In this document: in pieces, positions 1 to 64,000 of the stretch
How the letters are laid out: each line of letters begins with the position of its first letter
How positions within the stretch are numbered: the first letter of the stretch is position 1
Notes under the pieces: model-generated
The model's input: only the letters and a program-made list of their open reading frames with translations
Databases searched by the model: none
What the model was told of the DNA's origin: nothing
Program-made: the position numbers and the translations under genes
From: Escherichia coli
GTDB taxonomy: Bacteria; Pseudomonadota; Gammaproteobacteria; Enterobacterales; Enterobacteriaceae
Length of the DNA stretch: 64,000 nt
Direction: 5' to 3' (one strand)
Assembly (NCBI RefSeq): GCF_030384885.1
Contig: NZ_CP128613.1

Positions 1-24
1 ATTGGAGATGGAAAAGTTTCTAAA

Positions 25-840
25 CTAAAGAGTGTAGCGTATTTTAACGTGCTTATTTACAGGATAATATTTGTCACCTAATTCCTGCACTCTATTAGAT
101 ACCCATTGATTTAATCGTGCATCATCTCTGTATGTTTTCACATTCAGAACGGAGAGCAATAACATCACTAGCGATTCAGGAAAAACAGGGTAAATATTTT
201 TTAAGTGCAATAATAATTCATACGCAAGCGCCTGCTTAATAGGTGCGTCTGCATCCGGAATGCGCGACATTTCGCGAAGCCATTTTTCTACATGCTCACA
301 TTCTTTCCCTTCACGGAAAAGTCTCAACAAAGGCATATGGTGCTCAAGAAGAATGCATTTGCAATCTGTTCGTACTGAATCGATAAACTGCACTAATTTC
401 TTAAGTCCGGTGAAGCGTCCGGCATGGATATTCTCTTTAATATCAAGAAACACGTCATCCTGATCATATACCCAAACGGTCCCTTTTTGATTTTCAAGTA
501 TCCGAAAAACAAACTTAATCGGGTAATCAGGGTAATCCACCCAGTCATAAACTCCAGGGAAATCATTAAATTGCACATTTATGGTAAGCGCATTGTCGGC
601 TGCCCACTCGCAATCTCGTACGGCAGCCATGAGATAAATGAGTTTATCATCATCGACTAAATCATCACGACAATCATAAGGATAATCATAGTATTGTTTA
701 ATCAAAACCTTGAATATATCGACACAAGAAACCAGTGTACTTCTGATATCTTCAGGTAACTGATTGTTTTTAAACGTATTGTGTACGCTTTGTTTCGTAT
801 ATAGCAACAAATTATTGTGCGGCGCTTTTAATGGTATCAT
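25..840 (-). CDS. yahL: Uncharacterised protein YahL-like
   Basis: 271-aa ORF, the length I recall for K-12 YahL, in the expected position next to yahK; no recognisable catalytic motif by eye. Confidence 0.7.
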   Translation of the reverse strand: MIPLKAPHNNLLLYTKQSVHNTFKNNQLPEDIRSTLVSCVDIFKVLIKQYYDYPYDCRDDLVDDDKLIYLMAAVRDCEWAADNALTINVQFNDFPGVYDWVDYPDYPIKFVFRILENQKGTVWVYDQDDVFLDIKENIHAGRFTGLKKLVQFIDSVRTDCKCILLEHHMPLLRLFREGKECEHVEKWLREMSRIPDADAPIKQALAYELLLHLKNIYPVFPESLVMLLLSVLNVKTYRDDARLNQWVSNRVQELGDKYYPVNKHVKIRYTL

Positions 841-1005
841 TGCGATCTCTCTTAAATAAAAATAAACGTCGCAGATAATAAAGCCCTGATTAAACCAGGC
901 ACTATCAGAAATCGCTCATAACTAATATATGCAGCATTGTGTACTGGAGGGAATTAATTTAACAATTTGAATTTACGTTATAGATTTTACTGCTACTTTG
1001 ATAGT

Positions 1006-1047
1006 ATTTCGCCCTTCTTAACTAAAAAGTTAAGTGGAGGGCGAAAT
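1006..1047. terminator. Inverted repeat (10-bp stem ATTTCGCCCT / AGGGCGAAAT, inner palindrome in the loop) just downstream of yahK
   Basis: Read directly from the sequence between the yahK stop and the yahL start; no strong T-tract follows, so terminator function is uncertain. Confidence 0.3.
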
Positions 1048-1082
1048 TAATATGTTAAATCATAGAGCATTTATTAATTTTT

Positions 1083-2132
1083 TCAGTCTGTTAGTGTGCG
1101 ATTATCGATAACAAAACGATATTTCACATCACCACGTAGCATTCGCTCATAGGCTTCATTAATTTGATCGGCCCGAATCATCTCTATATCAGCCACGATG
1201 CCATGTTCGGCGCAAAAATCGAGCATCTCCTGTGTTTCTGGAATGCCGCCAATCATAGAGCCGGCTATCGCGCGGCGTTTCATGATCAGGTTGAAAACTT
1301 CCGGCGATTTATGCGGTGTCGCAGGCGCACCAACCAGCGTCATGGTGCCATCGCGCTTCAGCAAGGTGGTAAAATCGTCGAGATTATGTGGCGCAGCTAC
1401 GGTATTCAAAATGAAATCGAAACTCTTCAGATGAGTCGCCATCTCATCGGCATTGCGTGAGTTAACAACTTCATCGGCCCCCAGGGCTTTTGCCGCTTCG
1501 CGTTTTGACTCAGACGTGGTAAACGCCACTACATGCGCCCCCATCGCGTGGGCCAGCTTTATCCCCATATGCCCCAGACCGCCAATGCCGACCACTCCCA
1601 CTTTTTTACCCGGCCCGGCCTGCCAGTGACGTAGCGGCGAGTATGTGGTGATCCCTGCACACAACAAAGGCGCCACCGCCGCCAGCTGCTCTTGCGGGTG
1701 ACGAATACGCAGAACATATCGCTCATGAACGACGATCTGTTGTGAGTAGCCGCCCAGCGTATGGCCCGGTTCATCCGGCGTCGGCGAGTTATAGGTGCCG
1801 GTCATGTGATCACAGTAGTTTTCCAGCCCATCTTCACACTCTTCGCAATGTTTACAGCTGTCGACAATGCAGCCGACACCGACCAAATCGCCCGGTGCAT
1901 GTTTTTTTACCTGATCACCAACGGCTACCACGCGCCCCACAATTTCATGACCCGGCACGCAGGGGTAAACCGTCCCCGCCCACTCGGAACGCACCTGGTG
2001 GATATCGGAATGGCAGACGCCACAGTAAGCGATTTCGATTTTGACATCATGCGGTCCCGGTTCACGCCGGGTAATATCCATCGGTTCCAGCGGTTGTTTA
2101 GCGGAATATGCACCAACAGCTTTGATCTTCAT
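1083..2132 (-). CDS. yahK: Zn-dependent NADPH alcohol/aldehyde dehydrogenase (MDR family)
   Basis: 349 aa; catalytic zinc motif GHEIVG, structural-zinc cysteine cluster (CKHCEECEDGLENYC), Rossmann motif GIGGLGHMG. Confidence 0.9.
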   Translation of the reverse strand: MKIKAVGAYSAKQPLEPMDITRREPGPHDVKIEIAYCGVCHSDIHQVRSEWAGTVYPCVPGHEIVGRVVAVGDQVKKHAPGDLVGVGCIVDSCKHCEECEDGLENYCDHMTGTYNSPTPDEPGHTLGGYSQQIVVHERYVLRIRHPQEQLAAVAPLLCAGITTYSPLRHWQAGPGKKVGVVGIGGLGHMGIKLAHAMGAHVVAFTTSESKREAAKALGADEVVNSRNADEMATHLKSFDFILNTVAAPHNLDDFTTLLKRDGTMTLVGAPATPHKSPEVFNLIMKRRAIAGSMIGGIPETQEMLDFCAEHGIVADIEMIRADQINEAYERMLRGDVKYRFVIDNRTLTD

Positions 2133-2218
2133 TGTGTTTACTCCTGATTAGCTATGTGTATTTGGCGATGCCTGATATGTCATCGCGGCAAAACGCGTCC
2201 ATTGAATATAGCCAATAT

Positions 2219-3205
2219 TTAAACCACCCGATCCAGCCCCAACATGCCGCGAGCCTGAATGAAACAGAGCAGCAACGTTCCCCATAAGGCCATCGTCAGG
2301 TAGGGGCTTATCCCGAGAATATTGAAGCCGCTTTCAATAATTTGCAGAAGAAACAGCGCCAGCACCATACCAATTATCCGCCCGCTGCCGCCGTCCGGAT
2401 TAACCCCGCCGAGTACTGCCGCGAGGATTGACACCAGCAAGTACGATTCGCCATAAGAGGCCTTAGCCGAGTTGAGTTTCGACATCATCAAAAATGCTGC
2501 TACCGCACAAAGCAAGGCGGAAATGACATACACCCATATCAGCACCCGACGCGTGTTAATACCGGAGTAAAGTGTTGCTCGTTCGTTAGAACCAATCAGA
2601 TAAATGGATTTACCGAGCGGCGTTTTCTCCAGCAATATCCACAGCCCCAGCGCCACTGCGGTAAACAACCACATCGGTAGCGGAATACCGAACCACTGTG
2701 CATGATTCAACCACAGCACCCATGAGGGATAATTGGCAATGGCGCTACCGCCTGTCACCAGAATATTTACCCCCTTGAGCAACGTCATCATCCCAAGCGT
2801 TGCAAGAATTGGCGACACTCGAATACCAGCAATCAATACGCCGTTACATAAACCGATTATCACCGCCGCGCCAGCGCCCGCCAGCAGCGTAGCGACAACC
2901 GTAGCAATACCCGGTGGATACTGAGTCGCCACCCACGCCATCACCAGTGAACAGGCGTTAGCAGTGGCAATAATTGACAAGTTAATGCCACCGCAAAGCA
3001 TGGTCACCGCCATAGCCAACGCCAGAATGCCCAGCACGGGCATTTGCGAAGCGACGGACTGGAAATTACTTATCGACCAGAAAATCTCCGGCATAGTAAT
3101 GCTGAAGGCGGCAACAGTTAGCACCAGCAGGCCGATCAAGTAAAACTCAATGTTATTACGCCACGATTTTTTCATAGCAGACTCCGGTTCTGATGCTGAC
3201 TCCAC
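2219..3205 (-). CDS. ABC transporter permease (monosaccharide/CUT2-type)
   Basis: 328-aa highly hydrophobic multi-TM protein; start overlaps the stop of the upstream permease (translational coupling). Confidence 0.85.
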   Translation of the reverse strand: MESASEPESAMKKSWRNNIEFYLIGLLVLTVAAFSITMPEIFWSISNFQSVASQMPVLGILALAMAVTMLCGGINLSIIATANACSLVMAWVATQYPPGIATVVATLLAGAGAAVIIGLCNGVLIAGIRVSPILATLGMMTLLKGVNILVTGGSAIANYPSWVLWLNHAQWFGIPLPMWLFTAVALGLWILLEKTPLGKSIYLIGSNERATLYSGINTRRVLIWVYVISALLCAVAAFLMMSKLNSAKASYGESYLLVSILAAVLGGVNPDGGSGRIIGMVLALFLLQIIESGFNILGISPYLTMALWGTLLLCFIQARGMLGLDRVV

Positions 3206-4143
3206 GCCGTGGCGCTAATGCTGGCAACGATGATGATGCCTGTGATCAATGTTTGCCAGTAAGACGAGACTCCCAATAAATTTAGCCCGTTTTGCATCAC
3301 TGCCAACAACACCACGCCGAGCAAAGTACCGGTTAACGTGCCGCGCCCGCCGAGCAAACTAGTGCCGCCAAGCACCACCGCAGCCAGTACTGTCAGCTCA
3401 TAACCCAGAAGAGAATCGGGGGCGACAGTCATCACCGTCCACGACTGCACTACACCCGCAGCACCAGACATCAATCCCATATAGCCGTAAACGAAAAGTT
3501 GCAGTTTCAGCACGCTAAAGCCGATGCGACTGGCTGATTCACGGTTCCCGCCAAGGGCATAAATTTTGCGCCCTACACTGGTGAAATTCATGATAAACGC
3601 TGTCAGCAGCACAACCGTAATCATGGCGATCAGCGGCAGACCAAGGCCATAGTCATAGCCGTCAACATCGGTGTACTTGAACAACATTACCCCCTGCTCA
3701 AACCACGGCGGAAAGTCGTACAGCCACACACCTTTACTCAACCATAACAGCAGGCCATAGAAAATATTCAGCGTCGAAATGGTGATGATGATAGAAGGCA
3801 CCCGTAGGCGATTAACCAGTAAGGCGTTTATTAAGCCAAGTAAAATGCCGATGCCGCCCGCCAGGGCAAACGCGACAGCAAAGTTGCCACCCATTTTTTG
3901 TAGCAACAGCACCATGCCGTATTGCGCAATGATGGTCATTGCCGGAAACGAAATATCAATTCCACCGGAAATTAACACCACAAACAAACCACAGGCGAGA
4001 ATAGTCAACATGGCATAGTTATTGGCGAGATCGTACAAATTACCGAATGTCAGAAACTCGTCGCTGCGCCAGGCAAGGCCAACAAACAGCCCCACAATCA
4101 GTAATGCCAGCCAGAATTCATGACGTTTTTTCAGTTCAACCAT
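3172..4143 (-). CDS. ABC transporter permease (monosaccharide/CUT2-type)
   Basis: 323-aa multi-TM protein; start overlaps the ATPase stop by 8 bp. Confidence 0.85.
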   Translation of the reverse strand: MVELKKRHEFWLALLIVGLFVGLAWRSDEFLTFGNLYDLANNYAMLTILACGLFVVLISGGIDISFPAMTIIAQYGMVLLLQKMGGNFAVAFALAGGIGILLGLINALLVNRLRVPSIIITISTLNIFYGLLLWLSKGVWLYDFPPWFEQGVMLFKYTDVDGYDYGLGLPLIAMITVVLLTAFIMNFTSVGRKIYALGGNRESASRIGFSVLKLQLFVYGYMGLMSGAAGVVQSWTVMTVAPDSLLGYELTVLAAVVLGGTSLLGGRGTLTGTLLGVVLLAVMQNGLNLLGVSSYWQTLITGIIIVASISATAWSQHQNRSLL

Positions 4144-5635
4144 TTACCACCTCCGCAATCCTGGCCTGAGAACTGCTGTCAGGCAGGAAGCTATGGGTGA
4201 TCTGACCTTTTTGCATTACCAAAATCCGGTGGCTTTGATACCACGCTTCTTCAATTTCATCGCAGATCATCAATACCGCAATGCCATGAGCCGCCAGATC
4301 GCTGATAATGCCGTATATTCCTGCTTTGTTGGCGATATCAACACCGACAGTCGGGCTATCGAGAATCAACAGTCGTGGCCCAATCGCCAGCCATTTGGCG
4401 ATCGATACTCGCTGCGCGTTACCCCCGGAAAGCGTATTCACCGGGAGATGTGGGTCAGAGACTTTGATGGTCAATGCCTTAATTAGCCTGTCCACCAGGT
4501 CACGCACTTTAGCTTCACTCAGAAAGCCGAAGCGATCTTTTACCTTGTGAAAAACAGTGCTAATGATGTTGTCTTCAATAGATTGCGCCATCACCAAACC
4601 GCGCGACATGCGATCTTCCGAAACATAACCAATACCGTGGCGGATGGCGTCCTGGTTACTATGCAGTGTAACCGGCTGACCGTTGATGAGGATCTCACCA
4701 GCATCCGGTCGGGTCATACCAAACAGACTCAGACATAATTCCGTGCGCCCCGCACCAAGCAGGCCAACAATCGACACCACTTCGCCCGCTTCCACCCGCA
4801 AGTTAATATTTTGATATTCCCCATGACGACTTAAATTACGCACCTCCAGCACTGGGGTGCTGGATTTTCCCTGCCACAACTCTCGCACCTGATATTCAAA
4901 CTCCTGGCCGGTCATCAGGAAACCGAGTTGTTTTGTGGTCATCTCTGCAGCCGGAAAGGTCCCGACCAGCTCACCATCTTTCAACACTGAAATACGGTCG
5001 GAAACTTCCATCACCTCTTCCAGACGATGACTGACGAAGACCACGCAAATCCCGCGTTCCCGCAATTGATGCACCACCTGTAATAACCCTTGCACTTCCT
5101 GATGGGTCAGCGAAGCGGTTGGTTCATCCATCACGATCAACCGTGCGTCCTGCGCCAGTGCACGGCAAATTGCCACCAGCTGACAGCGGGCAATTGAAAG
5201 CTCAGAAACGAGCGTATCCAGTGGCAATGTGACGTTAATACTGGTCATTGCCGCCTGCGCCACCTCACGCAGACGACGTCGGTTAACAAACAGACCGTGG
5301 TGATAGTGATTCACGGCGATATTCTCCCAGACACTCAGGTTAGGAAATAAAGAGAGGTCCTGATAAATCACCTGAATCCCCTGCGCCACCGAAGCGGCGG
5401 GTGTCAGCTTTGACCAGTTTTTCCCACCAAGCGTAATTTCCGCCCCCTCATCCGGGCGATAAACACCGGACATAATTTTAATCAACGTCGATTTACCACA
5501 GCCGTTTTGCCCGGCAAGGCAGTGCACCTCACCCGACATAAAGTCGAGAGAAACATCGCGCAGCGCTCGCGTGGCATGAAACGTTTTGTTGATATGACGA
5601 AGGGAAAGGAAGGTTTCCATAGCATCCCCTGGCAA
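4136..5635 (-). CDS. ABC transporter ATP-binding protein with two tandem ABC domains
   Basis: 499 aa; Walker A GQNGCGKST, signature LSGGN, Walker B ILDSP and duplicated cassette architecture typical of sugar importers. Probable true start at the internal METFLSLRHINKTF (~5620). Confidence 0.9.
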   Translation of the reverse strand: MPGDAMETFLSLRHINKTFHATRALRDVSLDFMSGEVHCLAGQNGCGKSTLIKIMSGVYRPDEGAEITLGGKNWSKLTPAASVAQGIQVIYQDLSLFPNLSVWENIAVNHYHHGLFVNRRRLREVAQAAMTSINVTLPLDTLVSELSIARCQLVAICRALAQDARLIVMDEPTASLTHQEVQGLLQVVHQLRERGICVVFVSHRLEEVMEVSDRISVLKDGELVGTFPAAEMTTKQLGFLMTGQEFEYQVRELWQGKSSTPVLEVRNLSRHGEYQNINLRVEAGEVVSIVGLLGAGRTELCLSLFGMTRPDAGEILINGQPVTLHSNQDAIRHGIGYVSEDRMSRGLVMAQSIEDNIISTVFHKVKDRFGFLSEAKVRDLVDRLIKALTIKVSDPHLPVNTLSGGNAQRVSIAKWLAIGPRLLILDSPTVGVDIANKAGIYGIISDLAAHGIAVLMICDEIEEAWYQSHRILVMQKGQITHSFLPDSSSQARIAEVVNG

Positions 5636-5668
5636 TAAGAATCGGGGCTTTCGCCCCGAAGAAATGGA

Positions 5669-6655
5669 TTAATAAAGTGAGTCAATATTGTCTTTGTTGA
5701 CCAGTAATACCTTATGGAAACGGATAATTCGCTTATCCATATCTACGTCGGCCTTACCGAGATTCTCCATTTCTAATCCAGGTTTGATCTCTTCACCCTT
5801 CAGCAACGTGCTGGCGACGGCCGCGAGTGCGTAACCTGCAGAGGCCGGATCGTAAGTAATCCCTTCGGTGATATCACCACTTTTAATCAGTGATGCCGCC
5901 TGTGAAGGGATCATCATGCCATAGACTGCGACTTTATTTTTCGCCCGTTTCTCTTTCACCGCACGTCCCGCGCCAATCGGACCGTTTGAACCAAAGGAGA
6001 CAACCGCTTTCAAGTCAGGATAGGTTTTCATGAGGTCCAGTGTGGTACGACGTGAGTCATCCACACTCTCGGCAACCGGCATGCGGCGGGTAACTTCATG
6101 CATATCCGGGTAATGCTCTTTCTGGTATTTCACCAGCAAGTCAGCCCATAAGTTATGCTGCGGCACGGTCAAACTACCCACGTAAATCACATAGCCGCCC
6201 TTGCCACCCATGCGTTTCGCCATATGTTCAACATATTCAGCGGCAAATTTTTCGTTATCAATGATTTCGATATCCCAGTTAGCACTTGGCTGACCGGGGG
6301 ATTCGTTGGTCAGAACCACAATTCCGGCATCTCGCGCTTTTTTGAATACCGGTTCCAGCACGTTGGCATCGTTTGGCACAATTGTAATTGCATTAACCTT
6401 ACGGGCGATTAAATCCTCAATGATTTTAACCTGTTGCGGAGCATCAGTACTTGAAGGTCCCACCTGTGACGCATTAACACCAAAGGCTTTACCCGCCTCG
6501 ACCACACCTTCGCCCATGCGATTAAACCACGGCATACCATCGACTTTAGAGATATTCACCACGACTTTTTCCGCTGCCTGGAGCGGCGAGGAAATTAGCG
6601 CAGCGCCTAATAACAGCGAAGACACCATATTGATAACAAAACGTTTATTCATCAT
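5669..6655 (-). CDS. Periplasmic substrate-binding protein (LsrB/RbsB-like, type I)
   Basis: 328 aa with N-terminal signal peptide (…SSPLQAAEK); overall resemblance to AI-2/ribose-binding proteins including the C-terminal NKDNID motif. Substrate unknown. Confidence 0.8.
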   Translation of the reverse strand: MMNKRFVINMVSSLLLGAALISSPLQAAEKVVVNISKVDGMPWFNRMGEGVVEAGKAFGVNASQVGPSSTDAPQQVKIIEDLIARKVNAITIVPNDANVLEPVFKKARDAGIVVLTNESPGQPSANWDIEIIDNEKFAAEYVEHMAKRMGGKGGYVIYVGSLTVPQHNLWADLLVKYQKEHYPDMHEVTRRMPVAESVDDSRRTTLDLMKTYPDLKAVVSFGSNGPIGAGRAVKEKRAKNKVAVYGMMIPSQAASLIKSGDITEGITYDPASAGYALAAVASTLLKGEEIKPGLEMENLGKADVDMDKRIIRFHKVLLVNKDNIDSLY

Positions 6656-6905
6656 TTCAGCCTCATTGCAGGGTAGTCAGGAAGTGTTCGCCCAAATTAG
6701 CGCGCTGGAGAGAATAAGAATTTTCGAATATTTTTATGCAGAATAAACAGCCCTATTTCAGGCAGCTATTAAAAATTTGGTTATAAATATGGACAAAACG
6801 GGCAGTAACAATAAGTGTGACAATCATCACGTAAAAAATAGTAAAACAAACACAATTAACGATATTTTATGTTTGTGAGTTTATTTCATGCGGATAGAGA
6901 GTTAT

Positions 6906-7316
6906 CTACACAACTTCAATGAGGGCATATTCTTCAAAAATAACGTCCATTTCGGGTGAATAGCTTCCCTCTGCCTGGAAAAAACGACGGTGTTCATTGC
7001 GCCAATATTCAAGACTAAGATCACCTTCACCTTCCTTACGGGCAAGCTCCGCGGTGACATCAGAAAATCGCAGTAAATGCAGGCCAATCACTCTGATAAC
7101 ACATACAGGCTCACCACGGCTATTTTCTACAATCTTATACTCACCAATCATCGGAAATGCGTTGTCTTCAATACATCCTGCCAGCGAACCACAGGAAGCA
7201 GTTTTAACACCAGTTGCAATCAACGTTGCGAGGTAATCGGCCAACGCTGCTGAATCGCCAAAACTACAAAAGGAAGCATGGGGATATTTTTGTGAGATTT
7301 TTTCTTTTATGGTCAT
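6906..7316 (-). CDS. ASCH-domain-like small protein
   Basis: 136-aa ORF of ASCH/PUA-like size and composition; assignment from sequence resemblance only. Confidence 0.55.
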   Translation of the reverse strand: MTIKEKISQKYPHASFCSFGDSAALADYLATLIATGVKTASCGSLAGCIEDNAFPMIGEYKIVENSRGEPVCVIRVIGLHLLRFSDVTAELARKEGEGDLSLEYWRNEHRRFFQAEGSYSPEMDVIFEEYALIEVV

Positions 7317-7613
7317 GAGAATATTTTCGCGATTACGGAAAAAAAATCACATCTTAATTACTGTCGATAACTATCAGCAAGAGGATCATTGGTTTTTCTA
7401 TGTTTAATCTTTTTTATCCGAAGCAGGTCACATTTATGGCTTGATAAATACCTTTGTTAAAACTCACTTTTGTGTATTTCTCTCAAATAATCCCCTGGAA
7501 ATTATGCCGGGAGATTATAAAGTTCAGGATCATTCATTAACAAACCATTCCCGCCCCACTCCCTGGGGCTTAAATCTCTTACTATTCACCGTTGCAGGCG
7601 TTTCAAATTCGTA

Positions 7614-8996
7614 TCAACCTGCCACACTCCCCCACACCAGTTGCCCTTTATGGAACGTTGCGGTTCTCGGCGAGATACGCGCCACCGCCTCGGCGGAACA
7701 GGAGGCGTCCACCAGCACAAAGCTGGCGTCATCCTGCGCTTTAGGCCAGACGCGCTCGCCTTTTTCGTTGAGCGGCAATACATCACCAGTGGCTAAAAAC
7801 AGCGAGCGGGAAAGGTTCTGTTCGTTAGGGCGAATATAGAGCTGCGCGTACAGATTGGCTTTTTCCAGCATGTCGCCCAGGCCGTAAGGCGACCAGTGGT
7901 CAATAACGCTGTCAGTGCCAGTCATTACTTTTACGCCTTTGTCGTGCAGTTGTCTAAGCGGCATATGCAGCGTGCCAATCGGTACCGTCGAGGCAATAGA
8001 AATTTGCTGCGCCGCCATCCGGTTCGCCAGTTCATCTACCTGTTGCTCGTTGAGGGTAGCCAGCGCAAAGGCGTGGCTGATGGTCAGCTTGCCTTTTAGC
8101 TGCGGCGTTTTCTCCACTGTTTCAACCATATAATTGATGGCCGCCACGCCCGCCGGAGTGGTTTCGTGCAGGTGAAGATCGACGCCTTTGTCGTAGTCCA
8201 GCGCAATCTGGAACATGGTGTCGAGGGATTTTTCCATCGCGCCATCAACACTGGTCGGGTCCAGCCCGCCAACGTAATGCGCGCCTGCCTGCATTGCTTC
8301 ACGCATCAAGGGTTCCGATTTCGACAGCAGCAAACCGTGCTGCGGGAAGGCGACAATTTCACACTCGAAGCCCGCCTGACGTCGCGCCAGCACCGCCTGC
8401 AAATTTTGCAGATTTTTCAGGCCGGAAACCGGTTCGATATTGCAGTGGCTGCGGGCAATGGTGGTGCCTTTCGACTGCAATAAATCGATCAGTTTTTCTG
8501 CCCGCTCCTGCGTGTAGGGTTGCAGTTCCGGCAGCATTTTTTGCTCGAGTTTGATCATGTCCTGGATGGTGGTGCCTGCCGGGCGATTGAGCGAGCGCCA
8601 CGGTCCGCCGTAAAAGGTTTTGTCGAGATGAATATGCATGTCGCGAGTAGTGGGCAGCATCAGCTTACCGCCAGCGTCATATTGCGGCAGCGTGGCGTCC
8701 GGATGCTGCTTGTTCTCATGTAGCGCAACAATTTTACCGTCCTGAATCTCCACGGTCTGGCGCGCCGTGCGGGTCTGCACCGCCACACCGTTTTCGTAGT
8801 CAAAACCGGTTTCCAGCAGCACGTTATCAAGATAGTAATGCGGGTCAGTGATTTTCATGGTGTTATTCGCGTCGCAGTGGGTTGTGCCAGAGACCTCCGC
8901 ATGGGCGAATGGCACAGAGGTACCAAACAGCGCGGCGGCGGTGACCATCTTACCGCTCTGGCTCAGAAATTCACGGCGGCTATTGTTTTTTTTCAT
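7614..8996 (-). CDS. yahJ: Tat-exported amidohydrolase/deaminase (metal-dependent hydrolase superfamily)
   Basis: 460 aa; N-terminal twin-arginine motif SRREFL followed by a hydrophobic stretch ending AHA; HxH-type metal-binding motifs of amidohydrolases. Confidence 0.85.
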   Translation of the reverse strand: MKKNNSRREFLSQSGKMVTAAALFGTSVPFAHAEVSGTTHCDANNTMKITDPHYYLDNVLLETGFDYENGVAVQTRTARQTVEIQDGKIVALHENKQHPDATLPQYDAGGKLMLPTTRDMHIHLDKTFYGGPWRSLNRPAGTTIQDMIKLEQKMLPELQPYTQERAEKLIDLLQSKGTTIARSHCNIEPVSGLKNLQNLQAVLARRQAGFECEIVAFPQHGLLLSKSEPLMREAMQAGAHYVGGLDPTSVDGAMEKSLDTMFQIALDYDKGVDLHLHETTPAGVAAINYMVETVEKTPQLKGKLTISHAFALATLNEQQVDELANRMAAQQISIASTVPIGTLHMPLRQLHDKGVKVMTGTDSVIDHWSPYGLGDMLEKANLYAQLYIRPNEQNLSRSLFLATGDVLPLNEKGERVWPKAQDDASFVLVDASCSAEAVARISPRTATFHKGQLVWGSVAG

Positions 8997-9005
8997 CTTA
9001 CGTCC

Positions 9006-9956
9006 TTACGTTTTAATAATATGGGTGCCCGTTTCGCCACGCAGCGCCGCGGGCAGGCATTCCGGCGTGGTGATAATCACTTCTTTACCGCCCTGTTCCA
9101 GGAACGTCAGGCTGGCGATGATTTTTGGCAACATGCTGCCTGGCGGGAAATGCCCTTCCTGCATATAGCGGGTCATGGTGGCAATATCCACCCGATCCAG
9201 CGCCTGCTGCTGCGGTTTGCCAAAATGAATACAGACTTTTTCCACGCCAGTGGTGATCACCAGAATGTCGGCGTGAATTTCACGGGCCAATAGCGCGGTA
9301 GAGAGATCTTTGTCGATAACCGCGTCCACGCTTTGGTAATCCCCCGCTTCACTGCACACCACCGGAATTCCACCGCCGCCCGCGCCAATTACCACAAAGT
9401 CTTGTTGGATCAGCGCCTTAATGGCAGGTGCTTCGACAATACGTTTCGGTTCCGGCGAGGCGACCACGCGGCGATAGCCGCGTCCGGCATCTTCAACAAA
9501 ACGCCAGTCAGGGTTAGTCTTTTGTAATTCGTCACGCTGGCTGTCACTAAAGAATGCGCCGATGGGCTTGGTGGGATGGGCAAACCCCGGATCGTTTTTA
9601 TCCACTTCCACCTGAGTCACCACAGTGACGGCTTTTTTCTCGCCGTGGCGCGCCAGCCGATTGTTCAGCGCCTGTTGGATCAAGTAGCCAATGCCGCCTT
9701 GCGTATCTGCCACACAGTTCGCCAGCGGCGTTAAGGGCAGCCCTTCGCGCTCGTGGGCAATCTCCGCACGGCGTAGATCCAGCCCAACCTGCGGCCCGTT
9801 GCCGTGGGTCAGCACAATGTCGTAATCGGAAGCCAGCATTTCCAGCACCGTATCGGCGACGGCCTTCACCGCCTCCGCCTGATGCTCAATCGACTGGCTG
9901 GCGTTATCTTTGATAATGCTGTTGCCACCAATGGCAACGACCACAAGCTCTTTCAT
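9006..9956 (-). CDS. yahI: Carbamate kinase-like protein
   Basis: The track ORF (9006..10073) carries an N-terminal extension overlapping yahG; the start at MKELVVVAIGGNS gives 316 aa, with a typical carbamate/amino-acid kinase N-terminus. Confidence 0.85.
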   Translation of the reverse strand: MKELVVVAIGGNSIIKDNASQSIEHQAEAVKAVADTVLEMLASDYDIVLTHGNGPQVGLDLRRAEIAHEREGLPLTPLANCVADTQGGIGYLIQQALNNRLARHGEKKAVTVVTQVEVDKNDPGFAHPTKPIGAFFSDSQRDELQKTNPDWRFVEDAGRGYRRVVASPEPKRIVEAPAIKALIQQDFVVIGAGGGGIPVVCSEAGDYQSVDAVIDKDLSTALLAREIHADILVITTGVEKVCIHFGKPQQQALDRVDIATMTRYMQEGHFPPGSMLPKIIASLTFLEQGGKEVIITTPECLPAALRGETGTHIIKT

Positions 9957-10051
9957 ATTGTTATGTCCGCTACAGAGGGTGATGAGGTTATGAAAGTGAG
10001 GTTGCCCCTCTCCCCAGAAGGGAGAAGGGATCGTAAAGTGCACTTTGCAGG

Positions 10052-11470
10052 TCAGACGCCGTAACGTTCGCACCAGCCAAGAATGGCTTTTTCGAAGCAG
10101 GCGAATGGTGGATGCACAATGCCCGCGCCAATCATGCCGACGCCCGCATCTTTATGGGCAATGGCGGTGTTGATCACTGGCAGAATGCCACTGCTACCCA
10201 CGCGGGTGATGTCGATTGCCGACGGCACGCCCATAAATCCGAGCAGCGGAATGGTGACGTTCGGGTTTTCGCCGAGGGTGATTTCACGCATCTGGCGGGA
10301 GAAATCGATAGCCTCTTCCACCGTACCGCCCACCAGCGCGACGATAGCGGGTGCGGTCGCCATAGCAAATCCACCAATGCCGTAGGTTTCGGTGATGGCG
10401 CTGTCGCCAATATCCAACCCAGAATCTTCCGGCTTATAACCTGCAAACATCGGGCCGATCACCTGCTGCGCCGGACCGGTAAACCATTGCCCCGGCAGGC
10501 CGCTGACCCGCAGGCCGAACTCGACGCCGTTACGCGCCATCGTGGTCACCACGGTGCTGTATTCGATGCCGTGCGCCGCATCCATCGCCGCTTTACACAT
10601 CGCCATCCACGTCGGGCCGGAGAAGTAGTCGCTGCTGGCGACAAACTCAAACACTTCGCGCTGTTGCTCGACGGAATAACCCGCCTGAATAATCCCCGGC
10701 GTCAGCGCCTGAATCAGCAGCGTCGTCCCGGCGTTATTGCGGTTATGGCATTCATCGCCCATATGCAGCGCCTGCGCCAGCATCAAGCGCAGATCGATCT
10801 CGCCGATAATTTTCATCGCGTCACGCAGCATTGGCCCCTGCACATCGCGCATCCAGTTGAGGCGGTCAATCACGCTCTGATCGTTGGCACCCATACGCAA
10901 AATCTTCGCCATCTGCTCGCTCATATTGGTGTAAGCGATGTTGCCGTAGGTTTTGTTTTTCACGATGTGCATAAACATCGAGGCAGAGGTAACACCCGCC
11001 ATCGAACCCACGCAGTCATGCTCGTGGCACGGCGAGAAAGTGATCTCCCCGGAAGCCGCCAGTTCGGCCGCCTCGTCGAGATCTTTCGCCAGCCCTTCGA
11101 ACACCAGGGCCCCGGTGACCGCGCCTTTCATCGCGCCGCACATTTTTTCCCAGGTCACTGGCGGCCCGGCGTGAAGAATGGTTTTCGCCGTCATGCCTGG
11201 CACCACGTTAATCGCCTGATCAAAGCCAATCAGTACCGGATGCGACTGGATAATGCGTTCCAGCGCCTGCTGGTTAGCGGCGGCGATTTTGTCTGCCAGC
11301 GGTGAATCGGCAATGTTGTCCAGCGCCTGCACCACCTGCATATTGCCCTGCCCCGGCGGCGTCCAGTCGAGTTGGGTCACTTCTACATACTGCTTTTTCA
11401 GGTCATCGCTAAACATGGCGATGCCGACGTTAATAACGTTCAACGGTTGGCTAAACAGTGACTGGCTCAT
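10052..11470 (-). CDS. yahG: DUF1116-family protein, paralogue type of AllG/YlbE
   Basis: 472 aa; start overlaps the yahF stop by 1 nt (coupled translation). Confidence 0.85.
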   Translation of the reverse strand: MSQSLFSQPLNVINVGIAMFSDDLKKQYVEVTQLDWTPPGQGNMQVVQALDNIADSPLADKIAAANQQALERIIQSHPVLIGFDQAINVVPGMTAKTILHAGPPVTWEKMCGAMKGAVTGALVFEGLAKDLDEAAELAASGEITFSPCHEHDCVGSMAGVTSASMFMHIVKNKTYGNIAYTNMSEQMAKILRMGANDQSVIDRLNWMRDVQGPMLRDAMKIIGEIDLRLMLAQALHMGDECHNRNNAGTTLLIQALTPGIIQAGYSVEQQREVFEFVASSDYFSGPTWMAMCKAAMDAAHGIEYSTVVTTMARNGVEFGLRVSGLPGQWFTGPAQQVIGPMFAGYKPEDSGLDIGDSAITETYGIGGFAMATAPAIVALVGGTVEEAIDFSRQMREITLGENPNVTIPLLGFMGVPSAIDITRVGSSGILPVINTAIAHKDAGVGMIGAGIVHPPFACFEKAILGWCERYGV

Positions 11471-13017
11471 CAGGCTTCCTCCCCTTTGCAGATAAATTCA
11501 CGCGCCAGCAATCCGGTATTGGTGCTACTGCTCGCCAGAATCACTCCGGCATCAAGCAGCATCTGGCTTTGTTGTTCTAATGATGGCGTATCGAGATCGG
11601 TGCCCAGTACATAGGCGAGAATGATCAACTCGCGTCCTTCGGCAGCGGCGATCGCTTTCGCTTCTTTGATCGCCTTGATGGTGGAACCGACCGGATCTTC
11701 ATGCGATCCAAATCCGAGCACAAAATCCATCACGATCACCGCCACTTCTGGATCACGCGCTTCTTCGATCAAGCGACTGATGCGGTTGGTGGGGTCAATC
11801 ATTGGATGCGGCTTGCCGTTGGTGAAGTCGTCATCGCCAAAGTCGAGGAAGGTGTGTTTGATGCTGCGGTTGATATCTTGCAGGCGGAATTCAGGATCGG
11901 GCTGGATGTTGCTGTAGACATCGCCGTGTTTTTCCATCACCGCGAACATGGTTTCGTCGCACAGTGTGCCGCCGCAGAACAGGCCACGAATGTATTTCTG
12001 CCGCGGTTGCAGACGCGCACGCACATCCGCAATCAACGGCTGGTTCAGGGTATGCAGGTCGAGATGTTCTTGTTTCACGCCACAGAGCATCACCGCTTTC
12101 AACGCCGCCTCTTTGGTGCCGCGGGCAAACTGTAGCCCGTGCTCGTCCACCGGTGTTTCGCCACGGCCGAGGAAGCAGACCACCACCGGCTTGCGGCAGG
12201 CGCGTGCGCGTTCCAGCACTTTGCGGGCCACCGCAGGCGCGGGCGGTTTGGAGATAAGTACAATGATTTCAGTTTGCGGATCGTTTTCCAGCATCCCGAT
12301 AGCGTCGAGCATCATCAGGCCGCCGATTTTCTCGCTCAGGTCGCGCCCGCCGGTACCGATCAGTTGCGAAACGCCGCCGCCAAATTCATGAATGCGGACG
12401 CTCAGCTCCTGGCTGCCGGTGCCGGATGCGCCAACAATACCGATGTTGCCGCGACGCACGGCGTTACCAAAGCAGAGCGCCGCGCCGTTGATAATCGCCG
12501 TGCCGCAGTCTGGCCCCATCATCAGCAGCCCTTTTTCGTGGGCCAACTGTTTGAGCGCCAGTTCATCTTCAACCGAGACGTTATCGGAAAACAGCATCAC
12601 GTTAAGATCGTTTTGCAGCGCCTGACGTGCTTCGCGAGCGGCAAACAGACCGTTGACCGAAATCACGGCCAGGTTACTTTCCGGGATATGCTTTTTGGCG
12701 CTGGCAATCGTGGCGTAACGCGCCTCGTGCGAGCCACTTTGCGCTTTGCTGTTGAACAGTTCTTCAATCTCCACCAGCAACTGCTCGTTGTCTGCGCCCG
12801 CTTTGCCGTTGATGACAATCATCAGGTCGCCGTTTTTCGCCTGTTCCAGCTCCGGCGTCAGCAGCCCTAAATTCTTCAGAACGCCTTTGTTCATTTCGGT
12901 CGCCATCGCCACAAATGCCTGCTCGACACCGTCGAGTTTATTTGCACGTGTGGAGATAGACATCAGCGAGACAGAATCAAAATAGGTATTCGGTTTAATG
13001 ACTATTTTAACTGACAT
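11470..13017 (-). CDS. yahF: FdrA-like protein (succinyl-CoA-synthetase-alpha-like CoA-binding fold), paralogue type of AllF
   Basis: 515 aa; glycine-rich nucleotide/CoA-binding motifs; overlaps the yahE stop. Confidence 0.85.
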   Translation of the reverse strand: MSVKIVIKPNTYFDSVSLMSISTRANKLDGVEQAFVAMATEMNKGVLKNLGLLTPELEQAKNGDLMIVINGKAGADNEQLLVEIEELFNSKAQSGSHEARYATIASAKKHIPESNLAVISVNGLFAAREARQALQNDLNVMLFSDNVSVEDELALKQLAHEKGLLMMGPDCGTAIINGAALCFGNAVRRGNIGIVGASGTGSQELSVRIHEFGGGVSQLIGTGGRDLSEKIGGLMMLDAIGMLENDPQTEIIVLISKPPAPAVARKVLERARACRKPVVVCFLGRGETPVDEHGLQFARGTKEAALKAVMLCGVKQEHLDLHTLNQPLIADVRARLQPRQKYIRGLFCGGTLCDETMFAVMEKHGDVYSNIQPDPEFRLQDINRSIKHTFLDFGDDDFTNGKPHPMIDPTNRISRLIEEARDPEVAVIVMDFVLGFGSHEDPVGSTIKAIKEAKAIAAAEGRELIILAYVLGTDLDTPSLEQQSQMLLDAGVILASSSTNTGLLAREFICKGEEA

Positions 13018-13870
13018 AATTCCCTCCGTAGGTTTGGCTCAGCGCACAAGCATCGGCCATGCCATACAGCATGTCGCAGCCGGAACTGGAGCCAATATGT
13101 TTAATTTTTTCTATTGCCTGGGTTGAATTCCCAGGGATGCCATAAATAATGTCGTGAATAAAATGGTGAATATTTTCCCGACAACGTTGCTGTAATGCGG
13201 CTTCCAGCGTTATGGCACTTAGTAACGTGGTATTATTTCTGCCGCGTTGCAGACCGAGATAAAATTTCTCTTTGTATTTTTCCGCCGGATGCCCGGAAAT
13301 AAATAAAATAAGTACCAGCCCGGTCAGATAATCATCGGCTGATGGCGTAAGGCCAATCCCTAACCCCATCATATTAGCAACCGCCAAAGCGATATTTTGT
13401 TTATCGCTTACTGCCTGAATAACTGCCCGTCGTTTAATACGTAATTCTTTATTTAACGCCTGATAAAACGGATTATCGCCGCAATAATTAAACAGGGTTT
13501 CATTTTCCCCCAGGTGCTGATGAATAATGTCGTGCCACTGTTGCCAGGCGATAAGGTGAAATTTTTCAGCAGTCATTTGCAAGGTTGGGGACAGCCAACG
13601 CTGGCAATGACTCATCTCTATATGAAGATGTTGACCAACCGTAATGCCTTGATCGTCAAACTGAACTTTATCACCATGATGGAACAGACCATTAAAGTGA
13701 GTGAGTGCCAACCGACAACTGTTTGGCGCATTGTCGTACTCTTCACAAAGCAGCGTCAGCAACTGCTGGCGGGCCGGAAGTGCGATATTTACCGCTCTGG
13801 CAAAGACCTGTTCAACCTGTCCTTGCCCCCGCTGCGCCAGAAAATCAGCATCCGCAGTTAGCGCCCACAC
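13007..13870 (-). CDS. yahE: DUF2877-family protein, paralogue type of AllH/YlbF
   Basis: 287 aa; position and length match yahE. Confidence 0.8.
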   Translation of the reverse strand: MWALTADADFLAQRGQGQVEQVFARAVNIALPARQQLLTLLCEEYDNAPNSCRLALTHFNGLFHHGDKVQFDDQGITVGQHLHIEMSHCQRWLSPTLQMTAEKFHLIAWQQWHDIIHQHLGENETLFNYCGDNPFYQALNKELRIKRRAVIQAVSDKQNIALAVANMMGLGIGLTPSADDYLTGLVLILFISGHPAEKYKEKFYLGLQRGRNNTTLLSAITLEAALQQRCRENIHHFIHDIIYGIPGNSTQAIEKIKHIGSSSGCDMLYGMADACALSQTYGGNYVS

Positions 13871-13909
13871 ACACCGTCTTTCTGGTGTGTTGATAGCAAG
13901 CCTCCCGGT

Positions 13910-14515
13910 TTATGCACCTGCGGCAATCAGTAACTGCGCAATCTCTTCAAAGCCTCGTTCCCGCGCCAGTTCCAGCGGCGTTTTACCATATTTATCGGTC
14001 AGATGCGGGCTGGCACCGTGCTCCAGCAATAACTGGACAATCGCCTGCTGTTTAATCCCACCATCGTTAAGCACAATCGCTTCCAGTAGCGGCGTCCAGC
14101 CAACATGGTTGGTCTGGTTAACGTTAATATCCGTATGCGCCAAAAGCTCTTTTACAATACTTAAATGGCCTTTTTCACAGGCAGGCGTCAGGCCGACACC
14201 GCCGAAACGGGTTACACAATTAAGGTCTGGTTTAGCCGGTAAAATAATTCGTAGTAGCGTTAAATCACCGTTCAGGCAGCTCATTAAAAAAGGATTTAAA
14301 CAGGTCTGGTCTTGTTTATTAATATCCGCACCGGCATCAATTAACGCCTGAACGCAAGCATATTGCTGATATAAACTTGCCAGCGTAATTGCCGTTTTCC
14401 CCTGGCGATCGCAGGTATTAATATCGACACCCAGCGCAAGGCAGGTTTTTACTTTATCGATATCACCCTGTTGTGCAGCCAATAAATAATCGGCAGGTAG
14501 ATTTTTTATACTCAT
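13910..14515 (-). CDS. yahD: Ankyrin-repeat protein
   Basis: 201 aa with repeated ankyrin-type motifs (G-TPL…A…G…-V--LL-.GA-.N). Confidence 0.85.
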   Translation of the reverse strand: MSIKNLPADYLLAAQQGDIDKVKTCLALGVDINTCDRQGKTAITLASLYQQYACVQALIDAGADINKQDQTCLNPFLMSCLNGDLTLLRIILPAKPDLNCVTRFGGVGLTPACEKGHLSIVKELLAHTDINVNQTNHVGWTPLLEAIVLNDGGIKQQAIVQLLLEHGASPHLTDKYGKTPLELARERGFEEIAQLLIAAGA

Positions 14516-14618
14516 TCACATTCCCCTGGTATTTGTGGCTGTTTTCGATGAATTGAGAATAGCAACGATAATCTGATAAAAGAACCCGCTTAAATTTAAT
14601 TCGCCGTATTTCGCCTTT

Positions 14619-14639
14619 TTGTTGAATGATGTTCAACAA
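14619..14639. promoter_or_regulatory. Perfect palindrome TTGTTGAA-TGATG-TTCAACAA in the yahD/yahC divergent intergenic region (candidate operator)
   Basis: 8-bp arms are exact reverse complements with a 5-bp spacer; fits a T-N11-A LysR-type box, with a LysR gene (yahB) adjacent. Confidence 0.4.
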
Positions 14640-14772
14640 TCTTTTCGCAGTGTGCGGTAGTGCAATATTTGTTTCTTTGACCCGATACCCTTTCACTCAA
14701 TCAGGTTTTATTTCTCTATAGTCTGCACATGTAAGAGTAGCTTTCGTCCATGTCTAACCAGAGGGGAACAAG

Positions 14773-15270
14773 ATGAACGGACTCACGGCAACGGGTGTCA
14801 CCGTCGGTATTTGTGCAGGGCTTTGGCAGTTAGTGTCTTCACATGTCGGGCTCTCTCAGGGATGGGAATTATTAGGAACCATTGGCTTTGTCGCCTTTTG
14901 CAGTTTTTATGCCGCAGGCGGCGGTAAATCGGGGTTTATCAAGAGCCTGGCGGTTAATTACTCCGGGATGGTGTGGGCGTTTTTCGCCGCGCTGGCTTCC
15001 GGTTGGCTAGCCTCGGTGAGTGGGATTTCCGGCTTCTGGGCGAGCGTGATTATGACTGTACCCTTCTCGGCGGTGGTGGTCTGGCAAGGACGTTTCGGTT
15101 TACTGTCTTTTATTCCCGGAGGCTTTCTCGGCATGACGCTATTTTTTGCCAGCGGGATGAACTGGACGGTGACATTACTGGGTTTTCTGGCGGGTAACTG
15201 CGTGGGAATAATTTCAGAATATGGCGGACAAAAATTAAGCGAAGCGACGACTAAACGCGACGGGTATTAA
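14773..15270 (+). CDS. yahC: Small inner-membrane protein
   Basis: 165-aa hydrophobic glycine-rich ORF with multiple TM segments. Confidence 0.75.
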   Translation: MNGLTATGVTVGICAGLWQLVSSHVGLSQGWELLGTIGFVAFCSFYAAGGGKSGFIKSLAVNYSGMVWAFFAALASGWLASVSGISGFWASVIMTVPFSAVVVWQGRFGLLSFIPGGFLGMTLFFASGMNWTVTLLGFLAGNCVGIISEYGGQKLSEATTKRDGY

Positions 15271-15361
15271 AAGTTATTCAAAAATGATTATCTATCTTTA
15301 ACCGATACCTCTACAGTCATGACTGGAGAAATTCAAATTAGATAATGGCGGGAATGGTTTA

Positions 15362-16294
15362 ATGAACTCAATTTTCACCGAAGAAAACCTGTTGGCGTTT
15401 ACTACCGCTGCGCGTTTTAGCAGCTTCAGTAAAGCGGCAGACGAGTTGGGTTTAACCACTTCCGCCATTAGCTACACCATCAAGCGAATGGAAACGGGGC
15501 TGGATGTGGTGCTGTTCACCCGTAACACCCGCAGTATTGAGTTAACCGAGTCCGGGCGTTATTTTTTCCGCAAAGCTACCGACCTGCTGAATGATTTTCA
15601 CGCCATCAAACGCAGCATTGATACTATTTCGCAGGGCATTGAAGCACGGGTTCGCATTTGTATTAACCAGCTGCTTTATACGCCCAAACACACCGCACGC
15701 TTATTACAGGTACTGAAAAAGCAATTTCCAACCTGCCAGATTACCGTCACCACCGAAGTGTATAATGGCGTCTGGGATGCGATTATTAATAATCAGGCGA
15801 ATATCGCTATCGGCGCACCCGACACGCTGCTGGACGGCGGCGGCATTGATTACACGGAGATTGGCGCGATTCGCTGGGCTTTTGCTATCGCCCCGGATCA
15901 CCCGTTAGCCTTTGTGCCAGAGCCGATCGCTGAAAGTCAGCTACGTCTCTACCCCAATATCATGGTGGAAGACACCGCGCATACGATTAATAAAAAAGTG
16001 GGCTGGTTGCTGCATGGGCAGGAGTCGATTCTGGTGCCAGATTTCAACACCAAATGTCAGTGCCAGATTTTAGGCGAAGGAATTGGTTTTTTGCCGGATT
16101 ACATGGTCCGTGAGGCGATGGCGCAATCCCTGCTGGTTACCCGACAAATCCATAATCCGCGCCAGGATTCACGCATGTTACTGGCGACCCAGCACTCTGC
16201 CACCGGTCAGGTGACGCAGTGGATTAAAAAACAATTTTCGCCAAATGGCATATTAACGGGGATCTATCAGGATTTACTGCATCGGGAGAATTAA
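15362..16294 (+). CDS. yahB: LysR-family transcriptional regulator
   Basis: 310 aa; N-terminal winged-HTH with the typical LysR signature and a C-terminal substrate-binding domain. Confidence 0.85.
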   Translation: MNSIFTEENLLAFTTAARFSSFSKAADELGLTTSAISYTIKRMETGLDVVLFTRNTRSIELTESGRYFFRKATDLLNDFHAIKRSIDTISQGIEARVRICINQLLYTPKHTARLLQVLKKQFPTCQITVTTEVYNGVWDAIINNQANIAIGAPDTLLDGGGIDYTEIGAIRWAFAIAPDHPLAFVPEPIAESQLRLYPNIMVEDTAHTINKKVGWLLHGQESILVPDFNTKCQCQILGEGIGFLPDYMVREAMAQSLLVTRQIHNPRQDSRMLLATQHSATGQVTQWIKKQFSPNGILTGIYQDLLHREN

Positions 16295-16335
16295 TCGCTG
16301 CCAACCTCCCGATGCGCTGTGAATAGCGGTTTACA

Positions 16336-17424
16336 TCAACCACCTGCTTTCATTACCCATTCAGAGATAAATTTATTACCCGGTACTGGCGGAGAGTACA
16401 AATAGCCCTGCAAAAAGTGAACGCCTTTGCCGATCATTAAATCCGCCTGCTCCTGGGTTTCTACCCCTTCCGCCACGATACTCAGACCAGGCTTACGCGC
16501 CAGTTCGACAATATTGTCCACAATATGACCGGAGATTTCGTCAACACTCGCCATTTGCACAAACGACTTGTCAATTTTAATAAAATCGACCGGAAACGCC
16601 TGCAGATAACGATAGGTCGCATAACCCGTACCAAAGTCATCCAGCGCAAAGGTAATGTTATGCTGATGAAGGCTGTCAAATATCGCTCTGGCTTCTGGCG
16701 TTACCGGAATGGGGTTGCGTTCCGTTAGCTCAAGAACCAGCTTGATTTTATCGTTACCTAATTTCTTGACCAGGTTCAGACACTCTTTTTCAAATCCTGC
16801 GGCCAAAAAACATCCTGCCGAGACGTTGATTCCAATATGGAAATTATCCGGCAGCAAATGTTTTACTGGCATCAGAATATCCGCAGTCTGTTTCATCAGC
16901 TGGCGAGTCATTATGACAATAAGACCGGATGACTCCGCCAGAGGAATAAACTGATCCGGTGGGATAATTCCCGTTTGCGGATGTTCCCAGCGGACAAGCA
17001 CTTCACAGCCCGTCAGTACCCCAGTCTGCGCGCAGAAAACCGGTTGGATCCACGGTTTGAATTCGTGATTTTCCAACGCCAGACTGATGGCTTCAGGCGT
17101 GACGATATGGTGATAGTGATTATCATTAATATATTTGTGACTATTATTACCCGTGGCGGATATGATCTCCGGATTGTACTGAAAGAAAATATCCCGCCAG
17201 AAAGTAATATCGCTCTGAATCCCCAGTTTCTCAAAGAGCTGTTTCTTTTGATGTGAAATGGTCTTTGCACTGCGATTTCTGTACTGTGATATTTCTGTTA
17301 CAGACATTCCCTGCATCAGCAGCTTGAGTAGCAGTCGTTCTTTCTCGGATACGCTACCAGGCAATGACAAATGAACCGTTGTACCGAACTCTTGCAGAAA
17401 AACACGAAAATCACATGAATTCAT
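16336..17424 (-). CDS. pdeL: c-di-GMP phosphodiesterase / transcription regulator (LuxR-type HTH + EAL domain)
   Basis: N-terminal LuxR-type HTH, C-terminal EAL domain (ELTE…DDFGTGY…KIDKSF). Start trimmed to MNSCDF. Confidence 0.85.
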   Translation of the reverse strand: MNSCDFRVFLQEFGTTVHLSLPGSVSEKERLLLKLLMQGMSVTEISQYRNRSAKTISHQKKQLFEKLGIQSDITFWRDIFFQYNPEIISATGNNSHKYINDNHYHHIVTPEAISLALENHEFKPWIQPVFCAQTGVLTGCEVLVRWEHPQTGIIPPDQFIPLAESSGLIVIMTRQLMKQTADILMPVKHLLPDNFHIGINVSAGCFLAAGFEKECLNLVKKLGNDKIKLVLELTERNPIPVTPEARAIFDSLHQHNITFALDDFGTGYATYRYLQAFPVDFIKIDKSFVQMASVDEISGHIVDNIVELARKPGLSIVAEGVETQEQADLMIGKGVHFLQGYLYSPPVPGNKFISEWVMKAGG

Positions 17425-18299
17425 GAACACACCTTTTATCTTTTATCGCTGTTCAGTATGAGTGATTACCTGTGGATTCCTGAGCACACATAAGGGGTAA
17501 CCATAAACATTAGCGATGCCATACGTATAACATCCCACATCACTATCAAGAAGATTATCTTTACCTCTGATGCTCGCTCAAAAACAGTTACGCTAAATAC
17601 CTTAAAAAGGTAATCACAAGTCAAACTCAGGAGATAATCACGCAAGAATGCAATATTAAAATTCAGATACTCATTTTTGGTAATAAAGAAGTAGTTGGAC
17701 TATTTCGATATTTATAATTTCCCACTACGTATTGACGCCCATTCATGAGTAAAGGCGCATTATATGAATTTAACAATCCAGATCAACTGAAAATACCTCA
17801 ACCTCATAAACACATAGCGTCAACATTCAATGACATAATGAGTAAAGATGTTGGTTATGCATACACGTCATTACTCTATGCCAATCCCTTAACAACCTGC
17901 TTTTTAAGACTGAATCCATTCAGCAATAGATAGCCAACATTATAACAATGACAATAAAAACAATATTTAAAACAATCAATAAAATATCAGACACAAACAA
18001 TTAAACCTTAAACAACAAACAGTTACATTGATTTTAGTTGATTTGCGCTATGCGTTCCCCATGAATAAAGCGTCATTTCAAATTAGCACCAATATTTACA
18101 TTAAATAAGACTAAGCTTATTGAACATTCACAACAGTCCAAACGTAGTGTTTGGGCTTCAATAGTTCTTTTCTTTTTTATTATCTGTTGCCTGGCAATCA
18201 TCAATCGATACTAAGGGCTTAACTGTACAGATATAACGTATCAAGAGGTAAGAGAAACCACGCCATATGCAGACATGGCGCGGTTTTATGCAATAACAA

Positions 18300-20333
18300 T
18301 CACGCGTCCGGGAACATTACGCTATTACCCGGCGCTTCACGATGGAGATGGATAAAGTTTAGGTGCCGCTCGTACTGATCGAGAATATCGGTGATCACCT
18401 GCTCTTTGCTGTAGTCCATCAGGTCGTTACCCTGGCTGCCTTCTAACAGGAAGGTTTCCAGCCGGTAATAGGTCGATTTCCCGCTACGTGCGCGGTAGGT
18501 AAAGCCCGGCACCGAATATTGCTGTGGCCAAATCTGATAGACAAAGTTTTGCTCTTCACCCATATGCACCAGCAAATCCAGATGCCCTAACTGTTGTCCC
18601 TCTTCCGGCGGCAGGCTTTTTAGCTCCACGTACGCGCCGCGCAACCGCAGCTCCTGCGCCACTTCTTCCATTGCCGGGTAACAGACCGTCTCCATCATCT
18701 GTTTGGTGTAACGCGTGCCCGGATAATTCATCAGGCGCGAGAGACGTTTTTTCCAGCTCAGGCGATCCTGAAGCCCCAGCGGTCGCGGCGCGGTATCACG
18801 GTTGGCACTTTCACGGCGGTAATCTTCTACCTTCAGAGATTTATACAATCCCGCCATCACGAAGAAAATCACAAAGCTGAACGGCAGCCCCATGATTACC
18901 GTGGTGTTTTGCAGCGCGGATATCCCGTTGGTCATCAGCATGCCAAGCGTCAGCAGACCAATCGCCACCGACCAGAAGACGCGCAGCCAGCCGGGGGCGT
19001 CGCTGTTGATATCTTTAAGCTGCGAGGTGAAATTCCCCAGCACCAGCGCGCCGGAGTCCGCCGAGGTCACATAAAACAGCAGGCCAGTAATGGTGGCAAC
19101 CGAGGCGCTAAAGGTAAACGCCGGATACTGCGCCAGCAGGCTGTAGAAGCCGCGCTCCGGATGGACCATCGCTTCCTCGGCAAATGCCGCGCCGCCGTGG
19201 ATGATTTCATACAGCGCGCTATTGCCGAATACCGAGAGCCATAACAGCGTGAAGGTAAACGGAATAATCAACGTGCCCAGCACGAACTGGCGAATGGTGC
19301 GTCCACGCGAGATACGCGCCAGGAACAGGCCGACAAACGGCGACCAGGCTACCCACCATGCCCAGAAAAAGAGCGTCCAGTTATTCATCCACTCAACCGG
19401 GCGGTCAAAGGCGAAACTGTTGAGCGTCATGCCCATAAAGCGGTTAACGTAATCGCCAACGTTCAGCACCAGCGCATTAAGCAGGAACGAGGTGTCGCCC
19501 ATAAACAGCACGAACAGGATCAACCCCAGCGCCAGTGCGACATTGAGTTCAGACAATACGCGAATGCCTTTGTCGACACCGGAAGTCACCGAGATAGTCG
19601 CGATGATTACCGACAGCGCGATCAGCGCCGCTTTCGCCGCCATTGAATCCGGGATATCAAACAGTACGCTCAGGCCATAGTTAAGCTGCACCACGCCAAT
19701 GCCGAGCGTGGTGGCAATCCCGAAGATGGTGCCGATCACCGCTGCAATATCCACCGAGTGACCAATCGGCCCGTTGATCCGTTTACCGAAAATCGGATAC
19801 AGCGCCGAGCGGATCGTGAGCGGCAAATTATAACGATAGCTGAAGTATCCGAGCGCCATGCCCATCAGCGCATACATCGACCAGCCGGTTAAGCCGTAGT
19901 GAAACAGCGTCCAGACCATCGCCTGACGCGCCGCTTCCATCGTCTGCCCTGCCCCTTCCGGCGGCTGCATATACTGCGTGACCGGCTCAGCAACGGAGAA
20001 GAACATCAGATCAATACCAATCCCGGCAGCGAACAGCATCGCCGCCCAGCTCAGTAGACTGAATTCCGGTTTGGATTGTTCAGGCCCGAGCTTCACCGAA
20101 CCAAAACGCGAACAAGCGATGCAGACCACAAAGACAATATAGAGCGTTGCCGCCAGCAGATAGTACCAACCGAAGGTTTTAGAAACCCAGTCCAGCGTGC
20201 GGCCAATCCACAGGGCCGAGAAGTCGCGAAACAGGATCGTTGTCAGGGAAAACAACAAAATCAGTCCGGCGGAGGTGTAAAACACCACCGGATTGATTTT
20301 GTCCTTTTCCCTGCTGTGCGAAAGGTCTGTCAT
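18300..20333 (-). CDS. betT: High-affinity choline transporter (BCCT family)
   Basis: 677-aa polytopic membrane protein with a BCCT-type core and long C-terminal cytoplasmic tail; divergent from betIBA. Confidence 0.95.
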   Translation of the reverse strand: MTDLSHSREKDKINPVVFYTSAGLILLFSLTTILFRDFSALWIGRTLDWVSKTFGWYYLLAATLYIVFVVCIACSRFGSVKLGPEQSKPEFSLLSWAAMLFAAGIGIDLMFFSVAEPVTQYMQPPEGAGQTMEAARQAMVWTLFHYGLTGWSMYALMGMALGYFSYRYNLPLTIRSALYPIFGKRINGPIGHSVDIAAVIGTIFGIATTLGIGVVQLNYGLSVLFDIPDSMAAKAALIALSVIIATISVTSGVDKGIRVLSELNVALALGLILFVLFMGDTSFLLNALVLNVGDYVNRFMGMTLNSFAFDRPVEWMNNWTLFFWAWWVAWSPFVGLFLARISRGRTIRQFVLGTLIIPFTFTLLWLSVFGNSALYEIIHGGAAFAEEAMVHPERGFYSLLAQYPAFTFSASVATITGLLFYVTSADSGALVLGNFTSQLKDINSDAPGWLRVFWSVAIGLLTLGMLMTNGISALQNTTVIMGLPFSFVIFFVMAGLYKSLKVEDYRRESANRDTAPRPLGLQDRLSWKKRLSRLMNYPGTRYTKQMMETVCYPAMEEVAQELRLRGAYVELKSLPPEEGQQLGHLDLLVHMGEEQNFVYQIWPQQYSVPGFTYRARSGKSTYYRLETFLLEGSQGNDLMDYSKEQVITDILDQYERHLNFIHLHREAPGNSVMFPDA

Positions 20334-20461
20334 CCAGTATCCCCACTGTTATTGTTACCATTTAAAATCAAATTAGTAACAATTAAGACACATTTTATAT
20401 TGAACGTCCAATCAATAACGGCTTTAATGTATAAACAACGCTGATGAATGGAGTGGCAAAA
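20334..20461. promoter_or_regulatory. betT / betIBA divergent promoter-operator region
   Basis: AT-rich 128-bp spacer between divergent starts containing an imperfect inverted repeat ATTGAACG…CCAATCAAT that could be the BetI operator. Confidence 0.5.
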
Positions 20462-21049
20462 ATGCCCAAATTGGGGATGCAGTCGATCCGGCGCAGACAA
20501 CTGATCGACGCCACGCTGGAAGCAATAAATGAAGTAGGTATGCACGATGCGACGATCGCGCAGATCGCCCGCCGGGCGGGCGTTTCCACCGGGATCATTA
20601 GCCACTATTTCAAAGATAAAAATGGTCTGCTGGAAGCAACCATGCGTGATATCACCAGCCAGCTGCGTGACGCGGTCTTGAACCGCTTACACGCGCTACC
20701 GGATGGCAGCCCTGAGCAGCGATTACAGGCGATTGTTGACGGAAATTTCGATGAGACTCAGGTCAGTAATGCTGCGATGAAAGCCTGGCTGGCGTTTTGG
20801 GCCAGCAGTATGCATCAGCCGATGCTTTACCGTTTGCAGCAGGTGAGCAGCCGCCGATTGTTGTCGAATCTGGTGAGCGAATTTCACCGCGAGTTACCGC
20901 GCAAAGAGGCACAGGAGGCAGGTTATGGCCTGGCCGCGCTGATTGACGGTTTATGGCTGCGCGCGGCATTGAGCGGTAAACCGCTGAATAAATCTCTCGC
21001 ACACTCGCTCACCCGCCACTTTATCACTCAGCATTTACCCACCGATTAA
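20462..21049 (+). CDS. betI: TetR-family repressor of the bet regulon
   Basis: 195 aa from [14 protein letters not shown]; N-terminal TetR HTH. Confidence 0.9.
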
Positions 21050-21062
21050 CCGAGGAGACGTG

Positions 21063-22535
21063 ATGTCCCGAATGGCAGAACAGCAGCTTTATATACATGG
21101 TGGTTATACCTCCGCCACCAGCGGTCGCACCTTCGAGACCATTAACCCGGCCAACGGTAACGTGCTGGCGACCGTGCAGGCCGCCGGGCGCGAAGATGTC
21201 GATCGCGCCGTGAAGAGTGCCCAACAAGGGCAAAAAATCTGGGCGGCGATGACCGCCATGGAACGCTCGCGCATTCTGCGTCGAGCCGTTGATATTCTGC
21301 GCGAATGCAATGACGAACTCGCTAAACTGGAAACCCTCGACACCGGAAAAGCGTATTCAGAAACCTCAACCGTCGATATCGTTACCGGCGCGGACGTGCT
21401 CGAGTACTACGCCGGGCTGCTCCCGTCGCTGGAAGGCAGCCAGATCCCATTGCGTGAGACGTCATTTGTTTATACCCGCCGCGAACCGCTGGGCGTAGTG
21501 GCAGGGATTGGCGCATGGAACTACCCGATCCAGATTGCCTTGTGGAAATCCGCACCGGCGCTGGCGGCAGGCAACGCGATGATTTTCAAACCGAGCGAAG
21601 TCACCCCGCTTACCGCGTTAAAGCTGGCTGAAATCTACAGCGAAGCGGGCCTGCCGGACGGCGTATTTAACGTGTTGCCGGGCGTAGGTGCGGAAACCGG
21701 GCAGTATCTGACCGAGCATCCGGGCATCGCCAAAGTGTCGTTTACCGGCGGCGTCGCCAGCGGCAAAAAGGTGATGGCTAACGCGGCGGCCTCTTCCCTG
21801 AAAGAGGTGACCATGGAGCTGGGCGGTAAATCGCCGCTGATCGTTTTCGACGATGCAGACCTCGATCTCGCCGCCGATATCGCCATGATGGCGAACTTCT
21901 TTAGCTCCGGTCAGGTGTGTACCAATGGCACCCGCGTGTTTATTCCGGCGAAATACAAAGCCGCGTTTGAGCAGAAAATACTGGCGCGCGTTGAACGCAT
22001 TCGCGCGGGCGACGTTTTCGATCCGCAAACTAACTTCGGCCCGCTGGTCAGCTTCCCGCATCGCGATAACGTGCTGCGCTATATCGCCAAAGGCAAAGAG
22101 GAAGGTGCTCGGGTGCTCTGCGGCGGCGATGTGCTGAAGGGTGATGGCTTCGATAACGGCGCATGGGTTGCTCCGACCGTATTCACCGATTGCTGCGACG
22201 AAATGACTATCGTGCGCGAAGAGATCTTCGGCCCGGTGATGTCGCTCCTCACGTATGAGTCTGAAGACGAAGTGATTCGCCGCGCCAATGATACCGACTA
22301 CGGTCTGGCGGCGGGTATCGTCACGGCGGATCTGAACCGCGCGCATCGCGTCATTCATCAGCTGGAAGCCGGCATTTGCTGGATCAACACCTGGGGAGAA
22401 TCCCCGGCGGAGATGCCCGTTGGCGGTTACAAACACTCCGGCATTGGCCGTGAGAACGGCGTGATGACGCTCCAGAGTTATACCCAGGTGAAGTCCATCC
22501 AGGTTGAGATGGCTAAATTCCAGTCCATATTCTAA
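21063..22535 (+). CDS. betB: Betaine-aldehyde dehydrogenase (NAD+)
   Basis: 490 aa; aldehyde dehydrogenase motifs including the catalytic Cys region ([13 protein letters not shown]) and [10 protein letters not shown]. Confidence 0.95.
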
Positions 22536-22548
22536 CCAGGAGGTTTAT

Positions 22549-24237
22549 TTGCAATTTGACTACATCATTATTGGCGCCGGCTCTGCCGGCAACGTCCTCG
22601 CGACACGTCTGACTGAAGATCCGAACACTACCGTGCTGCTGCTTGAAGCGGGCGGCCCGGACTATCGCTTTGACTTCCGTACCCAAATGCCCGCTGCGCT
22701 GGCGTTCCCGCTACAGGGTAAACGCTATAACTGGGCGTATGAGACCGAGCCGGAACCGTTTATGAACAACCGTCGCATGGAGTGCGGACGCGGTAAGGGG
22801 CTTGGTGGATCATCATTGATCAACGGCATGTGTTACATCCGTGGTAACGCGCTGGATCTCGATAACTGGGCGAAAGAACCCGGTCTGGAGAACTGGAGCT
22901 ACCTCGACTGCCTGCCCTACTACCGCAAGGCCGAGACGCGCGATGTGGGCGAGAACGACTACCACGGCGCTGATGGCCCGGTAAGCGTGACCACCTCAAA
23001 ACCGGGTGTCAATCCGCTGTTTGAAGCGATGATTGAGGCGGGCGTGCAGGCGGGCTATCCGCGCACAGAAGACCTTAACGGTTATCAGCAGGAAGGTTTC
23101 GGCCCGATGGACCGCACCGTCACGCCGCAGGGCCGTCGCGCCAGCACCGCGCGGGGTTATCTCGATCAGGCTAAATCGCGCCCGAACCTGACTATTCGAA
23201 CTCACGCCATGACCGATCACATTATCTTTGACGGCAAACGCGCGGTAGGCGTCGAGTGGCTGGAAGGCGACAGCACCATCCCAACCCGCGCAACGGCCAA
23301 CAAAGAAGTGCTGTTATGTGCAGGCGCGATTGCCTCACCACAAATCCTGCAACGCTCCGGCGTCGGCAACGCTGAACTGCTGGCCGAATTTGATATTCCG
23401 CTGGTGCATGATTTGCCCGGCGTGGGCGAAAATCTTCAGGATCATCTGGAGATGTACCTGCAATACGAGTGCAAAGAACCGGTTTCCCTCTACCCTGCCC
23501 TGCAGTGGTGGAATCAGCCGAAAATCGGTGCGGAGTGGCTGTTTGGCGGCACCGGCGTGGGTGCCAGCAACCACTTTGAAGCAGGCGGATTTATTCGCAG
23601 CCGTGAGGAATTTGCGTGGCCGAATATTCAGTACCATTTCCTGCCAGTGGCGATTAACTATAACGGCTCGAACGCAGTGAAAGAGCACGGCTTCCAGTGC
23701 CATGTCGGATCGATGCGCTCGCCAAGCCGTGGGCATGTGCGGATTAAATCCCGCGACCCGCACCAGCATCCGGCGATTTTGTTTAACTACATGTCGCACG
23801 AACAGGACTGGCAGGAGTTCCGCGACGCGATTCGCATCACCCGCGAGATCATGCATCAACCGGCGCTGGATCAATACCGTGGCCGCGAAATCAGCCCCGG
23901 CGCGGAATGCCAGACAGATGAGCAGCTCGATGAGTTCGTGCGTAATCACGCCGAAACCGCCTTCCACCCATGCGGTACGTGCAAAATGGGGTACGACGAG
24001 ATGTCCGTTGTGGATGGCGAAGGCCGCGTGCACGGGCTGGAAGGATTACGCGTAGTCGATGCGTCAATTATGCCGCAGATTATCACCGGCAATCTGAACG
24101 CCACGACCATTATGATTGGCGAGAAAATGGCGGATATAATTCGCGGACGAGAAGCGTTGTCCAGAAGTCTGGCGGCGTATTTTGTGGCGAATGGGATGCC
24201 AGTAAGAGCGAAAAAACTGAATCGCGATTTGAACTAA
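22549..24237 (+). CDS. betA: Choline dehydrogenase (GMC oxidoreductase, FAD)
   Basis: N-terminal FAD motif [11 protein letters not shown]. The only in-frame start with a good RBS (AGGAGG, ~5 nt upstream) is TTG at ~22549; the track's ATG at 22504 lies inside betB without an SD. Confidence 0.9.
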
Positions 24238-24256
24238 CGCAGGAACTTATAAGCTT

Positions 24257-24315
24257 GAGAGTTACCGTTCTACGATAAGGACCGAATCCTTATATAAAAA
24301 ACATAGGTAACTCTC
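24257..24315. repeat. Nested inverted repeats downstream of betA (outer GAGAGTTACC / GGTAACTCTC, inner ATAAGGA-CCGAA-TCCTTAT)
   Basis: Read directly; could be a terminator or REP-like structure. Confidence 0.3.
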
Positions 24316-24870
24316 ATGCTTCATATCCAGTATTCATGATGCTGGTTTTTTGCTGATGTTTTTACCAGAATATTCCTGATACAGACTATTAATTCAAGCT
24401 TATCTGCGACAGATTTCATTTTCTGGATATATTATGAGTGACAAATCAAACAGGATATCGATCTGATTGAAATTTTATTTTATCTGAAGAAAAAGATTCG
24501 TGTTATTCTGTTTATTATAGCTGTTTGTATGACAATGGTGCTATTATTTCTGTACATCAATAAAGACAATATAAAGCTGAGTTACAGCCTAAAAATAAAC
24601 CACACAACATCAGGCATACTTGTAAGCTGTGATAGCAATAATAACTTTGCCTGTCAGACCACAATGACTGAAGATGTTATTCAGCGAATTACGAGTTTTT
24701 TAGACCAGTACTAATGCTAAAAATTGCCTTGTCAAAAAAATGGTAGATGAATACAAACAAAACTCTGGGCAGTAATAAACAGCATTCTGACAGAGAGTGC
24801 CTGTATAAAGCTGAAGTGACAATGACCGGGAAGGGAGCCCGTCTTCAGGAAAGGATTCCTGTCTTTTTCA

Positions 24871-24911
24871 CTGTAAATATCCTGGCATTATTAATGTCAG
24901 GATATTTACAG
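24871..24911. terminator. Perfect 14-bp-stem hairpin (CTGTAAATATCCTG … CAGGATATTTACAG) between convergent betA and ykgG
   Basis: Exact reverse-complement arms around a 13-nt loop, lying just 3' of the ykgG stop. Confidence 0.4.
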
Positions 24912-25017
24912 AAGAGGAGCATAACCATGACGGAACGGGGTTAAGTCAGGTTGTCCTTAACGCTATTCACAACCTCGTATACCGCCTTCAGGTTTATGTC
25001 CAGACTTCATATCTCTC

Positions 25018-25713
25018 TCAGCAATCCTCAATAATCAGATACACCGCTTTCACCGGACCATGAACCCCGACGACTTTGATAAGCTCAATGTCCGCCGTTG
25101 AACTGGGACCACTGATGATGTTAATACATGACGGCATTCGTTCACCGGCCTGCGCTTTCTGATGCAATTTTTCTGCGAGTTGCGCTACACGCGGCAGGAT
25201 TGTGCTTTTACGCAGGATAAAAAGAGAAGATTCCGGGAGCAGGCTCAATGAACGCCCGCGCCCGGCGGCGGAAAAAAGAACCACGCCTCCCGATTCGGTT
25301 AAACCATATTCAGCATACACTACGCCAACTTTAGCCTGCTCTGCTTGTGATATGTTCTCAATACCTTTCGCCGGATCCCAAACAACGGCATTGCATTCCT
25401 GCTGCAAACGTTCGCTAATCCCCAACTCCTCCAGCCTCGTGTCACCGCTAATCACGACCGACTGCTCTCCCAGCTCTTTACACAGACATATTGCAGCTTC
25501 TGCCGCCTTCGCCTCGCTGGTCAGTTCACAGCGCGTCAACATAACATCGCTGGCAAACTGGATAAACGCGTCACAGCGCTGCTGTTGGTTAAGTTCGGTA
25601 AGCCGCTCGTTAGCATAGTTGTTAAGCGGCGCATCTTCTGCTTGCGGTTCAAGTCGCTGCGGGCGACCCAGTGCCTGAGCAACGTTATTCAAAAATTCGC
25701 TCCGATTATCCAT
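25018..25713 (-). CDS. ykgG: LutC-like protein (DUF162)
   Basis: 231 aa from MDNRSEF; the track ORF (282 aa) has an N-terminal extension overlapping ykgF. Confidence 0.85.
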   Translation of the reverse strand: MDNRSEFLNNVAQALGRPQRLEPQAEDAPLNNYANERLTELNQQQRCDAFIQFASDVMLTRCELTSEAKAAEAAICLCKELGEQSVVISGDTRLEELGISERLQQECNAVVWDPAKGIENISQAEQAKVGVVYAEYGLTESGGVVLFSAAGRGRSLSLLPESSLFILRKSTILPRVAQLAEKLHQKAQAGERMPSCINIISGPSSTADIELIKVVGVHGPVKAVYLIIEDC

Positions 25714-27133
25714 TCTTTTTCTCCTGCGCCTGATGTTTCTTAAACCAACTACGGAAACTCTCTCCGTCAGCTTCAGGAAGATCGCGTGCTTCCATCCAGT
25801 CGCTAATCGCGCCAAATTTGAGTGGTGTTTTGCCGCCATTGATAAACCAGCTTGCCGCATGAGCACCAGCCATCATCCCGACTTTCCACAATCCTGGATG
25901 ACTATTGGCATAAGCGAACATTTTTATCGCCCGTTGCTCTGCTTTTGCGGTGATCCCTTTTTCAGCCATCACCCGACGATGACGCAAAATCAGTTTTGAC
26001 AGAGGAATACGCACCGGACACACGCTGTCACAAGCCGTACATAAAGAGCAAGCGTAGGGTAAATCTTTAAAATCTTCATAGCCGCCAAGTAACGGGGAAA
26101 TCACCGCACCAATTGGCCCAGGATAAATAGAACCATATCCATGACCGCCAATATGGCGATATGCCGGACAGGTATTCATACAGGCTCCGCAGCGAATACA
26201 ACGCAGCACATCCCGAAATTCAGAGGCCAGCACCTCAGAACGCCCGTTATCGACAATAACCAGATGAAACTCTTCAGGACCATCAACGTGCCCCGCTTCG
26301 CGCGGTCCTGTCAGCCAGGTGTTGTATCCCGTCAAACGTGCACCAACGGCACTGCGCGCCAGCATGGTGATCAATACATCTACCTCGGCAAACGTGGGGG
26401 CAATACGCTCCATTCCCATCACGGCAATATGCGTTTTAGGCAGCGTGGTACACATTCGCGCATTACCTTCATTGGTCACCAGGCATACCGAACCGGTCTC
26501 TGCCACCGCGAAATTACAGCCGGTAATACCTATTTCAGCACTGAGGAAATCTTCGCGGATTTTTTGCCGAATGAATAAGGTCATCGCTTCAGGCGTTTCC
26601 GGCCCCTCATAACCCAGACGTTCGTGTAGCACTCGACGGATCTGATGGCGATCTTTATGAATTGCCGGGACCACAACATGAGAGGGCGGATCTTGATCCA
26701 GCTGGAGAATGTATTCACCCAGATCGGTTTCAATCACCTGAATACCAGCATCCTGCAACACATGATTGACACCAATCTCTTCGGTCACCATCGATTTAGA
26801 TTTCACCACCTTCCGGGCATTTTTGCGTTGGGCGACCTGTAAAATGTAGCGGGTGGCGTCTTCTTTAGTTTTTGCAAAATAGACGTGACCGCCGTTTTGC
26901 GTCACTTTTTCAGAGAGCTGGTACAGATAAGCGTCGAGATTACTCAGAACATGATCACGTATCTGGGCGGCCCGATCGCGCCACTCCTCCCAGTGCCCCA
27001 ATTCATCGACCATTTTTTGCCGATTTGCCCCAATACGCTGCTGCGCGTTTGCCACCGCTTTGCGCATGATCGGATCTTCAATTTGCTGACGGATGCGTGT
27101 CTTAAAATCTGTATTACTGGTTTTGATCGACAT
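25706..27133 (-). CDS. ykgF: LutB-like iron-sulfur protein
   Basis: 475 aa; two ferredoxin-type 4Fe-4S cysteine clusters (CIRCGACMNTCP, CSLCTACDSVCP). Confidence 0.9.
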   Translation of the reverse strand: MSIKTSNTDFKTRIRQQIEDPIMRKAVANAQQRIGANRQKMVDELGHWEEWRDRAAQIRDHVLSNLDAYLYQLSEKVTQNGGHVYFAKTKEDATRYILQVAQRKNARKVVKSKSMVTEEIGVNHVLQDAGIQVIETDLGEYILQLDQDPPSHVVVPAIHKDRHQIRRVLHERLGYEGPETPEAMTLFIRQKIREDFLSAEIGITGCNFAVAETGSVCLVTNEGNARMCTTLPKTHIAVMGMERIAPTFAEVDVLITMLARSAVGARLTGYNTWLTGPREAGHVDGPEEFHLVIVDNGRSEVLASEFRDVLRCIRCGACMNTCPAYRHIGGHGYGSIYPGPIGAVISPLLGGYEDFKDLPYACSLCTACDSVCPVRIPLSKLILRHRRVMAEKGITAKAEQRAIKMFAYANSHPGLWKVGMMAGAHAASWFINGGKTPLKFGAISDWMEARDLPEADGESFRSWFKKHQAQEKKNG

Positions 27134-27143
27134 CTTTATATCC

Positions 27144-27863
27144 TCAGCGGCTCATCAGCACTTCAGCAATATGCATCACTTTGACTTTCTGCCCTTCCCG
27201 TTGTAATCGTCCACTGATGTTTAGCAGGCAACTCACGTCAGCACCAATTAAATACTCAGGGCGGACTTCCATCAGGTGCACAACCTTTTCTTTCACCATC
27301 TCGCCGGATATTTCGGCCATTTTGACCGAGAACGTGCCGCCAAATCCGCAGCAGGTATCCTGTTCAGCAAAGGTCAACAGCTCCAGTCCACGCACATTTT
27401 TCAGCAGCGTAAGTGGCTCGTCCTTCACCCCCAGCTTACGGGCCAGGCTACAAGATGGGTGATACACCGCTCTCCCTTGCAAACTGGCACCTACATCGAC
27501 TACCCCTAATGTATTAACAATAAAAGAGGTGAGATCCTGCATACGCGCGGCAACCTTTTCGGCACGTGATGCCCATTCAGGCTCATCCGCCAGATACGTT
27601 GGGTAACTTTTTACGGCATAGGTACAGGAGCCAGCCGGTGAAATAATGGGATCGTCGTTATCCTCCAGTGCGGCGATCAGATTTTTCATCCCTGGAATCG
27701 CTTCTTTGATATAACCACTATTGATCGCAGGCTGACCGCAGCATCCCTGTTTCTCCGGGAAATTTACGCGACAGCCGAGTTTTTCCAGTAGCAGCACGGA
27801 GTCTCGTGCCATTCTTGATTTCAGGGCGTCACCAATACAGGTGACAAAGAAATTGACATTCAC
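27144..27863 (-). CDS. ykgE: LutA-like cysteine-rich (CCG-domain) Fe-S oxidoreductase
   Basis: 239 aa; two CCG-type cysteine motifs (CCGQP, CCGFGG). Confidence 0.9.
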   Translation of the reverse strand: MNVNFFVTCIGDALKSRMARDSVLLLEKLGCRVNFPEKQGCCGQPAINSGYIKEAIPGMKNLIAALEDNDDPIISPAGSCTYAVKSYPTYLADEPEWASRAEKVAARMQDLTSFIVNTLGVVDVGASLQGRAVYHPSCSLARKLGVKDEPLTLLKNVRGLELLTFAEQDTCCGFGGTFSVKMAEISGEMVKEKVVHLMEVRPEYLIGADVSCLLNISGRLQREGQKVKVMHIAEVLMSR

Positions 27864-28380
27864 AACTAATACTCCATTACTTCATGCCCATTTATGCCCG
27901 ATGGTTCCCCCCACCAGGGGATCAATCATCAATAAATATGGCGTTCTTTTTTAATTGGCTAGCAACATACCACCCCTCATTTGTATGACAAATGATAATC
28001 TTTCATCCAAACTTCAAATGCAATAACTAATTTTATTTCTTTCGGCATCGCTCACATTTTATAGGGAAATCGACGATCATTTTTGGCATAAGAAATTCAT
28101 TTAAAAAGGCCACATCCCTTATACCTATTCAGAGCTACTTATTCAGGGGTTGTTGAGATATACAATGATGGTGTACTAACAAAATCACCGGCAATAATCA
28201 GGTATCAAGTAATAGTCGGTATTTTATTTAATTAAAGCAATTTAGTTTGCGTTTTTATTTAGATACTGGGCCAGCATTCTTCAAAAAAACATATAAAACA
28301 CTGTTGGAAATAGAAATAGTTGAAAGGCTCACAACACCCGGAATGCTGATTATCTTTGCTCCGATTCCTGGCGGTTTTAT

Positions 28381-29235
28381 TCAGGGTGCAAGCTGTCTGA
28401 CCCTTTCCCGATATTCTCCCGGGGTACAACCAAACTCGCGGACAAACGCCTTGTGAAAAGATGATTCACTGGCATAGCCTACTGACTCAGCAATCACCAC
28501 AACAGGGAACGTTTCCCGGGAAAACATCTGGGCCGCTATTTGTAGACGCAACTTTGTTAATACAGCCAGCGGCGTGGTTCCGGAAACATCACGGAAAAGC
28601 TGGGCAAAACTTGCCCGGGACATGTGGGCGATGCTGGCCAGCGATTCGACGGTCCAGGCGTGTCCTGGCATTTCCAGCATTTGCTGTATTACCGCACCAA
28701 GACGTGGATGCAGAAGCAAACTGAGAATGTTTTTCTCAGTATTAACCTGTGCAATCCACTCACGCACCGCGAGGGTAAAGAATGTAGCGCAGATCTGGCT
28801 ACACAGTGCATCCACTCCCGGCATTGCCGATTTGGACTCCTGTTGTAAAAACGGGATCGCCTCCCTCAGCCAGTTATATTCCACGCTGTGGTTAACCGGT
28901 GCTAAAAACAGCGTTTCCGGCAAAGACGTTAAAAAATAACGCGCCGAATGTTGCAGCCGAAGAGTGCCGCAGACAATACAGGTCGATTCATTATCGACAT
29001 GACTCAGGCGATGAGCTGAATTTTGTGGTAGCAGGACCACATTTCCCGGGCGTAATGTAAAAATCTCCCCCGTCGGCATTTCCAGCTTCGCCGCTCCTTG
29101 CGTTAACGCATGCCAACGAATAACCGATAATTCCCCGGCACCATGTGGAAGCTGCCAGTCACTTCCTAACACGCAATTCTTATCGATCGTTCCTTGTGGA
29201 GCGTTAAGCATCAACAAACGGCTAAGGGCATCCAT
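28381..29235 (-). CDS. rclR: AraC-family activator (reactive-chlorine response regulator RclR-like)
   Basis: 284 aa; C-terminal AraC HTH; divergent from the rclABC genes. Confidence 0.85.
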   Translation of the reverse strand: MDALSRLLMLNAPQGTIDKNCVLGSDWQLPHGAGELSVIRWHALTQGAAKLEMPTGEIFTLRPGNVVLLPQNSAHRLSHVDNESTCIVCGTLRLQHSARYFLTSLPETLFLAPVNHSVEYNWLREAIPFLQQESKSAMPGVDALCSQICATFFTLAVREWIAQVNTEKNILSLLLHPRLGAVIQQMLEMPGHAWTVESLASIAHMSRASFAQLFRDVSGTTPLAVLTKLRLQIAAQMFSRETFPVVVIAESVGYASESSFHKAFVREFGCTPGEYRERVRQLAP

Positions 29236-29460
29236 ATCAGACTCCTGAGTGGTTTTTGATTACAAACACCAACAATCTTAGACAATAATTAATCTAATAC
29301 CATCAAATGGTTAATCATGATTTTTGTTTTGTGATTCTGATTAAGAAAAAGAAAATACCAGACGATAAGACAAAATATCAAGCGTTGTGAAGAAATGTTA
29401 ATTGCTCTTTTGCGTCTATAGTCATGATGTCAAATGAACGCGTTTCGACAGGAAATCATC

Positions 29461-30786
29461 ATGAATAAATATCAGGCAGTTATTATTGGTTTTGGCAAGG
29501 CTGGAAAAACATTAGCCGTCACGCTGGCAAAAGCAGGTTGGCGTGTGGCTCTCATCGAACAATCAAATGCAATGTATGGCGGGACCTGTATTAATATCGG
29601 CTGTATCCCAACCAAAACATTGGTTCATGACGCACAGCAGCACACAGATTTTGTCCGTGCCATACAGCGTAAAAATGAAGTGGTTAATTTTTTACGTAAT
29701 AAGAATTTTCATAATCTTGCGGATATGCCCAATATCGACGTGATCGACGGCCAGGCGGAGTTTATCAATAATCATAGCCTGCGTGTTCATCGGCCTGGGG
29801 GAAATCTGGAGATTCATGGCGAGAAAATTTTTATTAATACCGGTGCACAAGCCGTGGTTCCGCCAATTCCTGGAATTACCACCACGCCTGGTGTATATGA
29901 CAGCACCGGATTACTTAATCTAAAAGAATTGCCTGGGCATTTAGGTATTTTGGGCGGCGGATATATTGGCGTTGAGTTCGCCTCTATGTTCGCTAATTTT
30001 GGCAGCAAAGTAACCATTTTAGAGGCAACTTCGCTGTTTTTGCCTCGGGAAGATCGGGATATTGCTGATAATATCGCGACGATTTTACGCGATCAGGGCG
30101 TCGATATTATCCTCAATACCCATGTGGAGCGAATCAATCACCATGAAAATCAAGTGCAAGTGCATAGCGATCACGCCCAACTGGCGGTGGATGCACTGTT
30201 AATAGCTTCCGGTCGTCAACCGGCTACCGCTTCGTTACATCCAGAAAATGCAGGTATCGCAGTAAACGAACGTGGGGCAATTGTCGTTGACAAGCAATTA
30301 CATACCACCGCAGACAATATTTGGGCGATGGGAGATGTTACCGGCGGGCTGCAATTTACTTACATTTCACTGGATGATTACCGCATTGTGCGTGATGAAT
30401 TGCTGGGAGAAGGCAGACGTAGTACTGATGATCGGAAAAATGTGCCTTATTCCGTATTCATGACACCGCCACTGTCCAGGGTTGGTATGACAGAAGAACA
30501 AGCCAGAGAGAGTGGTGCAGATATTCAGGTGGTGACATTGCCTGTAGCTGCAATTCCGCGCGCAAGAGTGATGAACGATACCCGTGGGGTATTAAAAGCG
30601 ATTGTTGATAATAAAACCCAACGTATATTAGGGGCATCACTGCTGTGTGTTGACTCCCACGAGATGATCAATATAGTAAAAATGGTGATGGATGCCGGGC
30701 TGCCTTATAGCATATTACGCGATCAGATATTTACTCATCCGTCGATGAGCGAATCACTCAATGATCTATTTTCATTAGTCAAATAA
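29461..30786 (+). CDS. rclA: Pyridine nucleotide-disulfide oxidoreductase (RclA-like)
   Basis: 441 aa from MNKYQAVIIGFGKAGK; FAD fold and the redox-active CxxxxC motif (GGTCINIGCIPTK). Confidence 0.9.
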   Translation: MNKYQAVIIGFGKAGKTLAVTLAKAGWRVALIEQSNAMYGGTCINIGCIPTKTLVHDAQQHTDFVRAIQRKNEVVNFLRNKNFHNLADMPNIDVIDGQAEFINNHSLRVHRPGGNLEIHGEKIFINTGAQAVVPPIPGITTTPGVYDSTGLLNLKELPGHLGILGGGYIGVEFASMFANFGSKVTILEATSLFLPREDRDIADNIATILRDQGVDIILNTHVERINHHENQVQVHSDHAQLAVDALLIASGRQPATASLHPENAGIAVNERGAIVVDKQLHTTADNIWAMGDVTGGLQFTYISLDDYRIVRDELLGEGRRSTDDRKNVPYSVFMTPPLSRVGMTEEQARESGADIQVVTLPVAAIPRARVMNDTRGVLKAIVDNKTQRILGASLLCVDSHEMINIVKMVMDAGLPYSILRDQIFTHPSMSESLNDLFSLVK

Positions 30787-30894
30787 ACTCAAAATCAGAC
30801 GCCAGGACAAATATTCTGGCGTCTCAGAGAAAAGAATCTTATTAATTCCTTGTTATTATATAACTTCTTAATCACTTCATTGATGGTATTTTAT

Positions 30895-31131
30895 ATGTTT
30901 AAAAAACCTGTTTTATTTGCAACACTATTATCTGGCGTTATGGCATTTTCCACCAATGCAGATGATAAAATAATTCTGAAACATATCAGCGTCTCGTCAG
31001 TATCAGCATCACCGACAGTTCTGGAGGATGCCATTGCTGATATAGCCAGAAAATATAATGCTTCATCCTGGAAAGTCACATCGATGCGAATTGATAATAA
31101 TTCAACCGCAACAGCAGTATTGTATAAATAA
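30895..31131 (+). CDS. rclB: Small periplasmic protein (RclB-like)
   Basis: 78 aa from MFKKPVLFATLLS with a signal peptide. Confidence 0.75.
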   Translation: MFKKPVLFATLLSGVMAFSTNADDKIILKHISVSSVSASPTVLEDAIADIARKYNASSWKVTSMRIDNNSTATAVLYK

Positions 31132-31142
31132 GGATGTTCACA

Positions 31143-31736
31143 ATGGAAAAATACCTGCACCTGTTAAGTCGGGGAGATAAAATTGGCCTGACATTGATTC
31201 GTCTGAGTATTGCGATTGTTTTTATGTGGATTGGGTTATTAAAGTTTGTCCCTTACGAGGCAGACAGCATTACACCATTCGTCGCAAACAGTCCACTAAT
31301 GTCGTTCTTTTATGAACACCCGGAAGACTATAAACAGTATCTGACTCACGAAGGCGAATACAAACCAGAAGCAAGGGCATGGCAATCGGCCAATAATACC
31401 TATGGTTTTTCCAACGGTCTTGGCGTCGTGGAGGTGATTATTGCTCTGCTGGTTTTGGCTAATCCTGTCAATCGCTGGTTAGGTTTATTGGGAGGGCTGA
31501 TGGCATTTACCACACCGTTGGTAACACTCTCATTTTTAATCACCACCCCGGAGGCATGGGTACCCGCATTGGGTGACGCTCATCATGGTTTCCCTTATTT
31601 ATCCGGTGCTGGTCGCTTGGTATTGAAAGATACTCTGATGCTGGCAGGTGCTGCCATGATAATGGCAGATTCGGCGCGGGAAATTCTTAAACAACGCAGT
31701 AATGAATCCAGTTCAACGTTAAAAACTGAATATTGA
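31143..31736 (+). CDS. rclC: Inner-membrane protein (RclC-like)
   Basis: ~197-aa multi-TM protein immediately after rclB. Confidence 0.8.
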   Translation: MEKYLHLLSRGDKIGLTLIRLSIAIVFMWIGLLKFVPYEADSITPFVANSPLMSFFYEHPEDYKQYLTHEGEYKPEARAWQSANNTYGFSNGLGVVEVIIALLVLANPVNRWLGLLGGLMAFTTPLVTLSFLITTPEAWVPALGDAHHGFPYLSGAGRLVLKDTLMLAGAAMIMADSAREILKQRSNESSSTLKTEY

Positions 31737-31769
31737 TAATCCGAACACTGTCTGTTGTTCACTTTTTCA

Positions 31770-31807
31770 GGCGTCAGGCCCCCTTTCTGATGATGAAGCC
31801 TGACGCC
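31770..31807. terminator. Hairpin (10-bp stem GGCGTCAGGC / GCCTGACGCC) between convergent rclC and the aldo-keto reductase gene
   Basis: Exact reverse-complement arms; candidate bidirectional terminator or REP-like element. Confidence 0.4.
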
Positions 31808-31895
31808 ATATTACCGGAGATATGACAGAGTGAAGATCAATATCACTCCCCTGTTAAAAGATTCTTGTCGTCTCAGGTAAAATACATGATTAATA

Positions 31896-32780
31896 TCAAT
31901 CATGTATTTTTACAGCAAGACAACCACGAACAAATTCAGGATTAAAATGTTTTACCGACTCCCCAACATAACCCAAATCAAGCGAACTAATTTGTGCCAT
32001 TTCTTTCTCTGTCAGTGAGAAATCCCAGATAGCAAAATTTTCTTCGATACGCTGTTGATGTGTCGATTTCGGAATAACGACCACTCCCCGTTGAATATTC
32101 CAACGCAGAATGACTTGAGAAATCGATTTTTGATGGGCATCTGCAATACTCTGAAGCAGATTATTTTCAAAGGGTTTATGTCTTCCACCGCCTAACGGAG
32201 CCCATGCTTCAGGCTTCACGTTATAATACTTCATGGTTGCCAGCGCCTCTGGTTGGGCAAAATAGGGATGCAACTCGACCTGGTTGACCATCGGTTTAAC
32301 TCTTGCCGTTTCACAAAAGTTCGCCAGAACATGAGGATAGAAATTGGAAACCCCAATTGCTTTTAATTTGCCCTCTTCATAGGCATCTTCGAGTGCACGC
32401 CACGCACTGAAATAATCGCGCATAGCCTGGTGCAATAAATAGAGGTCGAAGTATTCTAGTCCCGATTTTTTTAATGACGCTTCAATACCTGCTTTTGCCG
32501 TATCCTGATTCAACATATCCTGCACCCACAATTTAGACGTTATAAATAACTCATCTCGGGTACATAAACCTTCAGATATAGCTTCACGAACGGCTTCACC
32601 GACGGCATCTTCATTACCGTATACCGCTGCAGTGTCGATGAGTCGATAACCCGTGCGGATAGCGTTCAACACTGACTGTTTGCACACGTTTTTATCGGTA
32701 ACCTGAAAAACACCAAATCCCATCATCGGCATTTTCAGATTGTTACTTAATACGGAAAATTCCACTGTCAGTCCCTCCAT
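31896..32780 (-). CDS. Aldo-keto reductase family oxidoreductase
   Basis: AKR motifs (GYRLIDTA…YGNE; LxxxGxxYxDLYLLH; IPKS). True start may be the internal MPMMGFG (~32732). Confidence 0.8.
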   Translation of the reverse strand: MEGLTVEFSVLSNNLKMPMMGFGVFQVTDKNVCKQSVLNAIRTGYRLIDTAAVYGNEDAVGEAVREAISEGLCTRDELFITSKLWVQDMLNQDTAKAGIEASLKKSGLEYFDLYLLHQAMRDYFSAWRALEDAYEEGKLKAIGVSNFYPHVLANFCETARVKPMVNQVELHPYFAQPEALATMKYYNVKPEAWAPLGGGRHKPFENNLLQSIADAHQKSISQVILRWNIQRGVVVIPKSTHQQRIEENFAIWDFSLTEKEMAQISSLDLGYVGESVKHFNPEFVRGCLAVKIHD

Positions 32781-33013
32781 TAGGCATGAACAATGAGTCT
32801 ACGTTAAAACGTAACCTCAAATTAGTATGTGGATTTTGATATCACTTATGCAAAAAATTCATTAATAATGTAGGACTGAAACCTCTCTATTTTCGGGGAC
32901 AACGAAGCAGACGCTACCAGTGCTTTTGCCTTCGCCCTTGCTGTTTTTGATACACTTAGGGCCCAGGGCATAACGAAAATGTGCGATATGACAAAGAATT
33001 AACGGAGAATGTG

Positions 33014-33871
33014 ATGATCAGGCAGAAGATTCTACAGCAGCTCCTGGAGTGGATTGAGTGCAATCTTGAGCACCCTATTTCAATCGAAGATATCGCACAG
33101 AAATCTGGCTACAGCAGACGCAACATCCAGCTTCTGTTCCGAAATTTCATGCATGTGCCTTTGGGAGAATACATTCGCAAACGAAGGCTTTGTCGTGCCG
33201 CCATTCTTGTCCGGCTCACCGCGAAATCTATGCTTGATATTGCACTCTCTTTGCATTTTGATTCACAGCAGTCATTCAGCCGCGAATTTAAAAAGTTATT
33301 CGGCTGCTCTCCCCGTGAATACCGCCACCGTGATTATTGGGATCTCGAAAATATCTTCCCTTCTTTTTTAATACGTCAACAGCAAAAGACGGAGTGTAGA
33401 TTAGTCAACTTTCCTGAGACACCTATTTTTGGCAATTCATTTAAATATGATATTGAAGTGTCGAATAAATCACCGGATGAAGAAGTCAAACTGCGACGTC
33501 ATCATTTAGCCAGATGTATGAAGAATTTTAAGACGGATATCTATTTCGTCTCCACGTTCGAACCGTCAACAAAATCGGTCGATTTGCTCACAGTTGAAAC
33601 TTTTGCCGGTACGGTATGCAAACAAACCGATTCAGAGATGTCGAAAGAGTGGACAATTAACCGAGGACTGTATGCCTCTTTCCGCTATGAAGGTGAGTGG
33701 GAGCACTACCCTGAATGGGCGCGAAACCTCTATCTGATGGAATTACCTGCCAGGGGGTTAGCCAGAGTGAACGGCAGTGATATTGAGCGATTTTATTACA
33801 ATGAAGATTTCGTAGAAAAGGATAGCAATGATGTTGTTTGCGAAATATTTATCCCTGTTCGTCCGGTTTAG
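33014..33871 (+). CDS. AraC/XylS-family regulator with N-terminal HTH and C-terminal effector domain (Rob-like); probable ykgA equivalent
   Basis: MarA/Rob-like double HTH at the N-terminus, followed by ~170 aa of extra domain. Confidence 0.75.
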   Translation: MIRQKILQQLLEWIECNLEHPISIEDIAQKSGYSRRNIQLLFRNFMHVPLGEYIRKRRLCRAAILVRLTAKSMLDIALSLHFDSQQSFSREFKKLFGCSPREYRHRDYWDLENIFPSFLIRQQQKTECRLVNFPETPIFGNSFKYDIEVSNKSPDEEVKLRRHHLARCMKNFKTDIYFVSTFEPSTKSVDLLTVETFAGTVCKQTDSEMSKEWTINRGLYASFRYEGEWEHYPEWARNLYLMELPARGLARVNGSDIERFYYNEDFVEKDSNDVVCEIFIPVRPV

Positions 33872-33991
33872 TTATCGCTATGTCTAAATGAATTTATAAC
33901 AAGACTACTGTCAGGCAATTCAATAAATAATGGCGTTGAAGATGTCAACGCCATTATTGTTTATTAGAATGTTACTTTCATACTCTTAATA

Positions 33992-36900
33992 TTATTTCAT
34001 CGCCTCCTCGCCCGTTGCCGTATTGGCATCCACCGCGGTAATGGTCACCGTCACTGGCTTCATTTCGTACCCGCCATAGGTCAGGGCGTTAAATGTGAAC
34101 GTATAGACACCAGGCTTGCTGGTACTAAATGTACGCGTGATTTTTCCGCTCACGAAATGGTCATTTTTCGACGGCAGGAACTGATAATCCTTCTCCGTCA
34201 CCCCTTCCGGCGTCTGAATGTCGACCCACATATTCCCGCCAACGGGGTTATTTGCCGACATCAGGGTCACCTCCAGCTTCGCAGTCGATTTCCCATCCGC
34301 CACCAGAGATTGCACATCAGATGATGCGGCGAGCACCGCGTTTTTATCATCCGCCACGAAACTGGATTCAGCCGTTTTCGTTGATACCTGACCGTTGTCC
34401 TGACTCACTTGCGCCGTAAGTGTATATTTCGCTGCAACAGTCGTGGTGGCGGTGAAAATAGCCTGCCCTTGCTCATTCGTTGTCGCTGTGCCATTCGGTT
34501 CCAGGTTTAACGAAGCCGGGCTGGCGGTCAGCGTCACTTCGCTATCTTTCAACAAATTGTTATTGGCATCAGTCACCGTAACTTTATACGTCTGTTTGGC
34601 TTTGCCATCCGCCACTGCACGGTTGCCAATCACCTCAATACTGGAGATGGTCGCCGTAGTCTTATCCGCCACAAACGTAATGCTCTTCGCGTCTGAAGGC
34701 TGGTTATTTCCTGCTGAAGCCGTGATCTCATACGTTCCGGCAGTCACTGAAACCACCTGCAACTCTGCTTTCCCCTCATCGTTGGCTTTCACCCAGACAT
34801 TATCGCCAGTAAGCGGTTTGACACCCCGGGGCAGATTAAATGTCACCAGAGTTCCTGGAACAGGGTTACCGTTTTTATCCTCAACGGTCGCCGTCAGCGT
34901 AAAGGCATCTTTGCCGTTTGCCACTTTTTGAGCGGCAGTGTCAACCTGCAGGTTTGCCTGACCGGTGCTGGCGTCTGCGTTGAATTTCACCGTGACCGTC
35001 TTCTGAGCATTATTCACTGAGGCCGTGATACTGTGTTCCCCAGCAACGGTTGCTATCAACTCAATGTCCGCTTTACCTGCCGCATTGGTTGTTACTGTAT
35101 TCCCCGTCTTGCTAGTCACACCCTGCGGTAAAGTCAGCGTAACTTCTTGCCCCTGCAACGGGTTACCATAGCTGTCCACGACGGTCAGGGTTACCTGGTT
35201 AGCAGACTGTCCATTTGCCAGTTGGTTATTCACCTTCACCGCCATATCACTGATCACTGCCCGGGAAGCGTCGCCTGCAACATTCAGCACCAATGGCTGA
35301 GCAACGGCATTTTGGCCGTTCACGCGTGGCATGACAGACAACTGACCTGCAGCCGATCCCAGCGTTAAGGTCGACACGTAGACCCCATTACCTTTCTCTG
35401 TCCAGTTTCCTGCTGAAGGACGCTCACTCCCCGTGCTGGCGGCACCGCTAAACACTGGTGCATCTGGCTTCAGCCCGGTGACCGGGTTCCCGTACGCATC
35501 CTTCACGGTGAAGGTGAGTTCCGTCGTCGTTTTAACCGTTGGAGTCTTATTGTCCGCAACAAGCGTAGAGTTCGCTGATGACATCTCCCCGGCGATGACC
35601 GTCAACTGCGCGGCTTCGGTGGCTGCTGGCTGGCCGTTGAAGAGCGGCATGACACGAAGCTCGCCCGTCTTTCCGCCTGTGGTCAACGTAGCAACATAGG
35701 AACCGTCACCTTTTTCGGTCCAACTGGAAATAGTCGCCCCTTCAGAGGCGGTCCCCGTCAAACTTGCCGACAACGAAAGACCACTGATAGCGTTGCCATG
35801 CGCATCTTTCGCCACCAGCGTCACGGTTGTGCTTTCGCCTGCTTTTACGCGATCTGCGGCTACAGACACTGTCGACTGGCCTGAAGATAACGCATCAGCC
35901 ACCACGGTTACTTTTGCCGCGTTTGCTGCCGCGTCCTGCCCATTGAGCTTCGGCATAACCTCTAATTCACCCGCCGTAGAGCCGAGAGTAATTTGCGCAG
36001 TCCACGTCCCATCACCATTATTTGTCCAGCCCGATGCCGTAGAACCTACAGCAGCGGCACCCGCTAATGACGGCGCTTCCGGCGTGAGGCTGGTCACAGG
36101 GTTGTCATAGGCATCTTTTGCCGTCCAGATTGCCGTAACTGTACCGCCAACCACCGGTTTATCAGGATTCAGTGTGATGGACGAATGTGCTGCATCAAGC
36201 GGCCCGGCAACAAACTTCAGCGTTTGTTGTAACGTGCCCAGCTGATACTGCTCGCTGAAGGCACGCACAACAACGTTTCCGGCACGGGTCGAAGAAACCG
36301 TGGCGCTGTAAACCCCTGGTTTTATTTCCGAAATGGCACCAACGGTTACACCATTAGTGTCTTGCGGAACAAGTCGCAGGCGGCTGGCTTCTCCCGTCAC
36401 CGGATTACCCTCGGAGTCCACCGCTGTCAGTGTCAGCGTGTAGGCTTGCTGACCATCAGCAACCACATCACCTGACGGCTCGTTAGCGCTCAGGGTGGAG
36501 TTTGCCACATCCATCATCGTGGCCCGCAGTTCTGCAGTGACAGTTTTGCTCATGTCATCAACGCTAACAGTAATCGTTACCTCACCTGACTGCGTTCCGG
36601 TAGTAAAGACAGACTGATACACCCCTGCTTCAGTTTCGGTGAACTCACCCAGTGTGGGTTTTGCCTGTGATTTAGTGGCCTTCAGGGTACGAGTCACAAT
36701 ATTTCCAGCCGGTTTGAAGGTTAGTTCAGTCTTGATCTGATCTTTCATGCCCGTGACTGGCTGGCCCTCGGCGTCGCGCAGAGACAGCACCAGCGGCTTT
36801 TGCTCATTACCGTTAGCAAGCATTTGAATACTGCTCTGACCGTCAAGCGTTAACGCCGTACGATCGGCGCTCATACCAGCTCCGCTAATAACCACTTCTG

Positions 36901-38245
36901 TCTGCACACGTTTCGAGGCATTGCCTTTGTTATCGTAGGCAACTGCTGAAATCGCATAATAATTGTCTTTGCCTGGACGGTAAGCCGGGAGCGTTACTTG
37001 CCACTGACTACCCTGACCGGTAATTTTGCCACCTTCAGCCAGTAATGACGGCGCTTCCCACTGCACATTTTTCAGTCCGTGAGTTGCTTTGCTGACCACA
37101 AGCCCCAGGGAAACCGTCTGACCGCCCTTGCCTTCAATACGCTCAGGCAGAGCAATACGGATCACTTCAGATTTGCGGTACTCAAGAACGATGTTGTTAT
37201 TACGCTCAACCAGGTCATAGCGGCTGCCTGCCAGCATTCGACGCTCGCGAATGCTGTCTGTATCGAGTTGTTTTTGCAGAGGTTCGCCAATTCGGTAGTT
37301 AACTTCCAGGCCAAAGCGAGTGTCATTCTCACCACTCTTGCCCTGCTTATGCCCGGCGCTCAGTGTCAGAAGAGGCACTGGTGTATAGGTTACCTCGGCA
37401 GAAATAGCATGCGGGTCTTTCTGGCGTTTATCTTTACCAAACAGCCCGACTTCATCGCCATAATACTGCTCATACATCAGGCTTGCGCCAAGCTGCGGCC
37501 AGGCAGGTAAATAGCCCTCAGCACGAATATCCCAGCCATTCGCCGGGCGTTCCTGATAATCCTCAACATCCGGTGATTTTTTCCAGCCAGAAGCCCGGAT
37601 ATAACCATTGGCGCTCAGTTTCAAATAATCACGCCAGTATTCCGCACCAACACCAATGCGGGTATGACTACGGGATAAATCATGATCGATAAAAGTATTC
37701 ACCCCCGCCATCCAGTCATTTCCTGAAAAATGACGCCAGCCAAAACCAATATTTGACTGAGTACGATCGTCGGTACGATGTATTGCCCCCTGAGTGAACA
37801 ACATATTTGTCGGCGTGTCATAAATCGGATAAAGCATTTCCAGCGAAGAGTCCTTCAGCGAGAAATTTTTATCGACATTCAGTTTGACGCGCGCAGTACC
37901 ATATTTCCCGAGCCACTCCTGTATTTCCTGGTTAGCTTTAGCTGTGGCCATTCCGGTAATAAAGTTACGTGTCGCATCGCTATCTGGCTGACTGCTTAAA
38001 AATGTCCCGGCATTTGCGGCAAACGATGCGACATTTTTCTCCACATTATTATCAGCAGCTACCGTGGTATTTTCCATGCTCAACCGTGGCTGAACCGCAT
38101 GCTGCGCGCGTGCTGCCATTACTGGGGTAAAGGTGACAGCGAGTGGGAAAAGAACCTGAACAGAGATATTTGCCCACGCCACGCAGCGGGCCAGAACTGA
38201 ATAACGAAATCGTGGTTGTTTATGACCTGTTTTATAACGTGACAT
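33992..38245 (-). CDS. eaeH: Intimin/invasin-family outer-membrane adhesin with tandem bacterial Ig-like (Big) domains (EaeH/FdeC-like)
   Basis: 1417-aa uninterrupted ORF; N-terminal beta-barrel-type region followed by about ten ~90-100-aa repeats with recurring (T/V)xxD-x-(Y/H)GNP(V/L) motifs. Confidence 0.9.
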   Translation of the reverse strand: MSRYKTGHKQPRFRYSVLARCVAWANISVQVLFPLAVTFTPVMAARAQHAVQPRLSMENTTVAADNNVEKNVASFAANAGTFLSSQPDSDATRNFITGMATAKANQEIQEWLGKYGTARVKLNVDKNFSLKDSSLEMLYPIYDTPTNMLFTQGAIHRTDDRTQSNIGFGWRHFSGNDWMAGVNTFIDHDLSRSHTRIGVGAEYWRDYLKLSANGYIRASGWKKSPDVEDYQERPANGWDIRAEGYLPAWPQLGASLMYEQYYGDEVGLFGKDKRQKDPHAISAEVTYTPVPLLTLSAGHKQGKSGENDTRFGLEVNYRIGEPLQKQLDTDSIRERRMLAGSRYDLVERNNNIVLEYRKSEVIRIALPERIEGKGGQTVSLGLVVSKATHGLKNVQWEAPSLLAEGGKITGQGSQWQVTLPAYRPGKDNYYAISAVAYDNKGNASKRVQTEVVISGAGMSADRTALTLDGQSSIQMLANGNEQKPLVLSLRDAEGQPVTGMKDQIKTELTFKPAGNIVTRTLKATKSQAKPTLGEFTETEAGVYQSVFTTGTQSGEVTITVSVDDMSKTVTAELRATMMDVANSTLSANEPSGDVVADGQQAYTLTLTAVDSEGNPVTGEASRLRLVPQDTNGVTVGAISEIKPGVYSATVSSTRAGNVVVRAFSEQYQLGTLQQTLKFVAGPLDAAHSSITLNPDKPVVGGTVTAIWTAKDAYDNPVTSLTPEAPSLAGAAAVGSTASGWTNNGDGTWTAQITLGSTAGELEVMPKLNGQDAAANAAKVTVVADALSSGQSTVSVAADRVKAGESTTVTLVAKDAHGNAISGLSLSASLTGTASEGATISSWTEKGDGSYVATLTTGGKTGELRVMPLFNGQPAATEAAQLTVIAGEMSSANSTLVADNKTPTVKTTTELTFTVKDAYGNPVTGLKPDAPVFSGAASTGSERPSAGNWTEKGNGVYVSTLTLGSAAGQLSVMPRVNGQNAVAQPLVLNVAGDASRAVISDMAVKVNNQLANGQSANQVTLTVVDSYGNPLQGQEVTLTLPQGVTSKTGNTVTTNAAGKADIELIATVAGEHSITASVNNAQKTVTVKFNADASTGQANLQVDTAAQKVANGKDAFTLTATVEDKNGNPVPGTLVTFNLPRGVKPLTGDNVWVKANDEGKAELQVVSVTAGTYEITASAGNNQPSDAKSITFVADKTTATISSIEVIGNRAVADGKAKQTYKVTVTDANNNLLKDSEVTLTASPASLNLEPNGTATTNEQGQAIFTATTTVAAKYTLTAQVSQDNGQVSTKTAESSFVADDKNAVLAASSDVQSLVADGKSTAKLEVTLMSANNPVGGNMWVDIQTPEGVTEKDYQFLPSKNDHFVSGKITRTFSTSKPGVYTFTFNALTYGGYEMKPVTVTITAVDANTATGEEAMK

Positions 38246-38795
38246 TGAGATAATTTCCTGATGAACGAATTAACGAACATAGGCAAACACAAATAATGGT
38301 GTCTGCTTGTCAGAAAAGCCGGGGATTTCCCGGTTTCCTTTTCCGCAGAAAAGGAAATACCTTTATGTAAGAAAGTACACCGCCACCTAATATATCCAGT
38401 GTCTGTAGCCACTCATCAGGTGGGTGGGCGCGGGATTATATTTTTATTTATGGGTAAAAATTTAGCTTTTTGTGCAAGTCATTAAATAGATACCTAAGTT
38501 ATATTTCTTACTCTGCGGACAGTGAATAATTCATTATTCAGAGTGAATAATAATGACCTGCTTTTAATTTACCACGATTGGAAATACGTCGAAGTAGGTA
38601 TATACGCCAGGATAAACCGATATATTTTTTTTGGATATTCATTTTCCTTCATCGGACTGTAAATTGCGGGGATATCGAACTTGCACGACTCATCGCAACA
38701 CTCAAACAGATTTATGAATTTCGTTCATAACCCCTGACAAATCCTGCCGTCTAATCGAGCTCTTCCCTTTACGTTATGCTTCTCATGAACGATAA

Positions 38796-39386
<591 letters not shown>

Positions 39387-39578
39387 GCGATTATGCATCT
39401 ACCTATTTACGTCGGTCACTCAGTCAGAGTCTTGCCCATATTCAATGAGGTTCAACACCGCAGCCAATGAAAAGTAGGCCATGCGGGGATTAATAGCATT
39501 ACTCATTAACCAATCGCTCTTTTCATTTACGTGCTCTTTATGTAACGTATTGCTTTTATTGATCTTCCTAGAGTTTGC

Positions 39579-39935
39579 ATGAATAAGAATCTCATCCTCG
39601 CATTTGCATTATTTTCCTTACCTGTATTTGCAGAAGAAGATCTGGGGCCAGGCAAATATGTTTGTGACATTAGGATTTCCAGCCTGGATACCGCTACTCA
39701 AATTCTGTCAAAATCCGCAACAGTTCTCGATAATGGAAACAATTTCATCGTTCAAATGCCAAATGGAGATCAATTGTACTCTCCAGATCTGGAAAATGTT
39801 GATGATGGTATAAAACAAAAAGCAACAATAGGTGGAGTGACATTTATTCGTCGTCCAACTTTTAACGATCGCTTCATCGTGGAAGATGGAAATACAGGAT
39901 TCTTCTATAAGATGCGAAACTGCGAGAAGAAATAA
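39579..39935 (+). CDS. Small secreted hypothetical protein
   Basis: 118-aa ORF with a signal peptide (MNKNLILAFALFSLPVFA) in an AT-rich context. Confidence 0.5.
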   Translation: MNKNLILAFALFSLPVFAEEDLGPGKYVCDIRISSLDTATQILSKSATVLDNGNNFIVQMPNGDQLYSPDLENVDDGIKQKATIGGVTFIRRPTFNDRFIVEDGNTGFFYKMRNCEKK

Positions 39936-40223
39936 AGGAAGTTTGATAGCGATATCCTCCTGATTTTCAGGCTTTGTACCTGTTCAAGACTTACAACTAC
40001 AAGCCGCTACGTGTTAACGCCTCCCAAAATAACCACCGTTAACCGTAGCGGCCATAGATACTATTATTTTAGCCACATTACTGGTGATAATGATAATTGA
40101 TATTATGGCCGTATAGAAAATAAGTATTAATTATCAGAAAGTTTATTATGTAAACGCGTCCTAATGATTACGTTATTCCTCTTACCGATATTCGCCCAGA
40201 GCAACCATCAATTACACACATCA

Positions 40224-41150
40224 TTAACTTTCTATTTTTACTCTTTTCTCCACCATAAAATCAATAAAAGCACGAACTTTAGAGGGCATTCTCACCCGTG
40301 ATGAAACATAAATATAAAATCCAGGAAATGAAACAGCCCAATCCTCAAGAATCGGCTGTAACTTGCCCGCATTGATATGTTCAGCGATTGCAAAATCCAG
40401 ATGTTGAATGATACCCGTTCCATTCAGCGCCATTCGTATCATGCTTTCGTCATCATTAGAAATATACTTACCTGAAACCTCTATTTCGAACTCTTCATTA
40501 CCCCCCACAACATTAGAAAACTCCCATGCAGAGAGTGCACCGCTACTTTTATGCCGCAACCGAAGGCAATTATGGTTACTCAGTTCCTGAGGCGTTTCAG
40601 GAATACCGTGTTCTTTTAAATAATCTGGCGATGCCACAGTAACCAGTTTAATAAGCGGAGAAACAGGAACGGCAGTCATATGCTCATCCAGTCCTTGCTC
40701 AAGACGTATGCCCACATCACAGCCGTCCGCAATAATGTTAGATAAACCGTCATCCATAATGAGTTCTATCTTTGTTTTGGGGTAACGAGTAAGAAACTCG
40801 CCAATATGAGGCTCAACAAGCATCCGTGCTGCAACACGGGAGGAATTTATTCTCAACAGGCCTGTAGGTTCAAGTTGGGTATCACCAACATCTTTCAAAG
40901 CATCATCAATTTGCCCCAAAGCCGACACCAGCACTTCATACAGACGCTGTCCTTCCTCAGTAAGCGACATATTGCGGGTCGTACGGTATATCAGCTTGGT
41001 GTTAAGACGTTCCTCAAGAGATTTTAAATTCTGGGACAATGCGGCCCGCGTAATACCCATTTCAGAAGCGGCTCTGGAAAAACTGCCGGCACGAACAATC
41101 AGCGCAAACCAGGCAAGAGAAGGCAAAATTGAAGGCTCTATTTTCATCAT
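40224..41150 (-). CDS. LysR-family transcriptional regulator
   Basis: LysR HTH from MMKIEPSIL…; the track ORF has an N-terminal extension; divergent from the hydrolase gene. Confidence 0.8.
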   Translation of the reverse strand: MMKIEPSILPSLAWFALIVRAGSFSRAASEMGITRAALSQNLKSLEERLNTKLIYRTTRNMSLTEEGQRLYEVLVSALGQIDDALKDVGDTQLEPTGLLRINSSRVAARMLVEPHIGEFLTRYPKTKIELIMDDGLSNIIADGCDVGIRLEQGLDEHMTAVPVSPLIKLVTVASPDYLKEHGIPETPQELSNHNCLRLRHKSSGALSAWEFSNVVGGNEEFEIEVSGKYISNDDESMIRMALNGTGIIQHLDFAIAEHINAGKLQPILEDWAVSFPGFYIYVSSRVRMPSKVRAFIDFMVEKRVKIES

Positions 41151-41306
41151 TGTAAACCTTAACTTAACACTGTGATAGATATTAGACCATTGATGATAAC
41201 CAATACAAGTCATACTATTACGCCGTTCTCGATATGAACACAAATGCCAGTTGCGGATAATAGAAATGATATTTAAATCTGTTTAGGCAAATCCCTGGAG
41301 CTTGAA

Positions 41307-42227
41307 ATGAAAACGGTTTCGATAAAACACACTTACTGGGATATAGCTGCTGATATCTATTTCCCTGACGATTTTAATAGTGAAAAAAAGTATCCTGCCA
41401 TTATCAGTGCCCATCCAATTGGAAGCTGCAAAGAACAGACATCGGGTAGTGTGTATGGTGCCGCCCTGGCAAAAGCTGGCTTTATCGTCATTGCTTTTGA
41501 TGCCAGTTTTCAGGGAAGCAGCGGTGGAGAACCGCGTTATCTGGAAGATCCAACAATGCGAGTAAAAGACTTCAGCATTGTCGTTGATTACCTTACCACC
41601 TTACCTTACGTTGATGCCGGGCGTATTGGTGTACTGGGTATTTGTGGTGGAGGTGGATATGCCATTAATGCCGCAATGACAGAACGTCGGATTAAAGCCA
41701 TTGGTACTGTCACGGGTGCAAACTACGGGCGTCTTATGCGTGAGGGATTTACAGCGTTTAATCCTATCGGAGCACTCGAAGCAATGGCGCAACAAAGAAC
41801 AGACGAAGCTAACGGCGCAAAACTTCGCGTAGATGATTTACTCCCCTCTTCTCCGGATGCAGCTCTTGAAGCGGGATTAACAGAAATAGACCTTTTTGAA
41901 GCAACAGAATATTATCGTTCGCCACGAGGCTGTGCGACTAATGGGGTAAATCGTTCGCTATTTTCACATCAGACTGTTGCCGTGGGCTGGGATGCTTTTC
42001 ATCTTGCAGAAGTCCTGTTAACTCAACCACTAATGGTTGTAGTGGGCGATAGAGTGGGCGCTTTTGGTGCCTATCGTGACGGCTGCGAAATTATTGGTCG
42101 TGCAGCCTCAAAACATAAAGAGTTGGTCGTGGTTGAAGGTTATTCACATTACGACCTGTATGATAAGCCAGAACCTGTGAAACAGGCGCTCGATAAATTA
42201 ATTCCTTTTTACAAAACACATTTGTAA
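41307..42227 (+). CDS. Alpha/beta-hydrolase-fold protein (dienelactone-hydrolase-like)
   Basis: 306 aa; a glycine-rich nucleophile-elbow-like region (VLGICGGGGYA) and acidic/His residues near the C-terminus. Confidence 0.7.
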   Translation: MKTVSIKHTYWDIAADIYFPDDFNSEKKYPAIISAHPIGSCKEQTSGSVYGAALAKAGFIVIAFDASFQGSSGGEPRYLEDPTMRVKDFSIVVDYLTTLPYVDAGRIGVLGICGGGGYAINAAMTERRIKAIGTVTGANYGRLMREGFTAFNPIGALEAMAQQRTDEANGAKLRVDDLLPSSPDAALEAGLTEIDLFEATEYYRSPRGCATNGVNRSLFSHQTVAVGWDAFHLAEVLLTQPLMVVVGDRVGAFGAYRDGCEIIGRAASKHKELVVVEGYSHYDLYDKPEPVKQALDKLIPFYKTHL

Positions 42228-42399
42228 TAACCTTGCAGGGAGATTCATTATCTCCCTGAGATTTATCCTTTATTGACTACACAACAATAATGAAATTACT
42301 CAAAAAGAATTCTATTAAAGGAAAAAAGCATCAAAAAGTAGCAACTCAACTTATTAAGATTATACGCATTAAAATCAGATAAACATTTGAGGTATTGTT

Positions 42400-43542
42400 A
42401 TGACAAATAAACACCCATCATTGTTTTCTCCTTTTATGCTGACAGAAAAAATAAAGCTACGTAATCGTATCGTTATGGCCCCTATGACGACCTGGTCAGC
42501 GAATCCTGATGGAACCATCTCTGAGCAAGAACTCGAATTTTATAAACGCCGCTCACAAAATGTTGGTTTAGTAATAACAGGATGTACCTATGTCACGCCA
42601 AGCGGCATTGGGTTTACTCATGAATTTGCCGCATATGACGACCGTTTCATTAACAGCCTTGAAAAGTTAGCAGCGGCAGCCCAAAGTGGGGGTGCTCCGG
42701 CTATTTTGCAGATTTTCCACGCCGGTAATAAAGCCATCCCGGAGCTTGTACCAAATAACGATGTTATTAGTGCCAGCGCATCAAGCGTAAAATCTGGTGA
42801 CTTTATGAAGAGAGTGGTACAAAGCAGGGAAATGACTGAAAACGAAATTCAGGAAACCATTAGAGCATTCGGAGATGTCACAAAAAGGGCGATTAAAGCA
42901 GGTTTTGATGGCATTGAACTTCATGGTGCGCACGGATTCCTTCTACAGAATTTCTTCTCCCCTCTATTTAACCAGCGTAATGACCGATGGGGAGGAGATC
43001 TCGAAGGACGTATGCGCTTCCCGCTGGCCGTATTACAGGAAGTAAAAAATGTAGTCTATGAATATGCGACAAAGCCCTTTGCCATCGGTTACAGAATATC
43101 TCCTGAAGAATCTGCAACAGGGGGGCTGCGGATAGAGGATACTTATAAACTCCTTGATCGGCTCATTTCATCCGGTATTTCGTATATACATACCTCGCTG
43201 GTCAGTATTAACGATAGCTACCCTGTTGAGTCGCCAAATGGCCCCCGAACTATTGAATTGATTTTAAATCATATTGCAGGCAGAGTGCCGGTAATCGCTG
43301 CAGGTAAAATACGCACACCGTCTCAGGCTCAAGAAGCAATTTCCACTGGCCTGCCACTTGTTGCGATCGGTAAAGGGCTGGTGATAAATCCAGAATGGGT
43401 GACTTTAGCTGAATCAGGTAGAGGCCATGAAATTCAAACAACCCTTAATCCACAACTTGTTCCTGAATTAACCATTCCGGATAAACTATGGGATCAAATT
43501 CAGACATCGAAAGGAACTGGCTGGTTTCCGTTAATGGATTAA
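42400..43542 (+). CDS. NADH:flavin oxidoreductase (Old Yellow Enzyme family)
   Basis: 380 aa; the OYE-typical N-terminus (…LRNRIVMAPMTT…) and ELHGAHGFLLQNF active-site region. Confidence 0.8.
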   Translation: MTNKHPSLFSPFMLTEKIKLRNRIVMAPMTTWSANPDGTISEQELEFYKRRSQNVGLVITGCTYVTPSGIGFTHEFAAYDDRFINSLEKLAAAAQSGGAPAILQIFHAGNKAIPELVPNNDVISASASSVKSGDFMKRVVQSREMTENEIQETIRAFGDVTKRAIKAGFDGIELHGAHGFLLQNFFSPLFNQRNDRWGGDLEGRMRFPLAVLQEVKNVVYEYATKPFAIGYRISPEESATGGLRIEDTYKLLDRLISSGISYIHTSLVSINDSYPVESPNGPRTIELILNHIAGRVPVIAAGKIRTPSQAQEAISTGLPLVAIGKGLVINPEWVTLAESGRGHEIQTTLNPQLVPELTIPDKLWDQIQTSKGTGWFPLMD

Positions 43543-44014
43543 ATATCTATTACTCTCCCGAGAGTAAAACTATCAAACCAATGAGTAACCGATACAGCCT
43601 CGCAAATTCTTTCAGATAATTAACCCGTCACTGCGGCACGTTCTCTCATAAGGCGTGCCTGCTGTGTAATCCAGTATGTATCCGGCATACTTGACGGTTT
43701 AATAGAACTCAATTCCTTTCCCAGGTTACCAACAACGATATCTTGTATAACACCCCAGGAGATACGACATTATGATGAGATGAGGTATGCTCCTCAGCGC
43801 CAATCAACGCCAGGGCTGGGCCAGTTTTGAGATCAGACTCATTCCCGGACTGACTTCAGGCGACATATATCAATGACGTTGGGGCAATAAAAGATAGCCG
43901 ATGTAATACATCTATTCAAATTTGTGATACATGTCAAAAAATTGGTTGACCAAACTCGTTATTTATATAAGGGCACTTACGAAGTGCACTCTTTTTTAAA
44001 GCGAGGAAGTACCA

Positions 44015-44116
44015 ATGAAAGAGAATAAAGTACAGCAAATCAGTCATAAACTGATTAATATCGTTGTTTTTGTCGCAATTGTAGAATACGCCTATTTATT
44101 TCTCCATTTCTATTAA
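44015..44116 (+). CDS. ykgR: Small membrane protein (33 aa)
   Basis: MKENKVQQISHKLINIVVFVAIVEYAYLFLHFY: an RBS-like GAGGAAG upstream, a single TM helix, and the ykgR position next to rpmE2. Below the ORF-track size cut-off, read manually. Confidence 0.55.
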   Translation: MKENKVQQISHKLINIVVFVAIVEYAYLFLHFY

Positions 44117-44452
44117 TAACGGCAATAAACTGTTCACTTCAGTGATATTTAAAATATGCATCCTCTCCCTTTTTTTTAAGTAATTATTATATTCGTGGGG
44201 GAGGAATACACGCTGTCAGGTAATCAATCAAACTGCGATAAATCATCGGCCAGTAAAGTGGAGATAGCCTCCATTCTCGAAAAATTCATACTCTCAGCGA
44301 AACCATCATCAATCACTCATCCAGGCGTTTATGGGAGCGTCGCCAATGGCTGCTAACAATGCCAGACTTCCCCGTTGCCGAAATTCCACATACCACAAAT
44401 GGTCACAGGAATTGGGTGTTGAAATGATTCGGATGAGCATGTATCTTTACGG

Positions 44453-44468
44453 TTATGTTATAACATAA
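44453..44468. promoter_or_regulatory. Zur-box-like perfect palindrome TTATGTTATAACATAA upstream of rpmE2
   Basis: Exact 16-bp palindrome ~10 bp before the rpmE2 start; the L31/L36 paralogue operon is a classic Zur target. Confidence 0.5.
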
Positions 44469-44480
44469 CAGGTAAAAATG

Positions 44481-44744
44481 ATGAAACCCAATATCCATCC
44501 TGAGTATCGTACTGTGGTGTTCCATGACACCAGTGTTGATGAGTACTTTAAAATCGGCTCGACTATCAAAACAGACCGTGAGATTGAGCTGGATGGCGTA
44601 ACGTATCCGTACGTGACAATTGATGTCTCTTCGAAATCGCACCCGTTCTATACAGGGAAGCTGAGAACAGTGGCATCAGAAGGAAATGTTGCACGGTTCA
44701 CCCAACGTTTTGGTCGTTTTGTTAGCACGAAAAAGGGGGCGTGA
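44481..44744 (+). CDS. rpmE2: Ribosomal protein L31 paralogue (type B, zinc-independent)
   Basis: 87 aa ([17 protein letters not shown]…) lacking the CxxC zinc ribbon of canonical L31. Confidence 0.9.
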
Positions 44745-44884
44745 TGAAAGTCCTTAACTCTCTGCGTACCGCAAAAGAACGCCATCCAGACTGTCAGATT
44801 GTGAAGCGAAAAGGACGGCTGTATGTGATTTGTAAATCTAATCCACGTTTTAAGGCCGTTCAGGGACGTAAGAAAAAGCGTTGA
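44744..44884 (+). CDS. rpmJ2: Ribosomal protein L36 paralogue
   Basis: 46-aa basic ORF ([46 protein letters not shown]) whose ATG overlaps the rpmE2 stop (TGATG). Read manually; too small for the track. Confidence 0.85.
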
Positions 44885-44938
44885 TTCATAATTCGCCGGA
44901 TTAACGATATTTGTCTGATTAATAATCAGACCGGATTA

Positions 44939-44972
44939 ATGTTGGTGTATTGATTACACCAACATTAATTTT
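44939..44972 (+). terminator. Rho-independent terminator of rpmE2-rpmJ2
   Basis: 11-bp perfect stem ATGTTGGTGTA / TACACCAACAT with a 5-nt loop, followed by TAATTTT. Confidence 0.7.
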
Positions 44973-45206
44973 CCTGGAAATATATTCTTTAAGTTCATTT
45001 AAAGCCAACTGCCTGACGTTTCTCTCTGAATATTCCATTATATTCATGTTGATTTATTGACCAACTTCTCCCCTGTATGCTGGTATCAACTCTCTTTTAG
45101 ACTGAACAAGCCACTCCGCCCCCTCCCTTTGCGGAGCAGCCTGCATTTACACTCAAACTGTTAAGATGATAAATGTGGTAAATCTGTTGGTACTAACATA
45201 AAACGT

Positions 45207-45437
45207 TTACGCCACAGGAACAGCCTGATCCACCGGTAACCCCATCGCCGACGTTCGAGTGCCAGTTAGAGTAACGCGCACAGATGACTGCACGCAGTGC
45301 CCTGTCAAAGAGGCCATCGTTCCTGTGACAGCTGGCAGCCTTCGTTTAACTTCACTTAATTTGGCTCTTGGGGGGCTTACCGAACAGATGACGTAGTCAC
45401 ACCTATTCAATTTTTCACCACTTATTGGAGTAAACAC
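45207..45437 (-). CDS. Small hypothetical ORF (possibly ykgL-like)
   Basis: 76-aa ORF in the rpmJ2-ecpR intergenic region; no motif support. Confidence 0.25.
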   Translation of the reverse strand: MFTPISGEKLNRCDYVICSVSPPRAKLSEVKRRLPAVTGTMASLTGHCVQSSVRVTLTGTRTSAMGLPVDQAVPVA

Positions 45438-45900
45438 CCATAACCATTTTGTGCGGCATGTTAATCCATTAAAACACCTTATTGATTGTCAAATCCTCTT
45501 TAATGATGGCCAATAATAGTTTTATGTTCTATTTATTATCATTAAAACTTGTTTTTTTACTAGTCGAGCACAAAACGCATTAAGACTATTCCTAACACCT
45601 CAGGGCAAAGTTCCTGGCTAATATAAAATGTAAGTAAGAATTGAACGTTATATTGCCAATAACCTTATGAAACTGAATGTCTTTTTCTTCTTATCAAAAA
45701 AGCAATATTTTCATTTTTAGTAAATATTGACTTAACCATGGAATTCCTTTTCTGTTCACATATTGACACTCATCAGGAAAAAAACATAAATTTAAGCCCA
45801 ATCGAAAATAATTAAAACTTAATCTCGTTTAACCTATATTGATATGTGCTACGTATCTTATTTACTTCCGATTTACTAACAACACTGAATGTACCTGTAA

Positions 45901-46512
<612 letters not shown>

Positions 46513-46586
46513 ACTCCAGGCAAGTTAGTTTTAAAAAATGACTCACAGGGACATCATGTCCTCAATTTAACTCGGGAAGAAAAGCA

Positions 46587-47174
46587 ATGAAAAAAAAGGT
46601 TCTGGCAATAGCTCTGGTAACGGTGTTTACCGGCATGGGTGTGGCGCAGGCTGCTGACGTAACAGCTCAGGCTGTAGCGACATGGTCGGCAACAGCCAAA
46701 AAAGACACCACCAGTAAACTGGTGGTGACGCCACTCGGTAGCCTGGCGTTCCAGTATGCCGAAGGCATTAAAGGCTTTAACTCACAGAAAGGTCTATTTG
46801 ACGTGGCTATTGAGGGTGACTCAACGGCTACCGCCTTTAAACTGACCTCACGTCTTATCACCAACACCTTAACCCAGTTGGATACCTCAGGTTCCACACT
46901 GAATGTGGGCGTGGATTATAACGGCGCGGCAGTCGAAAAAACTGGCGATACCGTGATGATCGATACCGCCAACGGCGTACTGGGCGGCAACCTTAGCCCG
47001 CTGGCTAACGGTTACAATGCCAGCAATCGTACCACCGCACAGGATGGTTTCACCTTCTCCATCATCAGCGGTACCACCAATGGTACCACCGCAGTAACCG
47101 ATTACAGCACTCTACCGGAAGGCATCTGGAGCGGCGACGTTAGCGTACAGTTCGACGCGACCTGGACCAGTTAA
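46587..47174 (+). CDS. ecpA: E. coli common pilus major subunit
   Basis: 195 aa, signal peptide, Thr/Ser/Gly-rich pilin. Confidence 0.95.
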
Positions 47175-47189
47175 TCTCTCTGATGTACC

Positions 47190-47215
47190 AGCAGGGGTAG
47201 CCCCCCTGCTTTATT
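47190..47215 (+). terminator. Intra-operon hairpin after ecpA (stem AGCAGGGG / CCCCTGCT)
   Basis: 8-bp GC-rich stem and TTATT immediately after the pilin stop; candidate partial terminator setting pilin:assembly-gene stoichiometry. Confidence 0.35.
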
Positions 47216-47231
47216 CCTGGACGGAATTGTT

Positions 47232-47900
47232 ATGAAAAAGCACCTTCTGCCTCTCGCTCTGCTGTTTGCCGGAATATCTCCGGCCCATGCGCTGGATGTC
47301 GGCGATATATCATCGTTTATGAACAGTGACAGCAGCACGCTGAGCAAAACAATCAAAAACAGTACCGACAGTGGTCGCCTCATCAATATCCGTCTCGAAC
47401 GGCTCTCTTCACCGCTTGACGACGGGCAGGTTATCGCAATGGACAAGCCGGATGAGTTGCTACTCACTCCCACCAGCTTGCTGCTACCCGCCCAAGCCAG
47501 CGAAGTGATCCGCTTCTTCTATAAGGGACCAGTAGATGAGAAAGAGCGCTATTACCGCATTGTCTGGTTCGATCAGGCCCTCAGTGATGCGCAGCGCGAT
47601 AATGCCAACCGCAGCGCTGTAGCCACTGCTTCCGCCCGCATCGGCACCATTCTGGTCGTCGCCCCCCGCCAGGCGAACTACCGCTTTCAGTACGCCAACG
47701 GCTCCCTGACAAATACAGGAAATGCGACGCTGCGGATCCTCGCCTACGGCCCCTGCCTGAAAGCCGCCAATGGTAAGGAGTGTAAAGAAAACTACTACCT
47801 GATGCCGGGCAAGTCGCGTCGTTTTACCCGCGTGGACACTGCGGATAACAAAGGACGGGTTGCACTTTGGCAGGGTGATAAGTTCATTCCCGTGAAATAG
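47232..47900 (+). CDS. ecpB: ECP pilus periplasmic chaperone
   Basis: 222 aa, signal peptide, operon position. Confidence 0.9.
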
Positions 47901-47925
47901 ATAGCTGTGCAGATGGATAACGACA

Positions 47926-50451
47926 ATGCCTTTACGACGGTTCTCCCCAGGACTGAAAGCCCAGTTTGCCTTCGGCATGGTCTTTTTGTTCGTTCAGCCC
48001 GATGCCAGCGCTGCTGACATAAGCGCGCAGCAAATAGGTGGGGTGATTATTCCGCAGGCCTTCAGTCAGGCGCTTCAGGACGGCATGAGCGTCCCGCTCT
48101 ATATTCATCTTGCCGGTAGCCAGGGTCGCCAGGACGATCAGCGAATCGGCAGCGCTTTTATCTGGTTGGATGATGGACAGTTACGCATCCGGAAAATACA
48201 GCTGGAAGAGAGTGAAGATAACGCCAGTGTCAGCGAACAAACTCGACAGCAGCTGATGGCTCTGGCGAACACCCCGTTCAATGGGGCCCTTACCATCCCC
48301 CTGACTGACAACGCGCAGTTGGATCTCAGCTTGCGCCAACTGCTGCTGCAGCTGGTAGTCAAGCGCGAAGCACTGGGCACCGTACTACGCTCACGTAGCG
48401 AAGACATCGGGCAATCCAGTGTTAACACCCTCAGCAGTAACCTGAGCTATAACTTCGGCATCTATAACAACCAGTTGCGTAACGGCGGGAACAATACATC
48501 CAGCTATCTGTCGCTAAATAACGTGACAGCACTGCGCGAACATCATGTGGTGCTCGACGGCTCGCTGTATGGGATCGGTAGCGGTCAACAGGACAGTGAA
48601 TTATATAAAGCGATGTATGAACGCGATTTTGCTGGTCACCGATTTGCCGGTGGAATGCTCGACACCTGGAACTTGCAGTCCTTAGGGCCGATGACCGCCA
48701 TTTCAGCAGGGAAGATTTACGGCCTTTCCTGGGGAAACCAGGCCAGCTCCACCATCTTCGACAGCAGCCAGTCGGCCACGCCAGTGATCGCCTTTTTACC
48801 TGCAGCGGGCGAAGTACATCTCACCCGTGATGGGCGGTTACTGAGTGTTCAGAACTTCACCATGGGCAATCATGAAGTGGATACCCGAGGTCTACCGTAC
48901 GGTATTTACGATGTGGAAGTTGAGGTGATCGTTAACGGTCGCGTGATCAGCAAACGCACTCAACGGGTCAATAAGCTGTTTAGCCGGGGGCGCGGTGTCG
49001 GTGCGCCGCTGGCGTGGCAGATATGGGGCGGTAGCTTTCATATGGATCGCTGGTCGGAAAACGGGAAAAAGACGCGACCAGCTAAAGAGAGCTGGCTAGC
49101 AGGTGCCTCGAGCTCCGGCTCACTGAGTACGCTTAGCTGGGCGGCAACGGGATATGGATACGATAATCAGGCGGTGGGTGAAACCCGTCTGACGCTGCCG
49201 CTTGGGGGAGCGATCAACGTTAACCTGCAAAATATGCTGGCCAGTGACAGCTCATGGAGCAGCATCGGCAGCATCAGCGCCACTCTACCGGGAGGCTTTA
49301 GTTCGCTATGGGTTAATCAGGAAAAAACCCGCATTGGCAATCAATTGCGACGTAGCGATGCCGACAACCGTGCAATCGGCGGCACACTCAACCTGAACTC
49401 ACTGTGGTCGAAGCTGGGCACATTCAGCATCAGCTACAATGATGACCGCCGTTACAACAGCCATTATTACACGGCAGATTACTATCAAAATGTCTACAGC
49501 GGTACCTTTGGTTCGCTTGGCCTGCGAGCCGGTATTCAGCGCTATAACAACGGCGACAGCAGCGCCAATACAGGGAAATATATCGCTCTCGATCTCTCGC
49601 TACCTCTGGGCAACTGGTTTAGCGCAGGGATGACCCATCAAAACGGCTACACCATGGCAAACCTGTCAGCACGCAAACAGTTTGATGAAGGGACCATTCG
49701 CACTGTTGGTGCCAATCTGTCACGAGCCATCTCCGGCGATACCGGTGATGACAAAACCCTCAGCGGTGGGGCGTATGCACAGTTCGACGCTCGTTACGCC
49801 AGCGGAACGCTGAACGTCAATAGCGCGGCGGACGGCTACGTCAATACCAACTTAACTGCCAATGGCAGCGTTGGCTGGCAGGGTAAAAACATTGCTGCCA
49901 GCGGGCGGACTGATGGCAACGCCGGGGTGATATTCAATACCGGGCTGGAGGACGACGGTCAGCTCAGCGCCAAAATCAACGGACGGATTTTCCCGCTTAA
50001 CGGCAAGCGCAACTACCTCCCGCTCTCTCCGTATGGGAGATATGAGGTGGAGTTGCAGAACAGCAAAAACTCAATCGACAGCTACGATATCGTCAGCGGC
50101 CGCAAAAGCCATCTGACCCTCTATCCAGGCAATGTCGCCGTCATTGAGCCAGAGGTGAAGCAGATGGTTACCGTCTCCGGTCGTATCCGTGCAGAAGACG
50201 GCACACTGCTGGCTAACGCACGGATTAACAACCATATCGGCCGAACCCGAACCGATGAAAACGGCGAGTTTGTCATGGACGTGGATAAGAAATACCCCAC
50301 TATCGATTTTCGCTACAGTGGCAATAAAACCTGCGAAGTGGCACTGGAACTCGACCAGGCGCGCGGTGCCGTCTGGGTCGGTGATGTGGTCTGCAGCGGC
50401 CTCTCATCGTGGGCGGCGGTGACGCAGACAGGAGAAGAGAATGAGAGTTAA
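47926..50451 (+). CDS. ecpC: ECP pilus outer-membrane usher
   Basis: 841 aa, signal peptide, large beta-rich protein. Confidence 0.9.
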
Positions 50452-52084
50452 CCTACTGATAGCGATGATAATCTTTGCGCTATTCTGGCCAGCAACCGCG
50501 CTCAGAGCTGCAGTGAGCAAAACAACCTGGGCGGATGCACCGGCACGCGAGTTTGTGTTTGTCGAAAACAACTCAGACGACAACTTTTTCGTCACTCCTG
50601 GCGGGGCGCTGGATCCGCGCCTGACCGGTGCCAACCGCTGGACCGGTTTAAAATACACTGGCTCAGGAACCATCTATCAACAAAGCCTCGGCTACATTGA
50701 TAACGGTTACAACACCGGCCTTTATACCAACTGGAAGTTTGATATGTGGCTGGAAAATTCGCCGGTTTCATCTCCTTTAACTGGCTTGCGCTGCATCAAC
50801 TGGTACACAGGGTGTAATATGACCACCAGTCTTATCCTGCCGCAAACCACCGACGCCAGTGGATTTTATGGCGCGACGGTGACCAGCGGCGGCTCGAAGT
50901 GGATGCACGGCATGTTGTCAGACGCGTTTTACCAGTATCTGCAACAAATGCCCGTTGGCAGCAGCTTTACGATGACCATCAATGCCTGCCAAACCTCAGT
51001 GAACTATGACGCCAGCAGCGGCGCGCGCTGTAAGGATCAGGCCTCCGGCAACTGGTATGTTCGCAACGTCACCCATACGAAAGCAGCAAATTTGCGGTTG
51101 ATAAATACCCATTCGCTGGCGGAGGTATTTATCAACAGCGACGGAGTACCGACTCTGGGCGAAGGGAACGCCGACTGCCGGACGCAAACCATCGGCAGCC
51201 GTTCAGGATTAAGTTGTAAGATGGTTAACTATACCCTGCAAACAAACGGGCTCAGCAACACCTCAATCCATATATTCCCGGCGATCGCCAACTCGTCGTT
51301 AGCCTCGGCCGTCGGGGCGTACGATATGCAGTTCAGTCTGAATGGCAGTTCATGGAAACCGGTGAGCAATACCGCCTATTACTACACCTTCAACGAGATG
51401 AAGAGCGCAGACTCGATCTATGTTTTCTTCTCGAGCAACTTCTTTAAGCAGATGGTGAACCTGGGGATCAGCGATATCAACACCAAAGATCTATTCAACT
51501 TTCGCTTTCAGAACACCACATCACCGGAGTCTGGCTGGTATGAATTTTCTACCTCCAACACGCTGATTATCAAACCCCGTGATTTCAGCATCAGTATTAT
51601 CTCCGATGAATATACTCAGACACCGTCGCGAGAGGGATATGTCGGCAGCGGCGAACCGGCACTCGATTTCGGCTATATCGTAACCACCAGCGGTAAAACA
51701 GCTGCCGACGAAGTGCTGATCAAGGTGACCGGACCCGCGCAGGTGATTGGCGGGCGCTCCTATTGTGTCTTCAGCTCCGATGACGGTAAGGCGAAAGTAC
51801 CGTTCCCGGCGACGCTTTCCTTTATTACCCGCAACGGAGCTACAAAAACCTACGATGCCGGGTGCGATGATAGCTGGCGGGATATGACCGATGCGCTGTG
51901 GCTAACCACACCGTGGACTGATATCTCTGGCGAAGTGGGGCAGATGGATAAGACCACAGTCAAATTTTCGATTCCAATGGATAACGCCATTTCGCTGCGT
52001 ACGGTAGATGATAACGGCTGGTTTGGCGAAGTCAGCGCTTCAGGAGAGATTCATGTTCAGGCGACGTGGCGTAACATTAACTAA
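50441..52084 (+). CDS. ecpD: ECP pilus tip adhesin
   Basis: 547 aa, signal peptide; overlaps the ecpC stop. Confidence 0.9.
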
Positions 52085-52763
52085 GACCCTGCTGACAGTG
52101 GTCTGTATGCTGGCGACACCTTTGACACAGGCGATTTCGGTCGGCAATCTGACTTTTTCACTGCCGTCCGAGACTGACTTTGTCAGCAAACGTGTAGTGA
52201 ATAACAACAAAAGCGCGCGGATATACCGTATTGCCATCAGTGCCATCGATAGTCCAGGCAGCAGTGAATTGCGCACTCGACCGGTGGATGGTGAACTGCT
52301 TTTCGCTCCCCGCCAGCTGGCGTTGCAGGCTGGTGAGAGTGAGTATTTTAAATTTTACTATCATGGTCCACAGGATAACCGCGAGCGCTACTACCGGGTC
52401 TCATTTCGCGAGGTCCCCACTCGCAACCAGACAAGACGCAGCCCAACCGGCGGCGAGGTCAGCACGGAGCCGGTGGTGGTGATGGATACCATTCTGGTAG
52501 TACGACCTCGTCAGGTTCAGTTTAAATGGTCCTTCGACCAGGTGACAGGAACGGTAAGTAACACCGGCAACACGTGGTTTAAGCTACTGATTAAACCAGG
52601 ATGTGATTCGACCGAAGAGGAAGGCGACGCCTGGTATCTACGTCCGGGAGACGTAGTTCATCAGCCTGAGTTACGTCAGCCGGGGAATCATTATCTGGTC
52701 TATAACGACAAATTCATTAAGATTAGCGATTCCTGTCCTGCTAAGCCCCCTTCGGCGGACTAA
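52053..52763 (+). CDS. ecpE: ECP pilus second chaperone
   Basis: 236 aa from [11 protein letters not shown]; paralogous to EcpB (shared …RYYRI/RYYRV… motifs); overlaps the ecpD 3' end. Confidence 0.85.
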
Positions 52764-52923
52764 GACTTATCCATCGGACGAGGGAAGAATTCCACCTCAG
52801 AGACTCAAATAATCGTTTAAATGATGTGGAAGCGATCGTCAATGTCACCTGTAATGATGGGCTTTCTCATATGTACACCATAGTGTTCAGGAGACACGGA
52901 AAAGTGCCAGGCAGCCTGCTAAC

Positions 52924-53053
52924 GAGTGGTTTCTTCACGAATTAGTACGTAAAATCGGTAACGGCTGGAAATCATTCAATACTCACACTATCGAAAGTTC
53001 CCCAGCCAACCGCGGTACGTTCTTACATACGATGTACCGCTGTTCTCTTTACG
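52924..53053 (+). repeat. Copy A of a ~130-bp imperfect direct repeat (non-coding), upstream of ykgJ
   Basis: By-eye alignment with 57096..57227 gives roughly 75% identity, with shared blocks GAAATCATTCAATA(C/T)TC(A/G)CACTATC, CCAGCCAACCGCG and CATACGA. Confidence 0.5.
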
Positions 53054-53076
53054 ATTTATAGCTGTACTGGTGAATT

Positions 53077-53406
53077 ATGAGCAATCTGAATCCATGCATG
53101 ACGTGTGGTGCCTGTTGTGCATTTTTCCGCGTCTCTTTTTACTGGGCCGAAGCCGACGATGCTGGCGGTACCATTCCCGCCAGGCTCACTGAACAAATAT
53201 CCCCTTTTCACCGATGCATGAGCGGTACCAATCAGAAAAACCCCCGATGTATTGCCCTTGCAGGAACACCGGGCAAAAATGCCTGCTGCACGATATATAA
53301 AAATCGATCGTCCACGTGCAGAGAATTCGCCATGTCTGGTGAGAACGGAGAAGTCAATGAGGCTTGCAATCGTGCAAGAGCTAAATACGGGCTGACACCG
53401 TTATAA
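53077..53406 (+). CDS. ykgJ: Cysteine-rich putative Fe/Zn-binding protein
   Basis: 109 aa; CMTCGACC and further Cys clusters. Confidence 0.85.
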
Positions 53407-53428
53407 ATATGCAATAATTAATTGCACT

Positions 53429-53464
53429 GCCCCGCCAGCTATAATCGCGGGGCTTCGTTTTTCA
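53429..53464 (+). terminator. Rho-independent terminator of ykgJ
   Basis: Stem GCCCCGC / GCGGGGC followed by TTCGTTTTT. Confidence 0.65.
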
Positions 53465-53611
53465 GGGATAACAAAACCCGAAACTTCTTCCATCTGCCAG
53501 CAACAATGCCTCTTCCTCTATAGTGTTCTCCGGATCTACAGCATCCTGAAGTAGCGCGATGTACTCACTGGCTATCTGCATCAGAAAGTTAAAAACAATG
53601 TTTTTAACCTA

Positions 53612-53640
53612 TAAAAATGGCGCTGTATTTGCGCCATTTT
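53612..53640. terminator. Bidirectional terminator-like hairpin (AAAAATGGCGC … GCGCCATTTTT) 3' of yagU
   Basis: Perfect stem flanked by an A-tract and a T-tract. Confidence 0.5.
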
Positions 53641-53654
53641 TATCATTCAATGCA

Positions 53655-54269
53655 TTATCTGTTTGAGCCTAAAGGGATCTCAGGGTCTGGCTCATGAGTA
53701 ATTCTGTTTCGTAAATCTCTGCGAATAATTTCAATGGACCAGAACCAGACTAAATGTCCAAAAATTTCAGAAACATTCTCATACCACGGGAGATCAAACA
53801 GAGGTGGCGTCAGTCCCATGAGAGGGAATGAAATCATATGAACAAAAAGTTGGGCTAAAGCACCTGCCAGTAAGCCCTGCCAGAGTTTAATTTTTGGAAA
53901 TACTTCAGCGACCACACAATAACCGACAGCAAACACTATCGAAAAGATAATGTGCGTAACACCAACCCAGTTAAAGACATGCCCGGCAAAGGTATAAACA
54001 GCCGCATTGGGATCTGTCAGCCCCAGCCAGTCTCGAAGAAAAATATACGGAGGATTGAGAAAATTACGGGAGCAATCAATTTGCCCAGCAGCCCTGATTA
54101 ATGATTCCGGGCCACACGCTGCATTAAACATATCCACCGGGCTACGTGGCGGCAATGGAACTTCAGCCCCCCACTTCACAAATGCGGAAACAACGCCAGC
54201 AATTAGCCCAATGAATGCAGCAAGACCATAACGTCTGCGGTTCGGTGGAGTTTGTTCAAATATATTCAT
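53655..54269 (-). CDS. yagU: Inner-membrane protein (DUF1440)
   Basis: 204-aa multi-TM protein. Confidence 0.85.
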
Positions 54270-54331
54270 ATTTACCCTGTTTGTTTCATTATGTTGTACA
54301 CCTCTTCAGGAGTATTCATAAAACAAGATAA

Positions 54332-54500
54332 ATGTAAAGAACTGTATTGTTTTGTATAATGCAATGGTGACTAATCGCCAATTAATATAAGCACCATCAT
54401 TTCTCCATATTTTTATGTTAGAAGTGACAAGGAGAAATGTAATGTTTCTCTCAGAGAATATAAATCATTCCTTTTGCCCACCTTAATGGTGGGCTTTTTT
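54332..54500 (+). ncRNA. Candidate short transcription unit: promoter (perfect -10 TATAAT at ~54355), 14-codon ORF (MFLSENINHSFCPP, 54442..54486, SD AAGGAG) and intrinsic terminator (54476..54500)
   Basis: TATAAT preceded by TG; then an RBS-plus-mini-ORF whose stop sits inside a GC-rich hairpin (GCCCACC-TTAAT-GGTGGGC) followed by TTTTTT. Confidence 0.35.
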
Positions 54501-54865
54501 ATGCAAAACCTGAACACCCTGTGGTATTCCCCTGGCATTATCACTTTCGCGATTAACCAACAGCCAGACCAGCAAACACGCCACTACAGGCACAGCAAAA
54601 TCCATCAGGCTTGCCACACCCCATGCGTGCGGCTCAAAGCCGCCCCGCCATGGCATATTAATCCGCTTACCATTTTCGAACAGCTGATTGGTTTAGTCCG
54701 GTGTTTCCCTGCTTGCACTTAAAAATGAGCGGATGGGAAACTCTCGAAATGGTTCGTCGATATGCTCACCTTTCAGTCAGGCATTTCACCGCGCACGCGA
54801 GCAAAATCAAAGGCACATGAGGAGAATGTGGTTGACTTAAAAACGAGGAAACTTATTGATTTAAA

Positions 54866-54912
54866 TGGTGCCGATAATAGGAGTCGAACCTACGACCTTC
54901 GCATTACGAATT
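54866..54912 (-). tRNA. Pseudo-tRNA: 3' ~47 nt of a tRNA-Thr (thrW-like) = att core of an integrated element
   Basis: The minus strand reads …ATTCGTAATGCGAAGGTCGTAGGTTCGACTCCTATTATCGGCACCA (anticodon arm with CGU, T-arm GGTTCGACTCC, acceptor 3' strand + CCA); the 5' half (GCCGATA…) is absent, so this is a fragment. Confidence 0.75.
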
Positions 54913-55282
54913 ATAAGAATCCGTTTCTAATTCAAAGCATTACCACATCAACACTGCGCTCACACGTCCCACCACATCAAAACATGTAAAGCCTTGCAAG
55001 CCATTGTGAGGCCTTATGTGTCTCAGTTTTGTCCCACCTTGTATTACGACTTGCATAACCAATGAAGATAAACGTGACGACAAACGACGCAGCAGTCTTC
55101 TTTTCTTTCACACTTTCCCCACTCAGCATGCATACCTTCTACTATAACTGTAGTGAATGTCTGTTATGAGCGAGGAGCGGACTATCTTTCTGTGCTAAGC
55201 ACAGAAGTTTAAATTAATAAATAGAGATTAAGATGTTTATTGGTTACATTGATATTTATAATTTGATTGCCTTGAAATTCCT

Positions 55283-55322
55283 AAGCCGAATTCATGACGT
55301 CTTCATCACATGAATTCGGCTT
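55283..55322. terminator. Perfect 14-bp-stem hairpin (AAGCCGAATTCATG … CATGAATTCGGCTT) 3' of the 447-aa cargo gene
   Basis: Exact reverse-complement arms around a 12-nt loop, ~30 bp beyond the gene's stop. Confidence 0.55.
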
Positions 55323-55351
55323 ATGCATAATACTAAGTTGGTTTTATTAAG

Positions 55352-56695
55352 TCATTTCTTTGCCGCGCTTTTATTGCACTTCTTACAGCCTTCAATCAAT
55401 TTTTCAGTTATTATATAATAATAAGGAATGTAAATGTTTAACCCGCAAGTTTTAATCGAATCGAAAGCAAGAACTTTCACAATGGATTCTTCTCCATCTT
55501 TCTCCATTAGCAATATATCACTTAAAGGCAAATCATTAGGATTGTAAATCCTCACATCGCCAGGCTGTCTTTCATAGGCTTCGATGTCATCACCTGGTTG
55601 GCCATAGGCTAAATGAGTGGCTTTAATCCAGTTTATTGGTTCAGCATTTTGACACCAGGAGATTATTTTTTCTAATTTTTCAGGTGTGTAAGCTTTTACA
55701 TAATCTCCATGTTTTTCACATCTACCTAGTTCTGAAAAATGGCCCAGGGTGTATTCATAAGAATAATCACCAGCAGTCAATGGTAGTCTAAAGTATTGCT
55801 GAGGCAATGCCTTCTGGACTTTGGTTTTACTCAGCAAATTAAAGGTGATATCATAAAGTTGATATAGACAAACACCCTCTCGATCTGGATATCCATAAGG
55901 CTTGATGTCAGAAAGCATCTCAATATCAGAATTATAAACACTTGCATAATCATCACTTCCAAACATGAAAAAACCTTTTGATAGAATGAATATTGCATTA
56001 GGAAGAACGTTTTTTTCAAAATTCTGCGAGTGAGTTTTTATTTCTTGTACTATGTCCATCCAATCCATATCAGTATCATAGGCGAAGATAATTCCAAAAC
56101 CATTAGTCTGAATTCTCTCCTCTGAATGTATAAATATGTTCTGATTTATACCATGTTTCTTTAGTTTTTTGAATGAGCGGATATTTTCGAAAGCACTTTT
56201 CAGTTCTTTTTTTGTTAGTTTTGACTTAACCTGAATCACACCATAGCAGTACTCCACAGGTAAAACCTCAAAAATTTCCTGTCGCTGCATAAGCGAAAAT
56301 GAATTAAAAGCATCATAAAAAAGAATGTCGATTTCATTACTGAGATGTCCTGAGGTTGACGCTACACGGACACTTGATTTTGAGATGGCATAGCTTTGCG
56401 GTAAGAGTTTATTTTCATTGAAAAAGCATCTTAAGAGTTCCTCTCTGACAGTACCAACATCTCTTGGATGCTTAATATCTTTCGATATTTCAAAATCTTG
56501 AAGCATTTTCCTCTGTAAGTGAATGAACTCCCTTTCAAGACCATAAAATTCTTTATCTTTAGATCTCAGTTTGCTTGCACGAGAAACTTGATCGGATATC
56601 CATTCCTTTGTGCGAGACTCTCTCTCAGCAAAATCATCACGTTGTTTTTTTACAGCACCGGTCAAGCGTTTTCTTGTGTTTTCATTATCGGACAT
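55352..56695 (-). CDS. Hypothetical 447-aa protein of unknown function (AT-rich cargo gene; possible PD-(D/E)xK-like nuclease motif)
   Basis: Long uninterrupted ORF in visibly AT-rich DNA, K/E-rich N-terminus, a segment (…EIDILFYDAF…EYCYGVIQVKSK…) reminiscent of a restriction-endonuclease-like fold; stands alone between a terminator and the repeat/invertase region. Confidence 0.7.
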   Translation of the reverse strand: MSDNENTRKRLTGAVKKQRDDFAERESRTKEWISDQVSRASKLRSKDKEFYGLEREFIHLQRKMLQDFEISKDIKHPRDVGTVREELLRCFFNENKLLPQSYAISKSSVRVASTSGHLSNEIDILFYDAFNSFSLMQRQEIFEVLPVEYCYGVIQVKSKLTKKELKSAFENIRSFKKLKKHGINQNIFIHSEERIQTNGFGIIFAYDTDMDWMDIVQEIKTHSQNFEKNVLPNAIFILSKGFFMFGSDDYASVYNSDIEMLSDIKPYGYPDREGVCLYQLYDITFNLLSKTKVQKALPQQYFRLPLTAGDYSYEYTLGHFSELGRCEKHGDYVKAYTPEKLEKIISWCQNAEPINWIKATHLAYGQPGDDIEAYERQPGDVRIYNPNDLPLSDILLMEKDGEESIVKVLAFDSIKTCGLNIYIPYYYIITEKLIEGCKKCNKSAAKK

Positions 56696-57095
56696 AAATT
56701 AACCTTAAGTTGATAAGTTTTGTGGTGAATTTATAAAGCCTGAGGGATAAACATTTATAGTCTATAAGTTACTATTTATTTGAGATAGTAAGCCAATTTT
56801 ATTAGATGAAGAAACGTTCATAACCTCCTCAACTACGTTTCAATCGGCAACATCGGAGAAGTACACTTTGACAATATATAGCATATTGAAGCAGCTGTAA
56901 CTTAGAGCGCGTACACTCAAGATTTCCCGCTGCGGTGATGGCGGACGACTGCGTTTGATAACTCATTTCCCTCACCAACTATCGGACCTGTTCCTGATTG
57001 ATTATCACATTATAATGTGAGCAATGTCCGCTCCTAGCACATAGCAGTTCTAGAGACAATGGCGTAAAGTCATGGAGAATCGGTGGGAGGATATT

Positions 57096-57227
57096 CAGTT
57101 TCATTCATGCCGAAATACGGTAAAATCTATAACAGATAGAAATCATTCAATATTCGCACTATCAGAAGCTGGCCAGCCAACCGCGCACGATTTTGCATAC
57201 GACATGCTACGGTTTCATTTATCTCCG
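57096..57227 (+). repeat. Copy B of the ~130-bp imperfect direct repeat
   Basis: See copy A (52924..53053). Confidence 0.5.
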
Positions 57228-57814
57228 ACCGGAAACTTCTTATACAGTGTCGATACACCAACATCATAGATGATCTCCACCTTCTGGCGAGGAACGCCTG
57301 ATGCAATTAATCGCCCGGCCTGCGCCCTTTGTTCTGGTGTAAGTTTGGGACGACGTCCACCAATTCGTCCCTGTGCGCGAGCAACTTCCAGTCCAGCTTT
57401 TGTTCGTTCAACAATCAGTTCTCGTTCCATTTCAGCCAGGGCACCCATCACATGAAAGAAAAAACGCCCCATCGGTGTGCTGGTATCAATAGCATCCGTC
57501 AGGCTGCGAAAATTAACGCCACGTTCGCGCAACTCCTCAACCAGAATGACCAGATGGACAAGCGTGCCGGGACCGGGTTTATTCAGCGCTTCAATCAGGC
57601 GATCGCGCTGGTCAAAGCAGTCATCTCCCACCACATAAGCTGTGATGGACGGGCGGAAAGTGACTTTTCCCAGATCTTCGGTATAGGGCTTGTCGCGGTT
57701 CGGGTATTCATGTGTTTCCACACGGCGACCGGTTCCCGCACTTTCTTCTTCAACCTTAAACGGCACACCTCGAAATGACGCATCCTGAAGCCTGTCTTTC
57801 CACGTCATATACAC
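57215..57814 (-). pseudogene. Pin/Hin/Gin-family serine invertase C-terminal fragment fused to an unrelated N-terminus
   Basis: The C-terminal ~115 aa (…ELRERGVNFRSLTDAIDTSTPMGRFFFHVMGALAEMERELIVERT…RRPKLTPEQ…STLYKK) match the invertase core and HTH; the N-terminal ~85 aa show no resolvase catalytic-Ser region. Confidence 0.6.
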
Positions 57815-57821
57815 TCCGAAA

Positions 57822-57850
57822 ATAAAAAAGCCACCTATTAGAAGGTGGCC
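57822..57850 (-). terminator. Rho-independent terminator of the lipoprotein-like gene
   Basis: Stem GCCACCT / AGGTGGC followed on the minus strand by a T-tract (TTTTTATTTT). Confidence 0.6.
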
Positions 57851-57869
57851 TTGTAATGAATTTTATTAA

Positions 57870-58400
57870 TTAGCGAGTCAGAAACAACGAATCTTTATAC
57901 TTTTGCTGTTGTTCATTTAAATACTTAGCTGTTTCATCGCTGGCAAATGGAAATATTACCGTATTTTTAGGCATGGTAATTTCTTTTTTGTCCAGCGTCA
58001 GAGTAAACATAGGAACATACTGAGCAGAGTAACGCACCGCAGAAACGAGCTCTAGTTTAGACTCTTCAATAACACTTAAATTATCCAGGCTAACTTTCTC
58101 TTCATCTTTTTTCTTTGACGCATTTAAAGTTTTTATTACTTTATTTAATTTCTCCTGAAAATCCTCCTTAAAGTTTTCAGGATTGCCGTCGACAACAAGA
58201 ATCTGTTCACCCTGATTATCTGGAAAAATAATCTTTGCACTTATCAATTTATTTTCTTTATAAACATCACCAAGTTTTATGGCTCCTCCAGATAACTGAA
58301 TAATATGTTCATCTTTAAAGGAGATGTTGCCAGAGATTATGAGAGATGAAAAAATAGCCGCTGCTCCAAGAATTACACTTGCTGTGATATAGCCTTTCAT
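57870..58400 (-). CDS. Hypothetical signal-peptide/lipoprotein-like protein (AT-rich cargo)
   Basis: 176-aa ORF with an N-terminal hydrophobic segment (MKGYITASVILGAAAIFSSLIISG), Lys/Glu-rich, in visibly AT-rich DNA, with its own terminator. Confidence 0.6.
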   Translation of the reverse strand: MKGYITASVILGAAAIFSSLIISGNISFKDEHIIQLSGGAIKLGDVYKENKLISAKIIFPDNQGEQILVVDGNPENFKEDFQEKLNKVIKTLNASKKKDEEKVSLDNLSVIEESKLELVSAVRYSAQYVPMFTLTLDKKEITMPKNTVIFPFASDETAKYLNEQQQKYKDSLFLTR

Positions 58401-58491
58401 TTTTCGCCTATTAACATTTTTCTAAATGTGCATTAATTCTATCACTCTATTTATGACTTACAACCAGCAATACATGTGAGGGGAATCCTGG

Positions 58492-59623
58492 CTACCAAAA
58501 TCGGGTATAGCCAACATCGTGATTTATATCAATGCCACTGGAGCGTGTTTCCGTAACCCGCATACCTGGTGGCATATTTATAAATGATACCTTGATCTCA
58601 CCATCAACTTTTGGCGCGGTAGCTTTATTAATCATGAAGGGATTCGGGCCTGTGGCATCGGAGGCGTTGTTTGCCTGAGCCGGATCCACCGCCGGATAAG
58701 GAGTGTATCCCCGTGCCGGTATTCCCGTCTTCGATATTGTTGAAGGTGGCGCGATCGGTGTTCTGCACCATGTGCAACGGCACCCGGAACAGACGACAGA
58801 TTTCTTCAAGCTGAAACTTGCGGGTTTCCAGGAACTGGCTGTCCTCGGCGTTCAGCGCCATCGACTTCCAGTCCAGCCCCATCTCAAGGATCATCGGGCG
58901 GTGAGCATTACCAAGCCCGGTGTGACGCTCCTCAAAATCTTTCTTCAGGCGCTCATAAGCCTGATCCGACAGCGTCTGTTCTGTACGCAACACACCCGAC
59001 GTCACCGCGCCATTGCTGAACAGTCTGGCCCCGTGCTCTTCGGTCGCAGCTGCCAGCGATATTGCCTCACGGGCATAGGCGATGGGATTCAGTCCCACCA
59101 GACCGTCCAGCGTCAGCGTGCGCACATGCCAGATATCCTCCTGGCTCAGTACATCCGTGGAGCCATCCGGGAATGTGACCTGATAGACCGGCTCCCAGCT
59201 ACTGTTAAGCTTCGGTACCACACAGCCGGGATCGACGGGCAGCAGTTCAGCCACTTCGCCAAATGCTTTCACTTTGTAGGCGTAAAAGTTTCCCCGCAGG
59301 CACAGACAGGTGACCACCAGCTCCCAGAACTCCTGCGGCGTCATATAGCCATTGGGATGCGTGGAGATCAGCTTATGCAGACGTTCGCCAGTGGCTCTCT
59401 GCTTCAGGCTGCCGTTCAGGTGATACAGGTTGCAGGGCAACATCCCGACCGACTCCGCCAGCACCCTGACACAGGAAAAAACCGCCGTCAGTCGCATGGC
59501 CCGCTGGCTGCTGATCTGCTTTCCGGTATAGGTGTCGTAGGACAACCCGATGGCATCCGCCAGCTCTGCTGGCGTGGTCACCGGTGCGTCACTTTTTCGT
59601 TGAAATAATCCCGAAAAGAACAC
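58492..59623 (-). pseudogene. Phage portal protein (HK97 family), frameshifted and truncated
   Basis: ORF 58628..59623 (331 aa) is portal-like until ~58720, where it runs into a low-complexity tail; the continuation lies in another frame (58492..58809). Confidence 0.7.
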
Positions 59624-59805
59624 TATTTACCTCCGCCGACAGACAGCTGTGTACGATCGAGATATCGCGCCACCAGCCACGACCAGAACAGGCACAGCGC
59701 CCCGGCAACAACAAAACCCGCCGGGGGATAAATCAGCCAGGCACCATATGCCAGCAAAAGCGCACCCAGCACGCCCACCAGAGGCGCGAGAATCAGCATG
59801 ATCAT
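59623..59805 (-). CDS. Small hydrophobic protein between portal and terminase
   Basis: 60-aa ORF with two predicted TM helices; stop overlaps the portal start. Confidence 0.4.
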
Positions 59806-59816
59806 AATTACCTCAG

Positions 59817-61550
59817 TTAAAGCGAGCGGATCCCGTAGGACTCAATGTGGTCAGACAGCGTGTCTTCTTTCTCGTACAGCATGGCTCTGCCAACCGCCAT
59901 AATCAGCGCAACTGCACCATCGATTTTGTTTTCCGCCTGCTCTTTGACGGGTTTCACCACATCATCGTTACCCGGAATGGTTTTGCCGACCACGTTGCCG
60001 ATACACCAGGTCATGATGGGATTGCCGTCATGATGAAAGCGCCCCGATTCAATTGCCGCTTCCAGCTCTTTCATCGGGTCGGACATGTTGGTGTAGTTCT
60101 GAATGATAGTGATGGGGTTCAGGTCTTCATCAGCAAGGTCATGTGACAACCCGGTCGCCCCGAAGGGGTCGATGGGTGACTCACTGACCGGGCTGATTTT
60201 GTTCGCCGCTTTGGCCTCCTCGAGGATGTAGCGATAATCCACCTCCGCACCATCGGTAACGGTCAGAACGCCCATTTCCACCCATTTCTGAAAGCGTTCG
60301 GCTGTCCGTCGATCTTCATTTTTCTCGACGCTGTACACCGTGTCATACGGTACCCAGAAACGCGGGGCCACACTGTAGTAATGCGTTTTACCGTCAATCT
60401 CGCGGGTATAAAGTCGCGCCATGCTGTTCATATCCAGCTTACGCGCCAGGTCAAAGGCCAGAATGCACGGCTGCCCCTCGAACTGCTCAAGAGTCAGTGA
60501 TTTATCCTCGCATCTCTGCCAGCTCACCAGGTTGAAATACGCCGAACGCGCCGACACCCAGATATTGAGGTGTTTTGTTTTAAAGACGTTTGCCAGACGG
60601 GCGTTATTTTTCGCACGTTGCTGCTGGCTTAACAAAAACTCGCGATAAACCGACACACCGATATTCGGGTTAGCTTTTTCAAGTACCTGCGGGTCGGTCC
60701 AGTCGTCGCCTTCGTCAACGGTATAGATGATCCCGAACAGTTCATCGTTGGGCACCGAGCCGTTGAGCATCTCGATGACTTCCCGCCGTTTGTCGTAGCA
60801 CGGCCCCTCAATGTTGTACCCGGCGGTGGTAATGGCCCACATCAGTGGCTGGCGTCGCGCCCCCATCCCGGTAAGCATCGTGGTGTAAAGCGCATCTGTG
60901 GCGTGCTCGTGATATTCATCCACCACCGCACAGTGGGGTGATGAACCATCACCGGGGTTACCGATCAGCGGTTCAAACCGCGCACCATCCTCCGGACGGT
61001 TCATGTTTGAGGCGTTAACCTCAATCCCGAACGCTTCCGTCAGCATGGGTGTGCGTTTACACATCAGTCGTGCCGGACGAAAGACTTCCCATGCCTGTTT
61101 CTCCGTCGTGGCACCGGAATACACTTCCGCGCCGAACTCGTTATCACAGGCAAAACAATACAGGGCGACACCGGCAGAGATTGCCGATTTGCCGTTCTTA
61201 CGGGGGATTTCGGTATACACCTCACGGAAGCGGCGCAGCCGGGAGCCTTTATTGACCCAGCCAAACGCGCAGCAGATCACAAAGAGCTGCCACGGCTCCA
61301 GCGTGATGGGCATCCTCTTAAATGCCCACTCACCCTTGGTGTGCGGCAACAGCTGAATAAATTTCGCGGCCCGTTCAGCCAGGTCCTTGTCGAAGCGGTA
61401 ACGAAACGACTTACTTTTTTCCTCCATCAGGTCATCAAGATGGCGCTGGCAGGCCTGAATCACAAACTGGCAGGCCACAATCTTTCCGTGCACGACATCA
61501 CGGGCATACTGATTGGCAGCATTTACGTTGGGGTAAGATTTCCGGCTCAT
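59817..61550 (-). CDS. Phage terminase large subunit
   Basis: 577 aa; ATPase Walker-type region (…EIPRKNGKS…) and C-terminal nuclease region; overlaps the small-subunit gene by 4 bp. Confidence 0.9.
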
Positions 61551-62050
61551 GATTCGATGATTTTCAGAAACGGGTTAGTGGCTTTCTTCTGCCCCGCCAG
61601 GCCAATCAGACGCTGGCGGCTGCTGGGGTCGAGTCCGAGCATTGCCCCCGTACTGCTCATCTCGGACTCCTGTTCTTTTTTGGCGGTCAGCTCCGGATTT
61701 TTGACCATACCGCCCATTGCACCGGTGATGGTGTTGCCCTGTCTGGCAATATTTTTCACGGCACGTCGCCAGAACTCGTAGGCCACGCACCACCGCTCAA
61801 GCACCGCGAGGTCAGTCACGCACAGCAGGCCCTGACCGCAGAGTTCTTTAGTTGTCAGTTGCCACATGATCGTGGCGAGAGGGAGATCTTCTTCAGCGAA
61901 CCACTCCGGTGGCTCAACACCTTTGATGGGCGTAAAAACAGGTTCATCTTTATTCAGGGCTCGCTTGCCGGGGTTTCCGGCCAGCGCCTTGCGCGCCGTT
62001 GGCTTGGGGCGACGCCCGGAACGCCCCGCCGTTCCAGCCATATGCGGCAC
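61547..62050 (-). CDS. Phage terminase small subunit (P27/HK97-type)
   Basis: 167 aa, basic N-terminus, immediately upstream of the large subunit. Confidence 0.8.
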
Positions 62051-62166
62051 TCCTGGTTAAATTTCATTTTTCGCGGGTATAAAAAAACGATGGGGCGGGC
62101 AGTCCGGAAGACGTCAGGTCACAGGGATTTGACCCGCCCCTCCCCTCTGGCAGTGGGAACTGGTTC

Positions 62167-62517
62167 TTACTTCAGCCGTTCACGGGCCGTCTTCGCCTTA
62201 TGACACGGCCAGCACAAACTCTGCAGATTACTGTCGACATCAGTGCCGCCATGCGATTTAGGGATGATGTGGTCAACGGTCTTCGCCTCACGCACCACAC
62301 CAGCACGCAGACATAACTGACACAGGCCTTTGTCACGCTTCAGGACACGCGCGCGGATACTGTCCCACTTCGAACCGTAGCCGCGCTGATGACGGGATTG
62401 TCCAGGTTTGTATTGCTTCCAGCCTTCGCTTTTGTGGCTTTCGCAGTAGCCTGAAGGGTCCGTGGTTGTAAAGCGGCAGCCGCGAACACGGCAGGCTTTT
62501 GGGGTTCGTGGGGGCAT
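62167..62517 (-). CDS. HNH endonuclease (packaging-associated)
   Basis: 116 aa; HNH motif (…VDHIIPKSHGGTDVDSNLQSLCWPCHKAKT…) with a zinc-finger cysteine pair; typical position before terS. Confidence 0.85.
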   Translation of the reverse strand: MPPRTPKACRVRGCRFTTTDPSGYCESHKSEGWKQYKPGQSRHQRGYGSKWDSIRARVLKRDKGLCQLCLRAGVVREAKTVDHIIPKSHGGTDVDSNLQSLCWPCHKAKTARERLK

Positions 62518-63041
62518 ATGTACTCCAATGAAGAAACCAGCGAAATAGCTGCCTTCATTCGTAGTAAACCTTTTTCATCAACGCAGTAATGGATTCTTTG
62601 AAGAGTCGCGATCAATACAACTCACTAATGGAGAGACTTGTCTCACGCATGAGACAAATTTCCCGTTTGATTTAATGGACACTATAGAGGGACAGAATGC
62701 CTTCCTCACTCGAATCACATCAATTAAGGAGGTTCAACATGTTTCATTCCACAAGTCATCAGGCTGTAATTATGGCAGCATCAGTTTGTGCCAAAGACCT
62801 TTTCCGCTTCACTTTGAGCCTGATTCATTTCTACCTGACCGGCTCGCCTCTATCTTTTTAATCCCCGCTTTATCCAAATTGCATTGCCATAATGCCGACA
62901 ACACACTGACATTCAAATCCAGACTACCTCCAATAGTCTGACCGTACACCTATATAGTTTTAATTTTCATCAATCCATTTAACTATCGTTTAATTGTTGT
63001 CACATAGGATTCTGCCGTTTTTAACAATGCAGGATAATAAG

Positions 63042-63335
63042 ATGAAAAAAATGTTGTTTTCTGCCGCTCTGGCAATGCTTATTACAGGATGTGCTCAACA
63101 GACGTTTACTGTTGGAAACAAACCGACAGCAGTAACACCAAAAGAAACCATCACCCATCATTTCTTCGTTTCGGGAATTGGACAGGAGAAAACTGTTGAT
63201 GCAGCCAAAATTTGTGGCGGCGCAGAAAATGTTGTTAAAACAGAAACCCAGCAAACATTCGTAAATGGATTGCTCGGTTTTATTACTTTAGGCATTTATA
63301 CTCCGCTGGAAGCGCGTGTGTATTGCTCACAATAA
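63042..63335 (+). CDS. bor: Bor-like outer-membrane lipoprotein
   Basis: 97 aa from MKKMLFSAALAMLITGC (lipobox); sequence essentially as I recall lambda Bor. The track ORF starts earlier at 62994. Confidence 0.85.
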   Translation: MKKMLFSAALAMLITGCAQQTFTVGNKPTAVTPKETITHHFFVSGIGQEKTVDAAKICGGAENVVKTETQQTFVNGLLGFITLGIYTPLEARVYCSQ

Positions 63336-63366
63336 TTGCATGAGTTGCCCATCGATATGGGCAGCT

Positions 63367-63828
63367 CTATCTGCACTGCTCATTAATATACTTCTGGGTT
63401 CCTTCCAGTTGTTTTTGCATCGTGATCAGCCTCTCTCTGAGGGTGAAATAATCCCGTTCAGCGGTGTCTGCCAGTCGGGGGGAGGCTGCATTATCCACGC
63501 CGGAGGCGGTGGTGGCTTCACGCACTGACTGACAGACTGCTTTGATGTGCAACCGACGACGACCAGCGGCAACATCATCACGCAGAGCATCATTTTCAGC
63601 TTTCGCATCAGCTAACTCCTTCGTGTATTTTGCATCGAGCGCAGCAACATCACGCTGACGCATCTGCATGTCAGTAATTGCCACGTTCGCCAGCTTCAGT
63701 TCTCTGGCATTTTTGTCGCGCTGGGCTTTGTATGTAATGGCGTTATCACGGTAATGATTAACCGCCCATGACAGACAGACGATGATGCAGATAACCAGAG
63801 CGGAGATAATCGCGGTTAATCTGTTCAT
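63367..63828 (-). CDS. Rz: Lysis protein Rz (i-spanin)
   Basis: 153 aa, N-terminal TM anchor and coiled-coil region; start ATG overlaps the endolysin stop (ATGA). Confidence 0.9.
63426..63608 (-). CDS. Rz1: Lysis lipoprotein Rz1 (o-spanin), embedded in Rz in the +1 frame
   Basis: 60 aa with lipobox LVVVGC and proline-rich [15 protein letters not shown], entirely inside Rz. Confidence 0.85.
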
Positions 63829-64000
63829 ACCTCAATCTCTCTGACCGTTCCGCCCGCTTCTTTGAATTTTGCAATCAGGCTGTCAGCCTTATGCTCGAAC
63901 TGACCATAACCAGCGCCCGGCAGTGAAGCCCAGATATTGCTGCAACGGTCGATAGCCTGACGAATATCACCGCGATCAATCATCGGTAAAGCGCCACGCT
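63825..64000 (-). CDS. R: Endolysin R (lambda-type lytic transglycosylase), C-terminal part only; the gene continues past the window end
   Basis: Manual translation of the minus strand gives …[56 protein letters not shown], matching the lambda R C-terminus. Confidence 0.8.

Follow-up and report, generated by a model that had tools for sequence, protein, structure and literature searches.

The importer genes between yahJ and yahK of an Escherichia coli genome match the D-ribulose/L-arabinose transporter AauABCD and appear to have been deleted from K-12-type genomes

The window analyzed here, a 64,000-nucleotide stretch of Escherichia coli DNA (contig NZ_CP128613.1), carries between yahJ and yahK a transporter locus that, judged by sequence identity, is AauABCD (Z0415 to Z0419, O-island 17), the already characterized "accessory L-arabinose uptake" ABC importer. 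This system was described by Cottam et al. in Nat Commun in 2024 (PMC11127945) and again in 2025 (PMC12307932), and the importer locus as a whole is already known from these publications. With a probability of about 0.9, we read the region as follows: aauABCD encodes an AraC-regulated importer of D-ribulose and L-arabinose, its locus is ancestral and has been deleted in K-12, the neighboring ASCH gene is separate, and no link to the yah genes is evident. Our analysis adds a candidate promoter resembling PBAD that is conserved in six genera, a conserved hairpin past aauA, and the placement of the ASCH gene as an independent neighbor. Neither of the two published studies describes the ASCH neighbor, the sites for AraC and CRP, or the scars left by deletion in K-12.

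Five co-directional genes were found on the minus strand between yahJ and yahK, encoding an ASCH protein, a binding protein, a fused ATPase, and two permeases. The flanking yahJ (7614..8996, minus strand) encodes an amidohydrolase of a cytosine-deaminase-like subfamily (NF005312, 713.7 bits) with a Tat-type SRREFL signal, and the flanking yahK (1083..2132, minus strand; ORF list, RefSeq, and NCBIfam) encodes an NADPH-dependent aldehyde reductase. The ASCH-domain gene (6906..7316, 136 amino acids [aa]) is followed by aauA (5669..6655, 328 aa), for a periplasmic D-ribulose/L-arabinose binding protein called by its PDB match and contact residues; aauB (4136..5620, 494 aa), for a fused double-domain ABC ATPase; aauC (3172..4143, 323 aa), for the first permease; and aauD (Z0419 type; 2219..3175, 318 aa), for the second. 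The last three were called from ORFs, RefSeq, and NCBIfam, with the O157:H7 comparison as a further basis for aauC. Gene starts follow the RefSeq annotation of the 100%-identical strain 2013C-4282; the RefSeq ATG gives the 318 aa of AauD, while the longest ORF extends to 3205, and that of aauB extends to 5635. The aauB and aauC genes overlap by 8 nucleotides (nt), and the 3' end of aauC shares 4 nt with the start of aauD. The coordinates and calls of the original prediction, four co-directional transporter genes with overlapping stops and starts plus an ASCH gene, were correct.

The architecture is that of a CUT2 (ribose-type) system, in which a type I binding protein is accompanied by two RbsC-type permeases and by an ATPase of about 500 aa that fuses two ABC domains. 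At the NCBIfam level, the ATPase matches AraG, RbsA, and LsrA models, the permeases match RbsC, AraH, and LsrC/D models, and the binding protein matches RhaS, LsrB, and RbsB models; the PDB relatives of the binding protein are CUT2 binding proteins as well. These data bear out the predicted content, a ribose-type sugar importer plus ASCH. Residues 5 to 492 of AauB align without a break to the AraG, YtfR, XylG, RbsA, and LsrA models, each time scoring under the equivalog cutoff, and AauD matches RbsC/LsrD/AraH-type permeases, none of which reaches such a cutoff. AraF, AraG, and AraH, which together with AraE are the transporters of the AraC regulon, are proteins distinct from those of Aau, whose matches stay under the equivalog thresholds.

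The binding protein of the window is 99% identical to PDB 9I1M across all 328 aa (E value of 2.7e-213), and 9I1M is the structure of AauA with D-ribulose (PMC12307932). Only three residues differ, S23A in the signal peptide (which ends ...LQA|AEK), D201V, and E297Q, and all of them lie outside the pocket. All six residues listed as D-ribulose contacts in PMC12307932 (K37, W43, E118, H167, E196, and S223) are present. Hence, specificity, which had been held to be unreadable from sequence, can be read here because the protein is nearly identical to one crystallized with its ligand. The AauA crystal holds alpha-D-ribulose, modeled as a ring, and the reported Kd values are 1.98 µM for D-ribulose and 598 µM for L-arabinose (PMC12307932).

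As for the EHEC AauABCD, its gene order, its position between yahJ and yahK, and its promoter interval all match those of the window, and we regard the two as the same locus. Gene order and context are colinear with O157:H7 at 97 to 99% DNA identity; the AauD protein is 98% identical to its O157:H7 counterpart, and the Aau proteins as a set are 98 to 99% identical to those of EHEC. One difference concerns the ATPase, which is listed in EDL933 under two locus tags, Z0416-7 (Cottam et al. 2024, PMC11127945), but forms one intact ORF in the window. In the published work, aau expression requires AraC and L-arabinose, as determined with a promoter fragment of about 300 bp (PMC11127945); the use of D-ribulose depends on AraB, and aau improves fitness in the mouse gut (PMC12307932, PMC11127945). 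At 98 to 99% protein identity, the ligand, regulation, and phenotype can be transferred provisionally from the EHEC strains to the window locus, and its AauA is predicted to bind D-ribulose at micromolar concentrations and to take part in transport conditional on L-arabinose. In the published mechanism, periplasmic AauA binds alpha-D-ribulose at micromolar affinity and L-arabinose some 300 times less tightly; AauA docks on the AauC/AauD permease pair, and the fused double ATPase AauB powers import. Once inside, D-ribulose receives a phosphate from AraB, the ribulokinase encoded in araBAD, and enters the pentose phosphate pathway.

Transcription of aau would begin within the AT-rich interval upstream of aauA (6656-6905), with AraC and L-arabinose needed. 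This interval, whose GC content is 35 to 37%, had been proposed to hold a promoter, and candidate sites resembling those of PBAD do lie inside it. A CRP-like site, CGTGATGATTGTCACA (6816..6831, minus strand), sits directly upstream of the I1-like half-site, as it does in PBAD, and is followed by tandem half-sites resembling AraC I1-I2 (6767..6804, minus strand), TGCCCGTTTTGTCCATA at 6804..6788 and TAACCAAATTTTTAATA at 6783..6767, both on the minus strand and both candidate AraC sites. Their starts are 21 nt apart, the register also found for the true araBAD I1/I2 sites in E. coli genomic sequence. A putative -10 hexamer, TATTCT (6740..6745, minus strand), falls 21 nt past the I2-like site versus 20 nt at PBAD, and the distance from TCACA to TCCATA is 27 nt at aau versus 29 nt in PBAD. 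Much as is predicted for aau, araBAD is induced by L-arabinose from a promoter in which a CRP site precedes two AraC half-sites 21 nt apart that overlap the -35 element; unlike PBAD, the E. coli aau promoter has a degenerate I1 A-box, TGCC instead of TAGC.

When ten aau promoter sequences from six genera were aligned, GTGA-N6-TCAC was essentially invariant (9 of the 10), TCCATAT and the C of TAGC/TAAC were invariant, and the flanking I1/I2 bases were nearly so, whereas the remainder of the region does not align. The AraC-like sites fall within the fragment of about 300 bp that showed AraC-requiring activity (PMC11127945), and the PBAD-like arrangement of CRP and I1-I2 candidates is consistent with the published AraC dependence. 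We infer that the aau promoter is built like PBAD, with a CRP site, AraC half-sites 21 nt apart, and then the -10 element, and that AraC may bind directly at the I1-I2-like bases. A second regulatory candidate is a GC-rich, terminator-like hairpin between aauA and aauB (5642..5659, minus strand), recognized by a terminator-like match and by folding, with a 7-bp stem and a GAAA loop. The same gap holds a GC-rich hairpin of differing sequence in Klebsiella, Franconibacter, Mangrovibacter, Symbiopectobacterium, Aeromonas, Atlantibacter, and Yersinia. The hairpin probably serves as an intra-operon stabilizer or attenuator that would raise the output of the binding protein relative to that of the membrane components.

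Two further systems resemble Aau. RblABCD-RblK-RblI of Citrobacter rodentium has the same importer architecture and the same preferred sugar at about 60% identity (PMC12307932), a homologue class that also appeared in our homologue scan. The two differ in that Rbl encodes a D-ribulokinase and an isomerase of its own and responds to D-ribulose as inducer (PMC12307932), whereas Aau relies on AraC and AraB; no ORF for an FGGY D-ribulokinase or a KpsF-like isomerase was found between yahJ and yahK. The other is Klebsiella pneumoniae 3D02, a structural genomics entry named "putative LacI-type regulator", which is 93% identical to AauA of the window over the mature protein. Its gene belongs to a four-gene operon with the same order as aau and a conserved AraC/CRP-like promoter block, but the context differs, comprising a trpS-like gene, a KefF-like gene, a LysR regulator, and hsdR. 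No published ligand for 3D02 was found in the literature searched.

The fifth gene encodes a protein of the YhfF/COG4405 type (Pfam PF04266, E value of 3.6e-22, residues 22 to 133), with 1T62 and 3S9X as PDB relatives (E values of 1e-16 to 1e-18). Its homologues in Yersinia and Kosakonia stand in unrelated gene contexts, and an ASCH gene adjoins the aau homologues in none of the other genera examined. It is a stand-alone gene, an independent neighbor between yahJ and aau that lies outside the published aau set. About 200 nt upstream of it lies a sigma-70-like promoter candidate, TTGTTA-18-TATAAT (7514..7543, minus strand), which is proposed solely because 10 of its 12 positions fit the consensus and which falls inside a segment deleted from K-12 (D2, below).

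The distribution of the locus was compared over 5,426 complete E. coli genomes. The full 8-kb stretch is present in 2,205 of them and the short K-12-type junction in 2,805, and yahJ and yahK adjoin in K-12 derivatives and BL21, in keeping with the original prediction that the locus is absent from K-12. Its term "inserted", on the other hand, had the polarity reversed. Two deletions set K-12-type genomes apart from the window. D1 (2291..6811, 4.5 kb, with a 9-nt filler in K-12) takes out aauA, aauB, and aauC completely, most of aauD, and the core promoter with the candidate AraC sites, and D2 (6956..7552, 0.6 kb, with a filler of about 24 nt in K-12) removes the 5' 360 nt of the ASCH gene and its upstream region. 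What persists in K-12 is the last 72 nt of aauD (2219-2290), in frame and annotated by RefSeq as an incomplete pseudogene, roughly 50 nt from the 3' end of the ASCH gene, also in frame, and the aau CRP half-site TAAGTGTGA. Because these in-frame remnants and the half-site are retained, K-12 is a deletion derivative.

Other genomes carry only part of this change. Escherichia sp. E2593 and E. coli HH45 have the D1 scar beside an intact ASCH gene and lack D2, and the left D1 breakpoint in E2593 differs from that of K-12 by no more than 2 nt (2290-2292). In L032, a divergent Escherichia genome, aauABCD adjoins yahK, at 89.6% identity over 7 kb, and an ASCH remnant is present. Our comparison of these junctions shows that the aau locus is ancestral at this position on the chromosome, both in E. 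coli and in one or more divergent Escherichia lineages, and that K-12-type genomes lost it via D1 plus the further deletion D2. At the yahK site, divergent Escherichia lineages carry either aau or the same scar; no other named Escherichia species was represented among the 80 loci of the species-representative scan, which bears on the polarity only indirectly.

In the published work, aau is an O-island gained by horizontal transfer, with an enrichment in phylogroups B1 and E and a correlation with LEE (PMC11127945), which would favor a rival reading in which O-island 17 recently entered a K-12-like junction of yahJ and yahK in lineages of the EHEC type. Relative to O157, aau DNA is 97 to 99% conserved and the flanking yah genes 92 to 97%, which could reflect recent spread by recombination, and outside Escherichia the identity peaks at 90 to 92%, in homologues from Klebsiella, Franconibacter, and Mangrovibacter. 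We nevertheless consider such a recent gain improbable. The "empty" K-12 site holds remnants from both ends of the aau-ASCH segment, an intermediate form with intact ASCH and the D1 scar exists, and a lineage about 10% divergent, a genome-typical distance, has aau at the same site. The hallmarks of an island are also missing: the window ORF list contains no integrase, IS element, other mobility gene, or tRNA at the locus, only short chance repeats rather than flanking direct repeats were found, and the GC content (about 0.46 to 0.55) is similar to that of the flanking yah genes.

A functional coupling to the yah pathway, with Aau importing the substrate of the yahF, yahG, yahI, and yahJ products as originally suggested, is less probable still. 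The aau genes adjoin yahJ on the same strand, and the stretch from yahJ through ASCH to aauA yielded no terminator-like site, so some read-through is conceivable. Against this, the known Aau ligands belong to the pentoses and not to the carbamoyl or nucleobase-type compounds (PMC12307932), and the promoter depends on AraC and L-arabinose (PMC11127945). Among 78 aau-type operons in other genera, none has a yahF, yahG, yahI, or yahJ homologue within 9 kb, those of Klebsiella and Franconibacter standing alone among unrelated genes; the sole yahK-type match near them (L061) is a generic zinc alcohol dehydrogenase at 25% identity. The two modules also part company within Escherichia: L032 retains aau without yahB-J, and K-12 and E2593 retain yah without aau. 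We found no evidence for a tie to the FdrA-like/DUF1116/carbamate kinase/amidohydrolase cluster, and the orthology of AauA to a transporter of a known, unrelated substrate contradicts the proposal.

A second LsrB-type autoinducer-2 (AI-2) importer, as implied by the RefSeq product name of aauA ("autoinducer 2 ABC transporter substrate-binding protein") and by LsrB structures among its more distant PDB relatives (E values of 1e-21 to 1e-24), is scarcely credible, given an LsrB equivalog score (NF011937) of 110.8 bits where the cutoff is 384, a higher score for the rhamnose-binding model, the absence of lsrK, lsrR, lsrF, and lsrG among its neighbors (yahK, ASCH, and yahJ), and a crystal ligand that is D-ribulose. 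The residues of LsrB that contact AI-2 are reportedly (Pereira and colleagues, 2009) K35, D116, D166, Q167, P220, and A222, a numbering that agrees with the 5GTA alignment. In that alignment, the corresponding AauA residues are K37, E118, Q166, H167, F221, and S223, so that only one of the six is kept. LsrACDB and Aau share the CUT2 family, the class of binding-protein fold, homologous pocket positions, and five-membered-ring sugars as ligands, but their ligands and regulators differ. Of the suggested AI-2/furanose binder, the furanose part therefore survives in spirit, since AauA holds the ring form of alpha-D-ribulose, and the AI-2 part does not.

Returning to the ancestral locus and its loss, we think it fairly probable that the region represents an old deletion polymorphism rather than the gain of an island: the ancestor of E. 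coli and of at least some cryptic Escherichia clades would have had the order yahJ-ASCH-aauABCD-yahK, with D1 arising once and D2 later. The D1 scar would now be common to phylogroups A and B2 and Escherichia sp. E2593, by descent or introgression; the common breakpoint could have arisen by recombination between lineages and not by shared descent. It is possible that aau has an ancient horizontal origin and was acquired before E. coli and the cryptic clades diverged. If the deletion polymorphism holds, the correlation of aau with LEE would reflect retention under selection in gut-competitive lineages, not co-acquisition.

ORF calling placed seven minus-strand genes within window 1083-8996: yahK (1083-2132), the permease genes aauD (2219-3175) and aauC (3172-4143), aauB (4136-5620) for a fused double ABC ATPase, aauA (5669-6655) for a periplasmic binding protein, a gene for a 136-amino-acid ASCH-domain protein (6906-7316), and yahJ (7614-8996). 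Stops and starts overlap by 8 nt at aauB-aauC and by 4 nt at aauC-aauD, and the AT-rich interval 6656-6905 has a GC content of 35-37%. The RefSeq annotation of strain 2013C-4282 lists the same genes, and its DNA is 100% identical over the searched stretch (window 1000-9000). The original prediction of five genes between yahJ and yahK, with overlapping stops and starts and an AT-rich region, was thus borne out. When presence and absence were compared across 5426 complete E. coli genomes, the full 8-kb stretch was found in 2205 and a short K-12-type junction in a further 2805, the short form being that of K-12 derivatives and BL21.

Along its entire length of 328 residues, AauA of the window shares 99% identity with PDB entry 9I1M; its identity to 3D02, a Klebsiella protein from structural genomics, is 93%. 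No publication on PDB 3D02 turned up in the literature search. For 9I1M, a full-text search led to the 2025 Nat Commun paper of Cottam et al. (PMC12307932), which presents this structure as AauA, the binding component of AauABCD, the "accessory L-arabinose uptake" importer of EHEC encoded on O-island 17. In that work, D-ribulose produced a 16 degree thermal shift of AauA and was bound with a Kd of 1.98 uM versus 598 uM for L-arabinose; the crystal ligand was alpha-D-ribulose, sandwiched between W43 and H167 and hydrogen bonded by K37, E118, E196, and S223; D-ribulose was taken up only after L-arabinose induction of Aau, and the imported sugar was phosphorylated by AraB (PMC12307932). An earlier study assigned Z0415 to the binding protein, Z0416-7 to the ATPase, and Z0418/Z0419 to the permeases, and reported that L-arabinose is the sole inducer of an aau promoter fragment of ~300 bp, that deletion of araC abolishes this response, that the locus confers a competitive advantage in the mouse gut, and that it occurs in 397/445 B1/E strains and is largely missing from phylogroups A and B2 (PMC11127945). 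All six D-ribulose contact residues are found in window AauA at the published positions, and AauB, AauC, and AauD are full length and 98-99% identical to their O157:H7 counterparts. Because of these identities and the retained contact residues, the window transporter is, as judged from its sequence, Aau, a known system whose function was established in 2024 and 2025, and no new system is described here. The four aau genes were also found, at 98-100% protein identity to the window, on a 4.7-kb contig labeled "MAG: Bacteroidales bacterium" (SFEK01000152.1), which almost certainly comes from E. coli and was mis-binned into a metagenome-assembled genome of Bacteroidales.

In RefSeq, AauA is named "autoinducer 2 ABC transporter substrate-binding protein." With the equivalog model for LsrB it scored 110.8 bits, the cut-off being 384, and its score was higher with the rhamnose-binding model. 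LsrB is said, in work of Pereira et al. from 2009, to contact AI-2 through K35, D116, D166, Q167, P220, and A222, a numbering that fits the 5GTA alignment. Aligned to LsrB 5GTA, AauA has K37, E118, Q166, H167, F221, and S223 at these positions, such that one of the six residues is kept; the pocket positions of the two proteins are homologous and have been re-tooled in AauA. The model score and the signature residues ruled out AauA as an AI-2 receptor. Its expected resemblance to AI-2/furanose binders therefore holds for the fold and the ligand class but does not extend to LsrB, and the RefSeq name is a misannotation and should not be carried over to other records.

The transporter had also been proposed to import the substrate of the yah pathway. 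We scanned for aau-type operons in one genome per species, which yielded 80 loci. No homologue of yahF, yahG, yahI, or yahJ lies within 9 kb of aau in any of the 78 loci outside Escherichia, and the sole yahK-type match near aau there (L061) is a generic zinc alcohol dehydrogenase at 25% identity. In Klebsiella and Franconibacter, the four aau genes stand alone among unrelated neighbors, so that a connection with genes for D-ribulokinase or ribitol was ruled out for these genera as well. Losses have been independent: a divergent Escherichia locus (L032) kept aau and lost yahB-J, whereas K-12 and Escherichia sp. E2593 kept the yah cluster and lost aau. Since the ligands and regulator of Aau are known and unrelated to yah, synteny is lacking in the 78 loci, and the two modules were lost separately, a role as yah-substrate importer is not supported; by the criterion set with the original prediction it is refuted, AauA being orthologous to the binding protein of a transporter with a known, unrelated substrate.

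The ASCH protein belongs to PF04266 (YhfF/COG4405 type; PDB relatives 1T62 and 3S9X). Homologues that share 50-66% identity with it occur widely among Enterobacterales, and those of Yersinia and Kosakonia sit in unrelated contexts. The gene was never found beside aau in the 78 loci of other genera, its presence does not consistently track either neighbor, and a promoter-like site of its own lies at 7543..7514 on the minus strand. Membership in the transporter or the yah pathway was ruled out by the unrelated contexts, the lack of aau adjacency, and the inconsistent co-occurrence, and we treat the gene as a probable independent neighbor. The published aau genes, Z0415-Z0419, do not include it (PMC11127945).

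Several features of the yah region itself were recorded. The N terminus of YahJ, MKKNNSRREFLSQSGKMVTAAALFGTSVPFAHA (window 8898-8996, minus strand), is a twin-arginine (Tat)-type signal, which would place this cytosine-deaminase-like amidohydrolase in the periplasm; the remainder of the yah cluster is cytoplasmic in appearance. Compared with O157:H7, DNA identity is 97-99% for aau (window 2219-6655) and only 89-97% for the flanking yahL, yahK, and yahJ-F (1-2132 and 7614-13000). As a whole, the yah region of the window strain shows unusual divergence, with 97.3% identity over 8 kb to the best other genome. In the stretch of 25-840 (yahL) and 841-1082, yahL is AT rich (33-40% GC) and fast evolving: YahL is 86-87% identical to its K-12 and O157 counterparts and 76% to that of L032, versus 97-98% for the neighboring yahK. 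In 2013C-4282, RefSeq marks yahM (L001 1413-1653, downstream of the window start) as a frameshifted pseudogene; the K-12 copy is intact. No yahH is present in the window strain: ~420 nt that lie between yahI and yahG in O157:H7 (L003 9575-10088) and K-12 (L002 6853-7273) are missing at window 9957-10051. An Escherichia-like genome (GCA_046507365.1) has the full yahD-J, ASCH, aau, yahK arrangement with nearly all genes fragmented, which suggests a low-quality long-read assembly or massive pseudogenization.

Reading the minus strand upstream of aauA, we located a CRP-like site, CGTGATGATTGTCACA (6831..6816), an AraC I1-like half-site, TGCCCGTTTTGTCCATA (6804..6788), an I2-like half-site, TAACCAAATTTTTAATA (6783..6767), placed 21 nt downstream of I1, TATTCT (6745..6740) as a candidate -10 hexamer, and a GAGG ribosome-binding site (6664..6661). 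In the genuine araBAD promoter (PBAD), as read in an E. coli genome, I1 (TAGCATTTTTATCCATA) and I2 (TAGCGGATCCTACCTGA) are likewise 21 nt apart. The distance from TCACA of the CRP site to TCCATA is 29 nt in PBAD and 27 nt in the aau promoter, and that from the end of I2 to the -10 hexamer is 20 and 21 nt, respectively. Direct local alignment of the two promoters is weak (score 27); their similarity is one of arrangement and spacing of sites, not of overall sequence. We then compared the sequences upstream of aau in ten operons (E. coli, L032, Klebsiella, two Franconibacter species, Mangrovibacter, two Symbiopectobacterium, and Aeromonas). All of them share TCCATAT and the C of TAGC, at least nine share GTGA-N6-TCAC and each of the remaining I1/I2 bases, and the rest of the region is unalignable; operons from outside E. 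coli have the canonical TAGC as their I2 A-box. The putative CRP and AraC I1-I2 sites agree with the published AraC dependence and fall inside the published reporter fragment. Since these elements are conserved from Escherichia to Aeromonas, we suggest that the AraC regulon also includes the aau-type operons of Klebsiella, Franconibacter, and other genera.

Within the operon, the aauA-aauB gap contains a hairpin with a 7-bp GC stem and a GAAA loop (5659..5642, minus strand). A hairpin after a binding-protein gene is a familiar arrangement that favors the binding-protein message. The 69-nt fold around this one is not significant against shuffles (z = -1.23), and the case for it comes from recurrence, as a GC-rich hairpin of unrelated sequence occupies the gap in every genus examined. 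It probably favors the aauA message.

Finally, the genes had been predicted to be inserted, and the K-12 junction indicates the opposite polarity. In a K-12 derivative, the RefSeq record has an "incomplete" pseudogene of 75 nt in the space separating yahK from yahJ. In the K-12-type locus (L002), positions 4100-4291 match window 2099-2290 at 99%, including the final 72 nt of aauD. A 9-nt filler without window counterpart (4292-4300) precedes 4301-4426, which corresponds to window 6812-6955 and retains a CRP half-site (TAAGTGTGA), the ASCH-aauA spacer, and the last ~50 nt of ASCH; identity is 84% to the window strain over a 70-nt BLAST segment and 94% to O157-type alleles. After another ~24 nt of filler without counterpart, L002 4449 onward matches window 7553 onward, downstream of yahJ, at 98%. 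Because remnants of aauD, the CRP half-site, and ASCH remain, we read the K-12 junction as the product of two deletions, D1 (window 2291-6811) and D2 (about 6956-7552). A 25-nt imperfect inverted repeat (window 2266-2290 and 7643-7667; 76% complementary, possibly by chance) has its left arm ending exactly at the D1 left breakpoint (2290), and its right arm lies within the yahJ 3' end.

A mobile island was ruled out: the yahJ-yahK interval is free of integrases, IS elements, and tRNAs, it has the GC content of the flanks without a composition shift, and no flanking direct repeats were found. Escherichia sp. E2593 has the order yahJ, intact ASCH (89% identical), D1 scar, yahK, its D1 left breakpoint agreeing to within 2 nt, and the same form occurs in one complete E. 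coli genome, HH45. L032, labeled E. coli SCPM-O-B-8794 and ~10% divergent, has the order pdeL, a 100-nt ASCH 3' remnant, aauABCD, yahK, yahL; over 7 kb it aligns colinearly to the window with 89.6% identity, approximately the divergence of its other flanking genes. An ancient acquisition of the locus is possible; the 80 loci from the species-representative scan included no other named Escherichia species, which is indirect evidence. The intermediate form, aau at this site in L032, and the absence of mobility signs support ancestral presence. Relative to K-12, the difference is a loss there rather than a gain in the window strain.

Taken together, these results place the likely cis-elements of aau, CRP and AraC I1-I2 sites conserved from Escherichia to Aeromonas, to the base. 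For K-12-type strains, the common view of O-island 17 as an acquired island probably has the wrong polarity, which bears on how the correlation between aau and LEE is read. Through this locus, EHEC and many other E. coli gain an advantage over competitors in the gut by scavenging D-ribulose when L-arabinose is present.

Follow-up and report, generated by a model that had tools for sequence, protein, structure and literature searches.

An old sister lineage of the AllFGH transcarbamylase in Escherichia coli: the yahB–yahDEFGIJ genes as a proposed catabolic module

The yahD-E-F-G-I-J genes of Escherichia coli, six closely spaced minus-strand genes at positions 7614–14515 of the window (the whole 64,000-nucleotide stretch of DNA that was analysed), belong to an old separate lineage, sister to the oxalurate-splitting, ATP-making three-protein enzyme AllFGH. 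Together with yahB, and with a confidence a little above even, we read them as a self-contained catabolic module that applies arginine-deiminase logic to an AllFGH-type carbamoyltransferase.

The six minus-strand genes and their protein types, as named in a sequence-only reading of this DNA, were confirmed with exact limits by the open reading frame list, the RefSeq annotation (gene calls of NZ_CP027579.1, whose genome is 100% identical) and the profile matches (Table 1). All six open reading frames were intact within the window. The overlaps measured 11 bp for E/F and 1 bp for F/G, and the D–E, G–I and I–J gaps 39, 95 and 9 bp, respectively. The mechanical open reading frame of yahI reaches a GTG at 10073; the ATG at 9956 was preferred because the carbamate-kinase profile matches the full length.

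Table 1. Coordinates of the yah genes and associated elements in the window.
Feature	Position	Strand	Description
yahD	13910-14515	-	201 aa; ankyrin-repeat protein; first gene of the operon
yahE	13007-13870	-	287 aa; AllH family (former DUF2877)
yahF	11470-13017	-	515 aa; AllF/FdrA-family subunit
yahG	10052-11470	-	472 aa; AllG-family (former DUF1116) subunit
yahI	9006-9956	-	316 aa; carbamate-kinase family
yahJ	7614-8996	-	460 aa; predicted Tat-exported metal-dependent amidohydrolase, cytosine-deaminase/AtzC type
yahG-yahI gap	9957-10051	none	site of the F6 permease gene or yahH elsewhere
inverted repeat	14619-14639	none	candidate YahB operator upstream of yahD
yahC	14773-15270	+	165 aa; DUF1097 membrane protein, divergent from yahD (annotation)
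yahB	15362-16294	+	310 aa; LysR-type regulator, AllS paralogue

Pairwise BLASTP within the same genome gave 38% identity for YahF vs. AllF (E = 2e-99), 45% for YahG vs. AllG (3e-119), 26% for YahE vs. AllH (1e-11), and 38% for YahI vs. AllK/YbcF (6e-57). With E-values of 1e-11 to 3e-119, far beyond chance, the four Yah proteins are, as judged from sequence, clearly paralogues of AllF, AllG, AllH and AllK; the alignments were significant throughout, and therefore the objection that YahE/F/G bear no similarity to AllH/F/G falls away. The sequence-only reading had correctly named AllFGH as an oxamate carbamoyltransferase, a function that was shown in 2024, purified AllFGH being active (PMC11326118). 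Its interpretation of the yah genes stood as to the AllFGH/AllK paralogy and the literature, but its description of them as the same four protein types plus an added deaminase was too simple, as the most constant extra component is the ankyrin protein, not the deaminase. A recent copying of the all genes was rejected as the origin of the yah set, which is a separate lineage conserved far beyond Escherichia. The pathway appears to be unassigned: no paper in the literature searched gave the yah genes a function or described biochemistry or genetics of a yah protein, and the K-12 RefSeq record names the yah products putative or DUF proteins. The YahB–AllS paralogy, the absence of a permease in E. 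coli and the clade-wide dispensability of YahE, all described below, go beyond the earlier reading.

The order yahB/D-E-F-G-(F6)-I-J, where F6 is a permease gene, was retained in ~75 of 80 species of Enterobacterales and Aeromonas; the yah type spans Escherichia, Providencia and Aeromonas, and also occurs in Bacillales and other proteobacteria. The D, AllH-type (H), AllF-type (F), AllG-type (G), F6 and carbamate-kinase genes co-occur in Brevibacillus, Bacillus niacini, Janthinobacterium and Pasteurella, and Bosea carries the same set (H, F, G, F6 and carbamate kinase) with an ankyrin-TPR fusion replacing D. This retained order and joint recurrence indicate that the yah module is a selected unit. 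Firmicute versions come with NCS1 cytosine/purine permeases and PucR regulators, and the transporters and regulators point to nucleobase-like or ureide compounds. More distant F–G modules adjoin biuret-hydrolase-like, AtzD/barbiturase-like and allophanate-hydrolase-like genes, neighbours that fit N-acylurea chemistry as a family theme.

YahF matched the NCBIfam FdrA model NF004760 with 490 bits (cut-off 433) and PDB 3dmy, E. coli FdrA, at 3.5e-82; it comprises Pfam CoA_binding and Ligase_CoA domains with a succinyl-CoA-synthetase-alpha-like core. YahG matched Pfam PF06545 (formerly DUF1116, now AllG) at 6e-89 and PDB 3clq with 654 bits, and was 86–99% identical over the 80 species. The YahG N-terminal extension of ~55 aa is the counterpart of the AllF C-terminal tail: residues 12–53 pair with the final 42 aligned residues of AllF (E = 3e-8), and residues 8–52 match positions 509–553 of the FdrA profile. 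Further, F–G fusion proteins of about 1000 aa were found in other organisms, and YahE is fused to YahF in one species, Zophobihabitans. The ~42-residue segment that switches protein, together with the F–G and E–F fusions, suggests that F and G function together as a single entity.

YahE, matching Pfam PF11392 (formerly DUF2877, now AllH) at 5.9e-28, is the fastest-evolving member, with an identity of only 35–64% outside Escherichia, and its AF2 model (pLDDT 93) gave no significant PDB match. Of the 77 clusters having both yahD and yahF, 24 lacked its gene, which is missing from the Enterobacter group, although AllH is required for full AllFGH activity (PMC11326118); the subunit logic may therefore differ. 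YahD matched ankyrin-repeat families in the profile search, and yahD was present in 78 of the 80 loci. Brevibacillus, Janthinobacterium, Pasteurella and a metagenomic Firmicute-like contig each have a homologue at the equivalent place in the cluster, the ankyrin-TPR fusion form occurs in Bosea and Bacillus niacini, and the all cluster has no ankyrin gene. The ankyrin protein is thus a constant partner of yah-type clusters.

YahI matched the carbamate kinase subfamily PRK12352 with 641 bits over residues 1–316 of 316, and the TIGR00746 arcC equivalog with 344.5 bits, just below the cut-off of 358.25. YahJ matched the amidohydrolase model PRK06846 of NCBIfam with 714 bits. The YahJ N-terminus, MKKNNSRREFLSQSGKMVTAAALFGTSVPFAHA, carries a twin-arginine signal (SRREFL) and an AHA cleavage motif, and the RR (Tat) motif was present in 74 of 74 orthologues. 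The closest solved relatives carry the annotation N-isopropylammelide isopropylaminohydrolase (6nbo, 1.9e-44; AtzC, 2qt3/4cqb, ~2e-30), cytosine deaminase ranking after the AtzC-type structures, and residues H121, H123, Q219, H275, E278, H308 and D362 were invariant when YahJ was aligned with E. coli CodA and further members of the family. YahJ-type amidohydrolases were found in Enterobacterales, Pasteurella and B. niacini; in Brevibacillus and the metagenomic contig L090 a guanine-deaminase-like CDA-fold enzyme (1wkq, 6e-31) stands in the place of YahJ, and the Janthinobacterium cluster has no deaminase. This variation suggests that the first step is optional and has undergone non-orthologous displacement.

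The F6 permease gene (~516 aa) lies between yahG and yahI in 58 of 80 orthologous clusters. Its product has the UraA/SVCT/AZG/SLC26 fold, which alone does not discriminate nucleobase carriers from organic-anion carriers. In the gene-order comparison, the Escherichia chromosomal cluster lacked F6, and that of E. coli had no dedicated permease. The gap is occupied by yahH in K-12 and holds a ~336-bp REP/BIME insert (yahH) in other E. coli strains (for the REP element, see PMC4765031 and PMC11551758), and strain AST85 has an additional 366-bp hypothetical open reading frame there; here it contains a GC-rich hairpin, cccttctggggagagggg. The yahC gene was restricted to lineages without F6: among the loci with both junctions readable, 14 had yahC only, 45 had F6 only, and 0 had both. 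A functional yahC–F6 link is only conjecture, because a single ancestral rearrangement may explain the pattern.

YahB is 38% identical to the allantoin activator AllS (E = 2e-71), its top NCBIfam matches being AllS (265 bits) and PunR (236 bits), both under the cut-offs, and in 75 of 80 loci yahB keeps its synteny with the operon. An inverted repeat of the T-N11-A (LysR) type, TTGTTGAA-N5-TTCAACAA, was read 103 bp upstream of the yahD start. Of 77 orthologous loci, 73 have a match with ≤3 substitutions upstream of yahD, usually at a distance of 95–115 bp, with conserved arms and a variable spacer. The repeat is a candidate operator to which YahB would bind. Simple promoter scans gave nothing above chance.

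The homologies, synteny, Tat signal, conserved metal and catalytic residues and conserved repeat are the direct basis of the module reading. From these we infer all of the catalytic reactions, which way the flux runs, what YahD and YahE do, and the type of compound that is broken down. YahJ, exported via Tat and working in the periplasm, would hydrolytically deaminate an amino- or imino-N-heterocycle or an acylguanidine (compounds resembling cytosine, guanine, ammelide or creatinine), the amidine or guanidine group becoming an N-acylurea. The oxo product would then be taken up, in most genera by the UraA/SLC26-fold permease F6; having lost F6, Escherichia must use another carrier in this scheme. 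YahF–YahG, assisted by the ankyrin protein YahD and by YahE as accessory subunits, would cleave the acyl-NH-CO-N bond with phosphate into an amide and carbamoyl phosphate, and YahI would convert carbamoyl phosphate and ADP to ATP and carbamate, the latter decaying to NH3 and CO2. When the inducer is present, YahB would activate the operon from the T-N11-A repeat. We likewise infer that the complex transfers a carbamoyl group and that its substrate is other than oxalurate. The missing dedicated permease in E. coli, the 24 orthologous clusters without yahE, the undiscriminating fold of F6, the oxamate-negative K-12 all mutants described below and the YahI score below the arcC equivalog cut-off count against the proposal. 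The conserved core of yah clusters has no ring-opening hydrolase, so that, were the deaminated product a stable ring (uracil or xanthine, for instance), ring opening would fall to the complex itself, for which we know of no precedent.

YahEFG might instead be a second oxamate transcarbamylase, separately controlled by YahB, that acts on oxalurate from a non-allantoin precursor; possible sources are parabanate, an oxidised guanine or creatinine product, and an oxalyl-guanidine deaminated by YahJ. The three subunit families are common to YahEFG and AllFGH, and the E. faecalis protein 3clq, whose cluster has a PucR regulator, falls in the yah-type clade (70% identity to YahG vs. 45% to AllG). Oxamate transcarbamylase activity is cited in PMC11326118 for extracts of ATCC 11700, a strain of Streptococcus faecalis (the older name for Enterococcus faecalis), as is parabanic-acid induction in another Streptococcus; however, the extract activity is not tied to particular genes, and ATCC 11700 may carry other sets. 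In a triple allFGH deletion, an allGH plasmid restored 16% and an allFG plasmid 7% of oxamate formation (PMC11326118), which could be weak cross-complementation by YahF or YahE. Against this, K-12 strains lacking allF, allG or allH formed no oxamate on allantoin despite retaining the yah genes (PMC11326118), and the yah genes were therefore inactive on oxalurate under those conditions, an outcome with which a silent yah operon is equally consistent. Further, the G subunits fall in distinct clades with a mutual identity of only ~45%, and the ankyrin partner, deaminase and different permease of the yah type are absent from the all cluster. Taken together, we regard a second oxalurate enzyme as unlikely.

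Slightly less likely still, the Escherichia chromosomal cluster could be a cryptic remnant, its permease lost, essentially silent and with no current physiological role. Consistent with this, F6 has given way to a REP/BIME element or a 95-bp scar, the promoter scans were blank, the yah genes are still counted in the uncharacterised 'y-ome' (PMC11551758), and a Citrobacter-type copy that includes F6 has been gained independently in 142 of 5426 E. coli genomes, mostly on IncF plasmids. However, at least 80% of an 8-kb query (window 7000–15000, operon included) was present in 4985 of 5426 complete genomes, the six open reading frames are intact, and YahG and YahF are 96–99% identical among Escherichia species. 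In addition, a yahJ deletion mutant had a mild competitive disadvantage in mice (competitive index 0.70, p = 0.02; PMC7549933), and EHEC ribosome footprints suggest translation of the region (PMC4765031). The Pfam domains of YahF, its matches to succinyl-CoA synthetase alpha chains and its RefSeq name, 'acyl-CoA synthetase FdrA', would suit a CoA ligase of the succinyl-CoA synthetase type in a cluster that activates an organic acid. Yet those matches end at about residue 232–235 of 288–291, which in SucD presumably lies before the phosphohistidine loop. The constant neighbour is a carbamate kinase rather than an ATP-grasp beta subunit, and AllF, the sole characterised family member, is a transcarbamylase with AllG and AllH (PMC11326118), making a CoA ligase highly improbable.

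The proposed module resembles most directly AllF-AllG-AllH with the carbamate kinase AllK of the E. coli allantoin regulon (PMC11326118, PMC9843812, PMC12535856). Both have the three subunit families, a linked carbamate kinase, a regulator of the same LysR subfamily (YahB, AllS) and tightly packed, co-transcribed genes, and by analogy an ATP-yielding N-acylurea phosphorolysis is expected of both. In contrast, the subunits form separate clades (identity ~45% for G, 38% for F and 26% for H), the order is H-F-G in yah vs. F-G-H in all, and the F/G boundary is displaced by ~42 residues in yah. The yah type also has the ankyrin protein, the putative Tat-exported deaminase and, in other genera, F6; it lies outside the allantoin cluster, and its H subunit is dispensable in some genera.

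With the arginine/agmatine deiminase pathways (deiminase, catabolic transcarbamylase, carbamate kinase and antiporter) the likeness is one of logic, not membership. The predicted common steps begin with a deimination or deamination that yields a ureido compound, continue with its phosphorolysis to carbamoyl phosphate and end in ATP formation by carbamate kinase, with an operon-encoded carrier (F6 in most genera). However, the yah transcarbamylase lacks the ATCase/OTCase fold, and its deaminase, instead of being ArcA-type, is a metal-dependent amidohydrolase (in Firmicutes, a CDA-fold enzyme) and is probably periplasmic in the Enterobacterales yah type; the carrier has the UraA/SLC26 fold, unlike the amino-acid/polyamine antiporters.

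A third AllFGH-like set of E. coli, on the tkt1 genomic island of APEC/ExPEC (PMC3349570, PMC12928451), similarly has H, F, G, carbamate kinase and LysR regulator genes in one operon. It differs in having a biuret-hydrolase-like cysteine hydrolase, an NCS1 cytosine-type permease and a protein resembling the allophanate hydrolase C-terminal domain, in having no ankyrin protein and no YahJ, and in a G subunit of another clade (45% identity to YahG). For YahJ itself, AtzC (N-isopropylammelide isopropylaminohydrolase) and CodA (cytosine deaminase) belong to the same amidohydrolase subgroup: YahJ retains the H-x-H, His, Glu, His and Asp and the Gln of the FPQ motif of CodA, but is only 23% identical to it, and differs from both in carrying a Tat signal as well as an extension of ~50 residues at the mature N-terminus.

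The sequence-only reading had placed six tightly packed minus-strand genes at window 7614-14515, and the predicted ORFs as well as the RefSeq annotation gave exactly these limits. In detail, yahD and yahE were separated by 39 bp, yahE/yahF and yahF/yahG overlapped by 11 and 1 bp, respectively, and gaps of 95 and 9 bp followed between yahG and yahI and between yahI and yahJ. The yahDEFGIJ genes have already been handled as a single operon in a published study (PMC4765031).

Genes of the yah operon and their positions in the window
Gene	Coordinates	Strand	Source
yahD	13910-14515	minus	ORF list and RefSeq annotation
yahE	13007-13870	minus	ORF list and RefSeq annotation
yahF	11470-13017	minus	ORF list and RefSeq annotation
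yahG	10052-11470	minus	ORF list and RefSeq annotation
yahI	9006-9956	minus	ORF list and RefSeq annotation
yahJ	7614-8996	minus	ORF list and RefSeq annotation

An 8-kb query holding the operon (window 7000-15000) matched strain 2013C-4282 at 100% identity and the other genomes listed at 96.7-97.6%. Since this strain was the single one of 5426 complete E. coli genomes to match at ≥99% (nearly all others 95-99%, next best 97.6%), the window represents a rather divergent lineage at the yah locus. About 5.2 kb between yahJ and yahK (window 2200-7316) is absent from K-12, where yahK directly follows yahJ. It contains an ASCH-domain gene (6906-7316) and a four-gene ABC transporter (about 2220-6655) comprising a binding protein annotated as 'autoinducer 2'-type, a sugar-type ATPase and two permeases; the Raoultella loci carry only distant homologues of these genes (25-40% identity), on the other side of yahB. 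Low GC of 37-38%, vs. about 50% nearby, was found at window 1-1000, near an unnamed hypothetical gene beside yahK, and at 17001-18000, which spans the pdeL 5′ end and its upstream region.

Family scans confirmed all six proposed protein types, that is, an ankyrin-repeat protein, a DUF2877 protein, an FdrA-like protein, a DUF1116 protein, a carbamate-kinase-like protein and a Tat-exported amidohydrolase. YahF matched NF004760 (FdrA) with 490 bits (cut-off 433), YahG matched Pfam PF06545 (AllG, former DUF1116) at 6e-89, and YahE matched PF11392 (AllH, former DUF2877) at 5.9e-28, so that F, G and H subunits are all present. YahI, a carbamate kinase family protein encoded in the same operon next to yahG and syntenic in 76 of 80 compared loci, scored 641 bits with the PRK12352 subfamily model (cut-off 266) and 344.5 bits with the TIGR00746 ArcC equivalog model (cut-off 358.25). 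The all cluster of the same genome was then taken for pairwise protein comparison, and YahF, YahG, YahE and YahI were significantly similar to AllF, AllG, AllH and AllK, with E values from 1e-11 to 3e-119. A lack of significant similarity, which would have refuted the sequence-only reading, was thus not seen.

Pairwise comparison of yah and all proteins encoded in the same genome
Pair	Identity	E value
YahF / AllF	38%	2e-99
YahG / AllG	45%	3e-119
YahE / AllH	26%	1e-11
YahI / AllK (YbcF)	38%	6e-57
YahB / AllS	38%	2e-71

The literature bears out the sequence-only reading on the all proteins: AllF-AllG-AllH, when purified, acts as oxamate transcarbamylase, with AllK as the catabolic carbamate kinase (PMC11326118, PMC9843812), and neither paper mentions the yah genes. 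The carbamoyltransferase was identified only in 2024 (PMC11326118). In line with the pathway being called experimentally unassigned, papers of the searched library that name any yah gene describe the operon and the REP element, list a Tat substrate and report a mild virulence phenotype, and give no function. DUF1116 and DUF2877 have since been renamed AllG and AllH in Pfam, and in the NCBI pipeline the label 'AllH family' now appears on some YahE proteins and 'YlbE family' on some YahG proteins. Because these names carry it, the yah/all paralogy is implicit in current annotation, which does not imply function; the latter is still hypothetical. The yah system is no surprise to a specialist aware of the 2024 AllFGH paper, but the finding is real and its interpretation right in broad terms. 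The yah module is of the AllFGH type and has, besides an AllS-like regulator of its own, an ankyrin partner, a deaminase predicted to be exported and, ancestrally, a distinctive permease.

G-subunit relatives are numerous, with 3344 among 1.84 billion representative proteins in one survey, and when one genome was scanned per species, YahG relatives turned up in 475 species. The best 80 of these were all Enterobacterales or Aeromonas, with 86-99% protein identity. Genome-context comparison of these 80 loci showed that the order yahB, divergent from yahD-E-F-G-...-I-J, was held almost everywhere (syntenic counts: yahD 78, yahF 78, yahI 76, yahB 75, yahJ 75). In a neighbour-joining tree of G subunits, YahG formed a separate, tight clade on a long stem (70-86% identity) with proteins of Janthinobacterium, Pasteurella, Bosea, Brevibacillus and Enterococcus faecalis (PDB 3clq). 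AllG, 46% identical to YahG in this comparison, grouped with another compared protein (P0138) at 59% identity; AllG and the G subunit of the APEC tkt1 island represent two further clades, the three E. coli paralogues being about 45% identical to one another. The yah set is an old lineage, separate from AllFGH.

Conservation across the operon was very uneven. Outside Escherichia, median identities to the window were 90% for YahG and YahB, 85% for YahI, 82% for YahJ, 81% for YahF, 71% for YahD and 54% for YahE. GC content was 46-47% over yahE-yahD (window 13001-15000) vs. 56-58% over yahJ-yahF (8001-13000), a drop in step with the far more rapid divergence of YahD and YahE. The yahI-yahJ DNA (window 7622-9993) was 93-95% identical to that of two Pseudocitrobacter loci, above Escherichia albertii (92.4%), while yahB-yahG DNA reached only 82-83%; at the protein level, YahF-J were 95-99% identical, YahD 72% and YahE 54-57%. 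It looks as if part of the operon was recently exchanged between genera.

The ankyrin protein is a constant partner of yah-type clusters. It was found in Brevibacillus, Janthinobacterium, Pasteurella and one metagenomic contig, and as an ankyrin-TPR fusion in Bosea and Bacillus niacini, while the all cluster of the same genome carries no ankyrin gene. The 393-aa genes beside the E. faecalis and B. niacini clusters were considered as a shared partner and rejected, as they are unrelated, the B. niacini one being the ankyrin-TPR fusion. YahE is dispensable in some clusters: of the 77 with yahD as well as yahF, 24 had no yahE, and the remaining operon was intact in all 24. In most of these (Enterobacter, Leclercia, Lelliottia, Silvania, Huaxiibacter) yahF began 14-109 bp after yahD; the gap was longer in Aeromonas cavernicola and Serratia sp. 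DD3 (276 and 497 bp, respectively). In Zophobihabitans entericus, yahE and yahF are fused to encode an 817-aa protein (L062, its yah-type locus, 7536-9989). Further, YahG residues 12-53 correspond to the AllF C-terminal tail, and many other organisms have F-G fusions of about 1000 aa with AllF-like and AllG-like halves (P0132, P0134, P0136, P0137, P0140, P0141 and P0144 among the compared proteins), suggesting that F and G are one unit.

The YahJ N-terminus, MKKNNSRREFLSQSGKMVTAAALFGTSVPFAHA, reads as a textbook twin-arginine signal, with SRREFL (S/T-R-R-x-F-L), a hydrophobic core and an AHA (A-x-A) cleavage site. YahJ is accordingly predicted to be Tat-exported, and because the twin-arginine motif recurred in 74 of 74 orthologues, its periplasmic location appears to be a conserved trait. 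Previously, YahJ was listed among predicted E. coli Tat substrates, and a strain deleted for yahJ competed slightly less well in mice (competitive index 0.70; PMC7549933). The closest solved relatives were annotated AtzC-type N-isopropylammelide isopropylaminohydrolases, followed by cytosine deaminases. When YahJ was aligned with five family members, E. coli CodA among them, H121, H123, Q219, H275, E278, H308 and D362 were invariant, and the residues that bind metal or act in catalysis in the cytosine deaminase/AtzC amidohydrolase subgroup (H-x-H, His, Glu, His, Asp) are kept; YahJ is probably an active hydrolytic deaminase. The deaminase is interchangeable among yah-type clusters: Enterobacterales, Pasteurella and B. 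niacini have amidohydrolases of the YahJ type, Brevibacillus and a metagenomic contig have instead a small enzyme of the CDA fold that most resembles B. subtilis guanine deaminase (6e-31), and the Janthinobacterium cluster has none.

In 58 of the 80 loci a gene for a membrane protein of about 516 aa, here termed F6, lies between yahG and yahI. It is missing from Escherichia, Kluyvera, Raoultella, Pseudocitrobacter and a few others, which instead carry yahC (DUF1097) between yahB and yahD; among loci with both junctions readable, 45 had F6 alone, 14 yahC alone and none both. In E. coli the F6 position is occupied by a 95-bp gap with a GC-rich hairpin (window 9957-10051) or by a REP/BIME element annotated yahH (PMC11551758, PMC4765031), in which an annotated ORF was reported to be translated in EHEC (PMC4765031). 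This gap is polymorphic, other strains including K-12 (yahH) having about 336 bp extra (3988-4353 and 8770-9090 in the compared loci L093 and L098, respectively). Ancestrally part of the module, the permease is gone from the E. coli chromosomal cluster. F6 had no sequence match in Pfam, NCBIfam or PDB, and its predicted structure (pLDDT 85) matched 7+7-helix UraA/SVCT/AZG/SLC26 transporters with E values of 1e-7 to 1e-5. Its placement is by predicted fold only, which does not separate nucleobase from organic-anion carriers; the database name 'xanthine permease' is therefore tentative.

F6 was also found in 142 of the 5426 E. coli genomes, mostly on IncF plasmids (106 plasmid vs. 46 chromosomal places). 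The one plasmid looked at, pHS13-1-IncF (NZ_CP026494.1, 5107-13540), carries a second, IS-flanked yah-type cluster with a LysR gene and ankyrin-H-F-G-F6-carbamate kinase genes, without yahJ and with IS/transposase remnants after the carbamate kinase gene; its proteins are 96% identical to those of the Citrobacter freundii complex. Such plasmid copies probably account for the 122 plasmid matches to the window query.

YahB, divergently transcribed from the operon, had AllS and PunR as its best two family matches and is by sequence a paralogue of the allantoin activator AllS, a point unnoticed in the sequence-only reading. An inverted repeat, TTGTTGAA-N5-TTCAACAA, was located at window 14619-14639, 103 bp upstream of yahD, and 73 of 77 loci had a match to it, within 3 substitutions, ahead of their yahD. 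The arms are conserved and the spacer varies, as in the T-N11-A pattern that is typical of LysR-type sites, and the repeat may be called operator-like. Consensus scans for promoters and terminators over window 6600-16400 gave sites no more numerous than in shuffled sequence and were thus uninformative; the best promoter-like match in the region was TTGTTA-18-TATAAT (10/12; window 7514-7543, minus strand), between yahJ and the ASCH gene and facing the latter, in a scan that overall gave fewer sites than shuffled sequence.

The candidate deaminase substrates share one chemistry, the conversion of an amidine or acylguanidine to an N-acylurea, as when cytosine gives uracil, guanine gives xanthine, ammelide gives cyanurate and creatinine gives 1-methylhydantoin. 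Oxalurate is N-carbamoyl-oxamate, and N-acylureas are thus the AllFGH substrate class. We infer every catalytic step of the following scheme, which we favour at somewhat better than even chances. A substrate would be deaminated in the periplasm and its oxo product taken up into the cell, where YahFG, with YahE and YahD as accessories, would release carbamoyl phosphate by phosphorolysis; YahI would then form ATP, and YahB would control the whole pathway. That distant F-G modules adjoin biuret-, barbiturase- and allophanate-type genes supports ureide/acylurea breakdown as the theme of the family. These modules lie beside a biuret-hydrolase-like enzyme and an allophanate-hydrolase C-terminal-like protein (APEC island), or beside an AtzD/barbiturase-family protein, or isochorismatase and uracil phosphoribosyltransferase. 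The APEC O1 tkt1 island (NC_008563.1, 5797-13993) holds a third E. coli AllFGH-like operon, encoding a cysteine hydrolase resembling biuret hydrolase (280 bits, cut-off 370), H, F and G subunits, carbamate kinase, a 129-aa allophanate-hydrolase C-terminal-like protein, a cytosine-type NCS1 permease and a LysR protein.

A bolder version, which we consider improbable, is that YahD-E-F-G opens a cyclic N-acylurea, the oxo-base left by the deaminase (e.g., xanthine from guanine or uracil from cytosine), directly with phosphate. A ring-opening hydrolase would then be unnecessary, because the complex itself would open the ring. YahI would convert the resulting N-substituted carbamoyl phosphate to ATP and an unstable carbamate that loses CO2, with 5-aminoimidazole-4-carboxamide as the end product in the xanthine case. 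If true, this would be a new oxygen-independent, ATP-yielding way to break nucleobase rings.

That the yah complex is simply a second oxalurate enzyme is unlikely in our view, although E. faecalis 3clq falls inside the yah-type clade and oxamate transcarbamylase activity has been cited for extracts of Streptococcus faecalis ATCC 11700, an older name of E. faecalis (PMC11326118). K-12 strains without allF, allG or allH form no oxamate despite their yah genes (PMC11326118), which speaks against it, while silent expression would explain this result equally. In a triple allFGH deletion, plasmid-borne allGH alone restored 16% and allFG alone 7% of oxamate production (PMC11326118, Table 3); weak cross-complementation by yahE, yahF or yahG, kept in that strain, is a possible explanation, on which the authors are silent. 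The loss of the permease would fit a cryptic remnant in Escherichia, but the ORFs are intact and 4985 of the 5426 genomes carry at least 80% of the 8-kb query, making a remnant quite unlikely. The database name of YahF, acyl-CoA synthetase, is contradicted by the sole characterised family member and is very probably wrong.

In a very large family, AllFGH alone has been characterised, and the yah operon is the best-conserved uncharacterised branch of this family, in the most studied bacterium. Finding the yah substrate would take six to eight genes off the E. coli unknown-function list, provide a second reaction for the AllFGH enzyme class, account for the company of a bacterial ankyrin protein and an exported deaminase, and perhaps bring to light an anaerobic route that yields ATP from a nitrogen-rich compound in gut or urine. 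Lacking the permease, E. coli is probably ill suited to growth tests; better starting material would be Citrobacter, Enterobacter or the copy on the IncF plasmid, and the comparative data guide the choice of host and components. This is a concrete, testable lead into a conserved E. coli operon.

Oxamate transcarbamylase proper (AllFGH, EC 2.1.3.5) catalyses the reaction oxalurate + phosphate <-> oxamate + carbamoyl phosphate. In comparison with it, YahG lies outside the AllG orthologous clade of the G-subunit tree, and the all cluster is about 245 kb away from the yah cluster in this genome, the latter having its own divergent LysR gene, yahB. Arginine-deiminase-type pathways use an ATCase/OTCase-fold transcarbamylase, which is absent from the yah set (none of the six proteins matched either family in NCBIfam or Pfam), and have a carrier in the operon, whereas the window has no carrier gene between yahD and yahJ. 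The likeness to the arginine and agmatine deiminase pathways is in functional logic only: with N-acylurea chemistry, a carbamate kinase and a carrier of its own in most genera, the yah set would follow the same plan of deiminase, phosphorolytic transcarbamylase, carbamate kinase and carrier.

Follow-up and report, generated by a model that had tools for sequence, protein, structure and literature searches.

The yahJ gene in the window (the whole 64,000-nt stretch of Escherichia coli DNA that was analyzed) most probably encodes a Tat-exported, periplasmic mononuclear-metal aminohydrolase of the AtzC/CodA branch, which would belong to an ancestral yah pathway. The interval given for yahJ in the preliminary description of this DNA holds an ORF as claimed, and only its strand had to be corrected to minus: the minus strand of 7614-8996 is a 460-codon ORF with its ATG at 8996, whereas the plus-strand translation is riddled with stops. 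In RefSeq, the same interval is labeled 'yahJ: amidohydrolase family protein'. The features of the gene are as follows.

7614..8996, minus strand: yahJ coding sequence, 460 aa plus stop, for an AtzC/CodA-family amidohydrolase with a predicted Tat signal (ORF and translation)
8898..8996, minus strand: predicted Tat signal peptide, residues 1-33, MKKNNSRREFLSQSGKMVTAAALFGTSVPFAHA, with predicted cleavage after AHA
8964..8981, minus strand: SRREFL codons (twin-arginine consensus), residues 6-11
7617..8897, minus strand: predicted mature YahJ, residues 34-460, a variable linker of about 15-19 aa followed by a beta-sandwich and TIM-barrel amidohydrolase domain
9003..9007, minus strand: yahJ Shine-Dalgarno sequence AAGGA, 6 nt before the ATG and overlapping the yahI stop codon (9006-9008), from reading the sequence

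The spacing between yahI and yahJ is 9 nt in the window, and the overlap of Shine-Dalgarno sequence and stop codon suggests that the two genes may be translationally coupled.

The N-terminus of YahJ reads MKKNNSRREFLSQSGKMVTAAALFGTSVPFAHA up to the predicted cleavage point and EVSG after it. The Tat motif reported in the preliminary description (SRREFL, a hydrophobic core and an AxA-like site) is present in all its parts, with SRREFL at residues 6-11, an uncharged core of 17 residues after K16, and AHA at positions -3 to -1. SRREFL agrees with the S/T-R-R-x-F-L-K consensus, but Ser stands in place of the consensus Lys and the next Lys lies 5 residues past the Leu. The signal is 33 aa long, within the range of 22 other E. 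coli Tat signals (mean 32.6; table in PMC7549933). Its core is moderately hydrophobic, with a maximal 10-residue Kyte-Doolittle average of 1.63, at the low end of the E. coli Tat set (1.87 +/- 0.28) and below the 2.13 of the Sec-type signal of the neighboring ABC binding protein. Among the 89 ORFs of at least 100 aa in the window, only yahJ has [ST]RRxF[LI] within the first 40 residues, and the pattern occurred in 4 of 17,800 shuffled N-termini; the twin-arginine motif is more than a chance occurrence. Just two models match the N-terminus and both are Tat-signal models, one of them TIGR01409, which scores 13.9 bits, under its cutoff of 16.7. A loose TatFIND-like rule was discarded: it forbids Glu after RR and therefore missed yahJ, and it flagged two antisense ORFs in the ecp fimbrial operon.

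The signal is conserved over a wide range of relatives. RRxF[LI] is found in nearly all of 120 close YahJ homologs and, with identity falling to 53%, in essentially all of 80 loci that represent species of gamma- and alpha-proteobacteria; the two arginines themselves are kept in 80 of 80. The hydrophobic core and the linker, unlike RR, are variable across these 80 loci. The N-terminal 48 aa of YahJ are an add-on to the enzyme. Relatives whose identity does not exceed 45% mostly have about 400 aa and no N-terminal extension, the PRK06846 match spans residues 49-459 only and leaves out the signal, and pLDDT in the AlphaFold model is at most 51 for approximately residues 1-48 and at least 95 beyond. 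Met47 aligns with the start of cytoplasmic homologs. A dual start, with Met47 giving a cytoplasmic form, was nevertheless rejected because Met47 is not conserved and is not preceded by a Shine-Dalgarno sequence.

It is highly improbable that the extension is something other than a Tat signal, with native YahJ being cytoplasmic, Sec-routed or anchored in the membrane by an uncleaved signal. The alignment of Met47 and the TIGR01409 score under cutoff would be compatible with such a reading. Moreover, the C-terminal part of the signal, toward the cleavage site, lacks a basic residue for Sec avoidance, so that routing of unfolded YahJ through Sec is conceivable, and organophosphate hydrolase, judging from the title of Gorla et al. 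2009 (cited in PMC9306846), is membrane-associated after Tat export. Against this, RR is invariant across wide divergence while neighboring residues drift, the core is weaker than that of a Sec signal, AHA with Pro at -5 makes a good signal-peptidase site, the features of Met47 do not support an internal start, and YahJ is included in published lists of Tat substrates. It appears among the Tat substrates by TatP (PMC7549933) and in a substrate table based on Dilks et al. 2003 (PMC3027627); hence the Tat signal of YahJ was already known, and the present observation of it adds nothing new. From these published lists we infer Tat-dependent export of native YahJ. In mice, the competitive index of a delta-yahJ mutant was 0.70, a mild attenuation (PMC7549933). 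Our literature search for functional work on yahD to yahJ returned lists and passing mentions only. The key reporter-fusion study is reportedly that of Tullman-Ercek et al. 2007.

The mature part of YahJ matches Pfam Amidohydro_3 and belongs to NCBIfam PRK06846, whose cutoff of 447 bits it passes with 713.7. A profile search of the PDB gave 6nbo (E = 6e-82), AtzC (5e-66) and CodA (about 1e-47), and Foldseek ranked the hits of the AlphaFold model (overall pLDDT 91.6) likewise, with 6nbo and AtzC first and CodA next; these matches give the modeled protein a distorted TIM barrel with an N/C-terminal beta-sandwich. Residues were mapped by means of the published roles of AtzC residues (PMC4577212). 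H121, H123, H275 and D362, invariant in the family alignments, correspond to the AtzC zinc ligands His60, His62, His217 and Asp303, and H308, which is at least 90% conserved, is the counterpart of the essential catalytic His249. YahJ thus has the residue set of a subtype III amidohydrolase: the HxH, His and Asp ligands of one metal and a catalytic His after strand 6. Five of six AtzC pocket residues are kept as well, Lys65, Gln160, Asp188, His219 and Trp309 being K126, Q219, D246, H277 and W368 in YahJ; the sixth, Asn304, is replaced by Ser363 at a position that is variable within the family. At the positions of K126 and H277, CodA has Thr66 and Glu217. A role as cytosine deaminase was rejected: the CodA signature Thr66/Glu217/Asp314 is Lys, His and Ser in YahJ, and the NCBIfam CodA models reach only 73-105 bits against cutoffs of 403-483. 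As judged from sequence, mature YahJ is an AtzC/CodA-type mononuclear-metal aminohydrolase with pocket residues that resemble those of AtzC more than those of CodA. Since the Tat signal is deeply conserved and the four metal ligands are retained, the earlier proposal that a folded, metal-loaded enzyme is exported to the periplasm would still be the best reading, and it agrees with the published substrate lists.

Upstream of yahJ lie the remaining genes of the same operon, for which the name 'operon yahDEFGIJ' has been used (PMC4765031). Pfam and NCBIfam assignments of the individual genes are given below.

9006..14515, minus strand: upstream genes of the yahDEFGIJ operon (Pfam, NCBIfam, RefSeq annotation)
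13910-14515, minus strand: yahD, ankyrin protein
13007-13870, minus strand: yahE, AllH-like
11470-13017, minus strand: yahF, AllF/FdrA-like
10052-11470, minus strand: yahG, AllG-like
9006-9956, minus strand: yahI, carbamate kinase

A tightly packed yahD-E-F-G-(permease)-I-J cluster with yahJ as its last gene was found in 36 species loci. In 31 loci of other genera, comprising most of the Enterobacterales sampled and Aeromonas, a 516-aa permease gene stands between yahG and yahI; it is missing from the Escherichia locus. Sequence and profile searches with this permease gave no hit in Pfam, NCBIfam or the PDB, and it is placed by its predicted fold only: the model (pLDDT 82.7) matches SVCT1, BicA, SLC26Dg, UraA, AZG2 and UapA, pointing to a UraA/SLC26-type fold that would fit nucleobase and anion carriers alike. 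Source databases name it xanthine/AGZA permease.

Not every YahJ homolog is accompanied by this cluster. About 45 of the 80 species-level loci have no yahEFGI, and YahJ therefore need not feed the yah pathway. In alpha-proteobacteria, Pantoea, Rahnella and Photorhabdus, the Tat-bearing homolog is paired only with a LysR regulator; Cedecea and Erwinia persicina have the ankyrin protein as the sole further partner besides LysR. The Tat signal is kept in both kinds of locus. These loci would suit a stand-alone periplasmic enzyme that scavenges or detoxifies an external heterocycle, by release of ammonia or an amine or by inactivation, and whose position in the yah operon is secondary. We consider this possible but rather doubtful, for yahJ is the last gene of the packed cluster in the 36 loci mentioned above, with the 9-nt yahI gap and the overlapping Shine-Dalgarno sequence. 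The cluster of Firmicutes also speaks against it. Brevibacillus and Neobacillus have the same ank-AllH-AllF-AllG-carbamate kinase-permease cluster under a PucR regulator, and in the place of YahJ there is a 150-aa protein of the cytidine/dCMP-deaminase fold, unrelated and cytoplasmic. As this cluster retains a deaminase of another fold, deamination is argued to be part of the pathway. On the other hand, because the Firmicutes deaminase is cytoplasmic and the same permease family is present, deamination outside followed by import is not intrinsic to the module. The earlier suggestion that the substrate is processed outside the cytoplasm before uptake is plausible, and the permease gene within the operon of the 31 loci fits such an order, but the many loci without yahEFGI speak against YahJ being a first step of the yah pathway. 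Moreover, no ring-opening enzyme was found in the yah cluster, which leaves a gap between the YahJ product and the carbamoyl donor.

On the other side of yahJ lies an ABC importer, which the preliminary description had taken to fit a periplasmic first step. The genes concerned are listed below (single genes by Pfam/NCBIfam).

2291..7552, minus strand: 5.26-kb segment absent from K-12-type E. coli, with an ASCH gene and a CUT2-type ABC importer (blastn of K-12 against the window)
6906-7316, minus strand: ASCH gene
5669-6652, minus strand: ABC binding protein
4136-5620, minus strand: ABC ATPase
3172-4143 and 2219-3175, minus strand: ABC permeases, the last 72 nt of the second lying outside the 5.26-kb segment

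According to the reading that joins them in one pathway, the periplasmic product of YahJ would be taken up by this adjacent importer (2219-6652). The yahJ and ABC genes are neighbors on the same strand here and in 2205 of 5426 complete E. coli genomes, the block being counted as present when a match covered at least 80% of the yahK-to-yahJ query. In K-12-type strains the 5.26-kb block is deleted, with yahJ kept and a permease remnant annotated; since the K-12 state is a secondary deletion, the adjacency is ancestral within E. coli. In addition, because Escherichia is without the operon permease of other genera, another importer would be needed there for the YahJ product. A cytoplasmic YahJ homolog (P0130) adjoins an ABC system of Bmp type that likewise has the CUT2 architecture (the gene context of a second, P0133, was uninformative), and a homologous ABC block abuts codBA in Providencia, although this may merely reflect a common chromosomal neighborhood.

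However, the ASCH and ABC block stands beside yahJ in none of the 80 loci outside E. coli, and most complete E. coli genomes have yahJ without it. Providencia and Budvicia have both yahJ and ABC systems, at separate places. Homologous blocks with 76-79% identity occur on their own in Yersinia and Atlantibacter, besides the one next to codBA in Providencia. An AT-rich gap of 250-300 bp lies upstream of the ASCH gene and another upstream of the binding-protein gene, the first with a promoter-like site, and G+C content differs (about 50% in the ABC genes, about 40% in ASCH, 55-60% in yahF-J). The binding protein is a Peripla_BP_4 member of the sugar-binding type, closest to proteins that bind rhamnose and AI-2; RhaS and LsrB are its best models, both scoring under threshold. 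Conserved adjacency, co-retention and the absence of a regulatory gap were thus not found for yahJ and the importer. A partnership of the two is unlikely, and the proposed fit with the neighboring importer is not supported; uptake of the YahJ product by this importer as part of one pathway seems improbable to us.

The reading that we prefer, a Tat-exported aminohydrolase of the ancestral yah pathway, would proceed as follows. YahJ would be made with a cleavable twin-arginine signal peptide, most likely fold and take up its metal in the cytoplasm, and be exported in the folded state by TatABC as a soluble periplasmic enzyme. It would most likely act on an oxo-substituted N-heterocycle and remove an exocyclic amino or alkylamino substituent by hydrolysis, with pyrimidine-, s-triazine- or nucleobase-like compounds as candidate substrates. 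In the ancestral operon, probably a LysR gene next to yahD-E-F-G-permease-yahI-yahJ, the operon-encoded permease, with a predicted 7+7 inverted-repeat fold, would bring in the product. The AllFGH-like carbamoyltransferase and the carbamate kinase would then process it, giving carbamoyl phosphate and ATP. The permease would then have been lost in Escherichia. Both the substrate class and the order of these steps are what we infer. Tentatively, and with some doubt, the yah cluster may be seen as a catabolic module, so far undescribed, that gains energy from an amino-oxo N-heterocycle, for example one resembling ammelide, 6-aminouracil or a modified nucleobase, with a Firmicutes version that uses a cytoplasmic deaminase. 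The ankyrin protein YahD travels with YahJ even without yahEFGI, and it could be a YahJ-specific partner, such as a cytoplasmic chaperone, an inhibitor or a co-exported subunit.

Few E. coli Tat substrates lack a known function, and YahJ is among them. Its AtzC-like nature, the dedicated permease as the usual operon partner and the replacement deaminase of Firmicutes narrow the search for its substrate, and they steer experiments away from the ABC importer, probably a coincidental neighbor.

Compared with known systems, YahJ resembles the E. coli SRRxFLK Tat substrates (such as SufI, CueO, AmiA/AmiC and EfeB) in its motif, the 33-aa length, the moderate core and AxA. Unlike most listed E. coli Tat substrates, it has no known physiological role, and it differs in the Ser for consensus Lys and in a TIGR01409 score just under cutoff. 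Its predicted fold, four ligands and catalytic His are those of AtzC (N-isopropylammelide isopropylaminohydrolase, PDB 2qt3 and 4cqb) and its structural-genomics homolog 6nbo, with Foldseek E values of 1e-30 to 1e-34 and target-normalized TM-scores of 0.84-0.89 for the YahJ model. However, identity with AtzC/6nbo is 21-28%, Asn304 of AtzC is Ser363 in YahJ, and the chains of AtzC and 6nbo, at about 400 aa, align only from about residue 50 of YahJ, with no counterpart of the 48-aa extension. AtzC is part of a recently assembled herbicide pathway. With CodA and 5-methylcytosine deaminase (PDB 1k6w, 4r7w), YahJ shares the subtype III amidohydrolase cluster and the HxH...H...D ligands, and Gln156, His246 and Trp319 of CodA have equivalents in YahJ; in contrast, identity with CodA is 23%, the signature residues are changed, and CodA has no export signal.

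The AllFGH oxamate carbamoyltransferase and the AllK carbamate kinase act in anaerobic allantoin degradation (PMC11326118, PMC9843812). YahE falls into the AllH family, YahF into AllF/FdrA and YahG into AllG, with YahI as a carbamate kinase, which suggests that YahEFG and YahI may phosphorolyze an acyl-urea to carbamoyl phosphate and then form ATP. The yah genes are paralogs, however, and the all cluster has no Tat-exported amidohydrolase, ankyrin protein or such permease; the AllFGH and YbcF papers make no mention of the yah genes. Finally, organophosphate hydrolase (OPH/PTE) of Brevundimonas diminuta is, as far as the title of Gorla et al. 2009 indicates (cited in PMC9306846), a Tat-exported enzyme of the amidohydrolase superfamily. 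YahJ is likewise an amidohydrolase-superfamily metalloenzyme with a Tat signal, whereas OPH/PTE is a membrane-retained binuclear enzyme of subtype I with phosphotriesters as substrates, and the two are not homologous at the family level.

The last gene of the yahDEFGIJ operon, yahJ, was read from the window as follows:

7614-8996, minus strand: yahJ open reading frame of 460 codons, from open reading frame analysis and translation
8996, minus strand: ATG start codon of yahJ, preceded by AAGGA at 9007-9003

On the plus strand of the same interval, the same-frame reading is broken by many stop codons, and E. coli 2013C-4282, which is 100% identical to the window, annotates the gene as yahJ, "amidohydrolase family protein". 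The AAGGA shares bases with the yahI stop codon (the yahI-yahJ junction is 9 nt), so translational coupling of the two genes is probable. A few database proteins (P0002, P0004, P0006 and P0008) are YahI-YahJ fusions of 677-780 aa (AA_kinase plus Amidohydro_3), presumably arising from read-through or sequencing error at this junction; the Tat signal would become internal in such a fusion. Met47 (window 8856-8858) aligns with the start of signal-less cytoplasmic homologues. A cytoplasmic isoform starting there seems unlikely, because no Shine-Dalgarno sequence precedes this codon and other genera do not conserve it. When the 8.1 kb of window 1000-9100 were searched, at least 99% identity was found with the source strain only and all other E. 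coli genomes were 90-99% identical, which argues that the source strain represents a divergent lineage, at least at the yah locus.

The N-terminus of YahJ is MKKNNSRREFLSQSGKMVTAAALFGTSVPFAHA, followed after the predicted cleavage site by EVSG, and the translated sequence shows the preliminary description (SRREFL motif, hydrophobic core, AxA-like site) to be correct. Compared with 22 further E. coli Tat signals tabulated by PMC7549933, the signal (33 aa, with a 17-residue uncharged core and an AHA site) lies within range. The hydrophobicity of its core, 1.63, is below that of the Sec-type signal on the adjacent binding protein, 2.13. By sequence statistics, the motif is beyond chance: [ST]RRxF[LI] occurs within the first 40 residues of yahJ alone among 89 window ORFs of at least 100 aa, and in 4 of 17,800 shuffled N-termini. 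Almost all of the 120 close homologues keep RRxF[LI], as do essentially all of 80 species-level loci of gamma- and alpha-proteobacteria with identities as low as 53%; among the latter the core and the post-cleavage linker are free to vary. The sole negative result for the signal is the generic TIGR01409 model, which scored 13.9 bits (cutoff 16.7). The extension is an add-on to the enzyme: the curated PRK06846 model covers residues 49-459 only, relatives of at most 45% identity among 1.8 billion representative proteins are mostly ~400 aa long and start where YahJ residue 50 aligns, and the AlphaFold model has pLDDT values of at most 51 for approximately residues 1-48 and at least 95 beyond. With a loose Tat-motif rule, two antisense ORFs came up as false positives in a chaperone-usher fimbrial operon (window 46587-50451, plus strand), whose first product resembles EcpA.

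The signal itself is no surprise and has already been catalogued. In 2007, Tullman-Ercek et al. reportedly included the YahJ signal peptide among 29 that they tested in reporter fusions. A TatP-derived table of Tat substrates in ExPEC PCN033 includes YahJ with an almost identical signal sequence, and in mice the competitive index of the corresponding delta-yahJ mutant was 0.70 (PMC7549933). A Salmonella-E. coli comparison table that draws on Dilks et al. 2003 lists "b0324 yahJ putative deaminase" (PMC3027627). Our literature search found no paper establishing YahJ activity or yah operon function.

YahJ matches Pfam Amidohydro_3 and NCBIfam PRK06846. Its family profile retrieved from the PDB a structural-genomics AtzC homologue (6nbo, E = 6e-82), then AtzC, the N-isopropylammelide isopropylaminohydrolase (5e-66), then cytosine deaminases (~1e-47), and Foldseek with the YahJ model gave the same ranking. 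Family models of the cytosine deaminase CodA scored far under their cutoffs on YahJ. Across 56 diverse sequences, H121, H123, H275 and D362 never vary and H308 hardly does. The profile, Foldseek and alignment results support well the metal-loaded amidohydrolase of the preliminary description; its label "deaminase" is to be read as putative.

Downstream of yahJ lie a 297-bp AT-rich gap with the region's best promoter-like site, an ASCH-domain gene, a second AT-rich gap of 250 bp, a four-gene CUT2-type ABC importer and then yahK.

6906-7316, minus strand: ASCH-domain gene, 136 aa, ~40% G+C, between yahJ and the ABC genes

The ASCH gene was seen beside yahJ in E. coli only. A characterized ASCH protein, YqfB, cleaves N4-acylcytosine derivatives (PMC6972931), and an acyl-cytosine hydrolase adjoining a CodA/AtzC-like enzyme could be either a lead or a coincidence. 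Outside Escherichia, all window proteins were compared with the 80 species-level loci and the 10 kb flanking each of them, and neither the ASCH gene nor the ABC block was found beside yahJ in any of the 80. Within E. coli, the block is present in only 2205 of 5426 complete genomes, judged by a match over at least 80% of the query from yahK to yahJ. Window 2291-7552 (5,262 bp, with the ASCH gene and the ABC importer; compared with 9292-9448 of the K-12-type locus L001) is missing from K-12-type genomes. All that is left there of the second permease gene is its last 72 nt, annotated by RefSeq as an N-terminally truncated fragment, so the K-12 state is a deletion that spared yahJ rather than an insertion in the source strain. 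G+C content is 55-60% in yahF-J, ~40% in the ASCH gene and its flanks, and ~50% in the ABC genes. The binding protein belongs to Peripla_BP_4, and its best models are rhamnose- and AI-2-binding proteins, both under cutoff. Close homologues of the block (76-79% identity) occur by themselves in Yersinia and Atlantibacter, and in Providencia stuartii (L096 5034-12485) a 79%-identical block directly follows genuine codB and codA genes, for cytosine permease and cytosine deaminase. On the E. coli K-12 map, codBA lies ~12 kb past yahK; the Providencia adjacency may reflect only a shared chromosomal neighbourhood, a relic of synteny. Within E. coli, yahJ and the ABC block are truly adjacent, and this arrangement is ancestral. 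No sign of functional coupling between them was found in the loci, genome counts, composition, binding-protein family or homologous blocks. Of the proposal that the Tat signal implies a periplasmic first step fitting the neighbouring ABC importer, periplasmic action is reasonable, and the importer part is unsupported (0/80 loci, the K-12 deletion, G+C content and a sugar/AI-2-type binding protein).

Upstream of yahJ, the window contains the following genes, those of the E, F, G and I products being assigned by family models:

13910-14515, minus strand: yahD, ankyrin protein
upstream of yahJ, minus strand: yahE, AllH-like
upstream of yahJ, minus strand: yahF, AllF/FdrA-like
upstream of yahJ, minus strand: yahG, AllG-like
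directly upstream of yahJ, minus strand: yahI, carbamate kinase
14773-15270, plus strand: yahC, DUF1097 membrane protein, near the LysR regulator

A divergent LysR gene (minus strand) is followed by yahD, yahE, yahF, yahG, a permease gene, yahI and yahJ in 31 loci, from Citrobacter, Enterobacter, Serratia, Buttiauxella, Providencia, Budvicia, Yokenella, Aeromonas and others. Two further features are found in the comparison loci:

L004 7213-8763 and L003 7300-8847: operon permease of 516 aa between yahG and yahI, present in the 31 loci
L086 9506-9964 and L087 8223-8672: 150-aa cytidine/dCMP-deaminase-fold protein replacing YahJ

The permease, called xanthine/AGZA permease in source databases, is a highly conserved membrane protein, 63-90% identical between proteobacteria and Firmicutes. 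Sequence searches of Pfam, NCBIfam and the PDB gave no match for it. Its predicted structure (pLDDT 82.7) matches carriers with a 7+7 inverted repeat, namely SVCT1, BicA, SLC26Dg, UraA, AZG2 and UapA, and a carrier fold of this type (UraA/SLC23/SLC26/AzgA) is predicted. Escherichia, Pseudocitrobacter, Kluyvera and Klebsiella spallanzanii lack it and have yahC by the regulator instead; the yahG-yahI spacing is only ~95 bp in the window and is occupied in K-12 by the REP-filled 'yahH'. yahC was seen exactly in the five permease-less lineages (L006, L007, L008, L016 and L045) and in none of the 31 permease loci, a mutual exclusion that might reflect functional replacement.

Smaller units consist of LysR, yahD and yahJ only (Cedecea, Erwinia persicina and one Enterobacter species), of LysR and yahJ (alpha-proteobacteria, Pantoea, Rahnella and Photorhabdus), or of LysR and yahJ followed by an ankyrin gene (Microvirga). 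A stand-alone enzyme for scavenging or detoxification is a serious rival to a role in the yah module, given the many genomes in which YahJ occurs without yahEFGI. The ankyrin-repeat protein YahD, which has no signal peptide, pairs with YahJ even without yahEFGI (Cedecea, Erwinia persicina and Microvirga), and a YahD-type gene is also first in the Brevibacillus cluster (observed in L027, L029, L030, L034, L035, L053-L055 and L086). Brevibacillus and Neobacillus have an ankyrin-AllH-AllF-AllG-carbamate kinase-permease cluster with a PucR-type regulator and extra permeases, and the deaminase-fold protein in the place of YahJ is a non-orthologous displacement. This non-homologous replacement supports a deaminase role of YahJ in the module, and shows periplasmic location to be a proteobacterial variant.

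The comparative results, namely the operon permease, the pairing of YahD with YahJ, the AtzC-type pocket and the other deaminase in Firmicutes, lead to a more specific and testable hypothesis of the yah module, built on the signal, family, residues and neighbourhoods of YahJ that the analysis demonstrates. In the most likely mechanism, YahJ would fold and take up metal in the cytoplasm, be exported by Tat, and have its signal cut after AHA; it would then hydrolyse an exocyclic amino or alkylamino group of a putative external heterocycle. In full-operon genomes, the product would probably next be imported by the operon's own permease and, after a presumed ring-opening step missing from the cluster, pass to the AllFGH-like proteins and carbamate kinase.

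The yahE/F/G/I products are paralogues of two enzymes of anaerobic allantoin catabolism, oxamate carbamoyltransferase and carbamate kinase (PMC11326118). For YahJ, the zinc ligands His60, His62, His217 and Asp303 of AtzC correspond to H121, H123, H275 and D362, and its essential His249 to H308 (PMC4577212). AtzC and CodA differ at Lys65/Thr66, His219/Glu217 and Asn304/Asp314 (PMC4577212), where YahJ has K126 and H277, as in AtzC, and S363, unlike both. Judged by these residues, YahJ is AtzC-like rather than CodA-like at the first two positions and distinct from both enzymes at the third.

Follow-up and report, generated by a model that had tools for sequence, protein, structure and literature searches.

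Organization of the yah Locus

The yahB and yahC–yahJ genes belong to a dense cluster of uncharacterized E. coli genes. In the window (the whole 64-kb stretch of DNA that was analyzed), yahD and yahC face away from each other across a 257-bp intergenic region, and yahB, which encodes a LysR-type transcriptional regulator (LTTR), follows yahC. The genes and the palindrome that is the subject of this work are:

13910–14515, minus strand: yahD, ankyrin-repeat gene that opens the proposed target operon yahDEFG(IJ)
14619–14639, no strand assigned: site 1, TTGTTGAA-TGATG-TTCAACAA; proposed YahB recognition site (RBS)
14773–15270, plus strand: yahC, DUF1097 membrane protein; located between the operator region and yahB
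15362–16294, plus strand: yahB, LysR-type regulator with Pfam HTH_1 and LysR_substrate domains; proposed binder

Beyond yahB lies pdeL, and downstream of yahD lie yahE, yahF, and yahG, which are AllH/AllF/AllG-type genes. Site 1 is within the yahD (minus)/yahC (plus) intergenic region, with its center 114 bp from the start codon of yahD and 144 bp from that of yahC. An earlier note on this DNA had described an exact 8-5-8 palindrome here. Positions 14619–14639, read from the window, comprise TTGTTGAATGATGTTCAACAA, the 8-nt arms of which are 100% complementary across a 5-nt spacer, and the gene calls bear out the described setting of divergent yahD and yahC with the LysR gene yahB nearby.

The core of site 1, TTGAA-N5-TTCAA, spans 14622–14636, and its half-sites TTGAA (14622–14626) and TTCAA (14632–14636) have centers 10 bp apart, or one helical turn. 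Site 1 thus exhibits the interrupted dyad with T-N11-A and half-sites ~10 bp apart that is expected of an LTTR site, and it occupies a divergent region between a regulator gene/operon and a target operon. The T-N11-A geometry to which the earlier note drew attention is real but trivial, since any 21-bp palindrome with T and A at those positions shows the same.

Perfect inverted repeats with arms of at least 8 nt and loops of 0–12 nt number 34 in the window, where ~13 are expected. In a Markov model of the 257-bp region, at least one such repeat was generated in 4.9% of trials, and one with a loop of exactly 5 nt in 0.5%. A search for other exact copies, as the earlier note had proposed, found the site 1 pattern once in the window and at a median of one location per E. 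coli genome. A dispersed palindromic repeat of the REP/BIME type requires many copies per genome and was rejected, given that site 1 is single-copy. The above-chance standing of site 1 is derived from its conservation, the exactness of the palindrome being weak evidence. Other long perfect inverted repeats in the window, with arms of 10–11 nt, are located at 31881–31908, 33929–33955, 44939–44965, and 53614–53640; AATACATGATT-AATATC-AATCATGTATT is an example of these.

Conservation of Site 1 Across Genera

A scan for proteins related to YahD yielded 34 loci. Site 1 is kept in 21 orthologous loci at the same distance from yahD (center ~114 bp from the ATG), with the consensus TTRTTRAA-N5-TTCAAYAA, although these are mostly syntenic, related genomes and part of the conservation reflects shared descent. 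The site is held by members of Escherichia, Kluyvera, Klebsiella, Raoultella, Citrobacter, Pseudocitrobacter, and Shimwellia, and occurs at the same yahD distance in Erwinia persicina and E. rhapontici. In an alignment of 17 sequences, identity was 0.90–0.93 in the arms and 0.96 in the 10-position core, compared to 0.64 in the spacer, 0.74–0.75 in the immediate flanks, and 0.79 across the whole intergenic region.

Changes within the arms were independent G/A or C/T transitions by which complementarity is lost, and compensatory changes were found in none of the 8 arm pairs. Of the 21 sequences, 11 have lost pairing at one pair and 7 at another, and pairing was no better than in shuffled sequences. 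Judged from these comparisons, the conserved feature is a pair of TTRAA/TTCAA half-sites and not the exact 8-5-8 palindrome.

A second conserved element adjoins site 1:

14652–14664, no strand assigned: conserved block GTGCGGTAGTGCA, on the yahC side of site 1 and unrelated to the motif

Identity was 0.93 over 14651–14664, and the block is kept in Shimwellia (which lacks yahC) and in Aeromonas. A second factor may bind there.

Spacer Alleles Within E. coli

The locus is present in ~5076 complete-genome E. coli records. Nearly all of them have one of three alleles, which differ only within the spacer. The allele of the window, TGATG, was identified in 3248 of 5076 records and TAATA, the K-12 allele, in 1539, while AGATG was present in both of two records sampled from a band of 281 (of 5076). 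The TAATA spacer turns the K-12 site into a perfect 10-1-10 palindrome, TTGTTGAATAATATTCAACAA. All three positions that are polymorphic among E. coli genomes within the 21 bp fall inside the 5-bp spacer, for which we calculate a chance of ~0.01. K-12 and the window differ at four positions over the 257-bp intergenic region, two of them in the spacer (14627–14631). An origin of TGATG/TAATA by quasi-palindrome template switching was rejected; the changes are on opposite arms and neither allele is copy-corrected from the other.

The coding DNA of window positions 13800–15400 is ~96% identical to most E. coli, and 99.9% identical only to strain 2013C-4282, whereas the intergenic region (14516–14772) is 98–100% identical to thousands of genomes. 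This contrast could mean that the control region is strongly constrained or that the segment is a mosaic produced by recombination. In one genome (E. coli 210221272), an IS1 element is located ~6 bp from the palindrome edge (equivalent to window position ~14613), where it replaces the yahD side of the region and leaves the palindrome and yahC intact.

Co-occurrence of the Site With yahB

The motif and the regulator gene co-occur across genomes, as expected for the operator of an LTTR. The conserved site was identified in 21 of 23 yahB-linked yahD loci and, in addition, in Aeromonas. The two loci outside the 21 are those of Erwinia sp. OLFS4, with a degenerate match only, and R. planticola, which was left out of the alignment and has a site identical to that of R. 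ornithinolytica. Conversely, the motif was absent in all 10 yahD loci that have upstream sequence and no detected yahB; yahD loci of this kind, without a motif match, belong to Bacillus, Cytobacillus, Brevibacillus, and Herminiimonas. In the Brevibacillus locus that was checked, a PucR-type regulator is found upstream in place of yahB. In Brevibacillus porteri, a Firmicute (locus L033, 2091–3836), this PucR-family (purine catabolism) regulator is divergent from yahD-E-F-G, which hints that the yahD cluster acts on a purine-derived compound.

Among the loci with the site, yahB is the constant neighbor. In Enterobacteriaceae, the gene order is yahB-yahC, the divergent region, and then yahDEFG. 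Shimwellia, Erwinia, and Aeromonas lack yahC, and yahB stands directly opposite yahD there. In Shimwellia and Erwinia, yahEFG are absent as well and the site lies between the divergent yahB and yahD; in E. persicina, an amidohydrolase gene follows yahD. In Aeromonas cavernicola, yahB is divergent from yahD-allF-allG, and TTATTGAATTATTTTCAACAA is centered 116 bp upstream of yahD with its flanking blocks also conserved. The neighboring LuxR-type regulator PdeL was rejected as the binder, as pdeL was detected only in Escherichia loci and the site is conserved well beyond them.

More distant taxa carry the same core. In Pasteurella testudinis, a perfect palindrome with the exact core TTGAATAAAATTCAA is located 120 bp upstream of yahD, with yahB inside the operon and the sequence around the palindrome otherwise unrelated. 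This locus also has a second, near-core site (L051, 4346–4360; TTGAAAAGGATTCAC) at a distance of 33 bp from its main palindrome, on the flank that faces away from yahD; the weaker site of E. coli (see below) is on the opposite flank. In Microvirga, the best matrix match in 21 kb, which contains TTGTTGAA, is in the divergent region between yahB and a carbamate-kinase gene. Two other matches in the same locus (L053), an exact core TTGAATATTATTCAA downstream of an EamA transporter gene (16309–16323) and a 17.6-bit matrix match between an MFS transporter gene and an AraC gene (14335–14355), may be further targets of the YahB homolog or chance occurrences. Matrix scans returned only weak, AT-biased matches in Neisseria sp., no convincing site close to a Providencia yahB homolog that has no yah genes nearby, and no convincing site in the Herminiimonas loci.

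Related Sites Upstream of yahB and yahD

A position matrix was built from the orthologs of site 1 only, and the 64-kb window and orthologous loci were scanned with it. Two further sites were identified:

15264–15284, plus strand: site 2, GTATTAAA-AGTTA-TTCAAAAA (i.e., GTATTAAAAGTTATTCAAAAA); proposed YahB autoregulatory site
14590–14604, no strand assigned: weaker related site, TTAAA-TTTAA-TTCGC; proposed activation-site (ABS) partner of site 1

Site 2 overlaps the yahC stop codon and precedes the yahB ATG by 78–98 bp. As the best non-self match in the window, it scores 20.4 bits (the next unrelated match scores 10.2), and it ranks second in all 18 loci with yahC-yahB. It is also the sole conserved island in the yahC-yahB spacer, the length of which varies from ~90 to 215 bp.

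The weaker site matches 8 of 10 core positions and is located on the yahD side of site 1, 32 bp from it center to center. Its column identity is 0.97 across genera, and it is the third-best matrix match in 3 of the 18 yahC-yahB loci (L017, L023, and L026). We infer an ABS role for this site. A third core match, at 43253–43267, is inside an ORF and was treated as chance.

Predicted Promoters

Promoter elements were predicted for each of the three genes:

14556–14564, minus strand: extended −10 of yahD, TGcTATTCT; implied start near 14549
14579–14584, minus strand: poor −35-like hexamer of yahD, TTCTTT; placed by assuming a spacing of 17 bp from the −10
14717–14722, plus strand: −10 of yahC, TATAGT
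15288–15317, plus strand: yahB promoter, −35 TTATCT (15288–15293) and −10 TACAGT (15312–15317)

At the predicted yahD −10, TTGCTAT.CTC is invariant across genera, including Aeromonas, and TTCTTT is inside the invariant GGGTTCTTTT block of the predicted promoter (alignment identity 0.92). Relative to the predicted yahD start, site 1 is centered at ~−80 and the weaker site at ~−48. The predicted yahB promoter, TTATCT-N18-TACAGT, places site 2 at ~−50, and its TA.A.T is conserved in the alignment. ACTATA, the predicted yahC −10, is conserved across genera (identity 0.91 for 14715–14724) and would place site 1 at ~−100. A sigma-54 promoter around TTGCT was rejected, no GG-N10-GC element being seen when the sequence was read by eye.

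A consensus promoter scanner called no promoter here, and Cappable-seq data (U00096.2 plus-strand entries) include no start at the predicted yahD promoter. The absence of such a start fits a silent, activator-dependent yahD promoter but is not proof of one. The Cappable-seq data do include a weak start on the yahD strand (window ~14726, minus strand; U00096.2 334293 +), which is ~210 nt ahead of the yahD ATG and within the predicted yahC −10 region; its transcript would run through the palindrome.

The YahB Protein and ChIP-exo Data

The nearest NCBIfam models to YahB are AllS (best) and PunR (second), with both matches below the cut-offs of the models. YahB is 38% identical to AllS and 24% to MetR. 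Its helix-turn-helix (SFSKAA.ELGLTTSAISYTIKRME) is nearly invariant among orthologs.

In published ChIP-exo data for YahB-8myc in K-12 grown in glucose M9, only three very weak sites were reported (signal/noise below 2), and the listed sites include no peak at yah. For the 40 factors of the same study, no peak is listed at ~50 bp or less from the palindrome. Effector missing from the culture would offer an explanation for the lack of a YahB peak. The same data (Gao 2021) contain a strong YfeC peak inside yahC, with a signal/noise of 56 and also marked as RNAP-bound, in the 5′ part of the gene (K-12 U00096.2 334131–334162; window ~14860–14890) and >200 bp from the palindrome.

A Predicted YahB Operator and Its Alternatives

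Collectively, these observations suggest, with a probability that we place at roughly two in three, that the palindrome is the main recognition site of a predicted LysR-type operator for YahB that activates the yahD cluster. The earlier note had put the palindrome forward as the candidate operator of the yah module and tied it to YahB, a proposal that now has computational support; from the sequence comparisons, we infer that YahB would bind at site 1. Several lines of evidence point to this reading: the site is positionally conserved in 21 loci with its arms constrained and its spacer free; it co-occurs with yahB, including in genomes without yahC where yahB and yahD are directly divergent; Pasteurella has the same core upstream of yahD, and Microvirga has it next to the yahB homolog; a second conserved copy is located upstream of yahB; and the geometry is that of the validated PunR operator. 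While the site itself is supported, the proposal requires amendment in that it is one of three related sites, and it is the half-sites that are conserved rather than an exact palindrome. This is an ordinary kind of bacterial control element and not a new mechanism, and it has not been described before for YahB. Against this reading stand the lack of a yah peak in the YahB ChIP-exo data, which weighs most, the lack of a Cappable-seq start at the predicted yahD promoter, a predicted recognition-site position (~−80) upstream of the textbook −65, the Providencia and Herminiimonas loci without a convincing site, and the share of the conservation that is due to common descent.

If this reading is correct, a YahB tetramer would occupy site 1 (~−80) and the weaker site (~−48), and binding of an effector by YahB would activate the yahD promoter, whose predicted extended −10 and poor −35 are typical of activator-dependent promoters. 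DNA binding by YahB might itself depend on the effector, as is the case with PunR in vitro. Activation would turn on yahDEFG(IJ), paralogs of the AllS-controlled allFGHK oxamate-transcarbamylase/carbamate-kinase genes, and site 2 would permit autoregulation of yahB.

The alternative that the palindrome is an operator for another regulator (MetR, ArcA, or another binder of AT-rich sites) appears unlikely. In its favor, the TGTTG...TGTTC direct repeats of the window allele recall ArcA half-sites. ArcA is also known from published work to regulate the allF operon, which is paralogous to yah genes; TGAATGATGTTCA is an exact fit to the published MetR consensus TGAA-N5-TTCA; and the YahB ChIP-exo result at yah is negative. 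However, the ArcA-like repeat has a 10-bp rather than an 11-bp spacing and is lost in the K-12 allele. The MetR consensus is unspecific, with 5 matches in 64 kb, and it is not the part of the site that is conserved, as TAAA rather than TGAA forms the left half in 11 of the 21 orthologous sites. The low identity of MetR to YahB (only 24%) and the lack of a methionine link at the locus likewise count against MetR. Moreover, the motif accompanies yahB in Aeromonas, Pasteurella, and Microvirga and occurs again ahead of yahB itself, which argues against any other regulator. ArgR (TGAAT-N4-ATTCA), Cra and other LacI-type regulators with even-length sites, IHF, CRP, FNR, and TyrR were rejected on spacing or half-sites.

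We consider it more doubtful still that the palindrome lacks a specific function and is a chance inverted repeat in a conserved, AT-rich promoter region, perhaps acting as a bending or UP-like element. The 34 perfect repeats with 8-nt arms in the window, the ~5% chance of such a repeat in the region, and the fairly high conservation of the whole intergenic region (0.79) would be consistent with this. Chance does not readily account for the contrast in identity between arms and spacer, the confinement of all three E. coli polymorphisms to the spacer, the recurrence of the motif at yahB far above background, or the presence of the same core in unrelated intergenic DNA of Pasteurella and Microvirga. 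A role in nucleic-acid structure, either as an RNA hairpin (attenuator or terminator) in a long yahD leader or as a DNA cruciform, is highly improbable. The weak Cappable-seq start upstream would indeed transcribe the palindrome, and a hairpin is predicted at −7.4 kcal/mol (z = −2.2), but the broken and uncompensated pairs described above speak against it, as do the absence of a GC-rich stem and of a U-tract. Given that broken pairs are uncompensated, that no terminator was called, and that Rfam gave no match, we interpret the arms as protein half-sites and not as a hairpin.

The operator reading can be extended to the locus as a whole, in a form that we offer tentatively and regard as rather unlikely to hold in full. 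The yah locus would be a three-site, effector-gated YahB operator system, with recognition and activation sites at yahD and a separate site at yahB, that holds yahDEFGIJ silent until a nitrogen-rich compound appears. The yahDEFGIJ genes would constitute a second oxamate-transcarbamylase-like/carbamate-kinase pathway, and the spacer alleles (TGATG, TAATA, and AGATG) would tune operator strength between E. coli lineages.

YahB has no target on record, and a motif with three candidate sites provides a handle for binding assays and effector screens. It also connects the yah cluster with the AllS/allFGHK paradigm, in which nitrogen is recovered anaerobically from the products of purine breakdown.

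Comparison With Known Systems

LTTR operators typically comprise a T-N11-A dyad, with a strong RBS usually at ~−65 and a weaker, promoter-proximal ABS at ~−35. The yah locus resembles this architecture in having a strong site and, ~3 turns away toward the predicted promoter, a weaker one in the divergent region between regulator and proposed target, and a further site at the predicted promoter of the regulator itself. It differs in that the predicted positions (~−80 and ~−48) are further upstream than −65/−35, and in that, in Enterobacteriaceae, the regulator gene is separated from the operator by yahC.

MetR is also a member of the LysR family, and its published consensus, TGAA-N5-TTCA, has an exact match in the window site. 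Across orthologs, the yah site departs from the MetR box, with TAAA as the left half in 11 of 21 sites, and the neighborhood contains no methionine gene.

AllS binds a 60-bp fragment of the divergent allD-allF intergenic region and activates allFGHK, and these targets are paralogous to yahEFG and yahI. Unlike yahB, allS is not adjacent to its target allF, and the AllS system contains neither an ankyrin (yahD) nor a DUF1097 (yahC) gene. No effector has been found for AllS, and no TNAA-N5-TTNA dyad was found when the AllS-bound allD-allF fragment was read by eye.

PunR (YdhB) of E. coli, a close relative of YahB, has a validated operator of the same geometry. This operator, TCAA-N5-TTGA within TsttwTCAAwAwwwTTGaaGGCA, lies between the divergent punR and punC; phylogenetic footprinting predicted it, and ChIP-exo, fluorescence polarization, and EMSA later validated it, with fluorescence polarization revealing DNA binding only with adenine. 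PunR binding has thus been demonstrated by experiment, whereas that of YahB is predicted, and the PunR target is a purine transporter rather than a catabolic operon. The PunR operator is an AT-rich interrupted palindrome between a divergent LysR gene and its target, as is proposed for site 1, and the yah sites share its TNAA-N5-TTNA geometry. The PunR core TCAA-N5-TTGA itself is replaced in the yah sites by TGAA/TAAA-N5-TTCA. The two differ in the symmetric base 5 bp from the center, which is C/G for PunR but G/C (or A) at the yah locus. The motif predicts that specificity is switched between YahB and PunR at a single base.

Follow-up and report, generated by a model that had tools for sequence, protein, structure and literature searches.

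The window analysed here is a stretch of 64,000 nt of Escherichia coli DNA (contig NZ_CP128613.1) that carries pdeL at 16336-17424 and betT at 18300-20333, both on the minus strand according to the PGAP annotation of strain 2013C-4282, which is 100% identical over the intervening DNA. Nothing is annotated between pdeL and betT in that PGAP record. The identities of the two genes and the long gap between them, both proposed in a first-pass annotation made from the sequence alone, are therefore confirmed: at 875 bp, this gap is the longest of the 43 annotated gaps in the 50 kb compared, followed by one of 824 bp between ykgL and ecpR. The interval originally delimited, 17431-18299, stands as a gap but is displaced at its pdeL edge, where 17431 corresponds to an upstream GTG and the annotated gene extends only to 17424. 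With both genes on the minus strand at the PGAP positions, the interval consists of the DNA 3' of betT and, after it, the DNA upstream of pdeL. Locus tags in 2013C-4282 skip from C6996_RS12205 (pdeL) to C6996_RS12215 (betT), so that a feature tagged RS12210 was apparently removed when this interval was annotated. The features assigned to it, in window coordinates, are as follows:

17425-17751, minus strand: inferred 5' untranslated region of pdeL, approximately 325 nt (follows from the promoter assignment)
17759-17786, minus strand: probable pdeL sigma-70 promoter, TTGATC-N16-TATAAT (best promoter match in the interval, 10/12)
17896-17909, minus strand: putative proximal, Cra-dependent PdeL box (CDB) region (K-12 oligonucleotide and alignment)
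17910-17924, minus strand: Cra box GCTGAATGGATTCAG (no difference from the Cra-box portion of the K-12 CB/CDB oligonucleotide)
17920-17994, minus strand: yahV allele of 24 codons and a stop codon, encoding MSDILLIVLNIVFIVIVIMLAIYC, a single hydrophobic helix (position and frame match to yahV as annotated in K-12-like genomes)
17930-18020, plus strand: flagged A-rich stretch, which reads as T-rich along the pdeL-sense strand (highest AT content within the pdeL control region, between CIB and Cra box)
17995-18009, minus strand: putative yahV translation-initiation region (sequence and alignment; role inferred)
18103-18120, no strand assigned: distal PdeL box (CIB), palindrome AATAAG-N6-CTTATT (the CIB oligonucleotide maps to 18067-18134)
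18257-18279, minus strand: betT intrinsic-terminator-like hairpin (terminator scan; directly after the betT stop codon)

The interval has a GC content of 34% over 869 bp, compared to 48.5% for the 64-kb window; an AT content this far above background over several hundred base pairs is what is looked for in an H-NS-silenced region. The stretch at 17930-18020 contains 53 A, 18 T, 17 C and 3 G in 91 nt (22% GC) and includes one A5, three A4 and several A3 runs, with a weak 12-bp period at 17952-17984 reported by Tandem Repeats Finder. Its single-strand A or T count is unmatched elsewhere in the 64 kb (all nine 91-nt segments that reach it lie within 17925-18027), and equal AT-richness occurs at only two other places. 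The first of these is 45468-45559, inside the ykgL-ecpR gap (45147-45969), and the second is 30824-30933, between rclA and rclB. The earlier description of an A-rich stretch built from AACA/ACAA words is borne out: this is the most A-biased DNA in the window, and the feature is real and beyond chance fluctuation. The ACAA/AACA texture arises because the plus strand is the reverse complement of the ATT, GTT, TTT and TTG codon runs of yahV.

Regulatory sites characterized in K-12 were placed on the window using the oligonucleotides in the available primer table of Reinders et al. together with a three-allele alignment. A Cra box and a CIB, as expected of a Cra/PdeL-activated promoter, are both present and both match K-12 oligonucleotide sequences. 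No other sequence in the window matches the Cra consensus as well as this Cra box, which encloses the yahV stop codon (17920-17922). It is nearly invariant, with one T/A position, across both E. coli haplotypes (A and B), E. fergusonii and E. albertii. The CIB palindrome, found in all 11 of the E. coli haplotype-B loci examined, is centred 196 nt upstream of the Cra-box centre. The oligonucleotide spanning the Cra box and CDB maps to 17896-17925, but the CDB half reads GTCTTAAAAAGCAGG here as opposed to GTCTTAATGAGTGGG in K-12, with several differences after GTCTTAA. Since the K-12 oligonucleotides map to either side of it, the A-rich stretch lies exactly between the two PdeL boxes.

The probable pdeL promoter falls inside 17747-17925, which corresponds to the K-12 fragment used for RNA polymerase recruitment. 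The distance from the Cra-box centre to the -10 element is 153 nt in both the window and K-12, 150 nt in a second E. coli form of the locus that carries ehaA (discussed below), 156 nt in E. fergusonii and 151 nt in E. albertii, and the -35 and -10 blocks are conserved across these five loci. With the promoter placed at 17786-17759, pdeL transcription would start near 17751 and the leader would be approximately 325 nt long. An open reading frame (ORF) of 62 codons on the plus strand, 17745-17933, runs antisense to this promoter. It is open in all 11 sequences in which it was found and has no protein family match; comparison to K-12 gives 14 changes in nonsynonymous codons and 1 synonymous change, and the part of it that is conserved, the first 40 codons, falls on the pdeL promoter. 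We consider that it is probably not a gene.

The window allele and the K-12 pdeL (yahA) region share the same locus, the same order of elements, an identical Cra box and identical -35 and -10 elements, the CIB palindrome, and a leader that is 97-100% identical. They differ chiefly between the Cra box and the CIB, where the window allele is 12-14% divergent, as well as in the CDB half-site and in 7 of the 24 YahV residues. Calculated per 100 nt for 17830-18129, this divergence ranks high within the 0-18% observed for neighbouring genes, whereas over 17330-17729 it is 0-3% per 100 nt. Among the three aligned alleles there is no indel except for one base just upstream of pdeL. PdeL itself is identical to the K-12-like protein at 359 of 362 residues, and its first 92 residues, including those aligned with the DNA-binding domain, are unchanged. 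The leader (17431-17729) is nearly invariant between window and K-12 (0-3%) while the flanking DNA is up to 14% divergent; no counterpart of it was detectable in the ehaA-type locus, E. fergusonii or E. albertii, and it has no Rfam match.

Searches for further motifs in the interval were negative or uninformative. Rfam returned nothing at E values up to 1 for either strand of 17300-18400, and no strict IHF or Fis consensus site was found in the interval. The H-NS nucleation 10-mer (TCGATAAATT-like) is not enriched: two sites with two mismatches are present (17767-17776 and 17976-17985), and the window-wide count is that expected by chance. Chen et al. 2007 (PMC2189734) predicted a Fur-site cluster at a distance of 510 bp from the yahA start, on its upstream side, which corresponds to approximately 17934-17994 of the window, in the A-rich stretch; this prediction may merely reflect AT-rich hexamers.

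In K-12, H-NS, Fis, IHF and stalled RNA polymerase have all been found on the yahA/pdeL regulatory region (literature including Grainger et al. 2006), and the low expression of pdeL has been attributed to H-NS. According to the available text of Reinders et al. [quoted passage not shown] Scrambling of the CIB leads to loss of cooperativity and hysteresis, and the model proposed in that text is of a PdeL tetramer that engages both boxes, possibly looping the DNA, and displaces H-NS. By analogy, occupancy by these proteins, derepression in an hns background, co-activation by Cra and PdeL, and synthesis of YahV presumably hold for the window allele as well. The first-pass annotation had proposed a nucleoid-protein platform controlling pdeL, with DNA curvature as its basis. 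The platform is supported by the published K-12 work (H-NS, Fis and IHF binding and hns derepression) and would by analogy apply here; it is already known for the K-12 allele. The proposed basis is not supported, as described below.

We consider it very likely that the interval is a pdeL control region of the K-12 type in which the tract between CIB and CDB is straight, AT-rich, H-NS-silencing DNA. In the direction of pdeL transcription, the order would be the betT terminator, the CIB, an AT-rich tract of approximately 180 bp with the A-rich run as its core, the Cra box and CDB, then, approximately 150 bp further on, the TTGATC-N16-TATAAT promoter, the leader of approximately 325 nt and pdeL; yahV would run through the tract and end inside the Cra box. 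H-NS would bind the straight and very AT-rich tract, spread and silence pdeL, with Fis, IHF and stalled RNA polymerase acting at the same region as in K-12. The tract would also serve as the spacer bridged by a PdeL tetramer from CIB to CDB, countering H-NS at low c-di-GMP. The A-run itself, rather than its flanks, may be the place where H-NS nucleates, and high AT content is sufficient to explain H-NS binding. This explanation is supported by the match of the K-12 oligonucleotides (CIB, Cra box/CDB and RNA polymerase fragment) to conserved window sequence flanking the tract, and by the freedom from indels of the three aligned alleles around the tract in spite of 12-14% substitution. It is weakened by the chance-level frequency of the H-NS 10-mer, by the negative outcome of the strict IHF and Fis consensus scans, and by the alteration of the CDB half relative to K-12. 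As for the loop, the CIB-to-Cra distance is 196 nt in E. coli and 169 nt in E. fergusonii, and both the ehaA-type locus and E. albertii have the PdeL-box palindrome on the downstream side of the Cra box, at +39. Because the distance and the side of the palindrome vary between loci in this way, there is no conservation of a fixed looping geometry.

An alternative is that the A-runs form intrinsically curved DNA and that the curvature itself recruits H-NS or Fis. H-NS is classically held to favour curved DNA (PMC1636352, introduction), and the runs lie, like phased A-tracts, in an upstream regulatory region bound by nucleoid proteins. Curvature was predicted with a single dinucleotide wedge model (Bolshoy-type angles), using one positive control (phased A6) and two negative controls (unphased and random). 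The phased-A6 control gave 28 degrees per turn and an end-to-end/contour ratio of 0.43 (0.429), compared to approximately 4 degrees per turn for the unphased and random controls. This prediction, which had been suggested as a check, places the stretch at the average: its ratio is 0.979, versus 0.961 ± 0.027 for its own dinucleotide-preserving shuffles, and it ranks at the 50th percentile among all 91-nt segments of the 64 kb, so that predicted curvature does not rise above either background. Over the whole span from CIB to Cra box the ratio is 0.936 (44th percentile of the window), which is likewise straighter than the mean of its own shuffles. Locally, predicted curvature reaches the 90th-94th percentile of the window at 17920-17959, but 17980-18020 falls in the lowest 1-20%, and the interval has its two highest peaks elsewhere than in the stretch, at 17660-17699 and 18140-18159. 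Successive A-runs are separated by 13, 12, 14, 8, 7 and 7 nt, where helical phasing would need 10-11, and the 12-bp period reported above is the only one detected. The runs are short and off the helical repeat, and in this model the stretch is no more bent than its shuffled counterparts, contrary to the earlier proposal of intrinsically curved DNA. We regard recruitment by curvature as highly doubtful: the A-run should not be cited as curved DNA, and AT-richness alone accounts for nucleoid-protein binding.

The statement that the interval lacks a convincing gene was wrong. The minus strand of the stretch carries an intact yahV ORF, unannotated in the strain, with a GTG start at 17994 and a TGA stop at 17920-17922. 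It occupies the orthologous position, strand and frame, aligning codon for codon with the 75-nt gene annotated as 'protein YahV'. K-12 yahV (b4730) likewise lies between betT and pdeL on the same strand, has the same length and GTG start, ends with TGC-TGA inside the Cra box, and encodes one hydrophobic helix. The K-12 protein (24 residues) has been detected by immunoblotting of a chromosomal SPA-tagged version (VanOrsdel et al. 2018, PMC6001520, Table 1), and so an expressed gene, which the first-pass annotation had named as a discovery that would count against its view, does exist in the interval for the K-12 allele. Upstream of the start codon, AAGG at 18006-18009 precedes the GTG by 11 nt; a second possible start, an in-frame TTG at 17998-18000 that K-12 lacks, follows the AAGG at 5 nt. 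The peptide encoded in the window, MSDILLIVLNIVFIVIVIMLAIYC, is identical to that of K-12, MCDILLNVLNIVFIGIAIILVIIC, at 17 of 24 positions.

YahV has been described as specific to phylogroups A, B1 and C, and a role in osmotic stress or motility has been proposed from its gene neighbourhood (PMC9976479). Because an intact ORF is present in this strain, the phylogroup restriction is at least partly an effect of annotation. Approximately 1718 genomes carry a K-12-like allele that is annotated as YahV, approximately 292 carry an intermediate allele annotated as 'hypothetical protein', and approximately 1714 carry window-like alleles that are without annotation by PGAP. Annotation pipelines miss a detected small protein in about half of the genomes that carry it, and this protein evolves like unconstrained DNA (discussed below); the case bears on how small-protein genes are counted.

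It could be argued that the stretch encodes a functional membrane peptide, YahV, and that selection for a hydrophobic helix, rather than for properties of the DNA, shapes the sequence. Along with the K-12 immunoblot and the proposed role in osmotic stress or motility, several properties of the ORF are consistent with this. It is intact in 11 of 12 haplotype-B sequences (the window and 11 loci), which encode five protein variants; its mean Kyte-Doolittle hydropathy is maintained (2.72 in the window versus 2.68); 17 of its 23 codons have T as the second base; and no indel falls in the yahV part of the three aligned alleles. However, all eight changes between the window and K-12 are nonsynonymous and none is synonymous, so that purifying selection on the peptide was not detected in this comparison. 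The flanking genes show the opposite pattern, with 30 synonymous and 3 nonsynonymous changes in pdeL and 105 and 2 in betT (together 135 and 5; Fisher p = 3e-10 versus yahV). A complete ORF of at least 24 codons occurs in 18% of shuffles of the tract, Pfam and NCBIfam searches with five ORFs of the interval gave nothing above threshold, and the twelfth haplotype-B sequence has an IS1 inside yahV.

The distribution of the ORF also argues against selection on the peptide. In the loci examined from ehaA-type E. coli, E. fergusonii and E. albertii, the DNA preceding the Cra box contains no yahV-equivalent ORF, but the first two retain a T-biased, AT-rich tract. Over the 90 nt that precede the Cra box, AT content is 77-80% in each of the five loci compared, and T content is 51-58% in four of the five; this AT-richness is maintained in both E. 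coli haplotypes (A and B), E. fergusonii and E. albertii even though the sequence is not alignable. That AT-richness is kept while the sequence cannot be aligned and the ORF is missing in three loci points to a constraint on the DNA and not on the peptide. Judging from these comparisons, YahV is probably not what shapes the DNA, as the composition is conserved and the peptide is not, and we consider selection for a functional membrane peptide to be an unlikely explanation of the sequence. Both the apparent lack of purifying selection on yahV relative to K-12 and its apparent absence from the ehaA-type, E. fergusonii and E. albertii loci examined are new here.

Taken as it was written, the observation of an A-rich gap is largely ordinary, because the interval is the studied H-NS-silenced control region of pdeL and the A-run is the reverse strand of yahV. 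It adds little to what is published for K-12, namely H-NS silencing via an AT-rich upstream region and a small gene within it. The unconstrained evolution of yahV and a promoter shared with ehaA are modest side results.

In the second form of the locus, represented by strain ERL06-2503 (positions 5342-10039 of fetched locus L031), betT is followed by 573 bp, ehaA (3984 bp, encoding an autotransporter adhesin of O-island 15), 141 bp and pdeL. The ehaA-type upstream region is present in 1402 of 5426 E. coli genomes and the yahV stretch in 3720. Genomes of the ehaA type were first recognized as those matching solely the 42-nt betT terminator of the interval (18258-18299), the only part of it that the two types have in common at high identity. 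The 573-bp region upstream of ehaA (z0402; O157:H7-type) resembles the pdeL control region. It contains the same Cra box after a T-rich tract, a PdeL-box-like palindrome (AATAAGACGATTCTTAT at +39) and, 150 nt past the Cra box, TTGATT-N16-TATAAT within a block conserved with the window, and its neighbours are also betT and pdeL. It differs in that the module precedes the adhesin gene, with pdeL following 141 bp after ehaA, in that the palindrome lies at +39 with no upstream CIB, and in the absence of a yahV ORF. The Cra-box/promoter module of pdeL is therefore the one found ahead of ehaA in those 1402 genomes, which is new here. Our literature search found no paper that names ehaA together with pdeL or yahA, though the link may still have been reported.

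Other species were reached via PdeL homologues and their contigs. In E. albertii (L027, 2287-3500), decayed fragments of ehaA lie between the conserved promoter and pdeL (E values down to 9e-61). Only the last bases of ehaA, plus a spacer before pdeL, are left in E. fergusonii (L028, 2842-3500), which keeps a CIB-like palindrome, the T-rich tract, the Cra box and the promoter. In Atlantibacter hermannii (L029, 1-3500), an autotransporter gene lies directly upstream of the pdeL homologue; there is no yahV ORF at this locus, and the autotransporter gene has no match in the interval. A scan of the genome collection with the 18-mer TGCTGAATGGATTCAGTC gave 15 matches, all in unrelated taxa and none in Escherichia, where we estimate that approximately 9 would be expected by chance.

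The simplest reading of these loci is that the module ancestrally preceded ehaA and that ehaA was lost several times. Carried further, the pdeL promoter would be a captured adhesin promoter, an H-NS-prone module that originally served ehaA, with pdeL lying further downstream, and yahV would be a recent chance ORF; we regard the case for this as evenly balanced. The captured module would comprise the AT-rich tract, the Cra box, the PdeL box and, approximately 150 nt further, TTGATY-N16-TATAAT. The ehaA-type E. coli genomes would preserve the ancestral arrangement, and E. albertii would retain it with ehaA in decay, while ehaA would have been lost from approximately 3700 E. coli genomes and separately from E. 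fergusonii, leaving the module to control pdeL directly. If this is true, the biofilm adhesin EhaA of O157-type strains would be under the control of Cra, PdeL/c-di-GMP and H-NS, linking a c-di-GMP switch to an enterohaemorrhagic E. coli (EHEC) adhesin, and the locus would be a testable case of regulatory DNA outliving the gene that it served. On this view yahV, confined to E. coli, would have originated recently as a chance ORF of the T-rich tract, and its translation would place no constraint on its sequence. No ehaA remnant was found in the window interval by either blastn or tblastn; haplotype B is therefore not a simple deletion of ehaA.

The same loci could instead be read as the record of an evolutionary scar, in which the gap is mostly neutral AT-rich DNA remaining after the loss of ehaA and function is confined to the Cra box and promoter. 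The Cra box and promoter do stand in front of ehaA in the ehaA-type locus, the remains of ehaA in E. albertii and E. fergusonii are what such loss would leave, and the divergence at 17830-18129 is at the high end of that of neighbouring genes. Against this, the interval shows no detectable trace of ehaA at the DNA or protein level, the leader is nearly invariant between alleles, and AT-richness upstream of the Cra box is kept across species. Moreover, the CIB lies in haplotype-B-specific DNA and is functional in K-12, where, in the available text of Reinders et al., scrambling it has the effects on cooperativity and hysteresis noted above. We consider a neutral scar rather improbable, and favour a tract that is maintained as AT-rich, H-NS-silencing DNA upstream of pdeL.

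Insertion sequences were observed in or beside the pdeL upstream region in four of eight additional E. coli loci (corresponding to approximately 17350-17960 of the window), a frequency that is biased, as the loci were picked at the edges of identity classes. They belong to the IS3 family in EcPF40 and PCN061 and are IS1 in KFu019 and 23CRST042, the last being the insertion inside yahV. In the fetched loci, these elements are located from approximately position 1161 in L004, from approximately 1301 in L009, from approximately 874 in L010, and at 748-1445 in L011.
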